The position numbers and the translations under genes were made by a program. This document shows, one piece after another, positions 1 to 39,685 of a DNA stretch of 39,685 nucleotides. The first letter of the stretch is position 1, and every line of letters begins with the position of its first letter. The notes below the pieces were generated by a model. That model worked only from the letters and a program-made list of their open reading frames with translations. It made no database searches and was not told the DNA's origin. Source of the DNA: an uncultured Bacteroidales bacterium (GTDB lineage Bacteria > Bacteroidota > Bacteroidia > Bacteroidales > UBA4417); contig CAIXAQ010000601.1 of assembly GCA_903917425.1 (NCBI GenBank), positions 1 through 39,685 on the forward strand, in the 5' to 3' direction.

Positions 1-1062
1 GGCAATAGCAGTCAGGTTTACGGCTGGTACATCGGCGGCACAGGACACCGTGACGTCCAGGCTTCCTGCCGGGGTGGTGATGGTTGGGGCGATATTGTCC
101 CCAACATTAATAATTTGAATGCAGGTTGTAGGGTTGCCAACCGGAACATACGTTGATGCATCTTTCAGAGTCCAGGTGCGGGTTATGACAACAGGACAAT
201 TTCCGGAGGCCACATCTTTGTATTGTACAGTTTTTATTTCACAATTATCAGTTGCCACACCTTGGTTAGTGGCATCAGAGAATGCGGCATAGGATGAAAG
301 AGTCAGAGCCGTATTATAGGCTGGGTCAGTGATTGCAGAGGTGGTGCATCCCTCAATATTCCGGGTTACAGCACAAGTGCTTATTATTGGAGGCGTGATA
401 TCCTTTATCTTTATTTTGGTCTGTCCACCCCCAAAATTGCCTGAAAGATCCGTCACCAGCACGGAGACAATAATATTCCCCAAGGCAATATCATTACAAC
501 TAAAAATATGAGACGCACTATAAACGTCGCCCAAAGGTAAATTCCTTTTAAATTCATAACTTGAGATGCCACAGTTATCACTTGCACTTAATATAAAATC
601 GGTTGCAAAAACTACCACCGTACCATCAGCACCTAAATTCTTTTCAATCTCCTTAAGATTTACCTTAGGCAATTCCATGTCTGCAATTTCAACATCAAAC
701 ACACAATCGGAAGTTCCACTTCCATCAACGGCTGTCCAGGTAACAGTAGTTATTCCCTTATTGAATGTTACTCCATCAAGAGTAACATTGGCAGGGGCAT
801 CAGGAATTACAGTTGCACCTGTGAGTGCATATGTTAAGGTTGCACCAGGCAAGGCAGCAATAGTAGGATCCCAGGGAGAGCCTCCTTCAAAAAATGTCCA
901 AAACGAGGCATTGTGTGTATATGTGCATTTGCCTACGTCGGTTCCGTTCGATGGCTTTTGATTATCAGGGCAATACGTAAATACGGGTTGTCCTAAAACG
1001 GAAAACGAGCAAAGCAAAACCGCAAAAACAAGCCAAAGTATGTTAGGTGTAGATTTTTCCAT
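1..1062 (-). CDS. Secreted HYR/Ig-like repeat surface protein, N-terminal part (3' end lies beyond the window start)
   Basis: Absent from the ORF track because it is open at the window edge. I checked all 354 in-frame triplets from the ATG at 1062 down to position 1 and found no stop. The nearest upstream in-frame stop is at 1132-1134, with no alternative start between. The N-terminus MEKSTPNILWLVFAVLLCSFSVLGQ looks like a signal peptide. Motifs GITTVTWTAVDGSGTSDCVFDVEI and VITRTWTLKDAS...CIQIINVGDNIAPTIT resemble HYR/SprB-type repeats of Bacteroidota adhesins. Confidence 0.7.
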   Translation of the reverse strand, partial: MEKSTPNILWLVFAVLLCSFSVLGQPVFTYCPDNQKPSNGTDVGKCTYTHNASFWTFFEGGSPWDPTIAALPGATLTYALTGATVIPDAPANVTLDGVTFNKGITTVTWTAVDGSGTSDCVFDVEIADMELPKVNLKEIEKNLGADGTVVVFATDFILSASDNCGISSYEFKRNLPLGDVYSASHIFSCNDIALGNIIVSVLVTDLSGNFGGGQTKIKIKDITPPIISTCAVTRNIEGCTTSAITDPAYNTALTLSSYAAFSDATNQGVATDNCEIKTVQYKDVASGNCPVVITRTWTLKDASTYVPVGNPTTCIQIINVGDNIAPTITTPAGSLDVTVSCAADVPAVNLTAIA

Positions 1063-1350
1063 GGAAGTTGAGTTTAAACTTACCTGAAATATTGTAAGAA
1101 CGTTTCTGAATAAGGAGAAATAGATTTGAAATTAGCCTATTAAATATCAATAAAGTACTAAGCAGTTGATTACTAGTTAAAATAGTATATGAGCCGTATA
1201 AAGGTACGAAATAAACATATGATAAGTTCAACAATTTCGCTATTTTTTCTCTCCGACACAATATAATTAATTTTATTTTTTTGCACATTATTGATCTTCA
1301 AAGCAATATAAACTATTTCTTTTTAAGCCTCTTTGCATTTATTCGATATA

Positions 1351-1390
1351 ACCTATCCTTTTCCTCTCTCACCTATCCTTTTCTTCTCTC
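1351..1390. repeat. 20-bp tandem duplication (acctatccttttcctctctc / acctatccttttcttctctc)
   Basis: Two adjacent 20-mers, read directly, differ at one position. They are pyrimidine-rich on the + strand. Confidence 0.8.
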
Positions 1391-1544
1391 TTGAAACACT
1401 TTTTTCTTGCTTTATGTTTTCTTAGTTTATGTATTATCTTTCTAAAAGTAACTTTACGTGCTGCTGAAATAAAAGCTTATCAAGCGAAACAAAATAATTA
1501 AGTGTTTTTCCTGCTGACGGGAGTGTTAAAGAGAACGACTCAAC

Positions 1545-1587
1545 AAACTCTTGATTTCGTTTGTTCAGCCGAAGAACGATTTAATCT
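1545..1587. repeat. Copy A of a 43-nt dispersed direct repeat in the ORF-free region
   Basis: aaactcttgatttcgtttgttcagccgaagaacgatttaatct aligns without gaps to 1986-2028, matching 36 of 43 positions by hand count. Confidence 0.75.
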
Positions 1588-1888
1588 TTTTTTTTAAGTT
1601 ATATTTTATGAAGCTTTTTCAGAATATCCTGCAAATAAATTTTCAACAACTTACTTTCCGGATTTAAAAAAAAATTGGCTCTTGATGGTCTTCAAATCAA
1701 TCTCTTAAGACTTCCAACAAAATTCACACAAATTTGAATAAACAATTATTGGGCCAGTCACATTCCAAACAACCAAAGCTAAGAATTCTCTATTTTTTTA
1801 ATTATTTAATCATAAGCTATTGTATATCTACCATATGTATATACAATTTCAATTAATTAAAAAAAATAGAAAAACCCTTAATCATTCT

Positions 1889-1902
1889 ACGGAAATTTCC
1901 GT
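1889..1902. promoter_or_regulatory. Perfect 14-bp palindrome ACGGAAATTTCCGT (candidate dimeric regulator site)
   Basis: The sequence equals its own reverse complement. It lies in the ORF-free region between the two 43-nt repeat copies. Confidence 0.3.
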
Positions 1903-1985
1903 ATCCGTCCCCTTTTGGGAATTTATTGTCCCGAAATCACACCACACCTCCACTTTTCCTGACTTCGACAACGCATCATCCTGAT

Positions 1986-2028
1986 AAACTCGCGATTTCA
2001 CTTGTTCAGGCAAAGAACGATTTAGTCT
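1986..2028. repeat. Copy B of the 43-nt dispersed direct repeat
   Basis: aaactcgcgatttcacttgttcaggcaaagaacgatttagtct. It is followed at 2030-2067 by an 8-bp stem hairpin (ttggttcg ... cgaaccaa). Confidence 0.75.
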
Positions 2029-3315
2029 ATTGGTTCGGGTTTTATTATTCATTGAAACGCGAACCAACTTATCTATTTATTAAGACAACTTTGTTTTAAG
2101 ATTCAGTCGATAACTTCAACGAGATTTGATGATCCGATTGTTTTACTATTGACAAGGTTTTGACTTCAAAATTATATTTGATTGATGAATGCCGTGCTTT
2201 ACGCATTGAGGGACGGTTTCCTCGTTGAGAAAAAGAAAAGACAATGCAAATAGTAAGCCAACAAAAGACTATTTATACAAATAGGCTTTGCAAGGAATGT
2301 AACTCACTCAATTTGAGTACCTAAGAAAATATAAATTATTTTTCATTAGATTGATCTTGGGGTAAGAAGATAAAAACAAGTTAAGATAATGAGTTAGAAA
2401 GAGTAAAAAACTGAACACGTGTGCGAAAAAGCGAACATTTATATTTAATGTTCTTTGGCTGATTACTTAATCAAACAGTATGATTCTTCAAATAAGTTAT
2501 AAAATGACAATTACACCTGACTCTCTGCATTAGCAACCTGACTGCTCAGGTGCTTCGTTTAATTCACGCTTACTATCAGTTGCTTAAGCAAAATTACCGA
2601 TATTAATTGCCTGTAATCAACTGTAATTTTATTTTTTTATTAACAAACGCATGTTCATAAACAAAACAGGCACACGCTCTTATTGTGTTCTGAATCAGGT
2701 TTATAAAAATTACGACCTCTAATTTGTCGCCAAAAGCGAAAATCATACAACTTTTTTTCTTTATTGTTCGCTTCAATCCTTTAATCGAATTCTTCTGTTT
2801 ATAAAAACCTTTAACGCCTTTCGGATGCCAATATGCAGAATCTATCTGAGGCTATTTGCCTTTTTAAACAATGATTTCCATTGAATATTTCGTCAAAAAA
2901 CAATGAATTATCAATTGACGAATTAAAAGCTGAAGTAGTTTTTCAACTTATCAAATCTACAAACCGGATGTTTATTCCAGATCAGGCATCTTGAGTCCTA
3001 TTATTTCTACCTTTATACTTTCAAACATAAACAAGTATAGTTTATTCTGAGAAACCATTTAACTTCACTAAAACACACAAAATTGTGCCTGATTTGTATT
3101 ACAATTCCTTAAAACATCCATCAATTAGTGTTGCCCCTTAGTTAGGATTTAAACGATGGCGACAACAACAATTGCATAATCACCTAATATAGAATACATT
3201 AAAAAATTTAACGAAATTTTGTGCCTCCAGGATTCCAACAGGAATACATGCGTGGGCGTCAGAAACAAAAAGCAGCTATCCAACAAACAAATACAGTTCA
3301 AAAAAAACCTTACTT

Positions 3316-3705
3316 ATGAAGCCTAAAATTCTGGTAATTGATGATGAAAGAAGTATCCGGATCCTTTTGGAGAGTTTCCTGTTACGAAGCGGCTATGAAG
3401 TTGAAAGCAGGGATGATGGTGAGAAAGCCTTCGAATGGCTTGAAACCAATCTGCCTGATCTGATCATTTGCGATGTTCAGATGAAAAATATGGATGGGTA
3501 TACTTTTGTACAAAAATTGCGCGAACGCGGACATACCAAAAATACCCCTGTGGTAATGCTTTCGGGCGTTGAAGGGAGCAAGGAACGCGTGAAATGTTAC
3601 AAACTGGGCGCTCAGGATTTTTTGGTAAAACCATTTAACCCTGACGAACTACACGAAATAATCAAAAAGAATCTTAATCCTATTCATTATGCTATAAAAT
3701 GGTAG
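3316..3705 (+). CDS. Single-domain CheY-like response regulator (receiver only), paralog 1
   Basis: 129 aa. Canonical receiver residues are present: DD (VIDDERS), phospho-acceptor Asp53 in LIICDVQMKNMDG, Ser in VVMLSG and Lys in LVKPF. There is no output domain. Confidence 0.9.
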   Translation: MKPKILVIDDERSIRILLESFLLRSGYEVESRDDGEKAFEWLETNLPDLIICDVQMKNMDGYTFVQKLRERGHTKNTPVVMLSGVEGSKERVKCYKLGAQDFLVKPFNPDELHEIIKKNLNPIHYAIKW

Positions 3706-3757
3706 CCATTCAGCCACTTAATATTTTAATCTGCAATGGTTTATACTTGTTATCAAT

Positions 3758-4936
3758 ATGGAAAATGCACTTAGGATAGTTTATATCGGCAATTCGCCCG
3801 AAGCAATCAGCACATTGCGGGCGGAGAAGCGAATTTCGCTCACTGTGCAGGCAAATGTGCTTGCAGCCGAAAATTACCTCAAATCGGGACAGATACCGGA
3901 TGCTATTTTCTGCGAAATGACAATTTCGGGTGGAGATGGACTTGCAATGCACGAATGGATTCGCAAAAAATACGACTTGGCTGGTGTTGCTTTTATCCTT
4001 TTTGACCAGGGGTTTGATGCAGAATTATATAAAAAAGCAATCAAAATTCGTGTCGACGATTTTTACACCTTCCCCTTACCACCCCTGCAAGGTCTACTCG
4101 ACAGACTCGTATTTTTGAAAGAATACCGTCAAAAATTAAAACCTATTGAACCCGAACTCAACCGTGAAATTGCTTACTCCATGCCGGTAACGAAACGTGT
4201 TTTCGATCTATTTGCGGCATCTGCCGGACTAATAGTACTGTCGCCTCTGCTGCTGATTGTCACGATTGCAATCAAACTCGAATCAAAGGGCAAAGTTATG
4301 CATGTCACAAAACGGATAGGCACAGGCGGGAAAATATTTGATTACCTGAAATTTCGCTCCATGCGCGAAGGGGTTGAGCCTACCATCTCTGAAATGCCAG
4401 CGCAAAAAAGCCAATTCACTTACGGATCTCAAAATTCGGACATAGATTTTGAAAAACCTTGCCCGAAATGCAGCCAGTTAAGATCAAATATTACCTGTTC
4501 GCCGCTCATTCATATTGGGACAGAGTCAATTTGCGAGTATTGGTATTCGGTACAAAAGAATGAAATAAACCATACAAAATCCACATCCGGTAAAAATGAA
4601 AGCCCGCGGATGACCAAAGTCGGTAAGTTTATCCGCAACACAGGTATCGACAGGCTACCGCAATTAATCAATGTGTTAAAAGGCGATATGTCAATTGTAG
4701 GCAACCGGCCCTTGCGCTTGTACGAGGCGGAACAGTTAACCAAGGGAGATATGTCGCGGCGTTTCCTTGCACCAGCAGGCATGACAGGGCTTTGGCAGGT
4801 TGAAGATCGCCAGAGAATGCGAGATATTTCTGAACTTGAACGCAAAAGTTTGGATGTTGCTTATTCCGATCATTTTATAGGCAACAATTACTCTTTTTGG
4901 TACGATTTCGGGATCCTTTTACGGCGTTTTCGGTAA
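3758..4936 (+). CDS. Phosphoglycosyl (bacterial sugar) transferase with N-terminal pseudo-receiver domain, paralog 1
   Basis: 392 aa. Residues 1-125 look receiver-like but carry GN instead of DD and CE in place of the phospho-Asp (DAIFCEMTISGGDG). The C-terminal part has Bac_transf motifs: KRVFD, a re-entrant helix LSPLLLIVTIAIKLES, KFRSM, KVGKFIRNTGIDRLPQLINVLKGDMSIVGNRP and PAGMTGLWQV. A roughly 80-aa insertion carries C-x2-C-x8-C-x11-C. Confidence 0.85.
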   Translation: MENALRIVYIGNSPEAISTLRAEKRISLTVQANVLAAENYLKSGQIPDAIFCEMTISGGDGLAMHEWIRKKYDLAGVAFILFDQGFDAELYKKAIKIRVDDFYTFPLPPLQGLLDRLVFLKEYRQKLKPIEPELNREIAYSMPVTKRVFDLFAASAGLIVLSPLLLIVTIAIKLESKGKVMHVTKRIGTGGKIFDYLKFRSMREGVEPTISEMPAQKSQFTYGSQNSDIDFEKPCPKCSQLRSNITCSPLIHIGTESICEYWYSVQKNEINHTKSTSGKNESPRMTKVGKFIRNTGIDRLPQLINVLKGDMSIVGNRPLRLYEAEQLTKGDMSRRFLAPAGMTGLWQVEDRQRMRDISELERKSLDVAYSDHFIGNNYSFWYDFGILLRRFR

Positions 4937-5271
4937 ATTGGCGTAATATCACCAAGTCATACAGCTTTAATGTTTATATTTACTCTTTTCAATTTCAAAT
5001 GTCCCGTAATCGCTAAACCTCTGATTTTCATTCGATATCTAAATAATAATCGCTAAAACGTATTACAAATATCTCTCATGTAAATCAATTATCAAAAGCA
5101 AATGTTTAAATCAGTATTGCATAACTATTGTTGTGATGTGGATGATTTAAACCGGGCAGCGGGTAGGGGCAAAAAACAAGTGACTTTTCGAACCGAGTCA
5201 GATTTCGGAATAGATTCACAATCAGAAGGAAATTTTAAAATAGATTCAATAACATATAAAAAACAAAATCG

Positions 5272-5664
5272 ATGGGTAAGAGTAGAATTCTGGCTATTGA
5301 CGATGAAAGAAGCATCCGGCTCCTTTTAGAAAGTTTCCTGTCAAAAAAACACGATATAGTTACTAAAAGCGATGGTTTAGAAGCACTCGACTGGCTCGAA
5401 GTCAATTTACCACCCGATCTCATCATATGCGACCTCCAGATGGCGAAAATGGATGGATTCGAGTTTGTTAAAAAGCTGCGTGAACGCGGATATACAAAGC
5501 ATACCCCCGTTATTATGCTATCAGGAGTTGAAAGCACCAAGGCGCGCATCGATTGTTATAAAAACGGTGCACAGGATTTTTTAACCAAACCTTTTAATCC
5601 CGAAGAATTGGAGGAAATTATCAATAAAAATCTGAATCCCGTACATTTTGCAAAAAAATGGTAA
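5272..5664 (+). CDS. Single-domain CheY-like response regulator (receiver only), paralog 2
   Basis: 130 aa, roughly two-thirds identical by eye to the 3316-3705 product. It has DD, Asp54 in LIICDLQMAKMDG, MLSG and TKPF, and the same C-terminal ...KW ending. Confidence 0.9.
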   Translation: MGKSRILAIDDERSIRLLLESFLSKKHDIVTKSDGLEALDWLEVNLPPDLIICDLQMAKMDGFEFVKKLRERGYTKHTPVIMLSGVESTKARIDCYKNGAQDFLTKPFNPEELEEIINKNLNPVHFAKKW

Positions 5665-5729
5665 TCAGCCAGCTATTTGATTAAACAATTCGTCACAAAT
5701 TCCAGTACAATTCGTTCACCAATCATATT

Positions 5730-6980
5730 ATGGAAAACGCACTTAAAATAGTTTATATCGGCAATTCTTCCGAAACTATTTCAGCATTGACAGCCAATGA
5801 TGGAATTTCCTTAGAACTTACAAGCAATATTCTTGCTGCGCAGAAACGCCTCACATCAGCCCCAGTCCCTGATGCAATACTCTGCGAAGTAAGCTTTTCG
5901 GGAGGAGAAGGAATAAAGTTATTTGATTGGGTTAGACAGCAATCCTCCTTAAACCCTGTTAGCTTTATACTACTGGCCTTTGAGTTTAAAGAAGATTTGA
6001 TAAAGGAAGCTTTAATAAAGCAGATCGACGATTTTTATGTGATTCCTCTACCTTCTTCTGAAAAAATAATTGGACGGTTAAATTATCTCAAAAATTACCG
6101 GTCGAAACCCGTCCCTATTGACATAAAACCAGATACATTACCTCCAACTCCAAGGTCAAAACGTATTTTTGATATAGTAATGGCCACAGTTGCTCTAATT
6201 GCACTTTCGCCCTTATTACTTATTGTTATTATGGCAATCAAACTTGAATCGAAAGGTAAGTTTTACTACATTTCGAGACGTGTTGGCCGCAAACCTTTCG
6301 ATTTTTACAAGTTGCGTTCCATGCGATCCGGTTCTGATGCTGATCTTAAAGAACTGGCAAAAGCCAAAAATCAATATGCAGTTGCAAGTTTACGAACAGA
6401 GATAGACTTCAGCAAACCATGCCAGGAATGCGCTAAATTGCCAGCCGGGGAAACCTGTTCTCCACTGAGGTATATTGGAGATCAATCTATTTGTGAAAGG
6501 AACTACAAACTCCAGGATATGGAAATAAGCAAGTCCACATTTAACAAAATTGTTGACGACCCGAGGATTACCCGAGTAGGAAGATTTATCCGCAATACCA
6601 GTATTGATGAACTGCCACAACTCATTAACGTGATAAAAGGAGATATGTCAATTGTAGGCAACCGTCCGTTACCGGTTTATGAGGCCGAGAAACTCACAAT
6701 TGGCGGAAAACCTATCGCCAGCGATGGCAAACCAAATATTGACGATATTATACAAAAAGCCAGGTTAGATAACCCAAAAAGGTTTTTAGCCCCAGCAGGC
6801 ATTACAGGGCTTTGGCAGGTTGAACTTCGCGGAAAAGGAGGTGATATGTCGGAAGACGAACGGAAAAAACTTGATATCGACTATTCAGATCACTTTATCG
6901 GTGATGCCTATTCCTTTAAGTACGATTTATGGCTGATCCTCCGCACTTTTAAAGCCCTTTTTCAGAAAGATACTGTATAA
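5730..6980 (+). CDS. Phosphoglycosyl (bacterial sugar) transferase with N-terminal pseudo-receiver domain, paralog 2
   Basis: 416 aa with the same architecture as 3758-4936. It shares the MENAL.IVYIGNS start, CE at the phospho-acceptor position, KRIFD, KLRSM, RVGRFIRNTSIDELPQLINVIKGDMSIVGNRP and PAGITGLWQV. It has the same 4-Cys spacing, plus an extra insert of about 22 aa (GGKPIASDGKPNIDDIIQKARLDN). Confidence 0.85.
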   Translation: MENALKIVYIGNSSETISALTANDGISLELTSNILAAQKRLTSAPVPDAILCEVSFSGGEGIKLFDWVRQQSSLNPVSFILLAFEFKEDLIKEALIKQIDDFYVIPLPSSEKIIGRLNYLKNYRSKPVPIDIKPDTLPPTPRSKRIFDIVMATVALIALSPLLLIVIMAIKLESKGKFYYISRRVGRKPFDFYKLRSMRSGSDADLKELAKAKNQYAVASLRTEIDFSKPCQECAKLPAGETCSPLRYIGDQSICERNYKLQDMEISKSTFNKIVDDPRITRVGRFIRNTSIDELPQLINVIKGDMSIVGNRPLPVYEAEKLTIGGKPIASDGKPNIDDIIQKARLDNPKRFLAPAGITGLWQVELRGKGGDMSEDERKKLDIDYSDHFIGDAYSFKYDLWLILRTFKALFQKDTV

Positions 6981-7007
6981 GCTCAAAAATTCTGTAAATT
7001 TGCAGGT

Positions 7008-7784
7008 ATGATGAGAAGTATAGCGACTCTTTCCCTTCTTGTTTTTTTCCTCTTATGGTTCCCTGAGATAGTTAGTAGCCAGGCGGTTACGGCATTTGAT
7101 CCTATAAAAGAGGATATAAGCAACAAACTGCCCCCTTTGGCTGCGCTAATGGATTCGGCCATTGCAAATAATCCGTATATACGGTTCCGGGACCTGCAGA
7201 TTATAGTGAATAACTGCAAGCTCAAATCCAACGAGGTAGATTGGACGCGAAATATTGGTTTTTCGGCCGATGTGAGATATGGCAATTTTTATAATTATTC
7301 GCAAAATACAGTTGGCGGAATTGAACCACCTGCCGTTGCTACCAATCGTGCCGAAACAAAATGGGGCGGGGCAATTTATTTCAAATTTCCAGTTTACGAT
7401 CTGATTAACAGGAAAAACCAGCTTAAAATGGCCGGCATTGAAGTTGAACAGGCTGAAAATATGGCCGAAGTTCAGCGTAACGAAGTAAGGCAATTGGTTA
7501 TCCGCCAATACAACGAACTTGTTCTGAAACAGCGTTTGCTCAGGGTTAAATCAAAGTTTTTTGAAACTTCGAAAGCGAGTATGATGCTGGTTGAAAAAGA
7601 GTTTATAAATGGAGTAATCCCTTTGACTGAATATACCCGTCTGTCAGAAGCCGCCAACCGCACCGAATCCGATTATGAAGTGACGAGGATGGATTTTCTG
7701 ACAGCATATTTAATACTGGAGGAGATTACCGGAATGGATTTCCACTTAACTAACGAAATATCTGGCTCCAATGAAGGTAATTGA
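7008..7784 (+). CDS. TolC-like outer-membrane protein, short form with one OEP-type repeat
   Basis: 258 aa with a signal peptide (MMRSIATLSLLVFFLLWFPEIVSSQ). A helix / beta-hairpin / long heptad-like helix pattern (LMDSAIANNPYIRF..., AEVQRNEVRQLVIRQYNELV..., PLTEYTRLSEAANRTESDY) resembles half of a TolC/OprM-family protein. It overlaps the next gene by 14 nt. Confidence 0.55.
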   Translation: MMRSIATLSLLVFFLLWFPEIVSSQAVTAFDPIKEDISNKLPPLAALMDSAIANNPYIRFRDLQIIVNNCKLKSNEVDWTRNIGFSADVRYGNFYNYSQNTVGGIEPPAVATNRAETKWGGAIYFKFPVYDLINRKNQLKMAGIEVEQAENMAEVQRNEVRQLVIRQYNELVLKQRLLRVKSKFFETSKASMMLVEKEFINGVIPLTEYTRLSEAANRTESDYEVTRMDFLTAYLILEEITGMDFHLTNEISGSNEGN

Positions 7785-10494
7785 GATTCTGCGCCTGGTT
7801 AAGAAAAATCTGGTAATATTAATTTTTACTCCTGTTATACTATCCGCCCTGGTTTGGTACCTTACCCGCGTCCCGGTATATTCCTATTCATCCGAAACAA
7901 CTCTTTACACTGGGATTGCATCAGGATCGAGTGTTGAAATGGATAAAACTCTGAGCTTTTTTGCAACCAATACCGCATTCGATAACCTGATCAACGTTAT
8001 CAAATCGCGTGAAACCCAGCAGGAAGTTGCAATCCGGCTATTAGCGCAACATCTGATGCTGCCTAAATACGATACGCGCTATATTTCGAAGGATGCGTAT
8101 AACAAGTTGCAGAAAACCACACCTGCATATGTCAAGTCCCTGATTGTTAATTCGCATGGATCACACAGGGTTCAGTATAATAAAAAGCAAGCGGCAACAC
8201 CACAACCCATTTCCCCAAAGCCGCCGGCAAACTACAAACAAAACCAGACACATATAGTAAAAAGCAAGGAAACCCTTTTTTCTATTTCTCAACTGTACGG
8301 TTTAACAGTGGAAGAAATTACTGAAATGAACGAACTCAACGGGAACAATCTTGAGGTTGGGCAGGAACTTATTGTTGGTAAAATTTTTACTGCCAATACA
8401 GAAAACTCATCAGCTGATACAATTGTTGCATCGGAAAGCGACAGCATCTCTTCATTTTCTTTTTCGGATCTTAATTCATCGGATAACTCCATCACAATCC
8501 CGTCCTCCGTGAACCGGGAAGATTTTGAGGAAACTGTTAAAAACCTGGAAGTCTATATGGGCCGCAGTGATACAAATTATGTATATAAATTGCTGTATTT
8601 CAGTCATCCTCACTATTCAATCAAAGCTATTTCATCCGTAAATGTGCAGCGTATCGCGAGCAGCGACCTTGTAAAACTTAAATTCGATGCCGACGAACCC
8701 GGTATTTGCCAGCAGACCCTGGCATTGCTGACCGAGGTGTGCATTAAAAACTATAAGGCCATTAAGGAAAACCGATCAGATGCTGTTGTCAGATATTTTG
8801 AGTTCCAGCTCAAACAAGCTTCCGGCAGGTTGAAAGTGGGAGAAGATAAATTATTGAGTTTCAATGAAGACAATAACATTATTAACTACTACGAACAAAG
8901 TAAGGCCGTTGCCGTGGTAAAGGAAGACCTGGATGTAGACTATAACAACAAGCGAATAAAGTTAGCAGGAACAAAAGCTGCCATAAACCGGATTGAGGAA
9001 AAGTTAGGTACACAAAAACAAATACAACTTAAGAGTTCGGACATAATTGAAAAACGCAACCAGCTTAGCGATGTAAATACAAAAATTGCCGATGCTGAAA
9101 TTGTTGGTTTTGGCAAAACCCTTGACGATAAAGACTTGGTGGCGCTAAAGCAAACTTCCGAAAAACTGAAAGAGGAAATCAGCAACTCAGTAAACGAATT
9201 GTACAGCTATGGTAACACTACCAGCGGTCTCCCGATTAATTCGTTACTCACCGATTGGATTGCGAACGTAATTGAATATGAAGATACGAAGGCTGGCATT
9301 GAAGTACTTGGAGACCGTATCAGGGAATTTCAGAAACAATATGCCATTTATGCGCCTGCAGGGGCGAATCTGAAACGTATCGAACGCGAAATTTCAGTTT
9401 CGGAACAGGAATTTCTTGAAATTTTACATGGATTAAATCTGGCAAAATTAAAAATGCAGGATGCCGAATTATCTTCATCTATTAAAGCGGTCGATCCTCC
9501 ATTCTTCCCTTTATCCCCAAACCCTACCAAAACGAAAATTTTAATTCTTGTTGCCGGCCTGGTTGGTTTTCTAATAGTATTGATCAGCATCCTGGCAACC
9601 GAATATTTTGACGACACGCTTAAAAACCCTGAAAAGGCATCAAAAATCCTTAAGTTACAAACTATAGGCGTTTTTCCAAAAATTTTCCTCAACACCGGTT
9701 CAATCAATTTTCCCTTCGTCACGAACCGTTTGCTGGAAATGACACTGCAGCAGATTGACATGCTTACTGTAAATAAAAAAGACCCGAACGAACCACGGAC
9801 ATTGCTGTTTATGAGTTCCCTGAGTTCGGAAGGGAAAACTGTCAGTGCAGGAAACATTGCCTGGAAACTCAAAAAACAAGGCAAAAACGTTTTATTTCTT
9901 AACTTCTCCCGGGAATCGCTCCGCCAAACCGAAACCAGCCAGATAGGATATCCTGCTGACTCAAAACCAGTGCAGTCGGTAAGAAACATTTCAGAAGGAA
10001 GGTTCCAGTTTATCAGCCGTATGCTCGGCTATGGCGACAACAGGATTAATACCGCCAGCCCTTTTCTTCAAAAACCTGATAACTATCTCGATAATCTGGA
10101 GTATTTCGTTTACCAGGTAAACCACGACTACTTTTCGGCAGGCAACTATACGGATTTACTCGACCGGCAGTATATGTCATTATTGGATAAGCCTGATTAT
10201 GTGATAATCGAACTTCCTCCATTCCTGTATTATTCATACCCGATAAACCTGGTGGCTTCTGCGGATCTGGCAATTATACAATGCAGGGCAAACAGGGTCT
10301 GGACTGGGTCGGATCAGGGTGTATTGGATATATTGAAAAAAGTTACTTTGCACGAACCCGTGGTGCTGCTGAATGGCGTGGAGATACCCGTGTTGGAAAT
10401 TGTGTTGGGCGACTTGCCTAAAAAACGCAGCAAGTTACGGCGAATAGCTAAAAGTATTATTCGTATGCAGGCAGGTTCAAAACATAATGTTTAG
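7771..10494 (+). CDS. Wzc/GumC-like polysaccharide co-polymerase with a periplasmic LysM domain and a degenerate C-terminal P-loop (BY-kinase-like) domain
   Basis: 907 aa. TM1 spans about aa 14-32. A LysM-like segment covers aa 161-204 (HIVKSKETLFSISQLYGLTVEEITEMNELNGNNLEVGQELIVGK). Long coiled-coil region follows, then a proline-rich VDPPFFPLSPNP motif and TM2 (aa 588-610). The C-terminal domain keeps SSEGKT (Walker A-like), but the Walker A' position reads LFLNFS, Walker B reads VIIELPP, and there is no Tyr-rich tail. Confidence 0.85.
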   Translation: MKVIEILRLVKKNLVILIFTPVILSALVWYLTRVPVYSYSSETTLYTGIASGSSVEMDKTLSFFATNTAFDNLINVIKSRETQQEVAIRLLAQHLMLPKYDTRYISKDAYNKLQKTTPAYVKSLIVNSHGSHRVQYNKKQAATPQPISPKPPANYKQNQTHIVKSKETLFSISQLYGLTVEEITEMNELNGNNLEVGQELIVGKIFTANTENSSADTIVASESDSISSFSFSDLNSSDNSITIPSSVNREDFEETVKNLEVYMGRSDTNYVYKLLYFSHPHYSIKAISSVNVQRIASSDLVKLKFDADEPGICQQTLALLTEVCIKNYKAIKENRSDAVVRYFEFQLKQASGRLKVGEDKLLSFNEDNNIINYYEQSKAVAVVKEDLDVDYNNKRIKLAGTKAAINRIEEKLGTQKQIQLKSSDIIEKRNQLSDVNTKIADAEIVGFGKTLDDKDLVALKQTSEKLKEEISNSVNELYSYGNTTSGLPINSLLTDWIANVIEYEDTKAGIEVLGDRIREFQKQYAIYAPAGANLKRIEREISVSEQEFLEILHGLNLAKLKMQDAELSSSIKAVDPPFFPLSPNPTKTKILILVAGLVGFLIVLISILATEYFDDTLKNPEKASKILKLQTIGVFPKIFLNTGSINFPFVTNRLLEMTLQQIDMLTVNKKDPNEPRTLLFMSSLSSEGKTVSAGNIAWKLKKQGKNVLFLNFSRESLRQTETSQIGYPADSKPVQSVRNISEGRFQFISRMLGYGDNRINTASPFLQKPDNYLDNLEYFVYQVNHDYFSAGNYTDLLDRQYMSLLDKPDYVIIELPPFLYYSYPINLVASADLAIIQCRANRVWTGSDQGVLDILKKVTLHEPVVLLNGVEIPVLEIVLGDLPKKRSKLRRIAKSIIRMQAGSKHNV

Positions 10495-10502
10495 ATACTG
10501 GT

Positions 10503-11846
10503 ATGAAAAAAGCCCTTGGTAAAATAACCCGTGAAGCTAACTTCCTTTCGTTGGCAGGAAACCTCACGATTGCTTTTTTTGGCTTCGCAGGTTTTGCATT
10601 ATTGGCTCGTACTTTTCCTGTCGATATTTTTGGTCAGTGGGTTTTGTATATTTCTTCGGGTACTTTTATCGAAATGTTTCGTTTCGGGATTACCAATACA
10701 GCCATTATCCGCTACCTATCGGGTGTGGACAAAGACGACAGGATGAAATATGTGGGTTCGAACGGCCTGATCGGGCTTATAGCCACAACTTTTATAGCTA
10801 TTATTCTTTGGTCGTGCCACCTGCTATTCCCAATACCGATTAAAAATGCCGGGTACGAACTTTTTTTTACCTGGTATCCCCTGCTGGCTTTTGTAAATCT
10901 TCCGCTCAATACAGCCCTTGTGATTATGCAGGCTGATCAGAAGTTCGGAAAAATCCTGATGGTTAAATCAATTAACAGCGGAGGATTTTTCCTTGTGCTT
11001 TTACTCAACTACCTGTTTCTTGACATGTCGCTCATGCAATTGGTTTGGGCACAGTTAATAATAGTCCTGATAACTTCGGTAATCTGTGTGGCCAATGGCT
11101 GGGATGGATTGAGACATATCCGCAAAGCGACAAAGCGCACCAACAAAGTTCTGCTCGATTTTGGAAAATACACCACTTTCACCCTGATAGGCACTAACCT
11201 GCTACGAAGTGCCGATACGCTCATTATCAGCCTTAGCCCTATGGGGACAGCAGCTGTAGCTTTATACAGCATTCCTATGAAATTAACTGAGCTACAGCAA
11301 ATTCCGCTCCGGAGTTTTGTGGCAACCGCATTCCCTAAAATGTCGAAGGCAAGCATACAAGGCAAGATTGAAGAGGTGAAATCTATTTTTTATTCCTATT
11401 CGGGGGCCATGTCGTACCTGTTCATTTTCATCAGTCTTTTCACCCTGGTGTTTGCCGAGTTCTTTGTTTTGGTTTTAGGTGGCAAACAATACGTACATAC
11501 CGAGGCCGTGATGATTGTCCGCATATTTTCATTGTACGGATTGCTGCTCCCCATCGACCGAATGACGGGCGTCGGGCTCGACAGCATTAACAAACCCGAC
11601 AGGAATTTTATTAAAGTAATGATCATGGTTGTTGCCAATGTAATCGGCGACCTGATTGCGATTTTTGTCTTCAAATCATTGCCTATGGTTGCAGTAGCTT
11701 CCATACTTTTTACGGCCATAGGAATTTGGGTAGGATTTCGATTTTTAAACAGCGAACTTCACCTTTCACATAGGCTGGTTTTTACGGCAGGAATAGATTT
11801 CTATAAGGAAATGTATTATAAATTCAAGAAAAACTTACGTCGGTAA
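10503..11846 (+). CDS. Wzx-like oligosaccharide flippase (MOP/polysaccharide biosynthesis protein family)
   Basis: 447 aa. It is multi-spanning and hydrophobic throughout, with the size and topology typical of Wzx, and sits between the co-polymerase and the polymerase. Confidence 0.8.
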   Translation: MKKALGKITREANFLSLAGNLTIAFFGFAGFALLARTFPVDIFGQWVLYISSGTFIEMFRFGITNTAIIRYLSGVDKDDRMKYVGSNGLIGLIATTFIAIILWSCHLLFPIPIKNAGYELFFTWYPLLAFVNLPLNTALVIMQADQKFGKILMVKSINSGGFFLVLLLNYLFLDMSLMQLVWAQLIIVLITSVICVANGWDGLRHIRKATKRTNKVLLDFGKYTTFTLIGTNLLRSADTLIISLSPMGTAAVALYSIPMKLTELQQIPLRSFVATAFPKMSKASIQGKIEEVKSIFYSYSGAMSYLFIFISLFTLVFAEFFVLVLGGKQYVHTEAVMIVRIFSLYGLLLPIDRMTGVGLDSINKPDRNFIKVMIMVVANVIGDLIAIFVFKSLPMVAVASILFTAIGIWVGFRFLNSELHLSHRLVFTAGIDFYKEMYYKFKKNLRR

Positions 11847-11891
11847 ATTGAAGAAATACCATAACAGCATATATTCCTCGCTTTAAATATT

Positions 11892-13397
11892 ATGCTCAAT
11901 AAGTCAAATCCGTTCGAAACAGTTTCAGGCTCAGGTAAGTTGGGTACACCCAAGTACGTTGCCTTGCTTCTTGGCGTAACTGTAATTTCAGGATTACTTA
12001 TTGGTAAATCGGGGCTCATAGCAGGGATTGGCCTTGTGTTTCTTCCTTTCATCCTTATTTATTTCAATTATTTCTTCCGGTTTCCTGAAATTGGTTTATA
12101 CACAGCCATCGGTCTCGGATTCCTGATTTTAGGCCTGGGACGGTATATTAAAGGATTGCAGTTGGGCATGGCCATGGATGGCATCTTGTTTTTGACCTAT
12201 ATCGTATTAATATTCAATCGTTTCCGCGACAGGGTTGACTGGTCGCCAGCCAAAAAAGATGTTACCCTGTTGGCAGCCATCTGGTTTGCCTATTCCATTA
12301 TTGAAGTTGCCAATCCCGAGTCGCGCAGTGTGCCTGCATGGCTGGCCGGCATGCGTGGTATATCGTTGTATATGATGTTGATGATCCCGTTAACATTGCT
12401 CTTTTTTAATACCAACCGCAAAGTAGATACTTTTCTCACGCTTTGGGGCGTATTCTCATTACTTGCAACCTTTAAAGGCATTCTGCAAAATACAATAGGG
12501 GTCGATCCCTGGGAAAAAGCCTGGCTTGATGGAGGAGGTGCAATTACTCATATCCTATTCGGCAAACTCCGGATTTTTTCATTTTTCAGCGATGCAGGCC
12601 AGTTTGGTGCTAATCAGGGATATACAGGGGTCGTATTTATAATTATTTCGCTGGTTGAGAAAAGCAAACCCAGGAAAATATTTTTACTCCTCGTTGGGAT
12701 ATTAGGACTATACGGAATGTTACTTTCGGGTACGCGTGGCTCTATTAGTGTGCCTTTAGCCGGGTTTGCTCTCTATTTCATTCTCAAGAAGAATAAAACC
12801 GTCATGATTTCAGGATTTTTCATGATGATGTTAGTATTTGCATTTTTTAAATTCACGCTCATTGGCCAGGATAATCAACAGATACGCCGTATGCGTTCGG
12901 CTTTCGACCCTAACGACGCATCGCTCCAGGTAAGACTCGAGAACCAAAAGAAACTAAAAGTTTACCTGGCCACACGTCCTATGGGAGGCGGAATTGGCCA
13001 TGCTGGGGTTAAGGCGGCAAAATACCTTCCAAATGCCTATCTTTCGTCGGTTGCCACCGATAGCTGGTATGTCCTCATTTGGGCCGAGCAAGGAATCATC
13101 GGGTTGAGTCTGCATCTTTTTATCCTGTTTTATATTCTCATTAAGGCCTCGTACCTAATCATGTTCAGGATTCGCGACCCGATAGTTAAGATAAAAATGG
13201 CTGCTTTGGCATCAGGTATGTTTGGCGTAATGGTTGCGTCCTATGGAAATGCCGTTTTGGGCACTATGCCGACCGGTATGCTGATTTATGTATCAATGGC
13301 ATTGATGCTCAATTCCGATGTACTCGATGCCGATGCCCTGGCAAATCAGGAATTGGCTTCCGCTTCAATACCAGTAAATGCAGGCAAACCCAGTTGA
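11892..13397 (+). CDS. Wzy-like polymerase / O-antigen ligase family membrane protein
   Basis: 501 aa polytopic membrane protein. The central SGTRGS motif and following loop are typical of the O-antigen ligase (Wzy_C) family. Confidence 0.8.
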   Translation: MLNKSNPFETVSGSGKLGTPKYVALLLGVTVISGLLIGKSGLIAGIGLVFLPFILIYFNYFFRFPEIGLYTAIGLGFLILGLGRYIKGLQLGMAMDGILFLTYIVLIFNRFRDRVDWSPAKKDVTLLAAIWFAYSIIEVANPESRSVPAWLAGMRGISLYMMLMIPLTLLFFNTNRKVDTFLTLWGVFSLLATFKGILQNTIGVDPWEKAWLDGGGAITHILFGKLRIFSFFSDAGQFGANQGYTGVVFIIISLVEKSKPRKIFLLLVGILGLYGMLLSGTRGSISVPLAGFALYFILKKNKTVMISGFFMMMLVFAFFKFTLIGQDNQQIRRMRSAFDPNDASLQVRLENQKKLKVYLATRPMGGGIGHAGVKAAKYLPNAYLSSVATDSWYVLIWAEQGIIGLSLHLFILFYILIKASYLIMFRIRDPIVKIKMAALASGMFGVMVASYGNAVLGTMPTGMLIYVSMALMLNSDVLDADALANQELASASIPVNAGKPS

Positions 13398-13778
13398 AAT
13401 GTTTTTCGGATGTCGCGCTATTTCAGGTGGAGCCGTTTTTAGCAGCTGTAATCAGGCAGTAATTATTACTTGATTTATTTTCAGGAATAGGGATTTATGC
13501 TTTCATCTCATTGTGCTGATATTCTGAGTTTTGAAATTTTTAGAATTGAGGTTAAAGAAAAAATGACCAGGGTATTTTACCCGGGAAATTATTAATTAAA
13601 TTAACAGATAATAATAGGCATTCAGGATGATAAAATTTATTACTTTTAACTGTTTTATCAATAAACAATAAACATCTGTCGTTTTGCCTGTAAATTCAGT
13701 TTTTGTCTTTGTGCCTATTTCTGTTCAAGGCTGGCTTAATTTATCAGGAACTTCCGACTCCTACATTTTTTCAATAAT

Positions 13779-16700
13779 ATGACCATACGTAATAGGATTC
13801 TTCTTTTGTTTTCAGCAATTATTATACTTGTAGGAGCAGTGTTATTATTGTTTTTCAAATCGCAGAAAAAGCAAAATGATCTGATGCTCCTTTCCTCTGT
13901 CGGGCAACAGGTTGAATTGGTGAACACGGCTATCAATGTAAAATCCAGTCAGTTAAAACAAATACTTGATGACTACACCATTTGGGACGACTTGATTTAT
14001 AACATAAAAAAACCGGACCAAAACTGGGCAGTAAGTAATATTGGCACCAGTCTCGAATCCTTTAAACTGGGATCGGTTTCGGTTTACAACCTCAACAAAC
14101 AACTCGTGTATAATTTCGGCGATAAACCGGAAGACTTTTTTGCCGATGCAACCCAAAAGGACAGAGTGCTGAGCTATGTGCTGCAAAACGGGTTTATACA
14201 TTACTTTTATCATTCGCCGGCCGGCATAATTGAGATAGTTGCTTCAACCATTCATCCTACGCTCGACGTCACTCATTCCACTCCGGCCAACGGTGTATTT
14301 GTTATAAGCAAAAGCTGGGATAGCACATTCATACAGGATCTTTCCAGAAATACGTCCTGCAACATCAGCATTTGCCATATTCAAAAAAGTGAAACTTCGT
14401 TCCGCATGGAAAACGATTCACTTATTGTATACAAACCACTTTTGGATGAAGCCGCGAACGAAACTATAGTACTGGCTTTCGAGAAATCAAATACAGCTTT
14501 ATCGAATTTCAATCGCACCAATCGTTTCGTATTTATTTTTCTTTGTATTTTTCTTACCATTGTTGTTTTAAGTTTCTTTCTTGTATTGTACAAATGGGTG
14601 CGCAAACCACTGATCATCATATCCGAAAGCTTACGCGACGGAGATGATTCCCAATTAAATATCCTCGAAAGGAACAAAGATGAATTCAGCCAGGTAGCGC
14701 ACCTGATCCGGGTTTTCAACCAACAGAAGATAGAACTTGAACAAGAAAACACTGAACGCCGTCTTGGCGAATCACAATTGCTTCGGCAAAGCAACATGCT
14801 CAGGGGATTAACCGAAGCTTCCAACCAGTTGCTGACAGGTGAAAACCCTGACACATCAATAAGCAAAGCACTTAAAGTAATCGGGGAGATTTCACAGATC
14901 GACCGGATTTTTGTTTTCAAAAACGAATCCGATAAAACAACCGGCATCCGCAAGGTAAAGAGTGTTTACCAGTGGATTGCACCCGAAATATCCGATAAAA
15001 TAAATCCCGCTGAAGCAGAAGAATTTATTTATCACCACGACGAAAATGCCTGGTATGCCAACTTACTCAGGCACAAACCAATAAACGCCCAAACTTCCGG
15101 ATTTACAGGTAATATGAAGGTGGTCCTTGAAAGGCAAATGATCAGGTCCTTCCTCGTTGTCCCGATCATTGATATTGAAGATGAGTCGTTTTGGGGGCTG
15201 GTAGGCTTTGCCGATTGCAAAACCGAACATCATTGGACGGCAAGCGAGGAAAGCACACTGAATATGTTGGCCAACAATGTGCGCAATTCAATACGCCGTT
15301 TCGAAGCCCAGGAAAACCTCCTGGAAGCCATGAAACGGGCACAAGCCGCCGACAGGGCAAAATCGGAGTTTCTGGCTTCGATGAGCCACGAAATACGAAC
15401 CCCCATGAACGGTGTTTTTGGTATGACCAGCATACTGCTGCATACCGACCTCACCCCTCTACAACGTGAATATATTGAGATAATAGAAACATCCGGCGAT
15501 AATTTATTAAATATTATTAACGAAATTCTCGATTTCTCCAAGATAGAATCGGGACATATGGAATTGGAAAACAATGCCTTCGATATCAGGCGCTGCATCG
15601 AGGACGTACTCGACTTATCCGCACCCAAAGCACTCGAGAAACGCCTCGAAATCATGTATCTTATTGATCCTGATGTGAGTAGATTTATTATTGGCGACGG
15701 ATTCCGTTTACGACAGATATTGGTAAACCTGATCGGCAATTCAATCAAATTTACGCAGAGTGGTGAAATTTATATACATTTAGGGGTAGCAAACAAAACC
15801 GGAGAGAGTGTAACACTCGAGTTTTCAATTAAAGACACCGGTATCGGAATACCTCAAAATAAATTAGCTACCATTTTTACGCCTTTTACCCAGGCGGATG
15901 CCACCACAACCCGTAAATACGGAGGTACAGGGCTGGGCCTGGCCATTACCAGCAACCTGATAAAACTAATGAAGGGAAAAATTTGGGTCGAAAGTATTGA
16001 AGGACAAGGATCTGATTTCCGGTTTACGATTAAAACACAATACACAACCGCGCTCAATGAAGCAGACTCCGAAGACAATTCTTTGAAAACATTACCCGGT
16101 AAAAGTGTACTTATTGTTGACGATAATCCAACCAACCGAAAAATATTGCAGATTCAGTGCGAATTCTGGGGGATGAAAAGCGTTACTGCCGAATCGGGTA
16201 AAACGGCACTTGAATTGTTGAGTGCGGGCAACACATTCGACATTGGCATTTTAGACATGCAGATGCCGGAAATGGATGGCATTATGCTCGCCCGTGAGAT
16301 GCGGAAAACCTTAAACAAGAGTGTTTTGCCTTTAATAATGCTAACTTCAATAGGCTACAATTTTCAAAAAGATGAAATGCACAACCTGTTTGCTTATTAT
16401 GTGAACAAACCTATAAAACACTCGCAGTTGTCCGAAATCCTGTCGAAAGCCCTATCGCCAGCCCCATTAAATACATCCAATTCACTTTCAGCCGATTCGG
16501 ATTTGGGATATCTTGCCAAAAAATATCCGTTCGAGATACTGGTTGCTGAAGATAATGTTATAAACCAAAAGATGATCAAGAATGTGTTGAAACTTTTCGG
16601 CTATACGGCCGATATCGTTGCAAATGGTCTGGAGGTGATAGAAGCGTTGAAAAGACAGCGTTACGAGTTGATATTGATGGATATCCAAATGCCCGAAATG

Positions 16701-16922
16701 GATGGTTATGAAGCAACCAGAATCATAGTGAATCATTTGAAAGAAGAAAGGCCTATTATAATTGCTATGACAGCAAATGCCATGAAGAGCGATAAGGATA
16801 AATGCATGGAAGTAGGTATGGATGATTATATTACAAAACCTCTTAAAGTTGCAGATTTAAAAAACGTATTCGAATACTGGGGCGAAAAACACAAGTCAAA
16901 CACTGTCGTGAGTGGCCGGTAA
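13779..16922 (+). CDS. Hybrid sensor histidine kinase (CHASE4-like periplasmic domain, TM, coiled coil, GAF, HisKA, HATPase_c, two receiver domains)
   Basis: 1047 aa. TM1 is LLLFSAIIILVGAVLLLFF. A DDYTIWDDLIY motif is CHASE4-like. TM2 is FVFIFLCIFLTIVVLSFFLVLY. The H-box is FLASMSHEIRTPMNGV (His537, codon 15387-15389). N and G boxes are present (NLIGNSIKFT, DTGIGI, GGTGLGLAI). REC1 acceptor Asp826 is in ILDMQMPEMDG and REC2 acceptor Asp968 is in LMDIQMPEMDG. No Hpt domain is present. Confidence 0.92.
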   Translation: MTIRNRILLLFSAIIILVGAVLLLFFKSQKKQNDLMLLSSVGQQVELVNTAINVKSSQLKQILDDYTIWDDLIYNIKKPDQNWAVSNIGTSLESFKLGSVSVYNLNKQLVYNFGDKPEDFFADATQKDRVLSYVLQNGFIHYFYHSPAGIIEIVASTIHPTLDVTHSTPANGVFVISKSWDSTFIQDLSRNTSCNISICHIQKSETSFRMENDSLIVYKPLLDEAANETIVLAFEKSNTALSNFNRTNRFVFIFLCIFLTIVVLSFFLVLYKWVRKPLIIISESLRDGDDSQLNILERNKDEFSQVAHLIRVFNQQKIELEQENTERRLGESQLLRQSNMLRGLTEASNQLLTGENPDTSISKALKVIGEISQIDRIFVFKNESDKTTGIRKVKSVYQWIAPEISDKINPAEAEEFIYHHDENAWYANLLRHKPINAQTSGFTGNMKVVLERQMIRSFLVVPIIDIEDESFWGLVGFADCKTEHHWTASEESTLNMLANNVRNSIRRFEAQENLLEAMKRAQAADRAKSEFLASMSHEIRTPMNGVFGMTSILLHTDLTPLQREYIEIIETSGDNLLNIINEILDFSKIESGHMELENNAFDIRRCIEDVLDLSAPKALEKRLEIMYLIDPDVSRFIIGDGFRLRQILVNLIGNSIKFTQSGEIYIHLGVANKTGESVTLEFSIKDTGIGIPQNKLATIFTPFTQADATTTRKYGGTGLGLAITSNLIKLMKGKIWVESIEGQGSDFRFTIKTQYTTALNEADSEDNSLKTLPGKSVLIVDDNPTNRKILQIQCEFWGMKSVTAESGKTALELLSAGNTFDIGILDMQMPEMDGIMLAREMRKTLNKSVLPLIMLTSIGYNFQKDEMHNLFAYYVNKPIKHSQLSEILSKALSPAPLNTSNSLSADSDLGYLAKKYPFEILVAEDNVINQKMIKNVLKLFGYTADIVANGLEVIEALKRQRYELILMDIQMPEMDGYEATRIIVNHLKEERPIIIAMTANAMKSDKDKCMEVGMDDYITKPLKVADLKNVFEYWGEKHKSNTVVSGR

Positions 16923-17008
16923 TTTGGCATAAACTTCAGAACCACTGATAAATCGGGTGCTTTTTACAACAAAATAAAAACTAAATCAATTATAAAAAAA
17001 ACTAAAAA

Positions 17009-18040
17009 ATGGGAAGTAAAAAAATACTGGTTACCGGGGGCACAGGTTTCATTGGGTCGCATACCGTTGTGGAACTTCAACAGCATGGGTACGATGTCGT
17101 AATAGTTGATAACCTCTCAAATTCAACCATTGAAGTTTTGGATAATATTGCAAAAATATCGGGAGTCATGCCTGCTTTTGAGCAATTTGATCTTGCCGAT
17201 GCAAAACTTACCAATGATTTTTTACAACGTCATTCCGATATTGACGGCATTATTCATTTCGCGGCGTTTAAAGCTGTCGGCGAATCGATGAGCAAACCCT
17301 TGCATTATTACCGCAACAATGTACAATCGCTTATCAACCTGCTGGAAGGCATGAAAAATAACGAAATTACCAATCTTGTATTTTCATCTTCCTGCACCGT
17401 ATACGGTCAGCCCGACGAGTTGCCGGTTACCGAAAAAGCTCCTATAAAACCCGCCTGGTCGCCATATGGAAATACAAAACAAATGTGCGAGGATATTCTG
17501 AAGTTTACCACTCTGGCACATCCCATCCATGCCATCGCACTCAGGTATTTTAACCCCATCGGAGCCCACCACACCTCATTAATCGGAGAACTGCCTTTGG
17601 GAGTGCCGAATAATCTTGTGCCTTTTATTACTCAGACTGCCATTGGCCAGCGCGCCTGCCTCAGTGTGTTTGGCGACGATTACAGCACTCCCGACGGAAC
17701 TGCAGTGCGCGATTATATTCATGTGGTTGATATTGCCAAAGCTCACGTAGTGGCAGTGGAACGCATGCTTAACGGCAAATGCAAACTCGATCTCGAAATA
17801 TTCAACCTCGGCACCGGTATAGGATATTCGGTTATGGATGTTATAAATTCGTTCGAGAAAGTAAGCGGCGAGAAACTCAACTATAAAATTGTACCGCGCC
17901 GGCCGGGAGATGTCGAAATGGTGTGGGCCGATACCCGTTTTGCCAACGAAGAATTAGGCTGGAAAGCCGAAAAAAATGTGGACGAAATGATGCTTTCATC
18001 CTGGAACTGGGAAAAAGCACTTGCAGCTAAACAAAAATAA
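17009..18040 (+). CDS. galE: UDP-glucose 4-epimerase
   Basis: 343 aa. It is collinear with E. coli GalE as I recall it: VTGGTGFIGSH, FAAFKAVGES, SSSCTVYG, SPYGNTK, RYFNPIGAH, VRDYIHV. Confidence 0.92.
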   Translation: MGSKKILVTGGTGFIGSHTVVELQQHGYDVVIVDNLSNSTIEVLDNIAKISGVMPAFEQFDLADAKLTNDFLQRHSDIDGIIHFAAFKAVGESMSKPLHYYRNNVQSLINLLEGMKNNEITNLVFSSSCTVYGQPDELPVTEKAPIKPAWSPYGNTKQMCEDILKFTTLAHPIHAIALRYFNPIGAHHTSLIGELPLGVPNNLVPFITQTAIGQRACLSVFGDDYSTPDGTAVRDYIHVVDIAKAHVVAVERMLNGKCKLDLEIFNLGTGIGYSVMDVINSFEKVSGEKLNYKIVPRRPGDVEMVWADTRFANEELGWKAEKNVDEMMLSSWNWEKALAAKQK

Positions 18041-18155
18041 CTTTATCATATAAACTTATAGCTTCCTCCCCGGGCTGGCGAATGAAACATTGAGACTAAT
18101 TTTTTCGATAAACAAATTAAAATCAGCACTATAAAAACAATAAATTAAAATCAGT

Positions 18156-19208
18156 ATGAAAAAAATACTTGTTACCGGTGGAGCCGGGTTTATAGGATCG
18201 CACCTTGTACGATTGCTCGTTAAAAAATATCCTGATACACTGTTTGTCAATCTCGACAACCTCACCTATGCCGGAAATCTGGCAAATCTTACCGACATTT
18301 CATCAGAGCCGAATTACGAATTTGTTAAGGGCGATATAGTTGACGAGGATTTCATTATGGCAACATTCGATGCATACCGCTTCGAGGGGGTAATACACCT
18401 GGCCGCCGAATCGCATGTGGATCGATCCATTGCCAGCCCGAAGGAATTTATCATGACCAACATTGTTGGCACGGTAAACTTACTCAACGCTGCCCGTTTC
18501 TATTGGAAAGACAATTTTGAAGGAAAGCGGTTTTATCATGTTTCAACGGATGAAGTATATGGTTCGCTTGGCGATGAAGGCAAATTTCTCGAAACCACTC
18601 CTTACGACCCCCGCAGTCCTTATTCAGCTTCCAAGGCCAGTAGCGACCACCTTGTGAGAGCTTATCATCACACATACGGTTTGCCTGTCGTTATTTCCAA
18701 TTGTTCGAACAACTACGGGCCAAACCAGTTTCCAGAAAAACTCATACCATTGATCCTTAATAATATACGACACAACAAACCGCTTCCGGTTTACGGCCAG
18801 GGAACCAATATCCGCGACTGGCTGTATGTTGTTGATCATGCCAAAGCTATTGACCTGATTTACCAAAAAGGTATAAATGGTGAAACCTACAACATTGGAG
18901 GCAACAACGAGCGCCAGAATATCGATATCGTAAAAACCCTATGCCGGATCATGGATCGCCAGCTGGGCCGCCCCGAAGGCGATAGCGAAAAACTGATTAC
19001 TTACGTGAAAGACCGCGCCGGTCACGATTTACGTTATGCCATTGATGCAACCAAAATTTACGAACAACTCGGGTGGCAACCGGAAGTACAGTTTAACGAT
19101 GGCTTTGAGAAAACAGTGGCCTGGTACCTCGAGAATCAACAATGGCTCGACGAAGTTACCTCGGGCAACTATTTAAAATACTACGATAAAATGTACCGCG
19201 AGAGGTAA
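18156..19208 (+). CDS. rfbB: dTDP-glucose 4,6-dehydratase
   Basis: 350 aa with VTGGAGFIGSH, LTYAGNLANL, AAESHVDRS, STDEVYG, YSASKASSDHLVRAYHHTYGLP and DWLYVVDH. These are classic RmlB motifs. Confidence 0.95.
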   Translation: MKKILVTGGAGFIGSHLVRLLVKKYPDTLFVNLDNLTYAGNLANLTDISSEPNYEFVKGDIVDEDFIMATFDAYRFEGVIHLAAESHVDRSIASPKEFIMTNIVGTVNLLNAARFYWKDNFEGKRFYHVSTDEVYGSLGDEGKFLETTPYDPRSPYSASKASSDHLVRAYHHTYGLPVVISNCSNNYGPNQFPEKLIPLILNNIRHNKPLPVYGQGTNIRDWLYVVDHAKAIDLIYQKGINGETYNIGGNNERQNIDIVKTLCRIMDRQLGRPEGDSEKLITYVKDRAGHDLRYAIDATKIYEQLGWQPEVQFNDGFEKTVAWYLENQQWLDEVTSGNYLKYYDKMYRER

Positions 19209-19266
19209 ACACTGTTGTGCACACCTTCCACTGAATACGTTTGTTTAGGCATTAAAATAATGATAC

Positions 19267-19442
19267 CTAATCAGTCTGATCAAAATGCATTTTTGCCACA
19301 GATTACAAGGATTACACAGATTTTAAACTGCCTTTAGCAGTTTTTCAATTAATTTCAATTAAAACTGATGAATAATTTTTTGTGAAATCTGTGAAATCTG
19401 TGGCATATTTTTGTTTTTCATTACTTTAGACAAACTGATTAG
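19267..19442. repeat. Imperfect palindromic REP/MITE-like element built from CACAGATT-type repeats
   Basis: The left arm tgccacagattacaaggattacacagatt (19294-19322) pairs with the right arm tgtgaaatctgtgaaatctgtggca (19381-19405), whose reverse complement is tgccacagatttcacagatttcaca. The outer arms ctaatcagt (19267-19275) and actgattag (19434-19442) are also complementary. It fills the gap between rfbB and the glycosyltransferase block. Confidence 0.55.
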
Positions 19443-19486
19443 CTACAAATAATGTTCGTCCAGGCAACAATAAATAAACTTTCACC

Positions 19487-20401
19487 ATGGAGAAACCGTT
19501 AGTTTCAATTATCACGATAAGTTACGATCATCCGGAAGTTACTTGTGCATTGCTCGGATCATTGCGTCATATAACATACCCGAATATCGAAATCATTGTG
19601 GTCGACAATGCTTCGCCAAAGGATGACCCTGCCATTATTTTCCAAACGTACCCGGAAATCGTTTTTATCCAAAGTAAAGAAAACTTAGGTTTTGCAGGTG
19701 GAAATAACGTCGGCATACGCAGTGCAAAAGGCAAATATATCCTGTTGCTGAATAACGATACCGAGGTTGAACCCGGATTTTTGGAACCTTTGGTCGAAAA
19801 ACTTGAAAGTAACAGTAAAATCGGGGCTGTAAGTCCAAAAATAAAATTTTTCTTCCAGCCGGATACCATACAGTTTTCGGGACAAGCACCAATGAATCCA
19901 TATACCATGCGAAGTCATGGGTATGGTTATGGAATCGTAGACTCAGGGCAGTTTGAGGTCGATGCAAAAACCAATTTTGTGCACGGTGCCGCGATGATGA
20001 TACCCCTGGAAGTGGTAAAAAAAGTAGGCTTGATGGCCGAAATATACTTCCTGTATTACGAAGAACTCGATTGGGGAGCGCGCATCCGTGCAGCAGGATA
20101 CGAATTATGGTATGTTCATAACTCAACAGTCATGCATAAAGAATCAATTTCGACCGGACGACTTACGCCTTTTAAAACGTATTATATGAATCGCGCCCGT
20201 ATTTTATACCTGCGCCGCAACGTAAAAGGAATCCAGTTTCTAGTCGCATTTCTTTACCAGACTTTTGTTTCGATACCTAAAAATGCTGCCACATTTGCAA
20301 TTAAAAAACAAAGAGGCCATTTTTTCGCTTACATCAAAGCTATACTATGGAATGTTAAACATTTGTTCATCAATGACATACATAATAACCCTTCGTTGTA
20401 A
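19487..20401 (+). CDS. Glycosyltransferase family 2 (soluble type)
   Basis: 304 aa with VSIITISYDHPE, VVDNASPKDD, NLGFAGGNNVGI and LLLNNDTEV (DxD-type), giving a GT-A fold signature. Confidence 0.9.
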   Translation: MEKPLVSIITISYDHPEVTCALLGSLRHITYPNIEIIVVDNASPKDDPAIIFQTYPEIVFIQSKENLGFAGGNNVGIRSAKGKYILLLNNDTEVEPGFLEPLVEKLESNSKIGAVSPKIKFFFQPDTIQFSGQAPMNPYTMRSHGYGYGIVDSGQFEVDAKTNFVHGAAMMIPLEVVKKVGLMAEIYFLYYEELDWGARIRAAGYELWYVHNSTVMHKESISTGRLTPFKTYYMNRARILYLRRNVKGIQFLVAFLYQTFVSIPKNAATFAIKKQRGHFFAYIKAILWNVKHLFINDIHNNPSL

Positions 20402-20428
20402 TAAAACACATCTAAACCTGAATTATAG

Positions 20429-21643
20429 ATGAACACAGCTTTTCAATCCATCTACCTGACAATACAAATTGTGACATGTGTAGCCTTATTGTTTCCTACT
20501 CTTTACATTTTTGTATTTGCTTTTGCCGGTTTGTTTTACAAGCAACCCCGCTATTCTCAAAATCCGAAACTGCGAAAAATTGCTGTCCTGATACCCGGCT
20601 ACAAGGAGGATGATGTAATTCTTGAAGTTGCAAATGAAGCCCTGATCCAGGATTATCCCCACGAAAAATACGATGTGGTAATTATTGCCGATTCATTCCT
20701 CCCCGAGACAATCGCCAGATTAAAGCAACTCCCGATAATAGTAATTGAAGTTAAGTTCGATAAAAGCACAAAGTCGAAAGCCCTGAACAAGGCCATGGAG
20801 CAACTTACTGATAAGTATGACATTGCAGTTGTTCTCGATGCCGACAATGTGATGGCTGCCGATTTCCTGACCAAAATCAATGCCACTTTTGAAGGAAAAT
20901 ATATGGCTGTCCAGGGACACCGGGCAGCAAAAAACATGGATACGGCTTTAGCCATTTTAGATGCCGCAAGCGAAGAGATTAACAACCATATTTTTCGCAA
21001 AGGCCATAGGGTGCTTGGTCTTTCATCGGCCATAATAGGTTCGGGCATGGCTTTCAACTACGATTTCTTCAAAACTATGATGTCATCGGTAACAGCCATT
21101 GGCGGTTTCGATAAGGAAATAGAGCTCAAAATGCTGAAAGGCAGGCATAAAATCGAATATTTGCACGACGCCCTGGTTTACGACGAAAAAGTTCAGAAAG
21201 CCGAAGTATTCAGCAACCAGCGGCGGCGCTGGCTTTCCGCACAATTGCATTACTTCCGCCAGGATATAGGCTCATCCGTTAAAGCACTCATTACCAAAGG
21301 AAATATCGATTATTTCGATAAAGCCATACAGTTTATACAACCTCCACGGATTTTACTCTTGGGAGCCGTATTGGCAATAAGTGCCCTGTTTGTGATTACC
21401 AACTATATTTTCGGGGTTTCAATCTGGTATAACCTGATGTGGCTCAAGCTTGCAGGCTTGTGTGTATTTGCCTTCCTGTTCTCGGTGCCACTATCGTTTT
21501 ACAATATGGCAACGCTAAAAGCAATGCTCAGCCTGCCCAAAGGAATGTTGCTTATGCTCGGCTCTCTGTTAAAGATTAAAGGAGCTAACAAGCAATTTAT
21601 CCATACCAAACACAGCGCGGTAAAAACCCCGCCTAAACAATAA
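20429..21643 (+). CDS. Membrane-embedded GT2 glycosyltransferase, synthase-like (retains a Q-R-R-R-W motif)
   Basis: 404 aa with an N-terminal TM and C-terminal TM helices. Motifs include AVLIPGYKEDD, VVLDADNVM, GSGMAFNYDFF and SNQRRRWLSAQ (a Q(Q/R)xRW-type motif). Confidence 0.85.
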   Translation: MNTAFQSIYLTIQIVTCVALLFPTLYIFVFAFAGLFYKQPRYSQNPKLRKIAVLIPGYKEDDVILEVANEALIQDYPHEKYDVVIIADSFLPETIARLKQLPIIVIEVKFDKSTKSKALNKAMEQLTDKYDIAVVLDADNVMAADFLTKINATFEGKYMAVQGHRAAKNMDTALAILDAASEEINNHIFRKGHRVLGLSSAIIGSGMAFNYDFFKTMMSSVTAIGGFDKEIELKMLKGRHKIEYLHDALVYDEKVQKAEVFSNQRRRWLSAQLHYFRQDIGSSVKALITKGNIDYFDKAIQFIQPPRILLLGAVLAISALFVITNYIFGVSIWYNLMWLKLAGLCVFAFLFSVPLSFYNMATLKAMLSLPKGMLLMLGSLLKIKGANKQFIHTKHSAVKTPPKQ

Positions 21644-21672
21644 TCACCTGATTGAATTTTAATCATTGTTTT

Positions 21673-22824
21673 ATGAAAATTGGGATAGAAGGACAAAGGC
21701 TTTTCCGCAAGAAAAAACATGGTATGGATATGGTGGCTCTTGAGCTGATCCGGTACCTGCAGGAAATTGACCATGAAAACGAATATATTGTTTTTATCGC
21801 TCCTGACGAAGATGATTCGGTTTTAAAGGAAACTGCCAATTTCAAAATTGTGAAATTAGACGGTGGATCGTATCCTGTCTGGGAGCAGTTTGCCTTGCCC
21901 AAGGCTGCCCGCGAAGCCGGTTGCCAGATATTGCATTGCACAAGCAATACAGCTCCAGTAAATTGCAAAATCCCTTTGGTAGTTACATTGCACGATATAA
22001 TTTACATGGAAAGCAGCTATGCCAAAATACTCGCCGGTAGTGCAACCCCTTACCAGAAATTCGGGAATGTTTACCGCAAAATGGTTGTGCCCAAAATTGT
22101 AAAGAAAAGCCAAAAAATAATTACGGTCTCCCATTTCGAGAAAAACCGTATCGGGGAATTCTTTGGAATGAAAGGCGACAAACGATTAACCGCTGTTTAT
22201 AATGGTGTAAGTGAGCACTTTAAACCGGTAACTGATAAAGCTGAACTGAAACGGGTTAAAGAGAAATACCACCTGCCGGACAAGTATTTTTTCTTTCTTG
22301 GCAACACAGATCCGAAGAAAAACACAAAAGGCACATTGAAGGCGTTCTCCGATTTTATAAAACGCAGCGGAAGCGAACACAAGTTGGTAATGCTCGATTA
22401 CGATCGAACCGAACTGGATAAACTGCTGGAAGAAATTGGCGACAAAGGTTTGATAAACCGCATTGTGCTAACCGGCTACGTGGTAAATACCGATTTGCCT
22501 TCCATTTATTGCCAGAGCGATGTGTTTCTGTATCCTTCACTACGCGAAAGTTTTGGCATTCCCATGCTCGAAGCCATGGCATGCGGCGTGCCGGTTATCA
22601 CTTCCAACACATCGTCGATGCCTGAAGTAGCTGGTACAGCGGCGTTTATAATTGACCCTTTCAAGCCCGAAGAAATTACCGAAGCTATCCTAAAGATACT
22701 TGGCGACAAAGCTTTAAGGGACGATCTGATTAAAAAAGGATTTGAGCAGGCGGCCAAATTCTCGTGGAGAGCTATGGCACAAAGCGTACTCGCGATTTAC
22801 CGTGAAATTGGGGCAGGCAAATAA
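21673..22824 (+). CDS. GT4-family (GT-B, retaining) glycosyltransferase
   Basis: I prefer the ATG at 21673 (MKIGIEGQRLF...) to the track's TTG at 21652. The C-terminal E-x7-E region is ESFGIPMLEAMACGVPVITSNTSSMPEVAG. Confidence 0.9.
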   Translation: MKIGIEGQRLFRKKKHGMDMVALELIRYLQEIDHENEYIVFIAPDEDDSVLKETANFKIVKLDGGSYPVWEQFALPKAAREAGCQILHCTSNTAPVNCKIPLVVTLHDIIYMESSYAKILAGSATPYQKFGNVYRKMVVPKIVKKSQKIITVSHFEKNRIGEFFGMKGDKRLTAVYNGVSEHFKPVTDKAELKRVKEKYHLPDKYFFFLGNTDPKKNTKGTLKAFSDFIKRSGSEHKLVMLDYDRTELDKLLEEIGDKGLINRIVLTGYVVNTDLPSIYCQSDVFLYPSLRESFGIPMLEAMACGVPVITSNTSSMPEVAGTAAFIIDPFKPEEITEAILKILGDKALRDDLIKKGFEQAAKFSWRAMAQSVLAIYREIGAGK

Positions 22825-22848
22825 TAATCATGTTAAAATCAGATTGAT

Positions 22849-24051
22849 ATGATACAAAACCGCGACATCATCGTTATCGGCATACAGCCCTGGGATATAG
22901 AAATAGGCAGCAACTGCAAAAATATTGCCATGGAATTCGCCAGGCACAACCGCGTACTGTACGTAAACACCCCGCTCGACAGGATGAGCATGTACAAGGA
23001 GAAAAACACTGCCAAAATCCAGCACAGAATAAAAGTCCGGAAAGGCCTTGTGCCCGACCTGGTTGAACTTGAACCTAATTTATGGAACCTGAACCCGCTT
23101 GGAATTGTAGAATCCATCAACTGGATAAAATCGCCCCGGATATATGATTTACTGAACAAACGAAATAACCGCATTTTTGCAAAAGCCATTCTGAAGGCAA
23201 TAAATACCCTGGGCTTTAAAGATTATATTTTATTCAACGACAGTTCAATGTTCCAGGGATTTTACATGAAAGAGTATTTGAAACCTGCAACCTATGTGTA
23301 TTATATGCGCGATTTCCTCACGAAAAACCCTTACTGGCGCAAACAAGGTGTTCGGCTCGAACCACAATTGATCCGTAAAGCCGATGTAGTTGTTAATAAC
23401 TCTACGCTTTATACTAATTACGGCTTACAGTTCAACAAACACAGCTATATGGTGGGGCAGGGGTGCGATGTTTCGCTTTTCAACGATATAGACAGGGAAA
23501 TTGTTGCCGCTGCGGATTTAGGTGCTATCCCCTACCCTATTATTGGTTATGTCGGGTTTTTATCATCACGAAGACTTGATGTTCAGCTTATTGCGCATAT
23601 TGCCAGGCAACGTCCGGCATGGAGTATAGTGTTGGTAGGGCCTGAAGATGAGGTTTTTAAAGCCTCCGACCTTCATAGTATTCCGAACGTTCATTTCTTA
23701 GGTTCCCGCGATTCTTCGGTGCTTCCCGACTATATCAAAGGCTTTGATATCTGCATGAATCCTCAGGTTGTTAATGATGCAACTATCGGAAATTATCCCC
23801 GTAAAATTGACGAATACCTCGCCATGGGAAAACCTACCATCGCAACTACTACCGAGGCAATGGAGTATTTCAGGAAATACACATACCTGGGCGCTACTCA
23901 TGAGGATTATATTAACCTGATAGAAAAGGCTTTAAGCGAGAACAGTCCTGAAAAACAACAGGAACGCCGAAAATTTGCGCTGAGCCATACATGGGAAAAC
24001 AATGTAAAGGAAATTTATAAAGCAATTGAAAAAGTCTCTGCCAGCAGGTAA
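22849..24051 (+). CDS. GT-B fold glycosyltransferase (GT4/TuaH-like)
   Basis: 400 aa. IGYVGFLSSRRLDVQLIAHIARQRPAWSIVLVGPED and RKIDEYLAMGKPTIATTT resemble the C-terminal half of group-1 glycosyltransferases. Confidence 0.7.
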   Translation: MIQNRDIIVIGIQPWDIEIGSNCKNIAMEFARHNRVLYVNTPLDRMSMYKEKNTAKIQHRIKVRKGLVPDLVELEPNLWNLNPLGIVESINWIKSPRIYDLLNKRNNRIFAKAILKAINTLGFKDYILFNDSSMFQGFYMKEYLKPATYVYYMRDFLTKNPYWRKQGVRLEPQLIRKADVVVNNSTLYTNYGLQFNKHSYMVGQGCDVSLFNDIDREIVAAADLGAIPYPIIGYVGFLSSRRLDVQLIAHIARQRPAWSIVLVGPEDEVFKASDLHSIPNVHFLGSRDSSVLPDYIKGFDICMNPQVVNDATIGNYPRKIDEYLAMGKPTIATTTEAMEYFRKYTYLGATHEDYINLIEKALSENSPEKQQERRKFALSHTWENNVKEIYKAIEKVSASR

Positions 24052-24071
24052 TTTTTTAAAGAACCAATAAA

Positions 24072-24692
24072 ATGGGAATAGTCCAGAAAATAAAATCCAA
24101 TCCAAAAATCAAAGAGTTTGTTCTTTGGACGATAGCACCCAAGCGAAACCCCCGGCCTCGCCTTTGGGTTCGTTGGTTTTTGAATCCTTTTGTGCATAAA
24201 AAAGGGAAAGGGGCCACCATACGCTGCCGTTCGCGTATTGATGTATTTCCCTGGAATCGCTTTGAAATCGGGAACTTAACAACCATTGAAGACTTCTGTA
24301 CGATTAACAATGGTTCCGGGAATGTACTGCTTGGCAACCGCGTCAGGGTAGGTATAGGTTCTGTCATTATTGGACCGGTTACCATGGGCAACGGTGCCGG
24401 GCTGGGACAGCATGTTTTTGTAAGTGGTTTTAACCATGGCTATAAGGATGGCACTAAAAACTCAAGCGTTCAACCACTTGATATTAAGCCTGTTGTTATT
24501 GAAGATGAGGTACATATTGGTGCCAATTCGGTTGTAACGGCAGGTGTTACCATCGGTCAGCGCTCGCAGATTGGTGCAGGAAGCGTAGTTACCAAAAGCA
24601 TTCCGCCATTTTCGATAGCCGTCGGTAACCCTTGCAGGGTAATTAAGCGGCTCAATCAGGCAACAGGAATATGGGAACGTGTTTCACCTTAA
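24072..24692 (+). CDS. Hexapeptide-repeat (left-handed beta-helix) O-acetyltransferase, WcaF-like
   Basis: 206 aa with repeated [LIV]G-x4 hexapeptides ([45 protein letters not shown]). Confidence 0.85.
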
Positions 24693-24735
24693 AATTAACT
24701 CTTTACTCCTCGTAAAATACTAAAAATCAATTGAA

Positions 24736-25506
24736 ATGAAGAAATTATTAACGTACACTCGCTATTTTTTAGATTATATGAAGCATGGCGATCTTGGTTC
24801 GGTGCTTGCTTCGGTAAAATATGTTTTAAATAAAACTTCTCATAACTCCGATAGAACCATCCGCACTTCGGCAGGAACATTTTTCTGCAGGAAGAACACC
24901 AACGATTTCCAGTTTGCAAATTATTATTACGAATGGGGAGTTAAAAAGTACTTTCTGGCTCACAAAAATGAGTACACTGTATTTATTGACGGGGGTGCCT
25001 GTGTTGGCGACTACAGTATTTTAATGGCCCGGTTGGGATTGCGCAGCATAGCCTTTGAGCCGATCCCATACAATTTCGAAGTGCTGATTAAAAACCTCGA
25101 ATTGAATAATTTGAAATCGGATGTTCTATCCTTTGCCTTAGGGTTGGGCGATAAAAACTTCGAGTCTACGTTCGTTTTCAATCCTGTAAACACAGGAGCA
25201 TCACACATAGCAGTAGACGGCGAAACCGGGAACTGCAAGGCTAACATTGTTACTTTCGATTCAATTTACCCGGCTCTTGGTCTTAAAAAGGAGGACAGGA
25301 TCCTGTTTAAACTTGATGTGGAAGGCATGGAACCTGTGGCATTGTTGGGTGCCGAAAAATTTATCCGCGAATTCCCGAACATTACCTTCGTAATGGAAGA
25401 CAAACATTCGGGCGAGGATTACATTAAAGACTCGTTGAACAGATTTGCCAGTTTTGAATATGGCGTTGTGGACGAGTTCAATATTTATGCTAAAAAACAA
25501 ATCTGA
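24736..25506 (+). CDS. FkbM-family SAM-dependent methyltransferase
   Basis: 256 aa with a VFIDGGACVGDYS SAM-binding motif and the FEP...N...L pattern, followed by LFKLDVEGMEP, which is typical of FkbM-type enzymes. Confidence 0.78.
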   Translation: MKKLLTYTRYFLDYMKHGDLGSVLASVKYVLNKTSHNSDRTIRTSAGTFFCRKNTNDFQFANYYYEWGVKKYFLAHKNEYTVFIDGGACVGDYSILMARLGLRSIAFEPIPYNFEVLIKNLELNNLKSDVLSFALGLGDKNFESTFVFNPVNTGASHIAVDGETGNCKANIVTFDSIYPALGLKKEDRILFKLDVEGMEPVALLGAEKFIREFPNITFVMEDKHSGEDYIKDSLNRFASFEYGVVDEFNIYAKKQI

Positions 25507-25523
25507 CCCTTAAAACCAGACTT

Positions 25524-26711
25524 ATGTTAGTCTTAAAAATCACATTTTGGTCTTTGCTTTTCATCGTTTTCTACGCTTATCTCGGCTATGGGATTTTATT
25601 GTATGCCCTGGTTAAAATCCGAAGAATTCTGGGTTTGGCCCCTAAAAAGGTTGTAAATACTGATTATGAGCCGGAGGTCACCTTATTTATTGCAGCCTAT
25701 AACGAAAAAGATTTTGTTGCCGAAAAAGTTAAAAATTCGCGTGAGCTTGATTATCCTGCCAGCAAACTGCATATGGTATGGGTTACAGATGGCAGTGATG
25801 ACGGAACTCCCGATCTGCTCAAACAATTCGAGGGTGTTGAAGTGCACCACCTGCCACAGCGAAGCGGAAAAATCGGCGCCATGAACCGCGGAATGAAACT
25901 GGTAAATACGCCTATTGTGGTTTTTTGTGATGCCAACACCATGCTTGGTAAAGAGTCGATACGGCGGATAGTAAACCTTTTCAGTAACCCGAAAGTAGGA
26001 TGCGTGTCAGGCGAAAAGCGCATTATCAATAAAGACAAAGATGCAGCAGCCGGTGCCGGTGAAGGCATTTACTGGAAGTATGAATCTACATTGAAAAAAT
26101 GGGATGCCGAATTGTACTCGGTTGTGGGTGCTGCAGGCGAATTGTTTGCCATCCGCACCAATCTTTACCGTGAAGTGGAACGCGATACCTTGCTCGACGA
26201 TTTTATCATCTCCTTGCGGGTAGCGCAGGAAGGTTATACCATACAATATGATCCCGAAGCCTATGCCATCGAAACTGCTTCCGCCAATGTGAAAGAGGAA
26301 CTTAAACGCAAGATCCGGATTTCAGCCGGTGGCATACAGTCGGTAATTCGCCTCAGTTCACTCTTAAATATTTTTAAATACGGAACCCTCTCATTCCAGT
26401 ACATTTCGCATCGTGTGCTGCGCTGGACGCTCGCTCCGCTGTCGCTATTGCTGATGATCCCTTTTGGCCTGATGCTGGCATTTAACGAAGGAATTGTAAA
26501 TTTCGGATTCTTCAGCACGTTGTTCTGGCTCCAGGTTCTGTTTTACATTTCCGCTTTGTTAGGCTGGTATCTCGAAAATAAATCAATAAAAGTGAAAATC
26601 CTGTTTATTCCTTATTACTTTTTTATCATGAACTTATCCGTATTCCTGGGATTCAAGCGTTATATAAAAGGCTCGCAATCGGTAAACTGGGAGAGAGCGA
26701 AAAGGGGGTAA
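25524..26711 (+). CDS. Membrane-embedded GT2 glycosyltransferase
   Basis: 395 aa with an N-terminal TM. Motifs include TLFIAAYNEKD, VTDGSDDGT, VVFCDANTM and GAAGELFAIR, and C-terminal TM helices follow. The Q-x-x-R-W position reads KRKIRIS, so it is degenerate. Confidence 0.85.
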   Translation: MLVLKITFWSLLFIVFYAYLGYGILLYALVKIRRILGLAPKKVVNTDYEPEVTLFIAAYNEKDFVAEKVKNSRELDYPASKLHMVWVTDGSDDGTPDLLKQFEGVEVHHLPQRSGKIGAMNRGMKLVNTPIVVFCDANTMLGKESIRRIVNLFSNPKVGCVSGEKRIINKDKDAAAGAGEGIYWKYESTLKKWDAELYSVVGAAGELFAIRTNLYREVERDTLLDDFIISLRVAQEGYTIQYDPEAYAIETASANVKEELKRKIRISAGGIQSVIRLSSLLNIFKYGTLSFQYISHRVLRWTLAPLSLLLMIPFGLMLAFNEGIVNFGFFSTLFWLQVLFYISALLGWYLENKSIKVKILFIPYYFFIMNLSVFLGFKRYIKGSQSVNWERAKRG

Positions 26712-26743
26712 AGGTGAACAACCAGGTTTTGCAGCAAAAAAGC

Positions 26744-28432
26744 ATGAGTATTATTAAGTTAATTTACGTTTGGATATTGATTTTGGCAGCGGGTCTGGCT
26801 TGCTCTGTAAAACTACAAGCATCTCCAGCAAGTTTTTCAGTCGATACGCTGTCCAATCTTGTTGATGCAAACGCGGCTCCGTTTAACCAGGTTAAACCCG
26901 GTGATACTATCCTTTTTGAGCCTGGCAACCGCGACTTTATCCTGATCCGCAACTTTACGGGAATACAGGGCAAACCAATCGTATTTTGCAATATCGGGGG
27001 GCTGGTAACTATTCATACTGACCACTATTTTGGCATTTCCATTCAGAATTGCAGGTTTATCCGGCTTACAGGAACAGGTTCCGAAACCGATTTTTATGGG
27101 TTCAAAATCACCAAGGTAAGCAATGGGGGGGGCGTTGGAATTACTGACATGAGTTCCGATTTTGAAATCGACCATGTATCCATCGAAAACACATCCATCG
27201 GCGGTATTTATGCAAAAACCGATCCTGATTGTTCCTTTGCTTCCACCCGGGGGAATTATACTCAGTACAATACCATTATTCACGATAATTATATTGCAAA
27301 CACAAGCGATGAGGGCATGTATATTGGCAGCACCAAATATTTCGGACAAACTGTAAATTGTGATAACAAGGATACATTACTGTTGCCAAGCCTTTTAGAT
27401 GGGGTCAGGATTTATAATAATATTATTAAATACTCAGGATGGGATGGCATCCAAGTAAGTTCGGCTTCAACGGATTGCCAGGTTTTCGACAATTTGATCA
27501 TGTACGACAGCCAAAGGGAAACCTTCGGCCAGATGTCGGGAATTATGCTTGGAGGTGGCTCAAAATGTGACTGTTACAATAATGTAATCAGCCAGGGGAA
27601 AGGAAGCGGGATCGAGAGTCATGGCTTAGGTGGTTATCGCATTTTTAACAATATTATTGTTGATGCCGGCCGGAGTTTTCAACCATTGGATACCTCCATG
27701 ATGAAATACGGGATTTACATTACGGATATTTCGGCTCAGCCCGATTCGTCGTTTCACGTGATGCACAATGATATTATTAATCCAAAATCGGATGGGATAC
27801 GATTTTTAAGCGTTTTGAGTAAAGGAAGCTTTATTACATCCAACGCAATTATTAACCCGGGTACATACGATTATTACGAACGGCTGCATACCAGTTTCAG
27901 CGGGCAGGATTCTTACGTGATGCTGCCCGACAGTTCGTCGGACGTGTTTATTAGTAACAATTATTTTTCGCGAACCGCAGCAGATGCAGGTTTTGAGGCC
28001 TCAGGCTACGCATTGAAGGCAAACTCACCCCTCGTTGATGCCGGCAATCCTGACCTGAAAGGAATTATTTTCGATGGGTATCACAACCCAAGAATATATG
28101 GAAATGCTCCGGATATCGGCGCTTTGGAATACAATCCCAATGTTTTAAACATCAATAATCGCGAAAATAATTCTGAAATGAAAGCGCTGGTATTTCCCAA
28201 TCCGGCGAAAACATGGCTTACCATTCGTTTTCAATGCAGGAAAGAAACCAAGGTTGCATTCAGCGTTTACAACCTGCAGGGTAACAGGCTTATGAATAAT
28301 GATAATGCTTGTAATTCGGCTGGAGAGAAAGAGTTAAAACTAAATGTAACTGGCTTGCCCGCTGGCATTTATATCTATCAGCTTAAAACCAAACAGCAAA
28401 CGGTTTCGGGCAAATTCAGTAAAGTGAACTGA
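26744..28432 (+). CDS. Secreted right-handed parallel beta-helix protein with a T9SS C-terminal sorting domain
   Basis: I prefer the ATG at 26744 (MSIIKLIYVWILILAAGLA, signal peptide) to the GTG at 26714. Repetitive beta-helix turns are visible (NNIIKYSGWDGIQV, NLIMYDS, NNVISQGKGSGIE, NNIIVDAG, HNDIINPKSDGIRF). The last roughly 80 aa (28181-28429) read LVFPNPAKTWLTIRF...YNLQGNRL...GIYIYQLKT...SGKFSKVN, a type A T9SS CTD pattern. Confidence 0.8.
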   Translation: MSIIKLIYVWILILAAGLACSVKLQASPASFSVDTLSNLVDANAAPFNQVKPGDTILFEPGNRDFILIRNFTGIQGKPIVFCNIGGLVTIHTDHYFGISIQNCRFIRLTGTGSETDFYGFKITKVSNGGGVGITDMSSDFEIDHVSIENTSIGGIYAKTDPDCSFASTRGNYTQYNTIIHDNYIANTSDEGMYIGSTKYFGQTVNCDNKDTLLLPSLLDGVRIYNNIIKYSGWDGIQVSSASTDCQVFDNLIMYDSQRETFGQMSGIMLGGGSKCDCYNNVISQGKGSGIESHGLGGYRIFNNIIVDAGRSFQPLDTSMMKYGIYITDISAQPDSSFHVMHNDIINPKSDGIRFLSVLSKGSFITSNAIINPGTYDYYERLHTSFSGQDSYVMLPDSSSDVFISNNYFSRTAADAGFEASGYALKANSPLVDAGNPDLKGIIFDGYHNPRIYGNAPDIGALEYNPNVLNINNRENNSEMKALVFPNPAKTWLTIRFQCRKETKVAFSVYNLQGNRLMNNDNACNSAGEKELKLNVTGLPAGIYIYQLKTKQQTVSGKFSKVN

Positions 28433-28578
28433 GAACTGTACAAAAAATTGTCATTGGTTTTGATAAAGTCCTGAAACTGCGAAAACTTAATGCTCATATT
28501 TAAAATTATCCATACGAACAATTTATTTTAAAATTTGTTACAATAATAAACAGTAATCACCCTTTAAAACCAAAACTT

Positions 28579-28986
28579 ATGAATTTCGCAACACTTAACT
28601 GGCTTGCCATCATCGCTTCGACACTGGCCTTTTTTGGCTTTGGAGCCGTGTGGTATTCGCCTTTTGTTTTCGGTAAAATGTGGATGAAAGAAACCGGAAT
28701 TACCGCAGAAGCCGCCACAAAAGTCAATATGGTTAAAACCATGGGTCTGACCCTGGTATTTTCATTTGTCATGTCGTTAAACCTGGCCTTGTTTATGAAT
28801 TCTCCGGAGATAGGAGCCTCCCAGGGAGCCATGTATGGATTTTTCACTGGTTTCGGCTGGATTGCCATGGCCATTTTCGTGAGCGGGCAGTATGAGTTTC
28901 GCAGCACACGCTACATGCTGATAAATGCCGGCTATAATGTAGTTGGCCTGACCATTATGGGTTTAATTTTAGGTGCCTGGAAATAA
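28579..28986 (+). CDS. DUF1761-family small membrane protein
   Basis: 135 aa with four hydrophobic segments. The N-terminal LNWLAIIASTLAFFGFGAVWYSPFVFGKMWM matches my recollection of the DUF1761 signature. Confidence 0.65.
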   Translation: MNFATLNWLAIIASTLAFFGFGAVWYSPFVFGKMWMKETGITAEAATKVNMVKTMGLTLVFSFVMSLNLALFMNSPEIGASQGAMYGFFTGFGWIAMAIFVSGQYEFRSTRYMLINAGYNVVGLTIMGLILGAWK

Positions 28987-29247
28987 ATTTCGATTCCATT
29001 TCTTGTAACGTTTCACTCCTCCATCTAAATTTCAGCCACGGATTTTACAGGTTACCCCGGATTTTTAACTTCTTTCAGTAGTTTTACAATATAATTGAGT
29101 AGGTAGGTTGTATTCTACCCTTTGATAACTGCGGTAACTACTTGTTTTTCCGAATATTGCAGATTATTAACTATTCCGGGTTTTTCTTTACGGAATTATC
29201 CTGACTATTGCTTTACTTCCGCTATTTTTGCAATAAATTTGAATTAA

Positions 29248-30681
29248 ATGATTACCTTTCTGTTATCAATCGTTGCCCTGATTTGCGGCTATTTAATTTA
29301 CGGCCGTTTTATCGAAAAAATTTTTGGTATCGACCCTGCCCGACCAACTCCGGCCACAACCAAAACTGACGGCGTCGATTTTGTTCCTATGAAATGGAGT
29401 AAGATTTTCCTGATACAGTTTCTGAATATTGCCGGTTTGGGACCCATTTTCGGTGCTATTGCCGGAGCGGTATGGGGCCCGGTGGCGTTTGTATGGATAG
29501 TTTTCGGTGCTGTTTTTGCAGGAGCGGTTCACGATTTCATGTCAGGGATGATGTCGCTGCGAATGAACGGCCTGAGCATACATGCAATCGTTGGCAAATA
29601 CATGGGCAAAGGCGTGCAGCAATTTATGAGCCTGTTTACCGTAGCCATGATGATACTGGTAGGAGCTGTTTTTATTATGGGTCCGGCCAAAATACTTTCC
29701 GGACTTACATCCGGCTTTATGGGAGTAACTGCCTGGGCTTCCATTATTTTTATTTATTATATACTCGCTACCATGTTGCCCATCGACAAACTGATTGGCC
29801 GGATTTACCCTTTTTTCGGATTCGCCATGCTTTTTATGGCCGTAGGTATTGGAGGAGCCATGATATATTATGGATTACCGATTCCGGAATTAGTTCCGGC
29901 AAATTTTACAAATATGAATGCAAATCCCGGCAAGTTTCCCATTTTTCCTATGCTTTTCGTCACCATTGCCTGCGGGGCGATTTCCGGTTTCCACTCCACG
30001 CAATCGCCGTTAATGGCGCGTTGCATGACTAGCGAGAAGTATGGTCGCAGGGTTTTTTACGGGGCCATGATCACCGAAGGCCTGGTAGCGTTAATATGGG
30101 CAGCCGTTGGAATGAGTTTTTTTGGAGGAGTGCACGAATTGAACAATGTTATGGAGGCACAAAAAGGAAATGCTGCCTGGATTGTAAATGAAATATCCCA
30201 CACTTTGCTTGGCCGTTTTGGTGCTGTACTGGCCATGTTAGGTGTAGTTGCAGCTCCCATTACTTCGGGCGATACCGCTTTTCGCAGCGCCAGGATTATC
30301 ATTGCCGACTTCTTCCATTTCGACCAAAAAAGCATTAAGAACCGTTTAATATTAACTTCCCCGCTTTTTATTATTGGCTTTTTCCTCACACAGGTCGATT
30401 TCTCCATCATCTGGCGCTACATGGCCTGGTCGAATCAAACGCTGGCAGTCATAGTGTTGTGGGCAATTACAATTTACCTGGCCACTGAGCAGAAACTCTA
30501 TTGGGTAACGCTAATTCCTGCTGTATTTATGTCGGCAGTTGTATCGGCCTATATACTGGTTGCCCCCGAGGGTTTCGGGATTGATATATTTTATGGACAA
30601 GTTACAGGTGTTTGTTTTTCAGGCATTCTCCTCACCTGGTTTTGGATCTGGAGGAACTCCGTTGCAGTGCAAACGGAATAA
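29248..30681 (+). CDS. cstA: Carbon starvation protein A family transporter (short form)
   Basis: 477 aa polytopic protein. FLIQFLNIAGLGPIFGAIAGAVWGPVAFVWIVFGAVFAGAVHDF and CGAISGFHSTQSP are CstA hallmark segments. Confidence 0.88.
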   Translation: MITFLLSIVALICGYLIYGRFIEKIFGIDPARPTPATTKTDGVDFVPMKWSKIFLIQFLNIAGLGPIFGAIAGAVWGPVAFVWIVFGAVFAGAVHDFMSGMMSLRMNGLSIHAIVGKYMGKGVQQFMSLFTVAMMILVGAVFIMGPAKILSGLTSGFMGVTAWASIIFIYYILATMLPIDKLIGRIYPFFGFAMLFMAVGIGGAMIYYGLPIPELVPANFTNMNANPGKFPIFPMLFVTIACGAISGFHSTQSPLMARCMTSEKYGRRVFYGAMITEGLVALIWAAVGMSFFGGVHELNNVMEAQKGNAAWIVNEISHTLLGRFGAVLAMLGVVAAPITSGDTAFRSARIIIADFFHFDQKSIKNRLILTSPLFIIGFFLTQVDFSIIWRYMAWSNQTLAVIVLWAITIYLATEQKLYWVTLIPAVFMSAVVSAYILVAPEGFGIDIFYGQVTGVCFSGILLTWFWIWRNSVAVQTE

Positions 30682-30800
30682 CTTATAAATTTATAGAGTC
30701 CCTTACTCCAAACTCAGAAATTCAGATCCCGGGAAAGAATTTATGATTAGCTGTGGTTATGGCTATAAAATTTTAGTAATTGCATATTTTGGGCTGATAC

Positions 30801-31328
30801 TTATTTTGCAGAATCAGGAAAATACACATTAAAATCTGGTGTTACCGGATATTTTACAGAGTCAAAATAATGAAATTCTTCAAGTCGGACATTTTTATTT
30901 AACGATCTGAACCAGGGATTAGTCATTTTCTCCTGATCTGATGCAATCCGGCCTCTTTGTTCTTTTGACCTCTCTGCTTTTGGTATCAGGCTGGCTTCCA
31001 GCACCATTAAGTTGTTGATCACATCGTCGTATATTTTTACCAGGCCATCAATATGTTCCATATAATAGTTAAGGCTTCTATTGAATTCGTCAGGTGTAAC
31101 GTTATGCTTTTTAAAAACCTGGGCAAACCGGATTCTCAGGTCAGTGCTATCACTAAGCTTTGCTAATGAGTCATTTGCCAATCGCAGGGTTGCTTCCGTG
31201 AGATGAATATCAACCAACAGGCCGGTCATCTGCTCTTCACTCAGCGTACCTATAGGTTTGTCGCTTAATAAGCTGCTGCACGATGCCGAAAGCAAAGCCA
31301 AAAAAAGAATAAAAGCCCATTTCTTCAT
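30801..31328 (-). CDS. DUF4296-like lipoprotein
   Basis: 175 aa with a lipobox-type signal peptide (FLALLSASCSS). LSEEQMTGLLVDIHLTEA resembles the DUF4296 consensus. Confidence 0.55.
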   Translation of the reverse strand: MKKWAFILFLALLSASCSSLLSDKPIGTLSEEQMTGLLVDIHLTEATLRLANDSLAKLSDSTDLRIRFAQVFKKHNVTPDEFNRSLNYYMEHIDGLVKIYDDVINNLMVLEASLIPKAERSKEQRGRIASDQEKMTNPWFRSLNKNVRLEEFHYFDSVKYPVTPDFNVYFPDSAK

Positions 31329-31403
31329 AAAATCAGAGGTATCCTGGAAATTAATGTCGTGACAGGCGAAATATTTTTCAGGAAAAGAATGCTTCGGGTT
31401 TAT

Positions 31404-32123
31404 TTATTTCCCGCCATGTTTTTTCATATATTCCAGGTTAAGTTCTTTTAGCACATCCCCTGTAACATTCATAGTGTCATTGGCATACAGTATATTACCC
31501 CCTTTTGTATAACCAAGAATATAATCGAATTTGTATTTTTCGTTATACCGGTCAAGGAAATTCGTAACCGAATCGAGCAGGGCAACGTTCATATCCATTT
31601 CGCTTTGCTGCAATTCGGCAGCATACCTGTCGCGTAAATCGTAAATATCTTTCTGGTTCTGCTGCAACTGACCATAAATTTCCTGTGCACTCTGATCACT
31701 TATCGACTTCTTGGCTACTTGTTCCTTGAAATAAGCAGCATCTTTTTCAAAAGCCTGTTGCCTGGAAGCAACTTCACTTTCGAGTCTTTTGCCTTTTGCC
31801 TCGAGATCGGCACGCATTTTTTTAACCAGTTCGTAGCTGCCCAAAATACTGTCGTTATTCACATACGCTACCGAAATGGATCCCCTGTTCGCTTTTGCCA
31901 CGGCTCCTCCGATAGCATCATTTTTACTGCCTGAACCTGTAAAATGCAGTATGTATAAAATAACAAGTCCAACGAGCATCACCATGTTCATTGCCAGTAA
32001 CAGAGGGTTTATCCTTGCATGAGCCGGTGGAACCGGTTCAACTTTAGGCAAAATTGCATCGGAGGGTGCCGTCGTTTGAATGGGCGCAGGAGTGTTTTCC
32101 ATATTGTTAAGTTCTTCTGTCAT
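31404..32123 (-). CDS. OmpH/Skp-like periplasmic chaperone family protein with N-terminal membrane anchor
   Basis: 239 aa with a TM segment (LLLAMNMVMLVGLVILYILHF), then VAYVNNDSILGSYELVKKMRADLEAKGKRLESE and long coiled-coil segments typical of OmpH. Confidence 0.68.
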   Translation of the reverse strand: MTEELNNMENTPAPIQTTAPSDAILPKVEPVPPAHARINPLLLAMNMVMLVGLVILYILHFTGSGSKNDAIGGAVAKANRGSISVAYVNNDSILGSYELVKKMRADLEAKGKRLESEVASRQQAFEKDAAYFKEQVAKKSISDQSAQEIYGQLQQNQKDIYDLRDRYAAELQQSEMDMNVALLDSVTNFLDRYNEKYKFDYILGYTKGGNILYANDTMNVTGDVLKELNLEYMKKHGGK

Positions 32124-32219
32124 TTTATTACACTTAGTGAAATTATTATAAAAACAACCTGATCCATCTTTTTATGAATCAGGCTGCGAAGTTAAAAAAA
32201 ACACTTATTTGATAACGAA

Positions 32220-34445
32220 TTAATTACCAACTTCCGAGATATATTTAATACGTACCAGCCTGATTTCCTCCTCGGTGAATTCATTTTCGCCCAAATCTCT
32301 CAGCGCCTGTTCCACCGAATCGGTTTCTGCTTCCATAAAATAATCCCTTATCTCCTCCTGGTGGTAAGGATCTATGGTTTCGTTGAGGTAGTAAGTCAGG
32401 TCAATTTTTGTGCCCGAATCAACAATACTTTCGATTTCAGTAAGCAATTCGTCGGCGGTAAGATTTTTTGCCGTGGCTATATCCTCCAGCAAAATTTTAC
32501 GGTCAATATTTGTAATAATATAGACCTTCAGCCCTGATTTATTGACCACAGATTTTACTATCATATCCATCGGGCGAATAATTTCATTTTCTTCAACGTA
32601 GGATGAAATAAGTTCCAGGAACGGCTTTCCGTATTTTTGCGCTTTACCGGCTCCTACACCGGTAATACGCTGCAGCTCGTCCATATTGATAGGATACTGT
32701 ATAGCCATGTCCTCGAGCGAAGGATCCTGGAAGATCACGAAAGGAGGCAGACTTTCTTTACGCGCAAGTTCCTTGCGAAGATCCTTAAGCAACGAAAACA
32801 AGGTTTTATCCGTAGTGCTGGTTCGAGCACCGCCACCCGACATCATTTCATCATCGTCGCCTTCTTCCGGATCTGTATCTTTTACTACCATAACGGCATA
32901 AGGTTTTTTTAGAAACTTTTGTCCTTCAGGAGTTATTTTTAAAATCCCATAATTTTCAATATCTTTTACTACGAGCCGTTCAATAAGCATCTGCCGGAGC
33001 ACCCCATCCCAGAAACGCTCGCTTTCTTCCATGCCCTTACCGAAAATATCAAGTTCGTTGTGCTTGTATGATTTGATGTTGGATGAAACTTTCCCAATCA
33101 TGATGTTTACAATGTGCTTTGCCTTACACAACTGTTTGGTTGCCAATACCGCTTCCAGCGCAAGGTCGACGTACTCGCGTCCATCAATTTTCGTTTTGGG
33201 ATGCAGGCAGTTGTCGCAGTTACCACAATTATCCTCCTTATATACTTCGCCGAAATAGTGGAGCAATTGCTTGCGCCGGCACATGGCCGATTCGGCAAAT
33301 GACACTACTTCCATTAAAAGCTGGTTGGCAATTTCCTGCTCGGCAACACCTTTGTTTTTGCTGAATTTTTCGAGTTTTTCGATATCCTCGTAGGCGTAAA
33401 ATGCCAGGCAAATCCCTTCCCCGTCATCGCGTCCTGACCGCCCGGTTTCCTGGTAATAGCCTTCAAGGCTTTTGGGCATGTCGTAATGGATTACAAAACG
33501 GACATCAGGTTTATCTATACCCATCCCGAAAGCTATTGTTGCAACAATAACATCCGATTCCTCCATCAGAAACTTATCCTGGTTCTCAACCCTCACAGCC
33601 GAATCGAGACCAGCATGGTAAGGCAAAGCTTTGATACCGTTAACTACCAGTGTTTCTGAAAGTTCCTCGACCTGGCGACGGCTGAGGCAATAAATAATCC
33701 CCGATTTACCGGTATGCATTTTTATGAACCGGATCACATCCTTGTTCACATCGGCATTTTTCTGCTTTACCTCATAGTAAAGGTTCGAACGGTTGAATGA
33801 CGATTTGTAGAGAGCTGCTTCCTGCATGCCCAGACTTTTCAGGATATCCTGCTGTACTTTGGGTGTAGCAGTGGCTGTTAATGCAAGCACCGGAACATCC
33901 TGGCCAATAGCATCTATTATGGGGCGAAGCCGGCGGTATTCCGGCCTGAAATCATGACCCCACTCCGAAATGCAATGCGCTTCGTCGATAGCATAAAACG
34001 AAATTTTTATGTCCCTGAAAAAAGAGATGTTTTCCTCTTTTGTAAGCGATTCGGGTGCTACATAAAGCAACTTTGTTTTCCCTTCGGTCAGATCGCTTTT
34101 AACCTGCGTGATCTCTGCCTTCGAAAGGGATGAGTTAAGTACATGAGCTATGCCTTTGTCGGCACCAAACTGCCGCATGGCATCCACCTGATTCTTCATC
34201 AACGAGATAAGGGGTGAAATAACTATGGCAGTACCGGGCAGGAACATCGCCGGCAACTGGTAGCACATCGACTTCCCTCCGCCGGTAGGCATAATTACGA
34301 ATGTATCGTTTCCGCTAAGTAAATTACGTATTATTGCTTCCTGATTCCCTTTAAAACTCTCAAATCCAAATATTTTTTTGAGTGTGGTGTGTAAAGGATA
34401 ATCCTTGAAATCTTCATTTTTTTTCATTCCACGAGCATTATTCAA
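32220..34445 (-). CDS. recQ: ATP-dependent DNA helicase RecQ
   Basis: 741 aa with FGFESFKGNQ, MPTGGGKS, DEAHCISEWGHDFRPEY, LTATAT and QETGRSGRDG-like motifs, a 4-Cys zinc-binding region (CRRKQLLHYFGE...CGNCDNC) and a C-terminal HRDC-like region. The start could instead be Met7 (34427). Confidence 0.95.
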   Translation of the reverse strand: MNNARGMKKNEDFKDYPLHTTLKKIFGFESFKGNQEAIIRNLLSGNDTFVIMPTGGGKSMCYQLPAMFLPGTAIVISPLISLMKNQVDAMRQFGADKGIAHVLNSSLSKAEITQVKSDLTEGKTKLLYVAPESLTKEENISFFRDIKISFYAIDEAHCISEWGHDFRPEYRRLRPIIDAIGQDVPVLALTATATPKVQQDILKSLGMQEAALYKSSFNRSNLYYEVKQKNADVNKDVIRFIKMHTGKSGIIYCLSRRQVEELSETLVVNGIKALPYHAGLDSAVRVENQDKFLMEESDVIVATIAFGMGIDKPDVRFVIHYDMPKSLEGYYQETGRSGRDDGEGICLAFYAYEDIEKLEKFSKNKGVAEQEIANQLLMEVVSFAESAMCRRKQLLHYFGEVYKEDNCGNCDNCLHPKTKIDGREYVDLALEAVLATKQLCKAKHIVNIMIGKVSSNIKSYKHNELDIFGKGMEESERFWDGVLRQMLIERLVVKDIENYGILKITPEGQKFLKKPYAVMVVKDTDPEEGDDDEMMSGGGARTSTTDKTLFSLLKDLRKELARKESLPPFVIFQDPSLEDMAIQYPINMDELQRITGVGAGKAQKYGKPFLELISSYVEENEIIRPMDMIVKSVVNKSGLKVYIITNIDRKILLEDIATAKNLTADELLTEIESIVDSGTKIDLTYYLNETIDPYHQEEIRDYFMEAETDSVEQALRDLGENEFTEEEIRLVRIKYISEVGN

Positions 34446-35061
34446 ATGTTCACATCAAAATCTGATGCTTGTTATATTAGTTTTTATTCAGCCTTTTTAT
34501 CGTCTGCGGGAACAGGTTTTAGTGTTAAAATTAACTCTGCCCGGCACTATTTTTTATTCAGACTCCGCACTACAATTTTAACACAACTACGATGTCATGA
34601 TTAAATCCGACTTAATCGAGTAAAACTTTTGCTATTTGACTTTGTGTTAGGTAAAGTTAATACAACTTTATAGTTAATCGCAAAAAAAAATGTTATTTCT
34701 CCGTCTTTTTTTAGTTTAATTAAATCAATCCGCTTACAATCAGCCATTTATAGTATATGGCACAAATAAATAATTAAGAAATAAATTACTTATCAGCTTA
34801 TTTTTCAACAATCAGGTCCATTTTCCGAACCCCTACTGCCTATCCCCCTGAAACCGGAATCAATTTGAAGAGGACCCCTACTTCAAACAGGATACTCAAA
34901 AAGCGTGCAAAAGTATAATTAAAATCAAAACAACCGGCGAATTTATTTTTTTATTATTTTCAGACGGTTCTCCTGCCCGGAACTTATCTTTTCATAATTT
35001 TCCGGTTTTGTAACCCGCTAATTATGAGTAAAAAAATCTTATTTTCAGTAAGTAAAAAAAC

Positions 35062-35069
35062 TATATTTG
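35062..35069 (+). promoter_or_regulatory. Candidate Bacteroidota -7 promoter element (TAtaTTTG) upstream of the BMC operon
   Basis: It matches the TAnnTTTG consensus and ends 48 nt upstream of the ATG at 35117. I did not see a clean TTTG -33 element at the expected spacing. Confidence 0.3.
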
Positions 35070-35116
35070 CATGACGTTATAATATATATTGCAATTCAAA
35101 AAAAAGGGAGAAAACC

Positions 35117-35740
35117 ATGATAGACCTGAGAACATATATTTTTATCGATTCACTGCAACTGCAGATGGCTTCGTATTTATCCACAGTGTCGAAGGGATAC
35201 CTGCCGGTAAGCGGGCAAGCCTGCTGTATAATCGAAATTGCTCCGGGCATTGAGATTAACACGCTTACCGATATTGCATTAAAAGCAACCCATGTGAAGC
35301 CTGGAATGCAGATAGTTGAACGTGCATACGGTTTGCTCGAAGTACATTCCGATAGCCAGGGCGATGTACGCATGGCAGGCGAAGCAGTACTAAAAACTAT
35401 TGAGAAAACTGAAGATGACAGGATCAAACCGCGCATACTGACAAGCCAGTTAATAAAAAATGTGGAAGATCATCATGCTCAATTAATCAACCGGACCCGT
35501 TACGGAATGATGTTGCTCAAAGGTGACACCTTGTTTGTACTGGAGGTTGAACCTGCAGGATATGCATACTATGCTGCCAACGAAGCCGAAAAAACCGCTC
35601 ATATCAACATTATTGATGTAATAGGATTTGGCAAATTTGGCCGGGTATATATTGCCGGCGACGAAGCCGAAGTGCTGGAATGCAAAAACATTGTTGAAAA
35701 GCGTCTTGCTGAAATTTCGGGAAGAGAAGATTATAAATAA
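35117..35740 (+). CDS. Tandem-domain BMC shell protein (BMC-T class, possibly permuted EutL/PduB-like)
   Basis: 207 aa with two BMC-like halves: IIEIAPGIEINTLTDIALKATHV...GLLEVHSDSQGDVRMAGEAVLKTI and LFVLEVEPAGYAYYAANEAEKTAHINIID...GRVYIAGDEAEVLECKNIVEKRL. It lies directly upstream of canonical shell genes. Confidence 0.7.
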   Translation: MIDLRTYIFIDSLQLQMASYLSTVSKGYLPVSGQACCIIEIAPGIEINTLTDIALKATHVKPGMQIVERAYGLLEVHSDSQGDVRMAGEAVLKTIEKTEDDRIKPRILTSQLIKNVEDHHAQLINRTRYGMMLLKGDTLFVLEVEPAGYAYYAANEAEKTAHINIIDVIGFGKFGRVYIAGDEAEVLECKNIVEKRLAEISGREDYK

Positions 35741-35768
35741 GTAATAATAAATTTTAAACTGATAAATC

Positions 35769-36071
35769 ATGAATGACAACACATCAGACGCATTAGGAAT
35801 GATTGAAACCAGGGGCTTTGCCGCTATGGTTGAGGCTTCGGATGCAATGGTTAAAGCTGCAAGAGTTGAACTCATCGGCTTCGAAAAAATTGGCGGCGGT
35901 TACGTAACTGCAATTGTCCGTGGCGATGTGGCATCAGTAAGAGCTGCTGTCGACGCTGGCGTGCAGGCTGCGCAAAAAGTAGGCGAGATAGTTTCGTCAC
36001 ATATAATTCCACGTCCGCATGCCAATGTTGACAGTGCTTTGCCACTGGGCAGGGGAAGTGTCAAGAAATAG
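35769..36071 (+). CDS. BMC-H hexameric shell protein (PduA/EutM/CcmK family)
   Basis: 100 aa. [57 protein letters not shown]...IIPRPH is a textbook PF00936 sequence. Confidence 0.95.
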
Positions 36072-36152
36072 GAATCCTCTCTACCCGGCAATAACATGCC
36101 ACGGTGTGGACCGACATGCATGGGTTCAATTTAATCAATAACTGGAATCACA

Positions 36153-36443
36153 ATGATACTTGCAAGGGTGGTTGGAACTGTAGTTTCAAGTCATAAAGCT
36201 CCCAAAATAGAAGGGATTCGTTTTTTGCTTGTCGAAAAAATTGACCCTGTAACTATGAAGGGGAAAAACGACTTTGTCGTATCCATGGATAGTGTGGGAG
36301 CCGGGATAGGTGAAATTGTCTTCTATGTTTCAGGAAGCAGTGCGCGCATGACCGGTGTAACCGAAGGAAAGCCAAGCGATTCAGCCATCATTGCTATAGT
36401 TGATAACATTGAAAAGGACGGCAAATTCACTTACCGGAAATAA
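36153..36443 (+). CDS. BMC-P pentameric vertex protein (EutN/CcmL family), copy 1
   Basis: 96 aa. MILARVVGTVVSS...VVSMDSVGAGIGEIVFYVSGSSAR...AIIAIVD is collinear with EutN. Confidence 0.93.
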   Translation: MILARVVGTVVSSHKAPKIEGIRFLLVEKIDPVTMKGKNDFVVSMDSVGAGIGEIVFYVSGSSARMTGVTEGKPSDSAIIAIVDNIEKDGKFTYRK

Positions 36444-36452
36444 AAACTGGCC

Positions 36453-36740
36453 ATGATCCTTGGAAAAGTTGTAGGAACCATCGTGAGTAGCACCATTAAT
36501 GATGGGATGAAAGGATCGCGTTACCTTTTGATTGATAAAACGGATCAGCACGGAAGCAGGAAAGGCGATTATGTGGTTGCACTCGATATTATCGGGGTTG
36601 CCCGCGATGAACTTGTGATGGTAGCCGAGGGCAGCCCTGCAAGAGAAACTCCTGTTACCACCAATAAACCTGTTGATGCCCTGATTGTGGGAATTGTAGA
36701 TATTATAGATGAATACGACACGATTATTTACAGGAAATAA
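36453..36740 (+). CDS. BMC-P pentameric vertex protein (EutN/CcmL family), copy 2
   Basis: 95 aa. MILGKVVGTIVSS...VVALDIIGVARDELVMVAEGSPAR...ALIVGIVD. Confidence 0.93.
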   Translation: MILGKVVGTIVSSTINDGMKGSRYLLIDKTDQHGSRKGDYVVALDIIGVARDELVMVAEGSPARETPVTTNKPVDALIVGIVDIIDEYDTIIYRK

Positions 36741-36750
36741 GGAGGTTCGA

Positions 36751-37305
36751 GTGGAAATAATCGCGTTAGGGGCACTGGAATTCAGCAGTATAGCCATCGG
36801 CATACTGGCATTGGATGAAATGGTAAAAGTTGCCCCGATCAAAATCATTGAGGCTCGTACCATGTGCCCCGGCAAATACATTATCGTTTTCACCGGGGAT
36901 GTAGCTTCTGTTGATTATTCGTTCCAAAAAGGCCTCGAAACCGGCAAGGAACTGATTGTTGACAGTTTGTTCCTCCCGATGATACACCCTGACGCAATGG
37001 CAGCAATTGGTAAGGTCATTCAAGTAAGCGAATGGTCGGCCATAGGAATTATCGAAACACTTACTGTTGTGTCCGGCATCGAAGCCGCTGATCTGGCGGC
37101 TAAGATTGGAGGCGTAAAAATCATAGAAGTGCGACTTGCAATAGGATTCGGAGGCAAATCCTATGTAAAATTAATGGGAAGCCTCGATGCTGTTCAAGCC
37201 GCGATGCAGGCCGGAACGGAAGCAGCCAGGGCCAAAAAACTCTTGTGTATGGCAACACTCATTCCACAGCCTCATATTGAAACACGGCCCTATTTCATGC
37301 AATAA
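36751..37305 (+). CDS. PduT-like tandem BMC-T shell protein with a conserved pore cysteine
   Basis: I prefer the GTG at 36751, preceded by AAGGAGG (36739-36745), to the track's ATG at 36709. This avoids a 32-nt overlap and aligns the N-terminus (VEIIALGALEFSSIA) with PduT (MSQAIGILELTSIA). TMCPGKYIIVF matches PduT TICPGKFLLML. The second domain reads AIGIIETLTVVSGIEAAD...IPQPH. Confidence 0.88.
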   Translation: MEIIALGALEFSSIAIGILALDEMVKVAPIKIIEARTMCPGKYIIVFTGDVASVDYSFQKGLETGKELIVDSLFLPMIHPDAMAAIGKVIQVSEWSAIGIIETLTVVSGIEAADLAAKIGGVKIIEVRLAIGFGGKSYVKLMGSLDAVQAAMQAGTEAARAKKLLCMATLIPQPHIETRPYFMQ

Positions 37306-37314
37306 GCGAACATA

Positions 37315-38730
37315 ATGGAAAATCTGGAAGAAAGCGTAAGGCAGATTATAAAGGACGTTATTAAAGGCATGGATCTCAGCCTGCCAAAAGATGCTGCAAC
37401 TGACAGTTTAGGTGTATTTCCTACAATCAGCAAGGCAATTGATGCTTCCGAACTGTCATTCAGGGAGTTTGGCAAGCTTTCGCTGGAAATCCGGAAAAAC
37501 ATCATTTCCAACATCCGGAAAGTCTGCCAGGCAAACAAGGAAATTATTTCCAAAATGGCATGGAAAGAAACCGGTTTAGGCCGTTGGGAAGATAAAGTGA
37601 TTAAGAATGAGCTGGGTATTTTAAAAACACCCGGCGTTGAAGACCTGGTTGCCGAAGCCTTTTCCGATGATTCCGGCCTGACGCTGGTTGAAAGGGCGCC
37701 TTACGGCATTATAGGTTCCATTACTCCGAGCACCAACCCTACCGTGACTATCATCAGTAATACCATCGGAATGATTTCCGGAGGAAATTCTGTTGTTTTT
37801 AACCCGCACCCCTCTTCAAAAAAAGTCTCTGCATTCCTTGTTACCCTGCTCAACAAAGCAATTATTGAAGCCGGAGGGCCGGCAAACCTGGTTAGCTGTA
37901 TTGCCGAACCTACTATCGAATCGGCAAAAGACCTGATGACTCATCCAAAAATTGCCATACTGGTTGTAACCGGCGGACCTGCCGTTGTAAGGGTTGCGAT
38001 GAACAGCGGTAAAAAAGTAATTGCCGCCGGTCCCGGAAACCCGCCATGCGTTGTTGACGAAACCGCCGACATTGCAAAAGCAGGCAAGGACATAGTAGAT
38101 GGTGCCAGCTTCGACAACAATGTAATTTGCATCTGCGAGAAGGAGATTATCGTGGTTGCATCGGTTGCTGACAGGTTAAAGGAGGAAATGAAGAAAAACG
38201 GTGCTTACGAACTGAATGAGTACCAGATAAAAAAAATCACCGAACTCGTCATTGCCGAACCTGGCGGACCCGGGAACGAAGGAGCTGCCAATAAAAATTA
38301 TGTTGGCAAAAATGCCGATTTTATAGCAAAACAAATCGGGCTTACCGTCCCTCCTTCAACCCGCTTGTTGCTTTGTGAGGTGGGCCGCGAACATCCTTTG
38401 GTTTGGACAGAGCAATTAATGCCGGTAATGCCTTTGGTACGGGTAAAAGATGTAGATATTGCCATCGAAATGGCGGTTGAAGTTGAGCATGGATTCAGGC
38501 ATACCGCCATCATGCATTCGCTGAATATTGCCAAGCTGAGCAAAATGGCGAAAGCCATGAATTGTTCCATTTTTATAAAAAACGGACCTAGTTATGCCGG
38601 GCTAGGCCACGGTGGCGCAGGATTTGCTTCATTCACCATTGCCAGTCCCACCGGCGAAGGCGTTACCCGCGCCCGCACTTTTACCAGGGAAAGACGATGC
38701 ACAGTGGTGGATTATTTCAGGATTATCTAG
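37315..38730 (+). CDS. CoA-acylating aldehyde dehydrogenase (PduP/EutE-like) with an N-terminal encapsulation-type helix
   Basis: 471 aa. The catalytic region is FDNNVICICEKE (compare FDNNLPCIAEKE in PduP). Other motifs are ITPSTNP and GGPAVV. The N-terminal MENLEESVRQIIKDVIKGM is amphipathic and is followed by a linker-like segment. Confidence 0.92.
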   Translation: MENLEESVRQIIKDVIKGMDLSLPKDAATDSLGVFPTISKAIDASELSFREFGKLSLEIRKNIISNIRKVCQANKEIISKMAWKETGLGRWEDKVIKNELGILKTPGVEDLVAEAFSDDSGLTLVERAPYGIIGSITPSTNPTVTIISNTIGMISGGNSVVFNPHPSSKKVSAFLVTLLNKAIIEAGGPANLVSCIAEPTIESAKDLMTHPKIAILVVTGGPAVVRVAMNSGKKVIAAGPGNPPCVVDETADIAKAGKDIVDGASFDNNVICICEKEIIVVASVADRLKEEMKKNGAYELNEYQIKKITELVIAEPGGPGNEGAANKNYVGKNADFIAKQIGLTVPPSTRLLLCEVGREHPLVWTEQLMPVMPLVRVKDVDIAIEMAVEVEHGFRHTAIMHSLNIAKLSKMAKAMNCSIFIKNGPSYAGLGHGGAGFASFTIASPTGEGVTRARTFTRERRCTVVDYFRII

Positions 38731-38789
38731 GGATATTTGATAGAAAGCAGTTACCTACCATACTAAAAGACACGAAATTTCATAAATAG

Positions 38790-38804
38790 TTCCCATATTG
38801 GGAA
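38790..38804. promoter_or_regulatory. Candidate higBA operator: inverted repeat TTCCCA-tat-TGGGAA
   Basis: Two 6-bp perfect arms with a 3-nt centre. It ends 34 nt upstream of the preferred HigB start at 38838. Confidence 0.35.
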
Positions 38805-38837
38805 TTTTTGATTATCTTTGCATCACTATTCGGGTTT

Positions 38838-39134
38838 ATGGAAAGAATATTTGCAAAAAGTACGCTGAGAGACTTTTGGGATGCACATCCAGATTCCGAA
38901 CAATACCTGAAGACCTGGTTTGATACGGCAATGAGTTCTAACTGGAATACACCTAATGAAGTTAAACAGACATATATAAATGCAAGTATTCTGAAAGACA
39001 GTAGAATTGTTTTTAACATCAAAGGCAATTCCTACAGGCTGGTAGTAAAATTCAACTTTGAGAAACAATGGATATTTATCCGTTTCATTGGAACTCATGT
39101 TGAGTACAATAAGATTGATGCAAACACAATTTAA
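38838..39134 (+). CDS. higB: Type II toxin HigB-family mRNA interferase (RelE superfamily)
   Basis: I prefer the start at MERIFAKSTLRDFWDAHPDSEQYLKTWFD (38838). ...NIKGNSYRLVVKFNFEKQWIFIRFIGTHVEYNKID matches the HigB toxin family pattern (98 aa). Confidence 0.85.
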   Translation: MERIFAKSTLRDFWDAHPDSEQYLKTWFDTAMSSNWNTPNEVKQTYINASILKDSRIVFNIKGNSYRLVVKFNFEKQWIFIRFIGTHVEYNKIDANTI

Positions 39135-39144
39135 ATTTCAGAAA

Positions 39145-39513
39145 ATGGAAATAAAACCAATAAAAACTGAAACCGACTATAGCCAGGCACTGAAAAGGCT
39201 TGAAACCATTTTTAGTGCAGAAATTGGAACCACTGAAAGCGATGAAGCAGATGTGCTTGGACTGCTGATTGATGAATATGAAAAAAAACATTATCCGATT
39301 GAAGCACCAGATCCGATTGAAGCGATTAAAATAAGAATGGAAGAAATGCAGCTTAAACAGAGCGATCTGGTAAATGAACTTGGAGGAAAGAGCCGGGTTT
39401 CGGAAATATTAAACCGGAAAAGAAAACTGACTGTTGAAATGATCCGAAAATTAACTGCCAGATTAAACCTTTCACCCGGATTATTAATCAATGACTATCA
39501 ACTGACAAGATAA
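39145..39513 (+). CDS. higA: HigA-family antitoxin with C-terminal XRE-type HTH
   Basis: I prefer the start at MEIKPIKTETDYSQALKRLE (39145), 10 nt after the higB stop. The N-terminal helical region is followed by an HTH (LKQSDLVNELGGKSRVSEILNRKRKLTVEMIRKL). Confidence 0.85.
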   Translation: MEIKPIKTETDYSQALKRLETIFSAEIGTTESDEADVLGLLIDEYEKKHYPIEAPDPIEAIKIRMEEMQLKQSDLVNELGGKSRVSEILNRKRKLTVEMIRKLTARLNLSPGLLINDYQLTR

Positions 39514-39685
39514 TGTACGGTTGGCAAAAAAGGCATAAAAAATGTCGTGTTTTGGAGTCTATTTGAAGCTTGGTTGCCCGAATGATCAATCGTGTTGAAA
39601 AACTCAACCATCGCAAATCTGCAAAACGTCAAATTCAATAATGTGAGCCAGAGCAAACAAGCATTTTATGATATTTAAATTGCCA

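Follow-up and report, generated by a model that had tools for sequence, protein, structure and literature searches.

Undecaprenyl phosphate (Und-P) is scarce, and the priming phosphoglycosyl transferase (PGT) commits it to one polysaccharide. To our knowledge, how cells gate this step is mostly not understood, EpsW/EpsZ being one mechanism that has just been described. In PleD, a phosphorylatable Rec1 and a non-phosphorylatable, receiver-like adaptor, Rec2, switch an enzyme domain. In Myxococcus xanthus, the priming PGT EpsZ is activated by direct contact with EpsW~P, which touches both its catalytic domain and an accessory domain other than a pseudo-receiver (Schwabe et al. 2025, PMC12802240). 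The initial annotation of the locus described here, which knew of no characterised example of direct two-component control of the initiating transferase, is thus outdated on this point. Fusions of a receiver to a small monoPGT were noted in the bioinformatic SSN survey of O'Toole, Imperiali and Allen 2021, as cited in PMC12802240. Anabaena All4160 joins STAS to Bac_transf and is regulated by a partner-switch-like kinase/phosphatase (PMC13555669). Finally, pseudo-receivers, defined as having the receiver fold without the phosphotransfer residues, pair with receivers as heterodimers in BldM/WhiI and possibly, as is still a hypothesis, in CmrR/CmrT (PMC12632262).

Two RR-PGT pairs in tandem

The window, that is, the whole stretch of 39,685 nt analysed here, carries two tandem gene pairs, each read from its ORFs as a single-domain response regulator (RR) followed by a monotopic PGT of about 400 aa. 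The initial annotation had described both pairs with exact coordinates.

3316..3705, + strand: RR1, 129 aa, single-domain response regulator, receiver only
3758-4936, + strand: PGT1, whole ORF, 392 aa
3758..4132, + strand: predicted PGT1 pseudo-receiver, aa 1-125 (weak PF00072, AF2, Foldseek, alignment)
4184..4936, + strand: PGT1 predicted re-entrant helix and Bac_transf domain, disrupted dyad (PF02397, alignments)
5272..5664, + strand: RR2, 130 aa, single-domain response regulator, receiver only
5730-6980, + strand: PGT2, whole ORF, 416 aa
5730..6104, + strand: predicted PGT2 pseudo-receiver, aa 1-125 (weak PF00072, AF2, Foldseek, alignment)
6150..6980, + strand: PGT2 predicted re-entrant helix and Bac_transf domain, intact dyad (PF02397, alignment, Foldseek)

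At the protein level RR1 and RR2 are 67% identical and PGT1 and PGT2 50%, while the two copies run in register at the DNA level with ~72% identity; judged by sequence, RR1/RR2 and PGT1/PGT2 are paralogues. The duplicated arrangement is also kept in loci L084 and L085 and in two ENA contigs, and the cassette would have been duplicated long ago in this lineage.

Receivers and pseudo-receivers

Both RRs match Response_reg (Pfam PF00072, cut-off 30.2 bits), RR1 with 1.4e-32 and 112.6 bits and RR2 with 2.2e-27 and 95.8 bits. Sequence and alignment place the phospho-residues of RR1 at D9-D10, D53, S83 and K105, with equivalents in RR2 (DD, D54, Ser, Lys), and an alignment of 78 RR sequences retains the DD, Asp, Ser and Lys throughout the family. 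By these signatures RR1 and RR2 are canonical receivers, predicted to be phosphorylatable, and the original reading that every phospho-chemistry residue is intact in both stands. Values of dN/dS are 0.035 for RR1 (against L085) and 0.047 for RR2, identity to the L084 orthologues is 85% and 68%, respectively, and the best sequence match of RR2 in the PDB is PleD Rec1.

The N-terminal domains of PGT1 and PGT2 match PF00072 over aa ~20-102 with E-values of 0.006 and 0.002, under the gathering score. The HMM searches that the initial annotation had suggested as a check thus strongly recover PF02397 and the PF00072 domains of the RRs, but the N-domains only below threshold. The fold itself is well defined in the AF2 models, where both domains have a pLDDT of about 90 or above and the order b1a1b2a2b3a3b4a4b5a5, and Foldseek matches them in the PDB to the receivers of PhoB, ArcA, KdpE and VicR (TM ~0.8, rmsd ~2-2.6 Å, ~122 columns; for PGT2 against the PhoB receiver, TM 0.79-0.83 and rmsd 2.1-2.6 Å), which bears out the receiver fold first proposed for these ~125 aa. 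In both domains GN replaces DD (G11-N12 in PGT2), and the acceptor Asp site reads CE (FCEMT in PGT1, LCEVS in PGT2), with E53 at the acceptor position. The alignment thus agrees with the annotated loss of the acidic pocket and the Glu at the acceptor, and the other two sites are gone as well: the Ser/Thr site is D in PGT1 and A in PGT2 (A83), and the Lys site F and I (I105). On models and alignment together, both N-domains are pseudo-receivers, combining a receiver fold with the absence of the key residues. Gly occupies the first acidic-pocket position in 64 of the 83 family members and Asp in only 1; at the acceptor position, 34 members have E, 17 have D and 9 have Q. Across the phylum the mean top-residue fraction is 0.35 in the N-domain against 0.69 in the catalytic domain, and this low conservation could reflect relaxed constraint and not partner co-evolution.

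Such a domain might instead sense a small ligand (c-di-GMP or a nucleotide) and exert feedback on the PGT independently of the RR. The ShkA pseudo-receiver does bind c-di-GMP (PMC7010744), the accessory domain of WbaP senses UMP (PMC10942596), and in the closer family the conserved residues E53, 'SGGDG', F86 and D100-D101 cluster on the former active-site face. These residues are, however, not conserved phylum-wide, no ligand-binding motif was found in the N-domain, and a ligand sensor would leave the strict adjacency of the RR, described below, unexplained; we regard it as quite improbable.

One probably working and one probably non-catalytic PGT

Both PGTs match Bac_transf (PF02397, cut-off 27), PGT1 with 4.7e-47 and 160.3 bits and PGT2 with 1.8e-47 and 161.6 bits, and Foldseek matches their C-terminal parts to PglC and WbaP (E 1e-9 to 1e-12). 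The AF2 models contain a long helix at 142-174 in PGT2 and at 144-176 in PGT1, and a Ser-Pro pair (S160-P161 and S162-P163, respectively) is invariant in four alignments; both proteins are thus predicted to possess a re-entrant helix in the membrane, broken at this Ser-Pro pair. PGT2 also carries a 4-Cys insertion at 6420-6494.

D293-E294 of PGT2, encoded at 6606-6611 in the context 'TSIDELPQLI', aligns to the 'LDELPQL' of WbaP and PglC. Its dN/dS is 0.046 for the whole protein and 0.018 for the catalytic domain, and its identity to L084 is 82% in the catalytic domain and 54% in the N-domain. RR2/PGT2, the downstream copy, would be the working enzyme. PGT1, on the other hand, has D298-R299 at the dyad site (encoded at 4649-4654, context 'TGIDRLPQLI'), which had escaped the initial annotation. 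An Asp-Glu dyad is described as a feature of all PGT superfamily members (PMC10519829), and the catalytic Glu is found in 82 of the 83 family members, PGT1 being the sole exception; in the clade of PGT1 orthologues, DR or EK stands instead of DE in 9/9 members. The C-terminal 'KALFQKDTV' tail, otherwise conserved, is absent in PGT1 and lost clade-wide. Selection on PGT1 is relaxed yet purifying, with a dN/dS of 0.235 for the whole protein and 0.234 for the catalytic domain, ~5x that of PGT2 overall and a ~13x weaker constraint on the catalytic domain. Identity to L084 is higher in the N-domain (70%) than in the catalytic domain (66%), the reverse of PGT2.

Since the dyad is disrupted, we treat PGT1 as a homologue and do not class it as an active PGT, and with Arg at the site of the catalytic Glu and selection that is purifying but relaxed, it is probably a non-catalytic paralogue. 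Of the original description of both second genes as priming PGTs, the PF02397 fold holds for both and the intact dyad for PGT2 only, and the proposed two paralogous channels are doubtful given the loss of Glu and tail in the PGT1 clade and its raised dN/dS. Residual or altered activity is conceivable because PGT1 keeps the nucleophilic Asp298; its fold, its re-entrant helix and most of the conserved motifs are retained as well. Both cassettes could then be fully active parallel channels, PGT1 acting on another sugar or by an altered mechanism, and the persistence of purifying selection would fit. Against this, the replacement of Glu by Arg or Lys is clade-wide in a family and superfamily where the dyad is otherwise the rule, the Asp has itself become Glu in 3/9 clade members, and the weak constraint and lost tail point the same way; we find two active channels improbable. 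The probably non-catalytic PGT1 was perhaps kept as a decoy or integrator that binds RR~P, or to partner and regulate PGT2, and is a candidate natural pseudo-enzyme within the PGT superfamily.

A conserved cassette at the head of an exopolysaccharide locus

Downstream of the two pairs lie the following genes.

7008-7784, + strand: OEP-like (Pfam, NCBIfam)
7771-10494, + strand: LysM/PCP with AAA_31 region (Pfam, NCBIfam)
10503-11846, + strand: Wzx-like (Pfam, NCBIfam)
11892-13397, + strand: Wzy (Pfam, NCBIfam)
13779..16922, + strand: hybrid histidine kinase, CHASE4-GAF-HisKA-HATPase-REC-REC (Pfam), candidate input

The order RR-PGT-OEP-PCP-Wzx-Wzy recurs in most of 81 loci, and across Bacteroidota the RR-PGT cassette stands at the head of a Wzx/Wzy-type exopolysaccharide locus, with pairs in Flavobacteriia, Bacteroidia, Sphingobacteriia, Chitinophagia and Cytophagia (among them Flavobacterium, Polaribacter, Pedobacter, Mucilaginibacter, Prevotella and Marinilabiliales). 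The survey of co-conservation called for at the outset thus came out in favour of the pairing: the RR lies immediately upstream of the PGT on the same strand in 76/81 loci, and the five exceptions are accounted for by two contig ends, one masked stretch, one frameshifted PGT, which does possess its RR, and one short PGT. The last (locus L075) lacks both N-domain and RR and is the sole member of the family without an N-domain. At the species level, all 77 evaluable Bacteroidota loci with an N-domain PGT have the RR directly 5' of it. The gap between the two genes has a median of 13 bp, some pairs overlapping, and the adjacency persists in loci with different downstream genes or without them, for instance those of Pedobacter and Mucilaginibacter. 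Two of the three conditions that the initial annotation had named as refuting its idea, lack of a receiver fold and lack of co-conservation, thus do not apply, and its interpretation is partly supported.

Adjacency could nevertheless mean co-expression only, with RR and pseudo-receiver not being partners and the N-domain serving as a constitutive dimerisation or scaffolding module. The RR would then act elsewhere, for example on the LysM/PCP co-polymerase or the Hpt, or it would serve the kinase as a phosphate sink, a role known for single-domain RRs. The weak conservation of the N-domain would fit, as would the fact that PCP, OEP, Wzx and Wzy travel with the cassette. Partial mirror-tree correlations are similar for all three pairs (RR-N given C, 0.46; RR-C given N, 0.33; N-C given RR, 0.45), so that the RR-N signal is no higher than that of other domain pairs, and no natural RR-pseudo-receiver-PGT fusion occurs among the matches inspected. 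On the other hand, the RR is always the immediate 5' neighbour whatever lies downstream, the one member that lacks the N-domain lacks the RR as well, and EpsW/EpsZ provides a precedent (PMC12802240). We consider this reading unlikely, the alternative targets for the RR included.

Candidate input and a proposed switch

In nine of these 77 loci a stand-alone Hpt gene lies directly 5' of the RR, at 0-13 bp, and the four of these nine that were tested match PF01627 (E 4e-10 to 2e-6); Hpt genes are also close to the locus in L001 and L084. This adjacency supports a phosphorelay input. No Hpt gene is encoded anywhere in the 39,685 nt of the window. The hybrid kinase, which the initial annotation took as the obvious input, is a plausible candidate but not an obvious one: Pfam finds no Hpt domain in it, it is syntenic only in close relatives (L001, L084) and missing at the same position in ERZ1426816, another contig of the duplicated clade, and only 18/83 loci have an HK-like gene within 10 kb.

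We propose a switch in three steps. First of all, a hybrid kinase would pass phosphate to a stand-alone Hpt protein and from there to the RR. Second, RR~P, since it has no output domain, would bind the PGT directly, most plausibly receiver to pseudo-receiver, although the contact need not be of this type, as EpsZ is contacted through its catalytic domain and a different accessory domain. Third, this binding would allosterically switch Und-P priming post-translationally, like EpsW~P on EpsZ in Myxococcus; we infer the binding, its interface and the sign of the regulation, as we do the role of PGT1. Taken as a whole, an RR~P-switched PGT cassette that was duplicated long ago and now has a working PGT2 and a probably non-catalytic PGT1 seems to us slightly better than an even bet. 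More tentative, and in our view possible but doubtful, is a split switch used by Bacteroidota, in which RR~P, fed by a phosphorelay, binds in trans to the pseudo-receiver fused to the small monoPGT and gates Und-P commitment, while in this lineage the dead duplicated PGT with its own RR acts as decoy or regulatory subunit. If true, the split switch with its dead-PGT subunit would bring two-input logic to the priming step, and a concrete function would be at hand for a large class of bacterial pseudo-receivers. The proposed partners, a soluble RR and a soluble domain of 125 aa, are readily testable.

Comparison with known systems

EpsW/EpsZ is a close parallel: a single-domain RR without output domain, an initiating monoPGT and a Wzx/Wzy exopolysaccharide pathway, with RR and PGT co-occurring across genomes in both systems. 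There, in another phylum, the contact is demonstrated, whereas here it is proposed. As a large monoPGT, EpsZ contains a 4-TM bundle together with a PF13727 DUF that has no beta-hairpin; PGT1 and PGT2 have neither by Pfam and AF2, their N-terminus being soluble and receiver-like, and they thus fall outside the EpsZ family, although the cassette may, by analogy, work like EpsW/EpsZ. The input differs too, with a chemosensory CheA-type kinase for EpsW and an implied Hpt phosphorelay here.

The fusions of O'Toole 2021 share a receiver-like domain on a minimal monoPGT core; as far as its citation shows, that survey does not describe the degenerate nature of the domain, the obligatory adjacent stand-alone RR, the Hpt linkage or a dyad-less paralogue. 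All4160 is likewise a Bac_transf PGT that gates a polysaccharide pathway post-translationally and bears a signalling domain at its N-terminus, but this domain is STAS and is itself phosphorylated on Ser, whereas the fused domain of PGT1 and PGT2 cannot be phosphorylated. In PleD both receivers sit in one chain with a GGDEF cyclase as output, whereas the corresponding domains here would work in trans and their target would be a membrane PGT. BldM/WhiI and CmrR/CmrT also partner a pseudo-receiver with a receiver protein, the CmrRST genes lying in one operon, yet their outputs are transcription factors and the PGT is an enzyme. The tandem RR-PGT copies suggest direct signalling control of the first exopolysaccharide step, and the comparison suggests a solution mechanistically related to EpsW/EpsZ, architecturally different from it, and near-universal in a Bacteroidota Wzx/Wzy exopolysaccharide locus.

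Cassette architecture and locus content

The two response regulator–phosphoglycosyl transferase pairs (cassettes) of the window consist of four ORFs whose called limits coincide exactly with those proposed in the initial annotation:

3316-3705, + strand: RR1, receiver-only response regulator (PF00072, E 1.4e-32)
3758-4936, + strand: PGT1, monotopic phosphoglycosyl transferase (Bac_transf PF02397, E about 1e-47)
5272-5664, + strand: RR2, receiver-only response regulator (PF00072, E 2.2e-27)
5730-6980, + strand: PGT2, monotopic phosphoglycosyl transferase (Bac_transf PF02397, E about 1e-47)

HMM searches thus recovered the receiver family in both regulators and the transferase family in both PGTs, as anticipated there; in addition, each PGT has a sub-threshold Pfam match to Response_reg at about residues 20–102. 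Alignment shows that RR1 and RR2 have the acidic pair, the acceptor Asp (D53 and D54, respectively), the Ser and the Lys. The genes flanking the cassettes are on the + strand throughout and, at the level of Pfam and NCBIfam, encode an OEP-like protein, a LysM/PCP protein with an AAA_31 region, a Wzx-like protein and Wzy. A hybrid kinase (CHASE4-GAF-HisKA-HATPase-REC-REC) is nearby, and further genes code for transferases of families GT2 and GT4, nucleotide-sugar dehydratases, a methyltransferase, an acetyltransferase and a beta-helix protein that ends in a T9SS sorting tail. Taken together, the genes make up a Bacteroidota exopolysaccharide locus of the Wzx/Wzy type. Scanning the window against Rfam and for tRNAs gave no matches, and the sigma-70 promoters and terminators predicted in 2800-7200, by a scan that does not cover Bacteroidota promoters, were no better than those in shuffled sequences.

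Several other features of the window deserve mention. The export genes at 7008-10494 are unusual, with a half-size (258 aa) TolC/OEP-like protein in place of Wza and a 907-aa chain-length-determinant-like protein that combines a LysM domain with no more than a weak match to AAA_31; this pair accompanies the cassette in most of the loci surveyed below. An AT-rich stretch of 2.26 kb (1058-3315; GC about 0.35–0.37) without any ORF of at least 82 aa, and without Rfam or tRNA matches, lies between RR1 and a minus-strand secreted repeat protein that runs off the left end; a similar gap is found in the close relative L085, and in loci L084 and L001 the corresponding region is occupied by sugar-nucleotide and Hpt genes. 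The right-handed beta-helix protein (26714-28432), with its T9SS C-terminal sorting domain, ends the glycosyltransferase block and could be a secreted enzyme that modifies or depolymerises polysaccharide. BMC-domain shell proteins (35117-35740, weak match; 36709-37305, strong match) followed by an aldehyde dehydrogenase mark 35117-38730 as the start of a bacterial microcompartment locus, which is unrelated to the cassettes.

The N-terminal domain of the PGTs is a pseudo-receiver

AF2 models of the two PGTs, with input alignments of 83 and 66 sequences, place residues 1–125 (the N-domain) at a pLDDT of about 90 or above in both proteins, with the canonical element order b1a1b2a2b3a3b4a4b5a5. 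In Foldseek searches of the PDB, the N-terminal part matches PhoB, ArcA, KdpE, VicR and many other receivers (TM about 0.8, rmsd about 2–2.6 Å), and the C-terminal part matches WbaP and PglC. When the PGT N-domains are aligned with RR1, RR2 and two kinase receivers, DD is replaced by GN, the acceptor Asp by Glu, Ser/Thr by Asp/Ala and Lys by Phe/Ile. Across the family, Gly occupies the first acidic-pocket position in 64/83 members and Asp in only one; at the acceptor position, 34 of the 83 have E, 17 have D and nine have Q. The N-domain is therefore predicted to be incapable of catalysing phosphotransfer in every member of the family; judged by its residues, it is a true pseudo-receiver. Models, fold matches and alignment thus bear out the initial reading of a receiver-like domain of about 125 aa that has lost its acidic pocket and has Glu at the acceptor position.

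The catalytic domain has peculiarities of its own. Relative to WbaP and PglC, the Bac_transf domain of the PGTs contains an insertion of about 50 aa with four Cys (CxxC-8-C-11-C; PGT1 residues 235–259, PGT2 residues 231–255, window 6420-6494), modelled as a small beta-hairpin. The four Cys occur together in 53/83 family members and are jointly missing from the remainder; the insertion may be a Zn-ribbon-like module. Following the catalytic Asp-Glu dyad, all 83 members have 'VGNRP' (PGT2 N311) where WbaP and PglC have 'VGPRP', a family-specific change in a conserved motif close to the active site. A low-confidence 23-aa insertion, 'GGKPIASDGKPNIDDIIQKARLD' (PGT2 residues 324–346, window 6699-6767), is shared with the PGT homologues P0002, P0003, P0005 and P0006; neither the PGT2 orthologue of L084 nor any other family member has it.

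RR and PGT are co-conserved across Bacteroidota

Bacteroidales and Marinilabiliales metagenomes contain many PGT homologues, about 400 aa long, that share this architecture. A scan with one genome per species gave 80 loci, from Flavobacterium, Polaribacter, Lutibacter, Winogradskyella, Marinifilum, Roseimarinus, Draconibacterium, Pedobacter, Mucilaginibacter and Sediminibacterium, as well as Chitinophagaceae, Cyclobacteriaceae, Saprospiraceae and Prevotella. Searching six-frame ORFs of the loci with the window proteins placed an RR1/RR2-like protein (120–135 aa) directly upstream of the PGT, on the same strand, in 76/81 loci. The two genes are separated by a median of 13 bp, overlapping in some loci, and RR is probably co-translated with PGT. 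Of the five loci that depart from this, two are cut off by a contig end (L015, L067), one has a masked stretch (L018), one a frameshifted PGT with RR present (L031) and one a short PGT that has neither N-domain nor RR (L075); every evaluable PGT with an N-domain thus has its RR. The RR family keeps every phospho-chemistry residue together with a 'KPFNPEEL' motif, and the common gene order is RR-PGT-OEP-PCP-Wzx-Wzy. In one Bacteroidales MAG (L037), an insert about 2.2 kb long splits the cassette RR (7256-7519 and 9742-9888), giving a natural RR knockout with the downstream PGT intact.

An old duplication and a PGT without the dyad Glu

RR1 and RR2 are 67% identical and PGT1 and PGT2 50%. The cassette copies are about 72% identical as DNA, in register, and the duplication is thus real and old; this identity, together with PGT1, PGT2 and RR1 clades that span genomes, rules out recent duplication or gene conversion. 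The order RR-PGT1-RR-PGT2 recurs in L084 (GCA_049317165.1), L085 and two ENA contigs; all 80 species-level loci are without a second RR-PGT pair within 10 kb. Neighbour-joining bootstraps are 100% for the PGT1 clade (on a long stem), 92% for PGT2, 100% for RR1 and 26% for the RR2 pair, which is not resolved. The PGT1 orthologues comprise P0121 (94% identity) and P0122-P0128 (65–68%).

According to the literature, all superfamily members share an Asp-Glu dyad (PMC10519829, PMC10942596, PMC10186338), and the dyad of this family lines up with those in WbaP and PglC. All 83 family members have the Asp and 82 the Glu, the sole exception being PGT1 of the window. All nine PGT1-type proteins have 'IDRLPQL' or 'IEKLPQL' in place of 'IDELPQL', and all nine lack the C-terminal 'KALFQKDTV'.

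dN/dS against L085 and identity to L084 orthologues
RR1: dN/dS 0.035 (whole gene); identity 85%
PGT1: dN/dS 0.235 (whole gene), 0.234 (catalytic domain); identity 70% (N-domain), 66% (catalytic domain)
RR2: dN/dS 0.047 (whole gene); identity 68%
PGT2: dN/dS 0.046 (whole gene), 0.018 (catalytic domain); identity 54% (N-domain), 82% (catalytic domain)

That PGT1 is a decaying pseudogene is ruled out by an ORF intact in nine orthologue clusters (65–94% identity) and by its dN/dS. These comparisons therefore show that PGT1 is maintained and that conservation is higher in its signalling half than in its enzymatic one. The nucleophilic Asp is kept, and residual activity is possible; we infer from the sequence comparisons a non-catalytic, regulatory role for PGT1, possibly as a decoy for phosphorylated RR (RR~P), an integrator or a partner of PGT2. 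Of the two paralogous channels first proposed, the duplicated pairs are thus real, but one of the two transferases belongs to a clade without the dyad Glu and is under visibly weaker constraint than PGT2.

Input to the response regulators

In nine loci (L005, L007, L011, L012, L014, L035, L040, L042, L054), an ORF of 111–128 aa lies 0–13 bp upstream of RR, and all four tested match Hpt (PF01627, E 4e-10 to 2e-6). In the closest relatives with long contigs, L001 and L084, Hpt-like genes lie about 5 kb upstream on the opposite strand, and the same CHASE4 hybrid kinase follows Wzy. Hpt ORFs adjoining RR, and kinase and Hpt genes near these cassettes, support a relay from hybrid kinase via Hpt to RR. 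On the other hand, a tblastn search found no Hpt gene in the window, a third contig of the duplicated clade has a different gene after Wzy, and only 18/83 loci have an HK-like gene within 10 kb. The kinase at 13779-16922, initially taken as the obvious input, is therefore a reasonable candidate, not an established one.

L084 has two adjoining Hpt-like genes (2803-3144 and 3357-3701, minus strand), one with the His ('AHYFKSS') and one with 'NLSSIRG' at that position, which may be a pseudo-Hpt; this doubling parallels that of the cassette.

Proposed mechanism and comparison with known systems

We propose that RR~P would bind the PGT and gate priming post-translationally, because the RR is without an output domain and is an invariable neighbour of the PGT, the receiver fold of the PGT is predicted to be unphosphorylatable, and a precedent, EpsW/EpsZ, is published. 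As to the mode of binding, the best PDB sequence match of RR2 is Rec1 of PleD, which works with a degenerate Rec2. Furthermore, positions D101 and R116 in the b5/a5 elements are kept in the N-domain and presumably resemble the OmpR/PhoB dimer salt-bridge positions, which provides a lead. Together with BldM/WhiI, a receiver/pseudo-receiver heterodimer, and CmrR/CmrT, a proposed one (PMC12632262), these features make docking of the RR receiver on the PGT pseudo-receiver an attractive mode. Mirror-tree partial correlations (RR against N-domain, catalytic domain controlled) were positive for all three domain pairs and singled out none of them. A Rosetta-stone search found no natural RR-pseudo-receiver-PGT fusion among the matches inspected; two-stretch N-domain matches of about 260 aa were ordinary REC-REC proteins.

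The observation behind the initial annotation is thus confirmed and its interpretation partly supported. The literature searched contained no characterised Bacteroidota example of such a system, and three features appear to be undescribed there: the pseudo-receiver nature of the PGT-fused domain, its obligatory pairing across Bacteroidota with a stand-alone RR, often with Hpt, and a conserved PGT paralogue that lacks the dyad and is paired with an RR of its own. According to PMC12802240, O'Toole et al. 2021 had already observed a receiver-monoPGT fusion, and Anabaena provides a known case of STAS-Bac_transf regulation (PMC13555669). The central concept, RR control of a priming PGT, already has a characterised precedent, contrary to the initial remark that no characterised example of direct two-component control of the initiating transferase was known: in Myxococcus xanthus, the single-domain EpsW, when phosphorylated, binds and activates the priming monoPGT EpsZ (PMC12802240). 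EpsZ has a 4-TM bundle and a PF13727 DUF; the window PGTs are without either and are thus not members of the EpsZ family, although by analogy the window system may work similarly.

Follow-up and report, generated by a model that had tools for sequence, protein, structure and literature searches.

Shell and enzyme genes at the end of a Bacteroidales contig are very probably the 5' half of an SPU2-type microcompartment operon

Results

The six bacterial microcompartment (BMC) genes at positions 35117-38730 of the window (the whole stretch of 39,685 nt that was analysed) are very probably the 5' half of an SPU2-type (sugar-phosphate-utilising) operon for deoxyribose 5-phosphate, into which a higBA-mrr cassette was later inserted without inactivating it. 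The full order would be T(dp)-H-P-P-T(s)-AldDh-(higB-higA-mrr insert)-P-P-RpiB-DERA, and the operon would sit between a divergent recQ and kpsF in a Lentimicrobiaceae-like Bacteroidales genome. Such a locus is nothing out of the ordinary: it belongs to an already catalogued BMC type that is among the most widespread. A preliminary description of this DNA had presented it as a compact locus with an aldehyde dehydrogenase (AldDh) as the only cargo and an open substrate. Two public contigs that extend the locus reveal the SPU2 enzymes instead; the AldDh-only appearance arises because the window stops before the signature enzymes, which the higBA-mrr insert has displaced. The gain lies in annotating the locus correctly, as SPU2 with predicted deoxyribose 5-phosphate catabolism, and in a warning against taking a BMC locus for minimal when it stops at a contig edge or at a mobile insert.

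Gene content of the window

Domain matches give strong support to five shell genes and one CoA-acylating AldDh (Table 1), as the preliminary description had proposed. Its account of the boundaries also holds: the gap of about 670 nt to the divergent recQ measures 671 nt, and higBA follows the AldDh gene directly, the window ending 172 nt past the higA stop.

Table 1. Features of the microcompartment locus and its surroundings, in window coordinates.
Feature	Position	Strand	Support
recQ / T(dp) intergenic region, 671 nt	34446-35116	.	recQ divergent
BMC-T(dp), CcmP-like, double-stacking tandem-domain shell trimer, 207 aa	35117-35740	+	NCBIfam CcmP 281 bits
BMC-H shell hexamer, 100 aa	35769-36071	+	PF00936 1e-31; EutM model 127 bits
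BMC-P pentamer copy 1 (P1), 96 aa	36153-36443	+	PF03319 1e-23
BMC-P pentamer copy 2 (P2), 95 aa	36453-36740	+	PF03319 8.5e-23
BMC-T(s), PduT-like, 184 aa	36751-37305	+	TIGR02526 117 bits; PF00936 x2; PDB PduT 1e-33
CoA-acylating AldDh, 471 aa	37315-38730	+	PRK15398 671 bits (cutoff 403)
Left part of 2.0-kb inserted defence islet	38731-39685	+	PF09907, HTH_3, extension L083
higB	38838-39134	+	PF09907 6e-30
higA	39118 (or 39145)-39513	+	HTH_3; TIGR02607 below cutoff

The T(dp) protein aligns end to end with the CcmP structure (PDB 5lsr, E=2e-68) and over its full length with HO-5816 and CcmP (E about 1e-66 to 1e-68), and the alignment includes the 'ER' gate motif. The BMC-H is the sole one in this lineage, and the two BMC-P copies share 44% identity. 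The T(s) protein keeps its pore cysteine in 'CPGK', aligned with the PduT pore cysteine in the PDB 3nwg and 3pac alignments. An alternative ATG for T(s) at 36709 would give 198 aa and overlap P2; the public gene call has 184 aa.

AldDh matches PDB 5jfl (5e-146) from aa 27 onward, and its catalytic cysteine is conserved. At its N-terminus lies a predicted encapsulation peptide (EP), formed by an amphipathic helix at aa 1-19 (37315-37371) and a linker to about aa 26; the hydrophobic moment of the helix (0.7-0.8) and its conservation pattern both fit such a peptide. The succession of amphipathic N-terminal helix, variable linker and catalytic domain is conserved at the sequence level in 77 AldDh and 71 DERA sequences, and the N-terminal extensions of both enzymes appear typical of EPs. 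As previously described, no signature enzyme, PTAC or alcohol dehydrogenase (AlcDh) was found within the window, nor was PduS. Searches elsewhere in the window for homologues of P3/P4, RpiB and DERA returned none, and scans for Rfam families and tRNAs over the full 39,685 nt were negative.

Continuation of the operon beyond the window

Positions 38960-39685, the final 726 nt of the window, recur without gaps and at 100% identity in a public same-strain contig from another metagenome (L083); through this overlap the downstream half was joined to the window. Past the window end the contig encodes mrr, BMC-P, BMC-P, RpiB and DERA, with DERA and RpiB located 2.1 kb past that end. An 18-kb ENA contig with an identical AldDh spans the whole locus and has, by its gene calls, the same gene list. 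The nearest genome (L002, 95% DNA identity) shows the same layout. Extending the contig downstream was among the checks that the preliminary description had proposed, and one of its three readings, in which the locus continues past the toxin-antitoxin insertion, is the one borne out.

P3 and P4 overlap by 4 nt and adjoin RpiB-DERA, bringing the PF03319 genes to four. The DERA orthologue of L002 belongs to the class I DeoC family (TIGR00126, 283 bits; cutoff 117), and DERA keeps the Schiff-base lysine, the second lysine and the aspartate motifs; at the level of sequence, the catalytic residues of DERA and AldDh are intact. RpiB lies directly 5' of DERA (PF02502, 4e-48; PRK05571, 160 bits, cutoff 135), and its catalytic cysteine is replaced by aspartate in 74/74 loci, a replacement reported earlier for the SPU RPI. 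An EP on RpiB was considered and rejected: the upstream in-frame stretch is unlike an amphipathic helix plus linker and is not conserved outside close relatives. The SIS-CBS gene kpsF, 3' of DERA, was likewise rejected as a locus member, as it travels with recQ in other lineages. Neither PTAC (pfam06130) nor an alcohol dehydrogenase is encoded in the locus or its flanks (window and 18-kb contig gene list).

Assignment to the SPU2 type

AldDh is followed directly, and in order, by P-P-RpiB-DERA in 57 of the 58 related Bacteroidales loci that have at least 4.5 kb of downstream sequence; about 60 related species share the arrangement. In enzymes and shell proteins alike, the locus agrees item by item with SPU2 as described in the Sutter 2021 catalogue. 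Features that define an SPU locus are there, namely a DeoC-type aldolase (pfam01791), a CoA-acylating AldDh and an RpiB (pfam02502), which in SPU loci usually lies beside DERA, as it does here. So are those of SPU2: AldDh, DERA and RpiB as the only enzymes (18-kb contig and L002/L083 gene lists), a CcmP-like T(dp) with one PduT-like T(s) bearing the pore cysteine, and predicted N-terminal EPs on AldDh and DERA. In the catalogue the T(s) pore cysteine is present in about 80% of SPU2 loci, one or two BMC-H are allowed, and PTAC, AlcDh and TPI are rare. The missing PTAC and AlcDh are a known SPU2 feature and no new puzzle.

Four catalogued SPU2 main loci are among the retrieved orthologues: GWF2_33_38 (L044), GWA2_30_7 (L039), GWA2_32_17 (L054) and GWF2_41_31 (L075). 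They come from the same phylum, share gene order and inventory with the present locus, and have AldDh 72-76% identical to it. Common to all are a CcmP-like T(dp), BMC-H, four BMC-P, a PduT-like T(s) with pore cysteine, AldDh with N-terminal EP, RpiB and DERA, and none has PTAC, AlcDh or TPI. The T(dp) orthologue of GWA2_32_17 is catalogued as Tdp_petrol1_ccmPlike, the T(s) orthologues as Ts_dullYellow_SPU2, and the 95-aa P2 orthologues of GWF2_33_38 and GWA2_30_7 as P_kermit_spu2like. The present lineage differs from the catalogued loci in lacking the upstream BMC-H, which leaves it with one, and in the 2-kb higBA-mrr insert between AldDh and the third BMC-P. An additional BMC-H lies 5' of T(dp) in 60/64 relatives.

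For the BMC-P proteins of SPU2, Sutter 2021 lists a grey and orange pair and a green clade with an extra green copy. The BMC-P count (4) and pairing in this locus fit these clades, and the P2 orthologue is 'kermit' (green) in two catalogued genomes.

An already classified type interrupted by higBA is the outcome that the preliminary description had named as speaking against its own reading, and it is what we find, the type being SPU2 rather than PVM, GRM, PDU or EUT. Its remark that BMC loci of Bacteroidota are little studied stands for experimental work; the catalogue, however, already places most SPU2 loci in Bacteroidetes and Spirochaetes (Sutter 2021).

Two other systems share shell components with this locus. 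The Haliangium ochraceum (HO) BMC also has multiple BMC-P genes, and its HO-5816 aligns with our T(dp), but neither DERA nor RpiB is encoded in the HO main locus. CcmP of the beta-carboxysome aligns with T(dp) too, but carboxysomes are anabolic and have no AldDh.

Predicted pathway and direction of flux

On the model of Sutter 2021 and Dwyer 2024, the shell would take up deoxyribose 5-phosphate released when DNA or deoxynucleosides are broken down. There DERA would cleave it to acetaldehyde and glyceraldehyde 3-phosphate, the latter leaving for glycolysis, and the co-encapsulated AldDh would convert acetaldehyde to acetyl-CoA, using NAD+ and CoA. The predicted substrate is therefore not lactaldehyde but deoxyribose 5-phosphate, converted through acetaldehyde to acetyl-CoA. 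The PDU/EUT paradigm has PTAC and alcohol dehydrogenase for CoA/NAD+ recycling, in contrast to this locus and its flanks. For a locus that has neither PTAC nor AlcDh, the large gated T(dp) pore is the presumed route of acetyl-CoA/CoA and NAD(H) exchange. RpiB would probably be mainly a packaging partner of DERA.

A biochemical precedent is SPU6 of Chloroflexi, whose DERA is active in vitro and for which a deoxyribose-5-phosphate pathway model exists (Dwyer, Sutter & Kerfeld 2024, PMC11585597). As here, SPU6 has a signature DERA with an N-terminal helical extension, an RPI without the catalytic cysteine and AldDh as a core enzyme, and deoxyribose 5-phosphate is proposed to yield G3P and acetaldehyde, then acetyl-CoA. 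The systems differ in that the AldDh EP is C-terminal in SPU6 and N-terminal in this locus, the SPU6 RPI has a long N-terminal EP whereas our RpiB has no clear one, and the SPU6 T(dp) belongs to another clade.

The alternative that survives best keeps the SPU2 assignment and has the compartment run in the aldehyde-scavenging (condensing) direction, or act as a general aldehyde detoxifier, with AldDh capturing fermentation aldehydes and/or DERA condensing them with glyceraldehyde 3-phosphate. The DERA reaction is reversible, which lends itself to this reading. A homologous BMC of Atribacteria has been interpreted as recycling aldehydes in secondary fermentation (PMC7542362), and the canonical catabolic scheme is incomplete in this locus, which lacks PTAC and AlcDh and has a puzzling RpiB. 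Against scavenging, both the authors of the catalogue and the one biochemical study, with its active SPU6 DERA, favour cleavage of deoxyribose 5-phosphate, and AldDh is of the acetaldehyde-oxidising, CoA-acylating type. We consider scavenging unlikely; as to the direction of flux itself, nothing in the present data discriminates. The recycling of CoA and NAD+ in the absence of PTAC, AlcDh and PduS, and the function of the cysteine-less RpiB, are questions already posed in the literature, for which a cultivable Bacteroidales with an SPU2 locus would be a reasonable model.

The higBA-mrr insert

The cassette appears to have entered the AldDh-P3 spacer later, in the orientation of the operon, and not to have inactivated it. 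The left junction of the cassette falls within ~20 nt 3' of the AldDh stop, its left part holds a palindrome (TTCCCATATTGGGAA, 38790-38804), and the restriction gene mrr would begin at 39688, three bases beyond the window end. The spacer is too diverged among relatives to place the right junction precisely. In most relatives the AldDh-P3 spacer is 4-250 nt. PADLOC, run on the L002 orthologues, reported PD-Lambda-2_A/B-like matches and mREase_IV (279 bits). A PD-Lambda-2 system consists of a HigB toxin with an HTH antitoxin, a full-length B (about 400 aa) and a third gene. The A match reached 128 bits, and the B match was limited to positions 1-121 of 402; the genes therefore probably represent a HigBA-like pair rather than a complete PD-Lambda-2.

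All ten other inserts at this spacer are likewise co-oriented with the operon. The inserts include HigBA with Mrr, Dam with DndB/DpdB-like proteins, Schlafen/AlbA_2-HATPase, HARE-HTH, PD-(D/E)XK and Avd-like IVP proteins. Small defence or selfish genes have thus landed repeatedly between AldDh and P3, and the mrr allele has been exchanged between close relatives; both observations are mildly new. It is a long shot that the junction is a dedicated landing pad, placing nuclease-type defence genes under an operon induced by DNA-breakdown products. Immunity by DNA degradation would then be functionally linked to a compartment that consumes the deoxyribose set free.

One might instead suppose that the insertion split the operon and left this lineage with a decaying remnant of the locus. 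A 2-kb foreign cassette does lie between AldDh and the P-P-RpiB-DERA half, a hairpin/palindrome lies just 3' of the AldDh stop, and the upstream BMC-H has been lost. Yet none of the ten BMC genes is truncated in same-strain contigs, and substitutions since the shared insertion are mostly synonymous: across the six BMC genes, the window and L002 differ by 121 synonymous against 23 non-synonymous codons, and by 38 against 0 in T(dp), H and P1 together. The shared orientation of this and the ten other inserts, and the one or two BMC-H that the catalogue permits in SPU2, also speak against decay, which we regard as improbable.

Other readings of the locus

The preliminary description had also raised a satellite locus for the core enzymes and, speculatively, lactaldehyde from 6-deoxyhexoses as in the planctomycetal type. 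A PVM-like BMC for fucose/rhamnose-derived lactaldehyde would resemble this locus in being a metabolosome with an acylating AldDh for a sugar-derived aldehyde, and PTAC and AlcDh, absent from the locus, could be encoded elsewhere. PVM loci, however, carry a class II aldolase (pfam00596), PTAC and related enzymes. Class II aldolase and PTAC are absent from the window, L002, L083 and the 18-kb contig gene list, the 18-kb contig has no PVM-type genes, and the main locus itself holds the signature enzyme, a class I DeoC-family DERA (TIGR00126). We give this reading very little credence.

The third reading, a minimal BMC whose only cargo, AldDh, acts on a cytosolic aldehyde, could invoke the absence of any other shell-linked enzyme in the window and catalogued AldDh-only types such as MIC7 (Sutter 2021), but it is already refuted for practical purposes by the L083 extension, in which RpiB and a DERA with an EP-like conserved N-terminus follow in the same strain, and by the relatives in which RpiB-DERA adjoin AldDh-P-P directly.

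Regions upstream of T(dp) and higB

No remnant of the additional BMC-H was found in the gap between recQ and T(dp). Scans for sigma-70 promoters and intrinsic terminators around the insert and at the operon start gave counts at the level of shuffled sequence and were uninformative. The Bacteroidota motif TAnnTTTG occurs 5' of both T(dp) and higB, as candidate -7 boxes TATATTTG at 35062-35069 (+), 48 nt 5' of the T(dp) ATG, and TATCTTTG at 38813-38820. The promoter assignment is only suggestive, because the motif has a background of ~0.5 per kb per strand. Two blocks of the recQ-T(dp) gap are conserved in relatives: the palindrome TAAAGTT-AATAC-AACTTTA at 34652-34670, and a second block at ~34895-34933 that contains TACTTTTG on the minus strand (34915-34908).

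Gene content and continuation of the locus

ORF listing and profile searches recovered every gene of the preliminary description at the positions in the table, with the divergent recQ as the upstream boundary (gap of 671 nt), higB and higA 3' of the CoA-acylating aldehyde dehydrogenase (AldDh), and the window ending 172 nt past higA. The tandem double-stacking BMC-T, T(dp), can be aligned along its whole length with CcmP (5lsr) and with the T(dp) of H. ochraceum (E about 1e-68). The pore cysteine in the "CPGK" motif of the single BMC-T, T(s), aligns with PduT, and AldDh matches the BMC enzyme 5jfl (5e-146) with its catalytic Cys conserved. The rest of the window was scanned and gave no further BMC-related gene.

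The locus goes on past the toxin-antitoxin genes, as one of the earlier readings had proposed, with mrr, two BMC-P genes, RpiB and deoxyribose-5-phosphate aldolase (DERA, DeoC) following on two contigs. Look-up of the exact AldDh protein led to an 18,184-bp ENA contig, known from gene calls alone, whose gene coordinates equal those of the window minus 33,348; past higB-higA it lists an Mrr-type restriction gene, BMC-P twice, RpiB, DeoC, a KpsF-like SIS-CBS protein, CMD and more. Look-up of the exact HigA led to L083, a same-strain extension whose first 726 bases are window positions 38960-39685 with 0 mismatches and 0 gaps; its DERA gene, 3' of RpiB, runs off the contig end. Within the GTDB set, the nearest genome, the Bacteroidota MAG L002, shows the same layout at 95% DNA identity over the cluster.

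Features of the BMC locus, its upstream gap and a related locus (window or window-equivalent positions unless a contig is named)
Feature	Position	Remarks
Perfect 7-5-7 palindrome	34652-34670	TAAAGTT-AATAC-AACTTTA
Second conserved block	about 34895-34933	candidate Bacteroidota -7 box, perfect match, TACTTTTG, minus strand, 34915-34908
T(dp), tandem-domain BMC-T	35117-35740	NCBI CcmP model, 281 bits
BMC-H	35769-36071	
BMC-P, two genes	36153-36443 and 36453-36740	
T(s), PduT-like BMC-T	36751-37305	alternative ATG at 36709
CoA-acylating AldDh	37315-38730	471 aa; PRK15398, 671 bits
mrr	start 39688	on L083
BMC-P, two genes (P3, P4)	40739-41014 and 41011-41280	on L083
RpiB	to 41822	on L083
PduS-like gene	L081 8019-9350	443 aa; between P2 and T(s)

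Assignment to SPU2

In the catalogue of Sutter 2021, sugar-phosphate-utilisation (SPU) loci combine pfam01791 (DeoC), pfam02502 (RpiB), AldDh and at least three BMC-P. Its type SPU2 (53 loci, chiefly in Bacteroidetes and Spirochaetes) has AldDh, DeoC and RpiB as its only enzymes. Its shell genes are BMC-H (one or two), BMC-P (a triplet and one additional copy), a CcmP-like T(dp) and a single T(s); this T(s) carries a pore Cys in 80% of the loci, and only a quarter of them have a PduS partner for it. The present locus agrees on every item, and four genomes of the retrieved orthologous loci (GWF2_33_38, GWA2_30_7, GWA2_32_17 and GWF2_41_31) stand as "SPU2 (main)" in the catalogue tree files; it follows that the locus belongs to a previously classified type, SPU2, interrupted by higBA. 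Of the preliminary interpretation, the continuation past the insertion holds, and the framing as a minimal BMC of open substrate falls: it was an artefact of the window edge, with P-P-RpiB-DERA lying just past it. The suggested lactaldehyde (PVM-like) substrate is unsupported because a class II aldolase is absent from the window, L002, L083 and the gene list of the 18-kb contig.

The 80 related loci retrieved, nearly all from Bacteroidales/Lentimicrobiaceae MAGs with a few from Spirochaetota, have AldDh identities of 69% to 98% and a common gene order, [H]-T(dp)-H-P-P-T(s)-AldDh-P-P-RpiB-DERA. Where the sequence extends 4.5 kb or more past AldDh (58 loci), P-P-RpiB-DERA comes directly 3' of it in 57; the sole exception is L002, with the same insert as the window. 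The extra BMC-H 5' of T(dp), present in 60/64 relatives, is missing, with no remnant left, from the window, L002, L003 and a few others.

The AldDh-P3 spacer as an insertion point

The spacer between AldDh and P3 measures 4-250 nt in most relatives (median about 51) and some 2.0 kb in the window lineage, occupied there by higB, higA and mrr, each in the same orientation as the operon. In PADLOC, Mrr is classed as a type IV methyl-directed restriction enzyme (279 bits); HigB and HigA are similar to PD-Lambda-2 A and to the N-terminal portion of B, so that they form a HigBA-like pair and not the complete system. The window and L002 both carry the insert, and the codon differences between their six BMC genes are 121 synonymous against 23 non-synonymous (38 against 0 for T(dp), H and P1 together); the genes 3' of the insert are full length. 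Purifying selection has therefore continued to act on the operon after the insertion.

This spacer is a recurrent insertion point: it contains an insert of 400 bp or more in 11/76 loci, compared with 4/73 for P4-RpiB and at most one for every other spacer. The spacers noted are those of the window (38731-39685), L002, L006/L011, L009, L017, L029, L031/L036/L054 and L044/L042. At least seven different cargoes are represented, all on the operon strand: higBA with mrr; a HARE-HTH protein; SLFN_AlbA_2 with HATPase_c_4; a Dam methylase with a membrane protein and a DndB/DpdB-like protein; PDDEXK_3; and two kinds of 23S_rRNA_IVP/Avd-like four-helix-bundle proteins.

The insert itself varies. mrr has been replaced in place between L083 (572-1739) and L002 (4641-5692): the proteins are only 34% identical, and the flanks keep 93.5-94.2% DNA identity on both sides. 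The window and the independent 17-kb contig L082 break off at an identical base, 2 nt short of where mrr starts, which suggests that population heterogeneity there breaks assemblies. L001, a 99.8%-identical contig, lacks at its position 5979 about 191 nt (window 38799-38989) comprising the start and 5' half of higB; one end of the deletion falls within the palindrome TTCCCATATTGGGAA (38790-38804), and past it identity to the window is only 97%. Thus the toxin-antitoxin cassette, too, differs among members of the population.

Enzymes and proposed pathway

The DERA orthologue scores 283 bits against the NCBI deoC equivalog (cutoff 117) and shares about 60% identity with DERAs of solved structure, retaining the lysines of FVKTSTGF and GVKASGG and the aspartate of ELDMV. 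Its N-terminal extension of 45 residues opens with a segment strongly conserved across 71 loci (residues 1-18, MDQNELIDKITKEVMQRL), followed by a variable linker. The AldDh N-terminus is analogous, an amphipathic MENLEESVRQIIKDVIKGM (hydrophobic moment 0.7-0.8) and a linker, the 5jfl alignment of the catalytic domain beginning at residue 27.

RpiB (L002 6349-6816, L083 2396-2863) passes the PRK05571 profile and showed no convincing encapsulation peptide. In 74/74 loci examined an Asp replaces its catalytic Cys, which likens it to LacA and to the SPU6 RPI, reported as nearly inactive. Dwyer et al. 2024 (PMC11585597) found that the SPU RPI binds DERA and has almost no activity towards ribose 5-phosphate, and proposed a packaging role; the Asp agrees with these findings. 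The BMC-associated RpiB is probably a non-isomerase or scaffolding protein.

Beside the gene content, residue conservation, encapsulation-peptide-like termini and cross-species conservation observed here, the literature on the family offers a pathway. Deoxyribose 5-phosphate would be taken into the shell, AldDh would convert acetaldehyde to acetyl-CoA and, PTAC being absent, acetyl-CoA and cofactors would pass the gated T(dp) pore. The other direction, towards aldehyde scavenging or condensation, as discussed for Atribacteria (PMC7542362), seems to us less probable here. How SPU2 recycles its cofactors and what RpiB does there are questions that the literature already poses. Among the related loci a PduS homologue occurs only in L081, from Spirochaetota, and in none of the Bacteroidales loci, though most keep the T(s) pore cysteine; this pattern matches the recent PduS loss noted in the catalogue.

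Genomic surroundings

In several relatives (e.g. L030, L037, L057 and L061) recQ and a KpsF/KdsD-like arabinose-5-phosphate isomerase gene are divergent direct neighbours. In the window clade the whole 8-10 kb BMC locus lies between recQ (window 32220-34445) and kpsF (3' of DERA, at L002 7958-9001), consistent with its having moved as a block. The recQ-T(dp) gap (34446-35116), which gave no Rfam match, contains two blocks near-invariant across relatives, whose distance from recQ is constant. One possibility is that these blocks form a recQ-side promoter/operator, another that they are a small RNA.

Upstream of the BMC locus, the window encodes an exopolysaccharide/capsule cluster, a hybrid histidine kinase, a T9SS cargo protein, CstA and OmpH. 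Window positions 1-13400 include a low-GC stretch (30-32% over 1001-3000, about 42% elsewhere) nearly devoid of long ORFs. Two tandem pairs of a stand-alone response regulator and a Bac_transf sugar transferase (3316-4936 and 5272-6980) lie 3' of it, followed by a Wza/Wzc/Wzx/Wzy-like polysaccharide export set.
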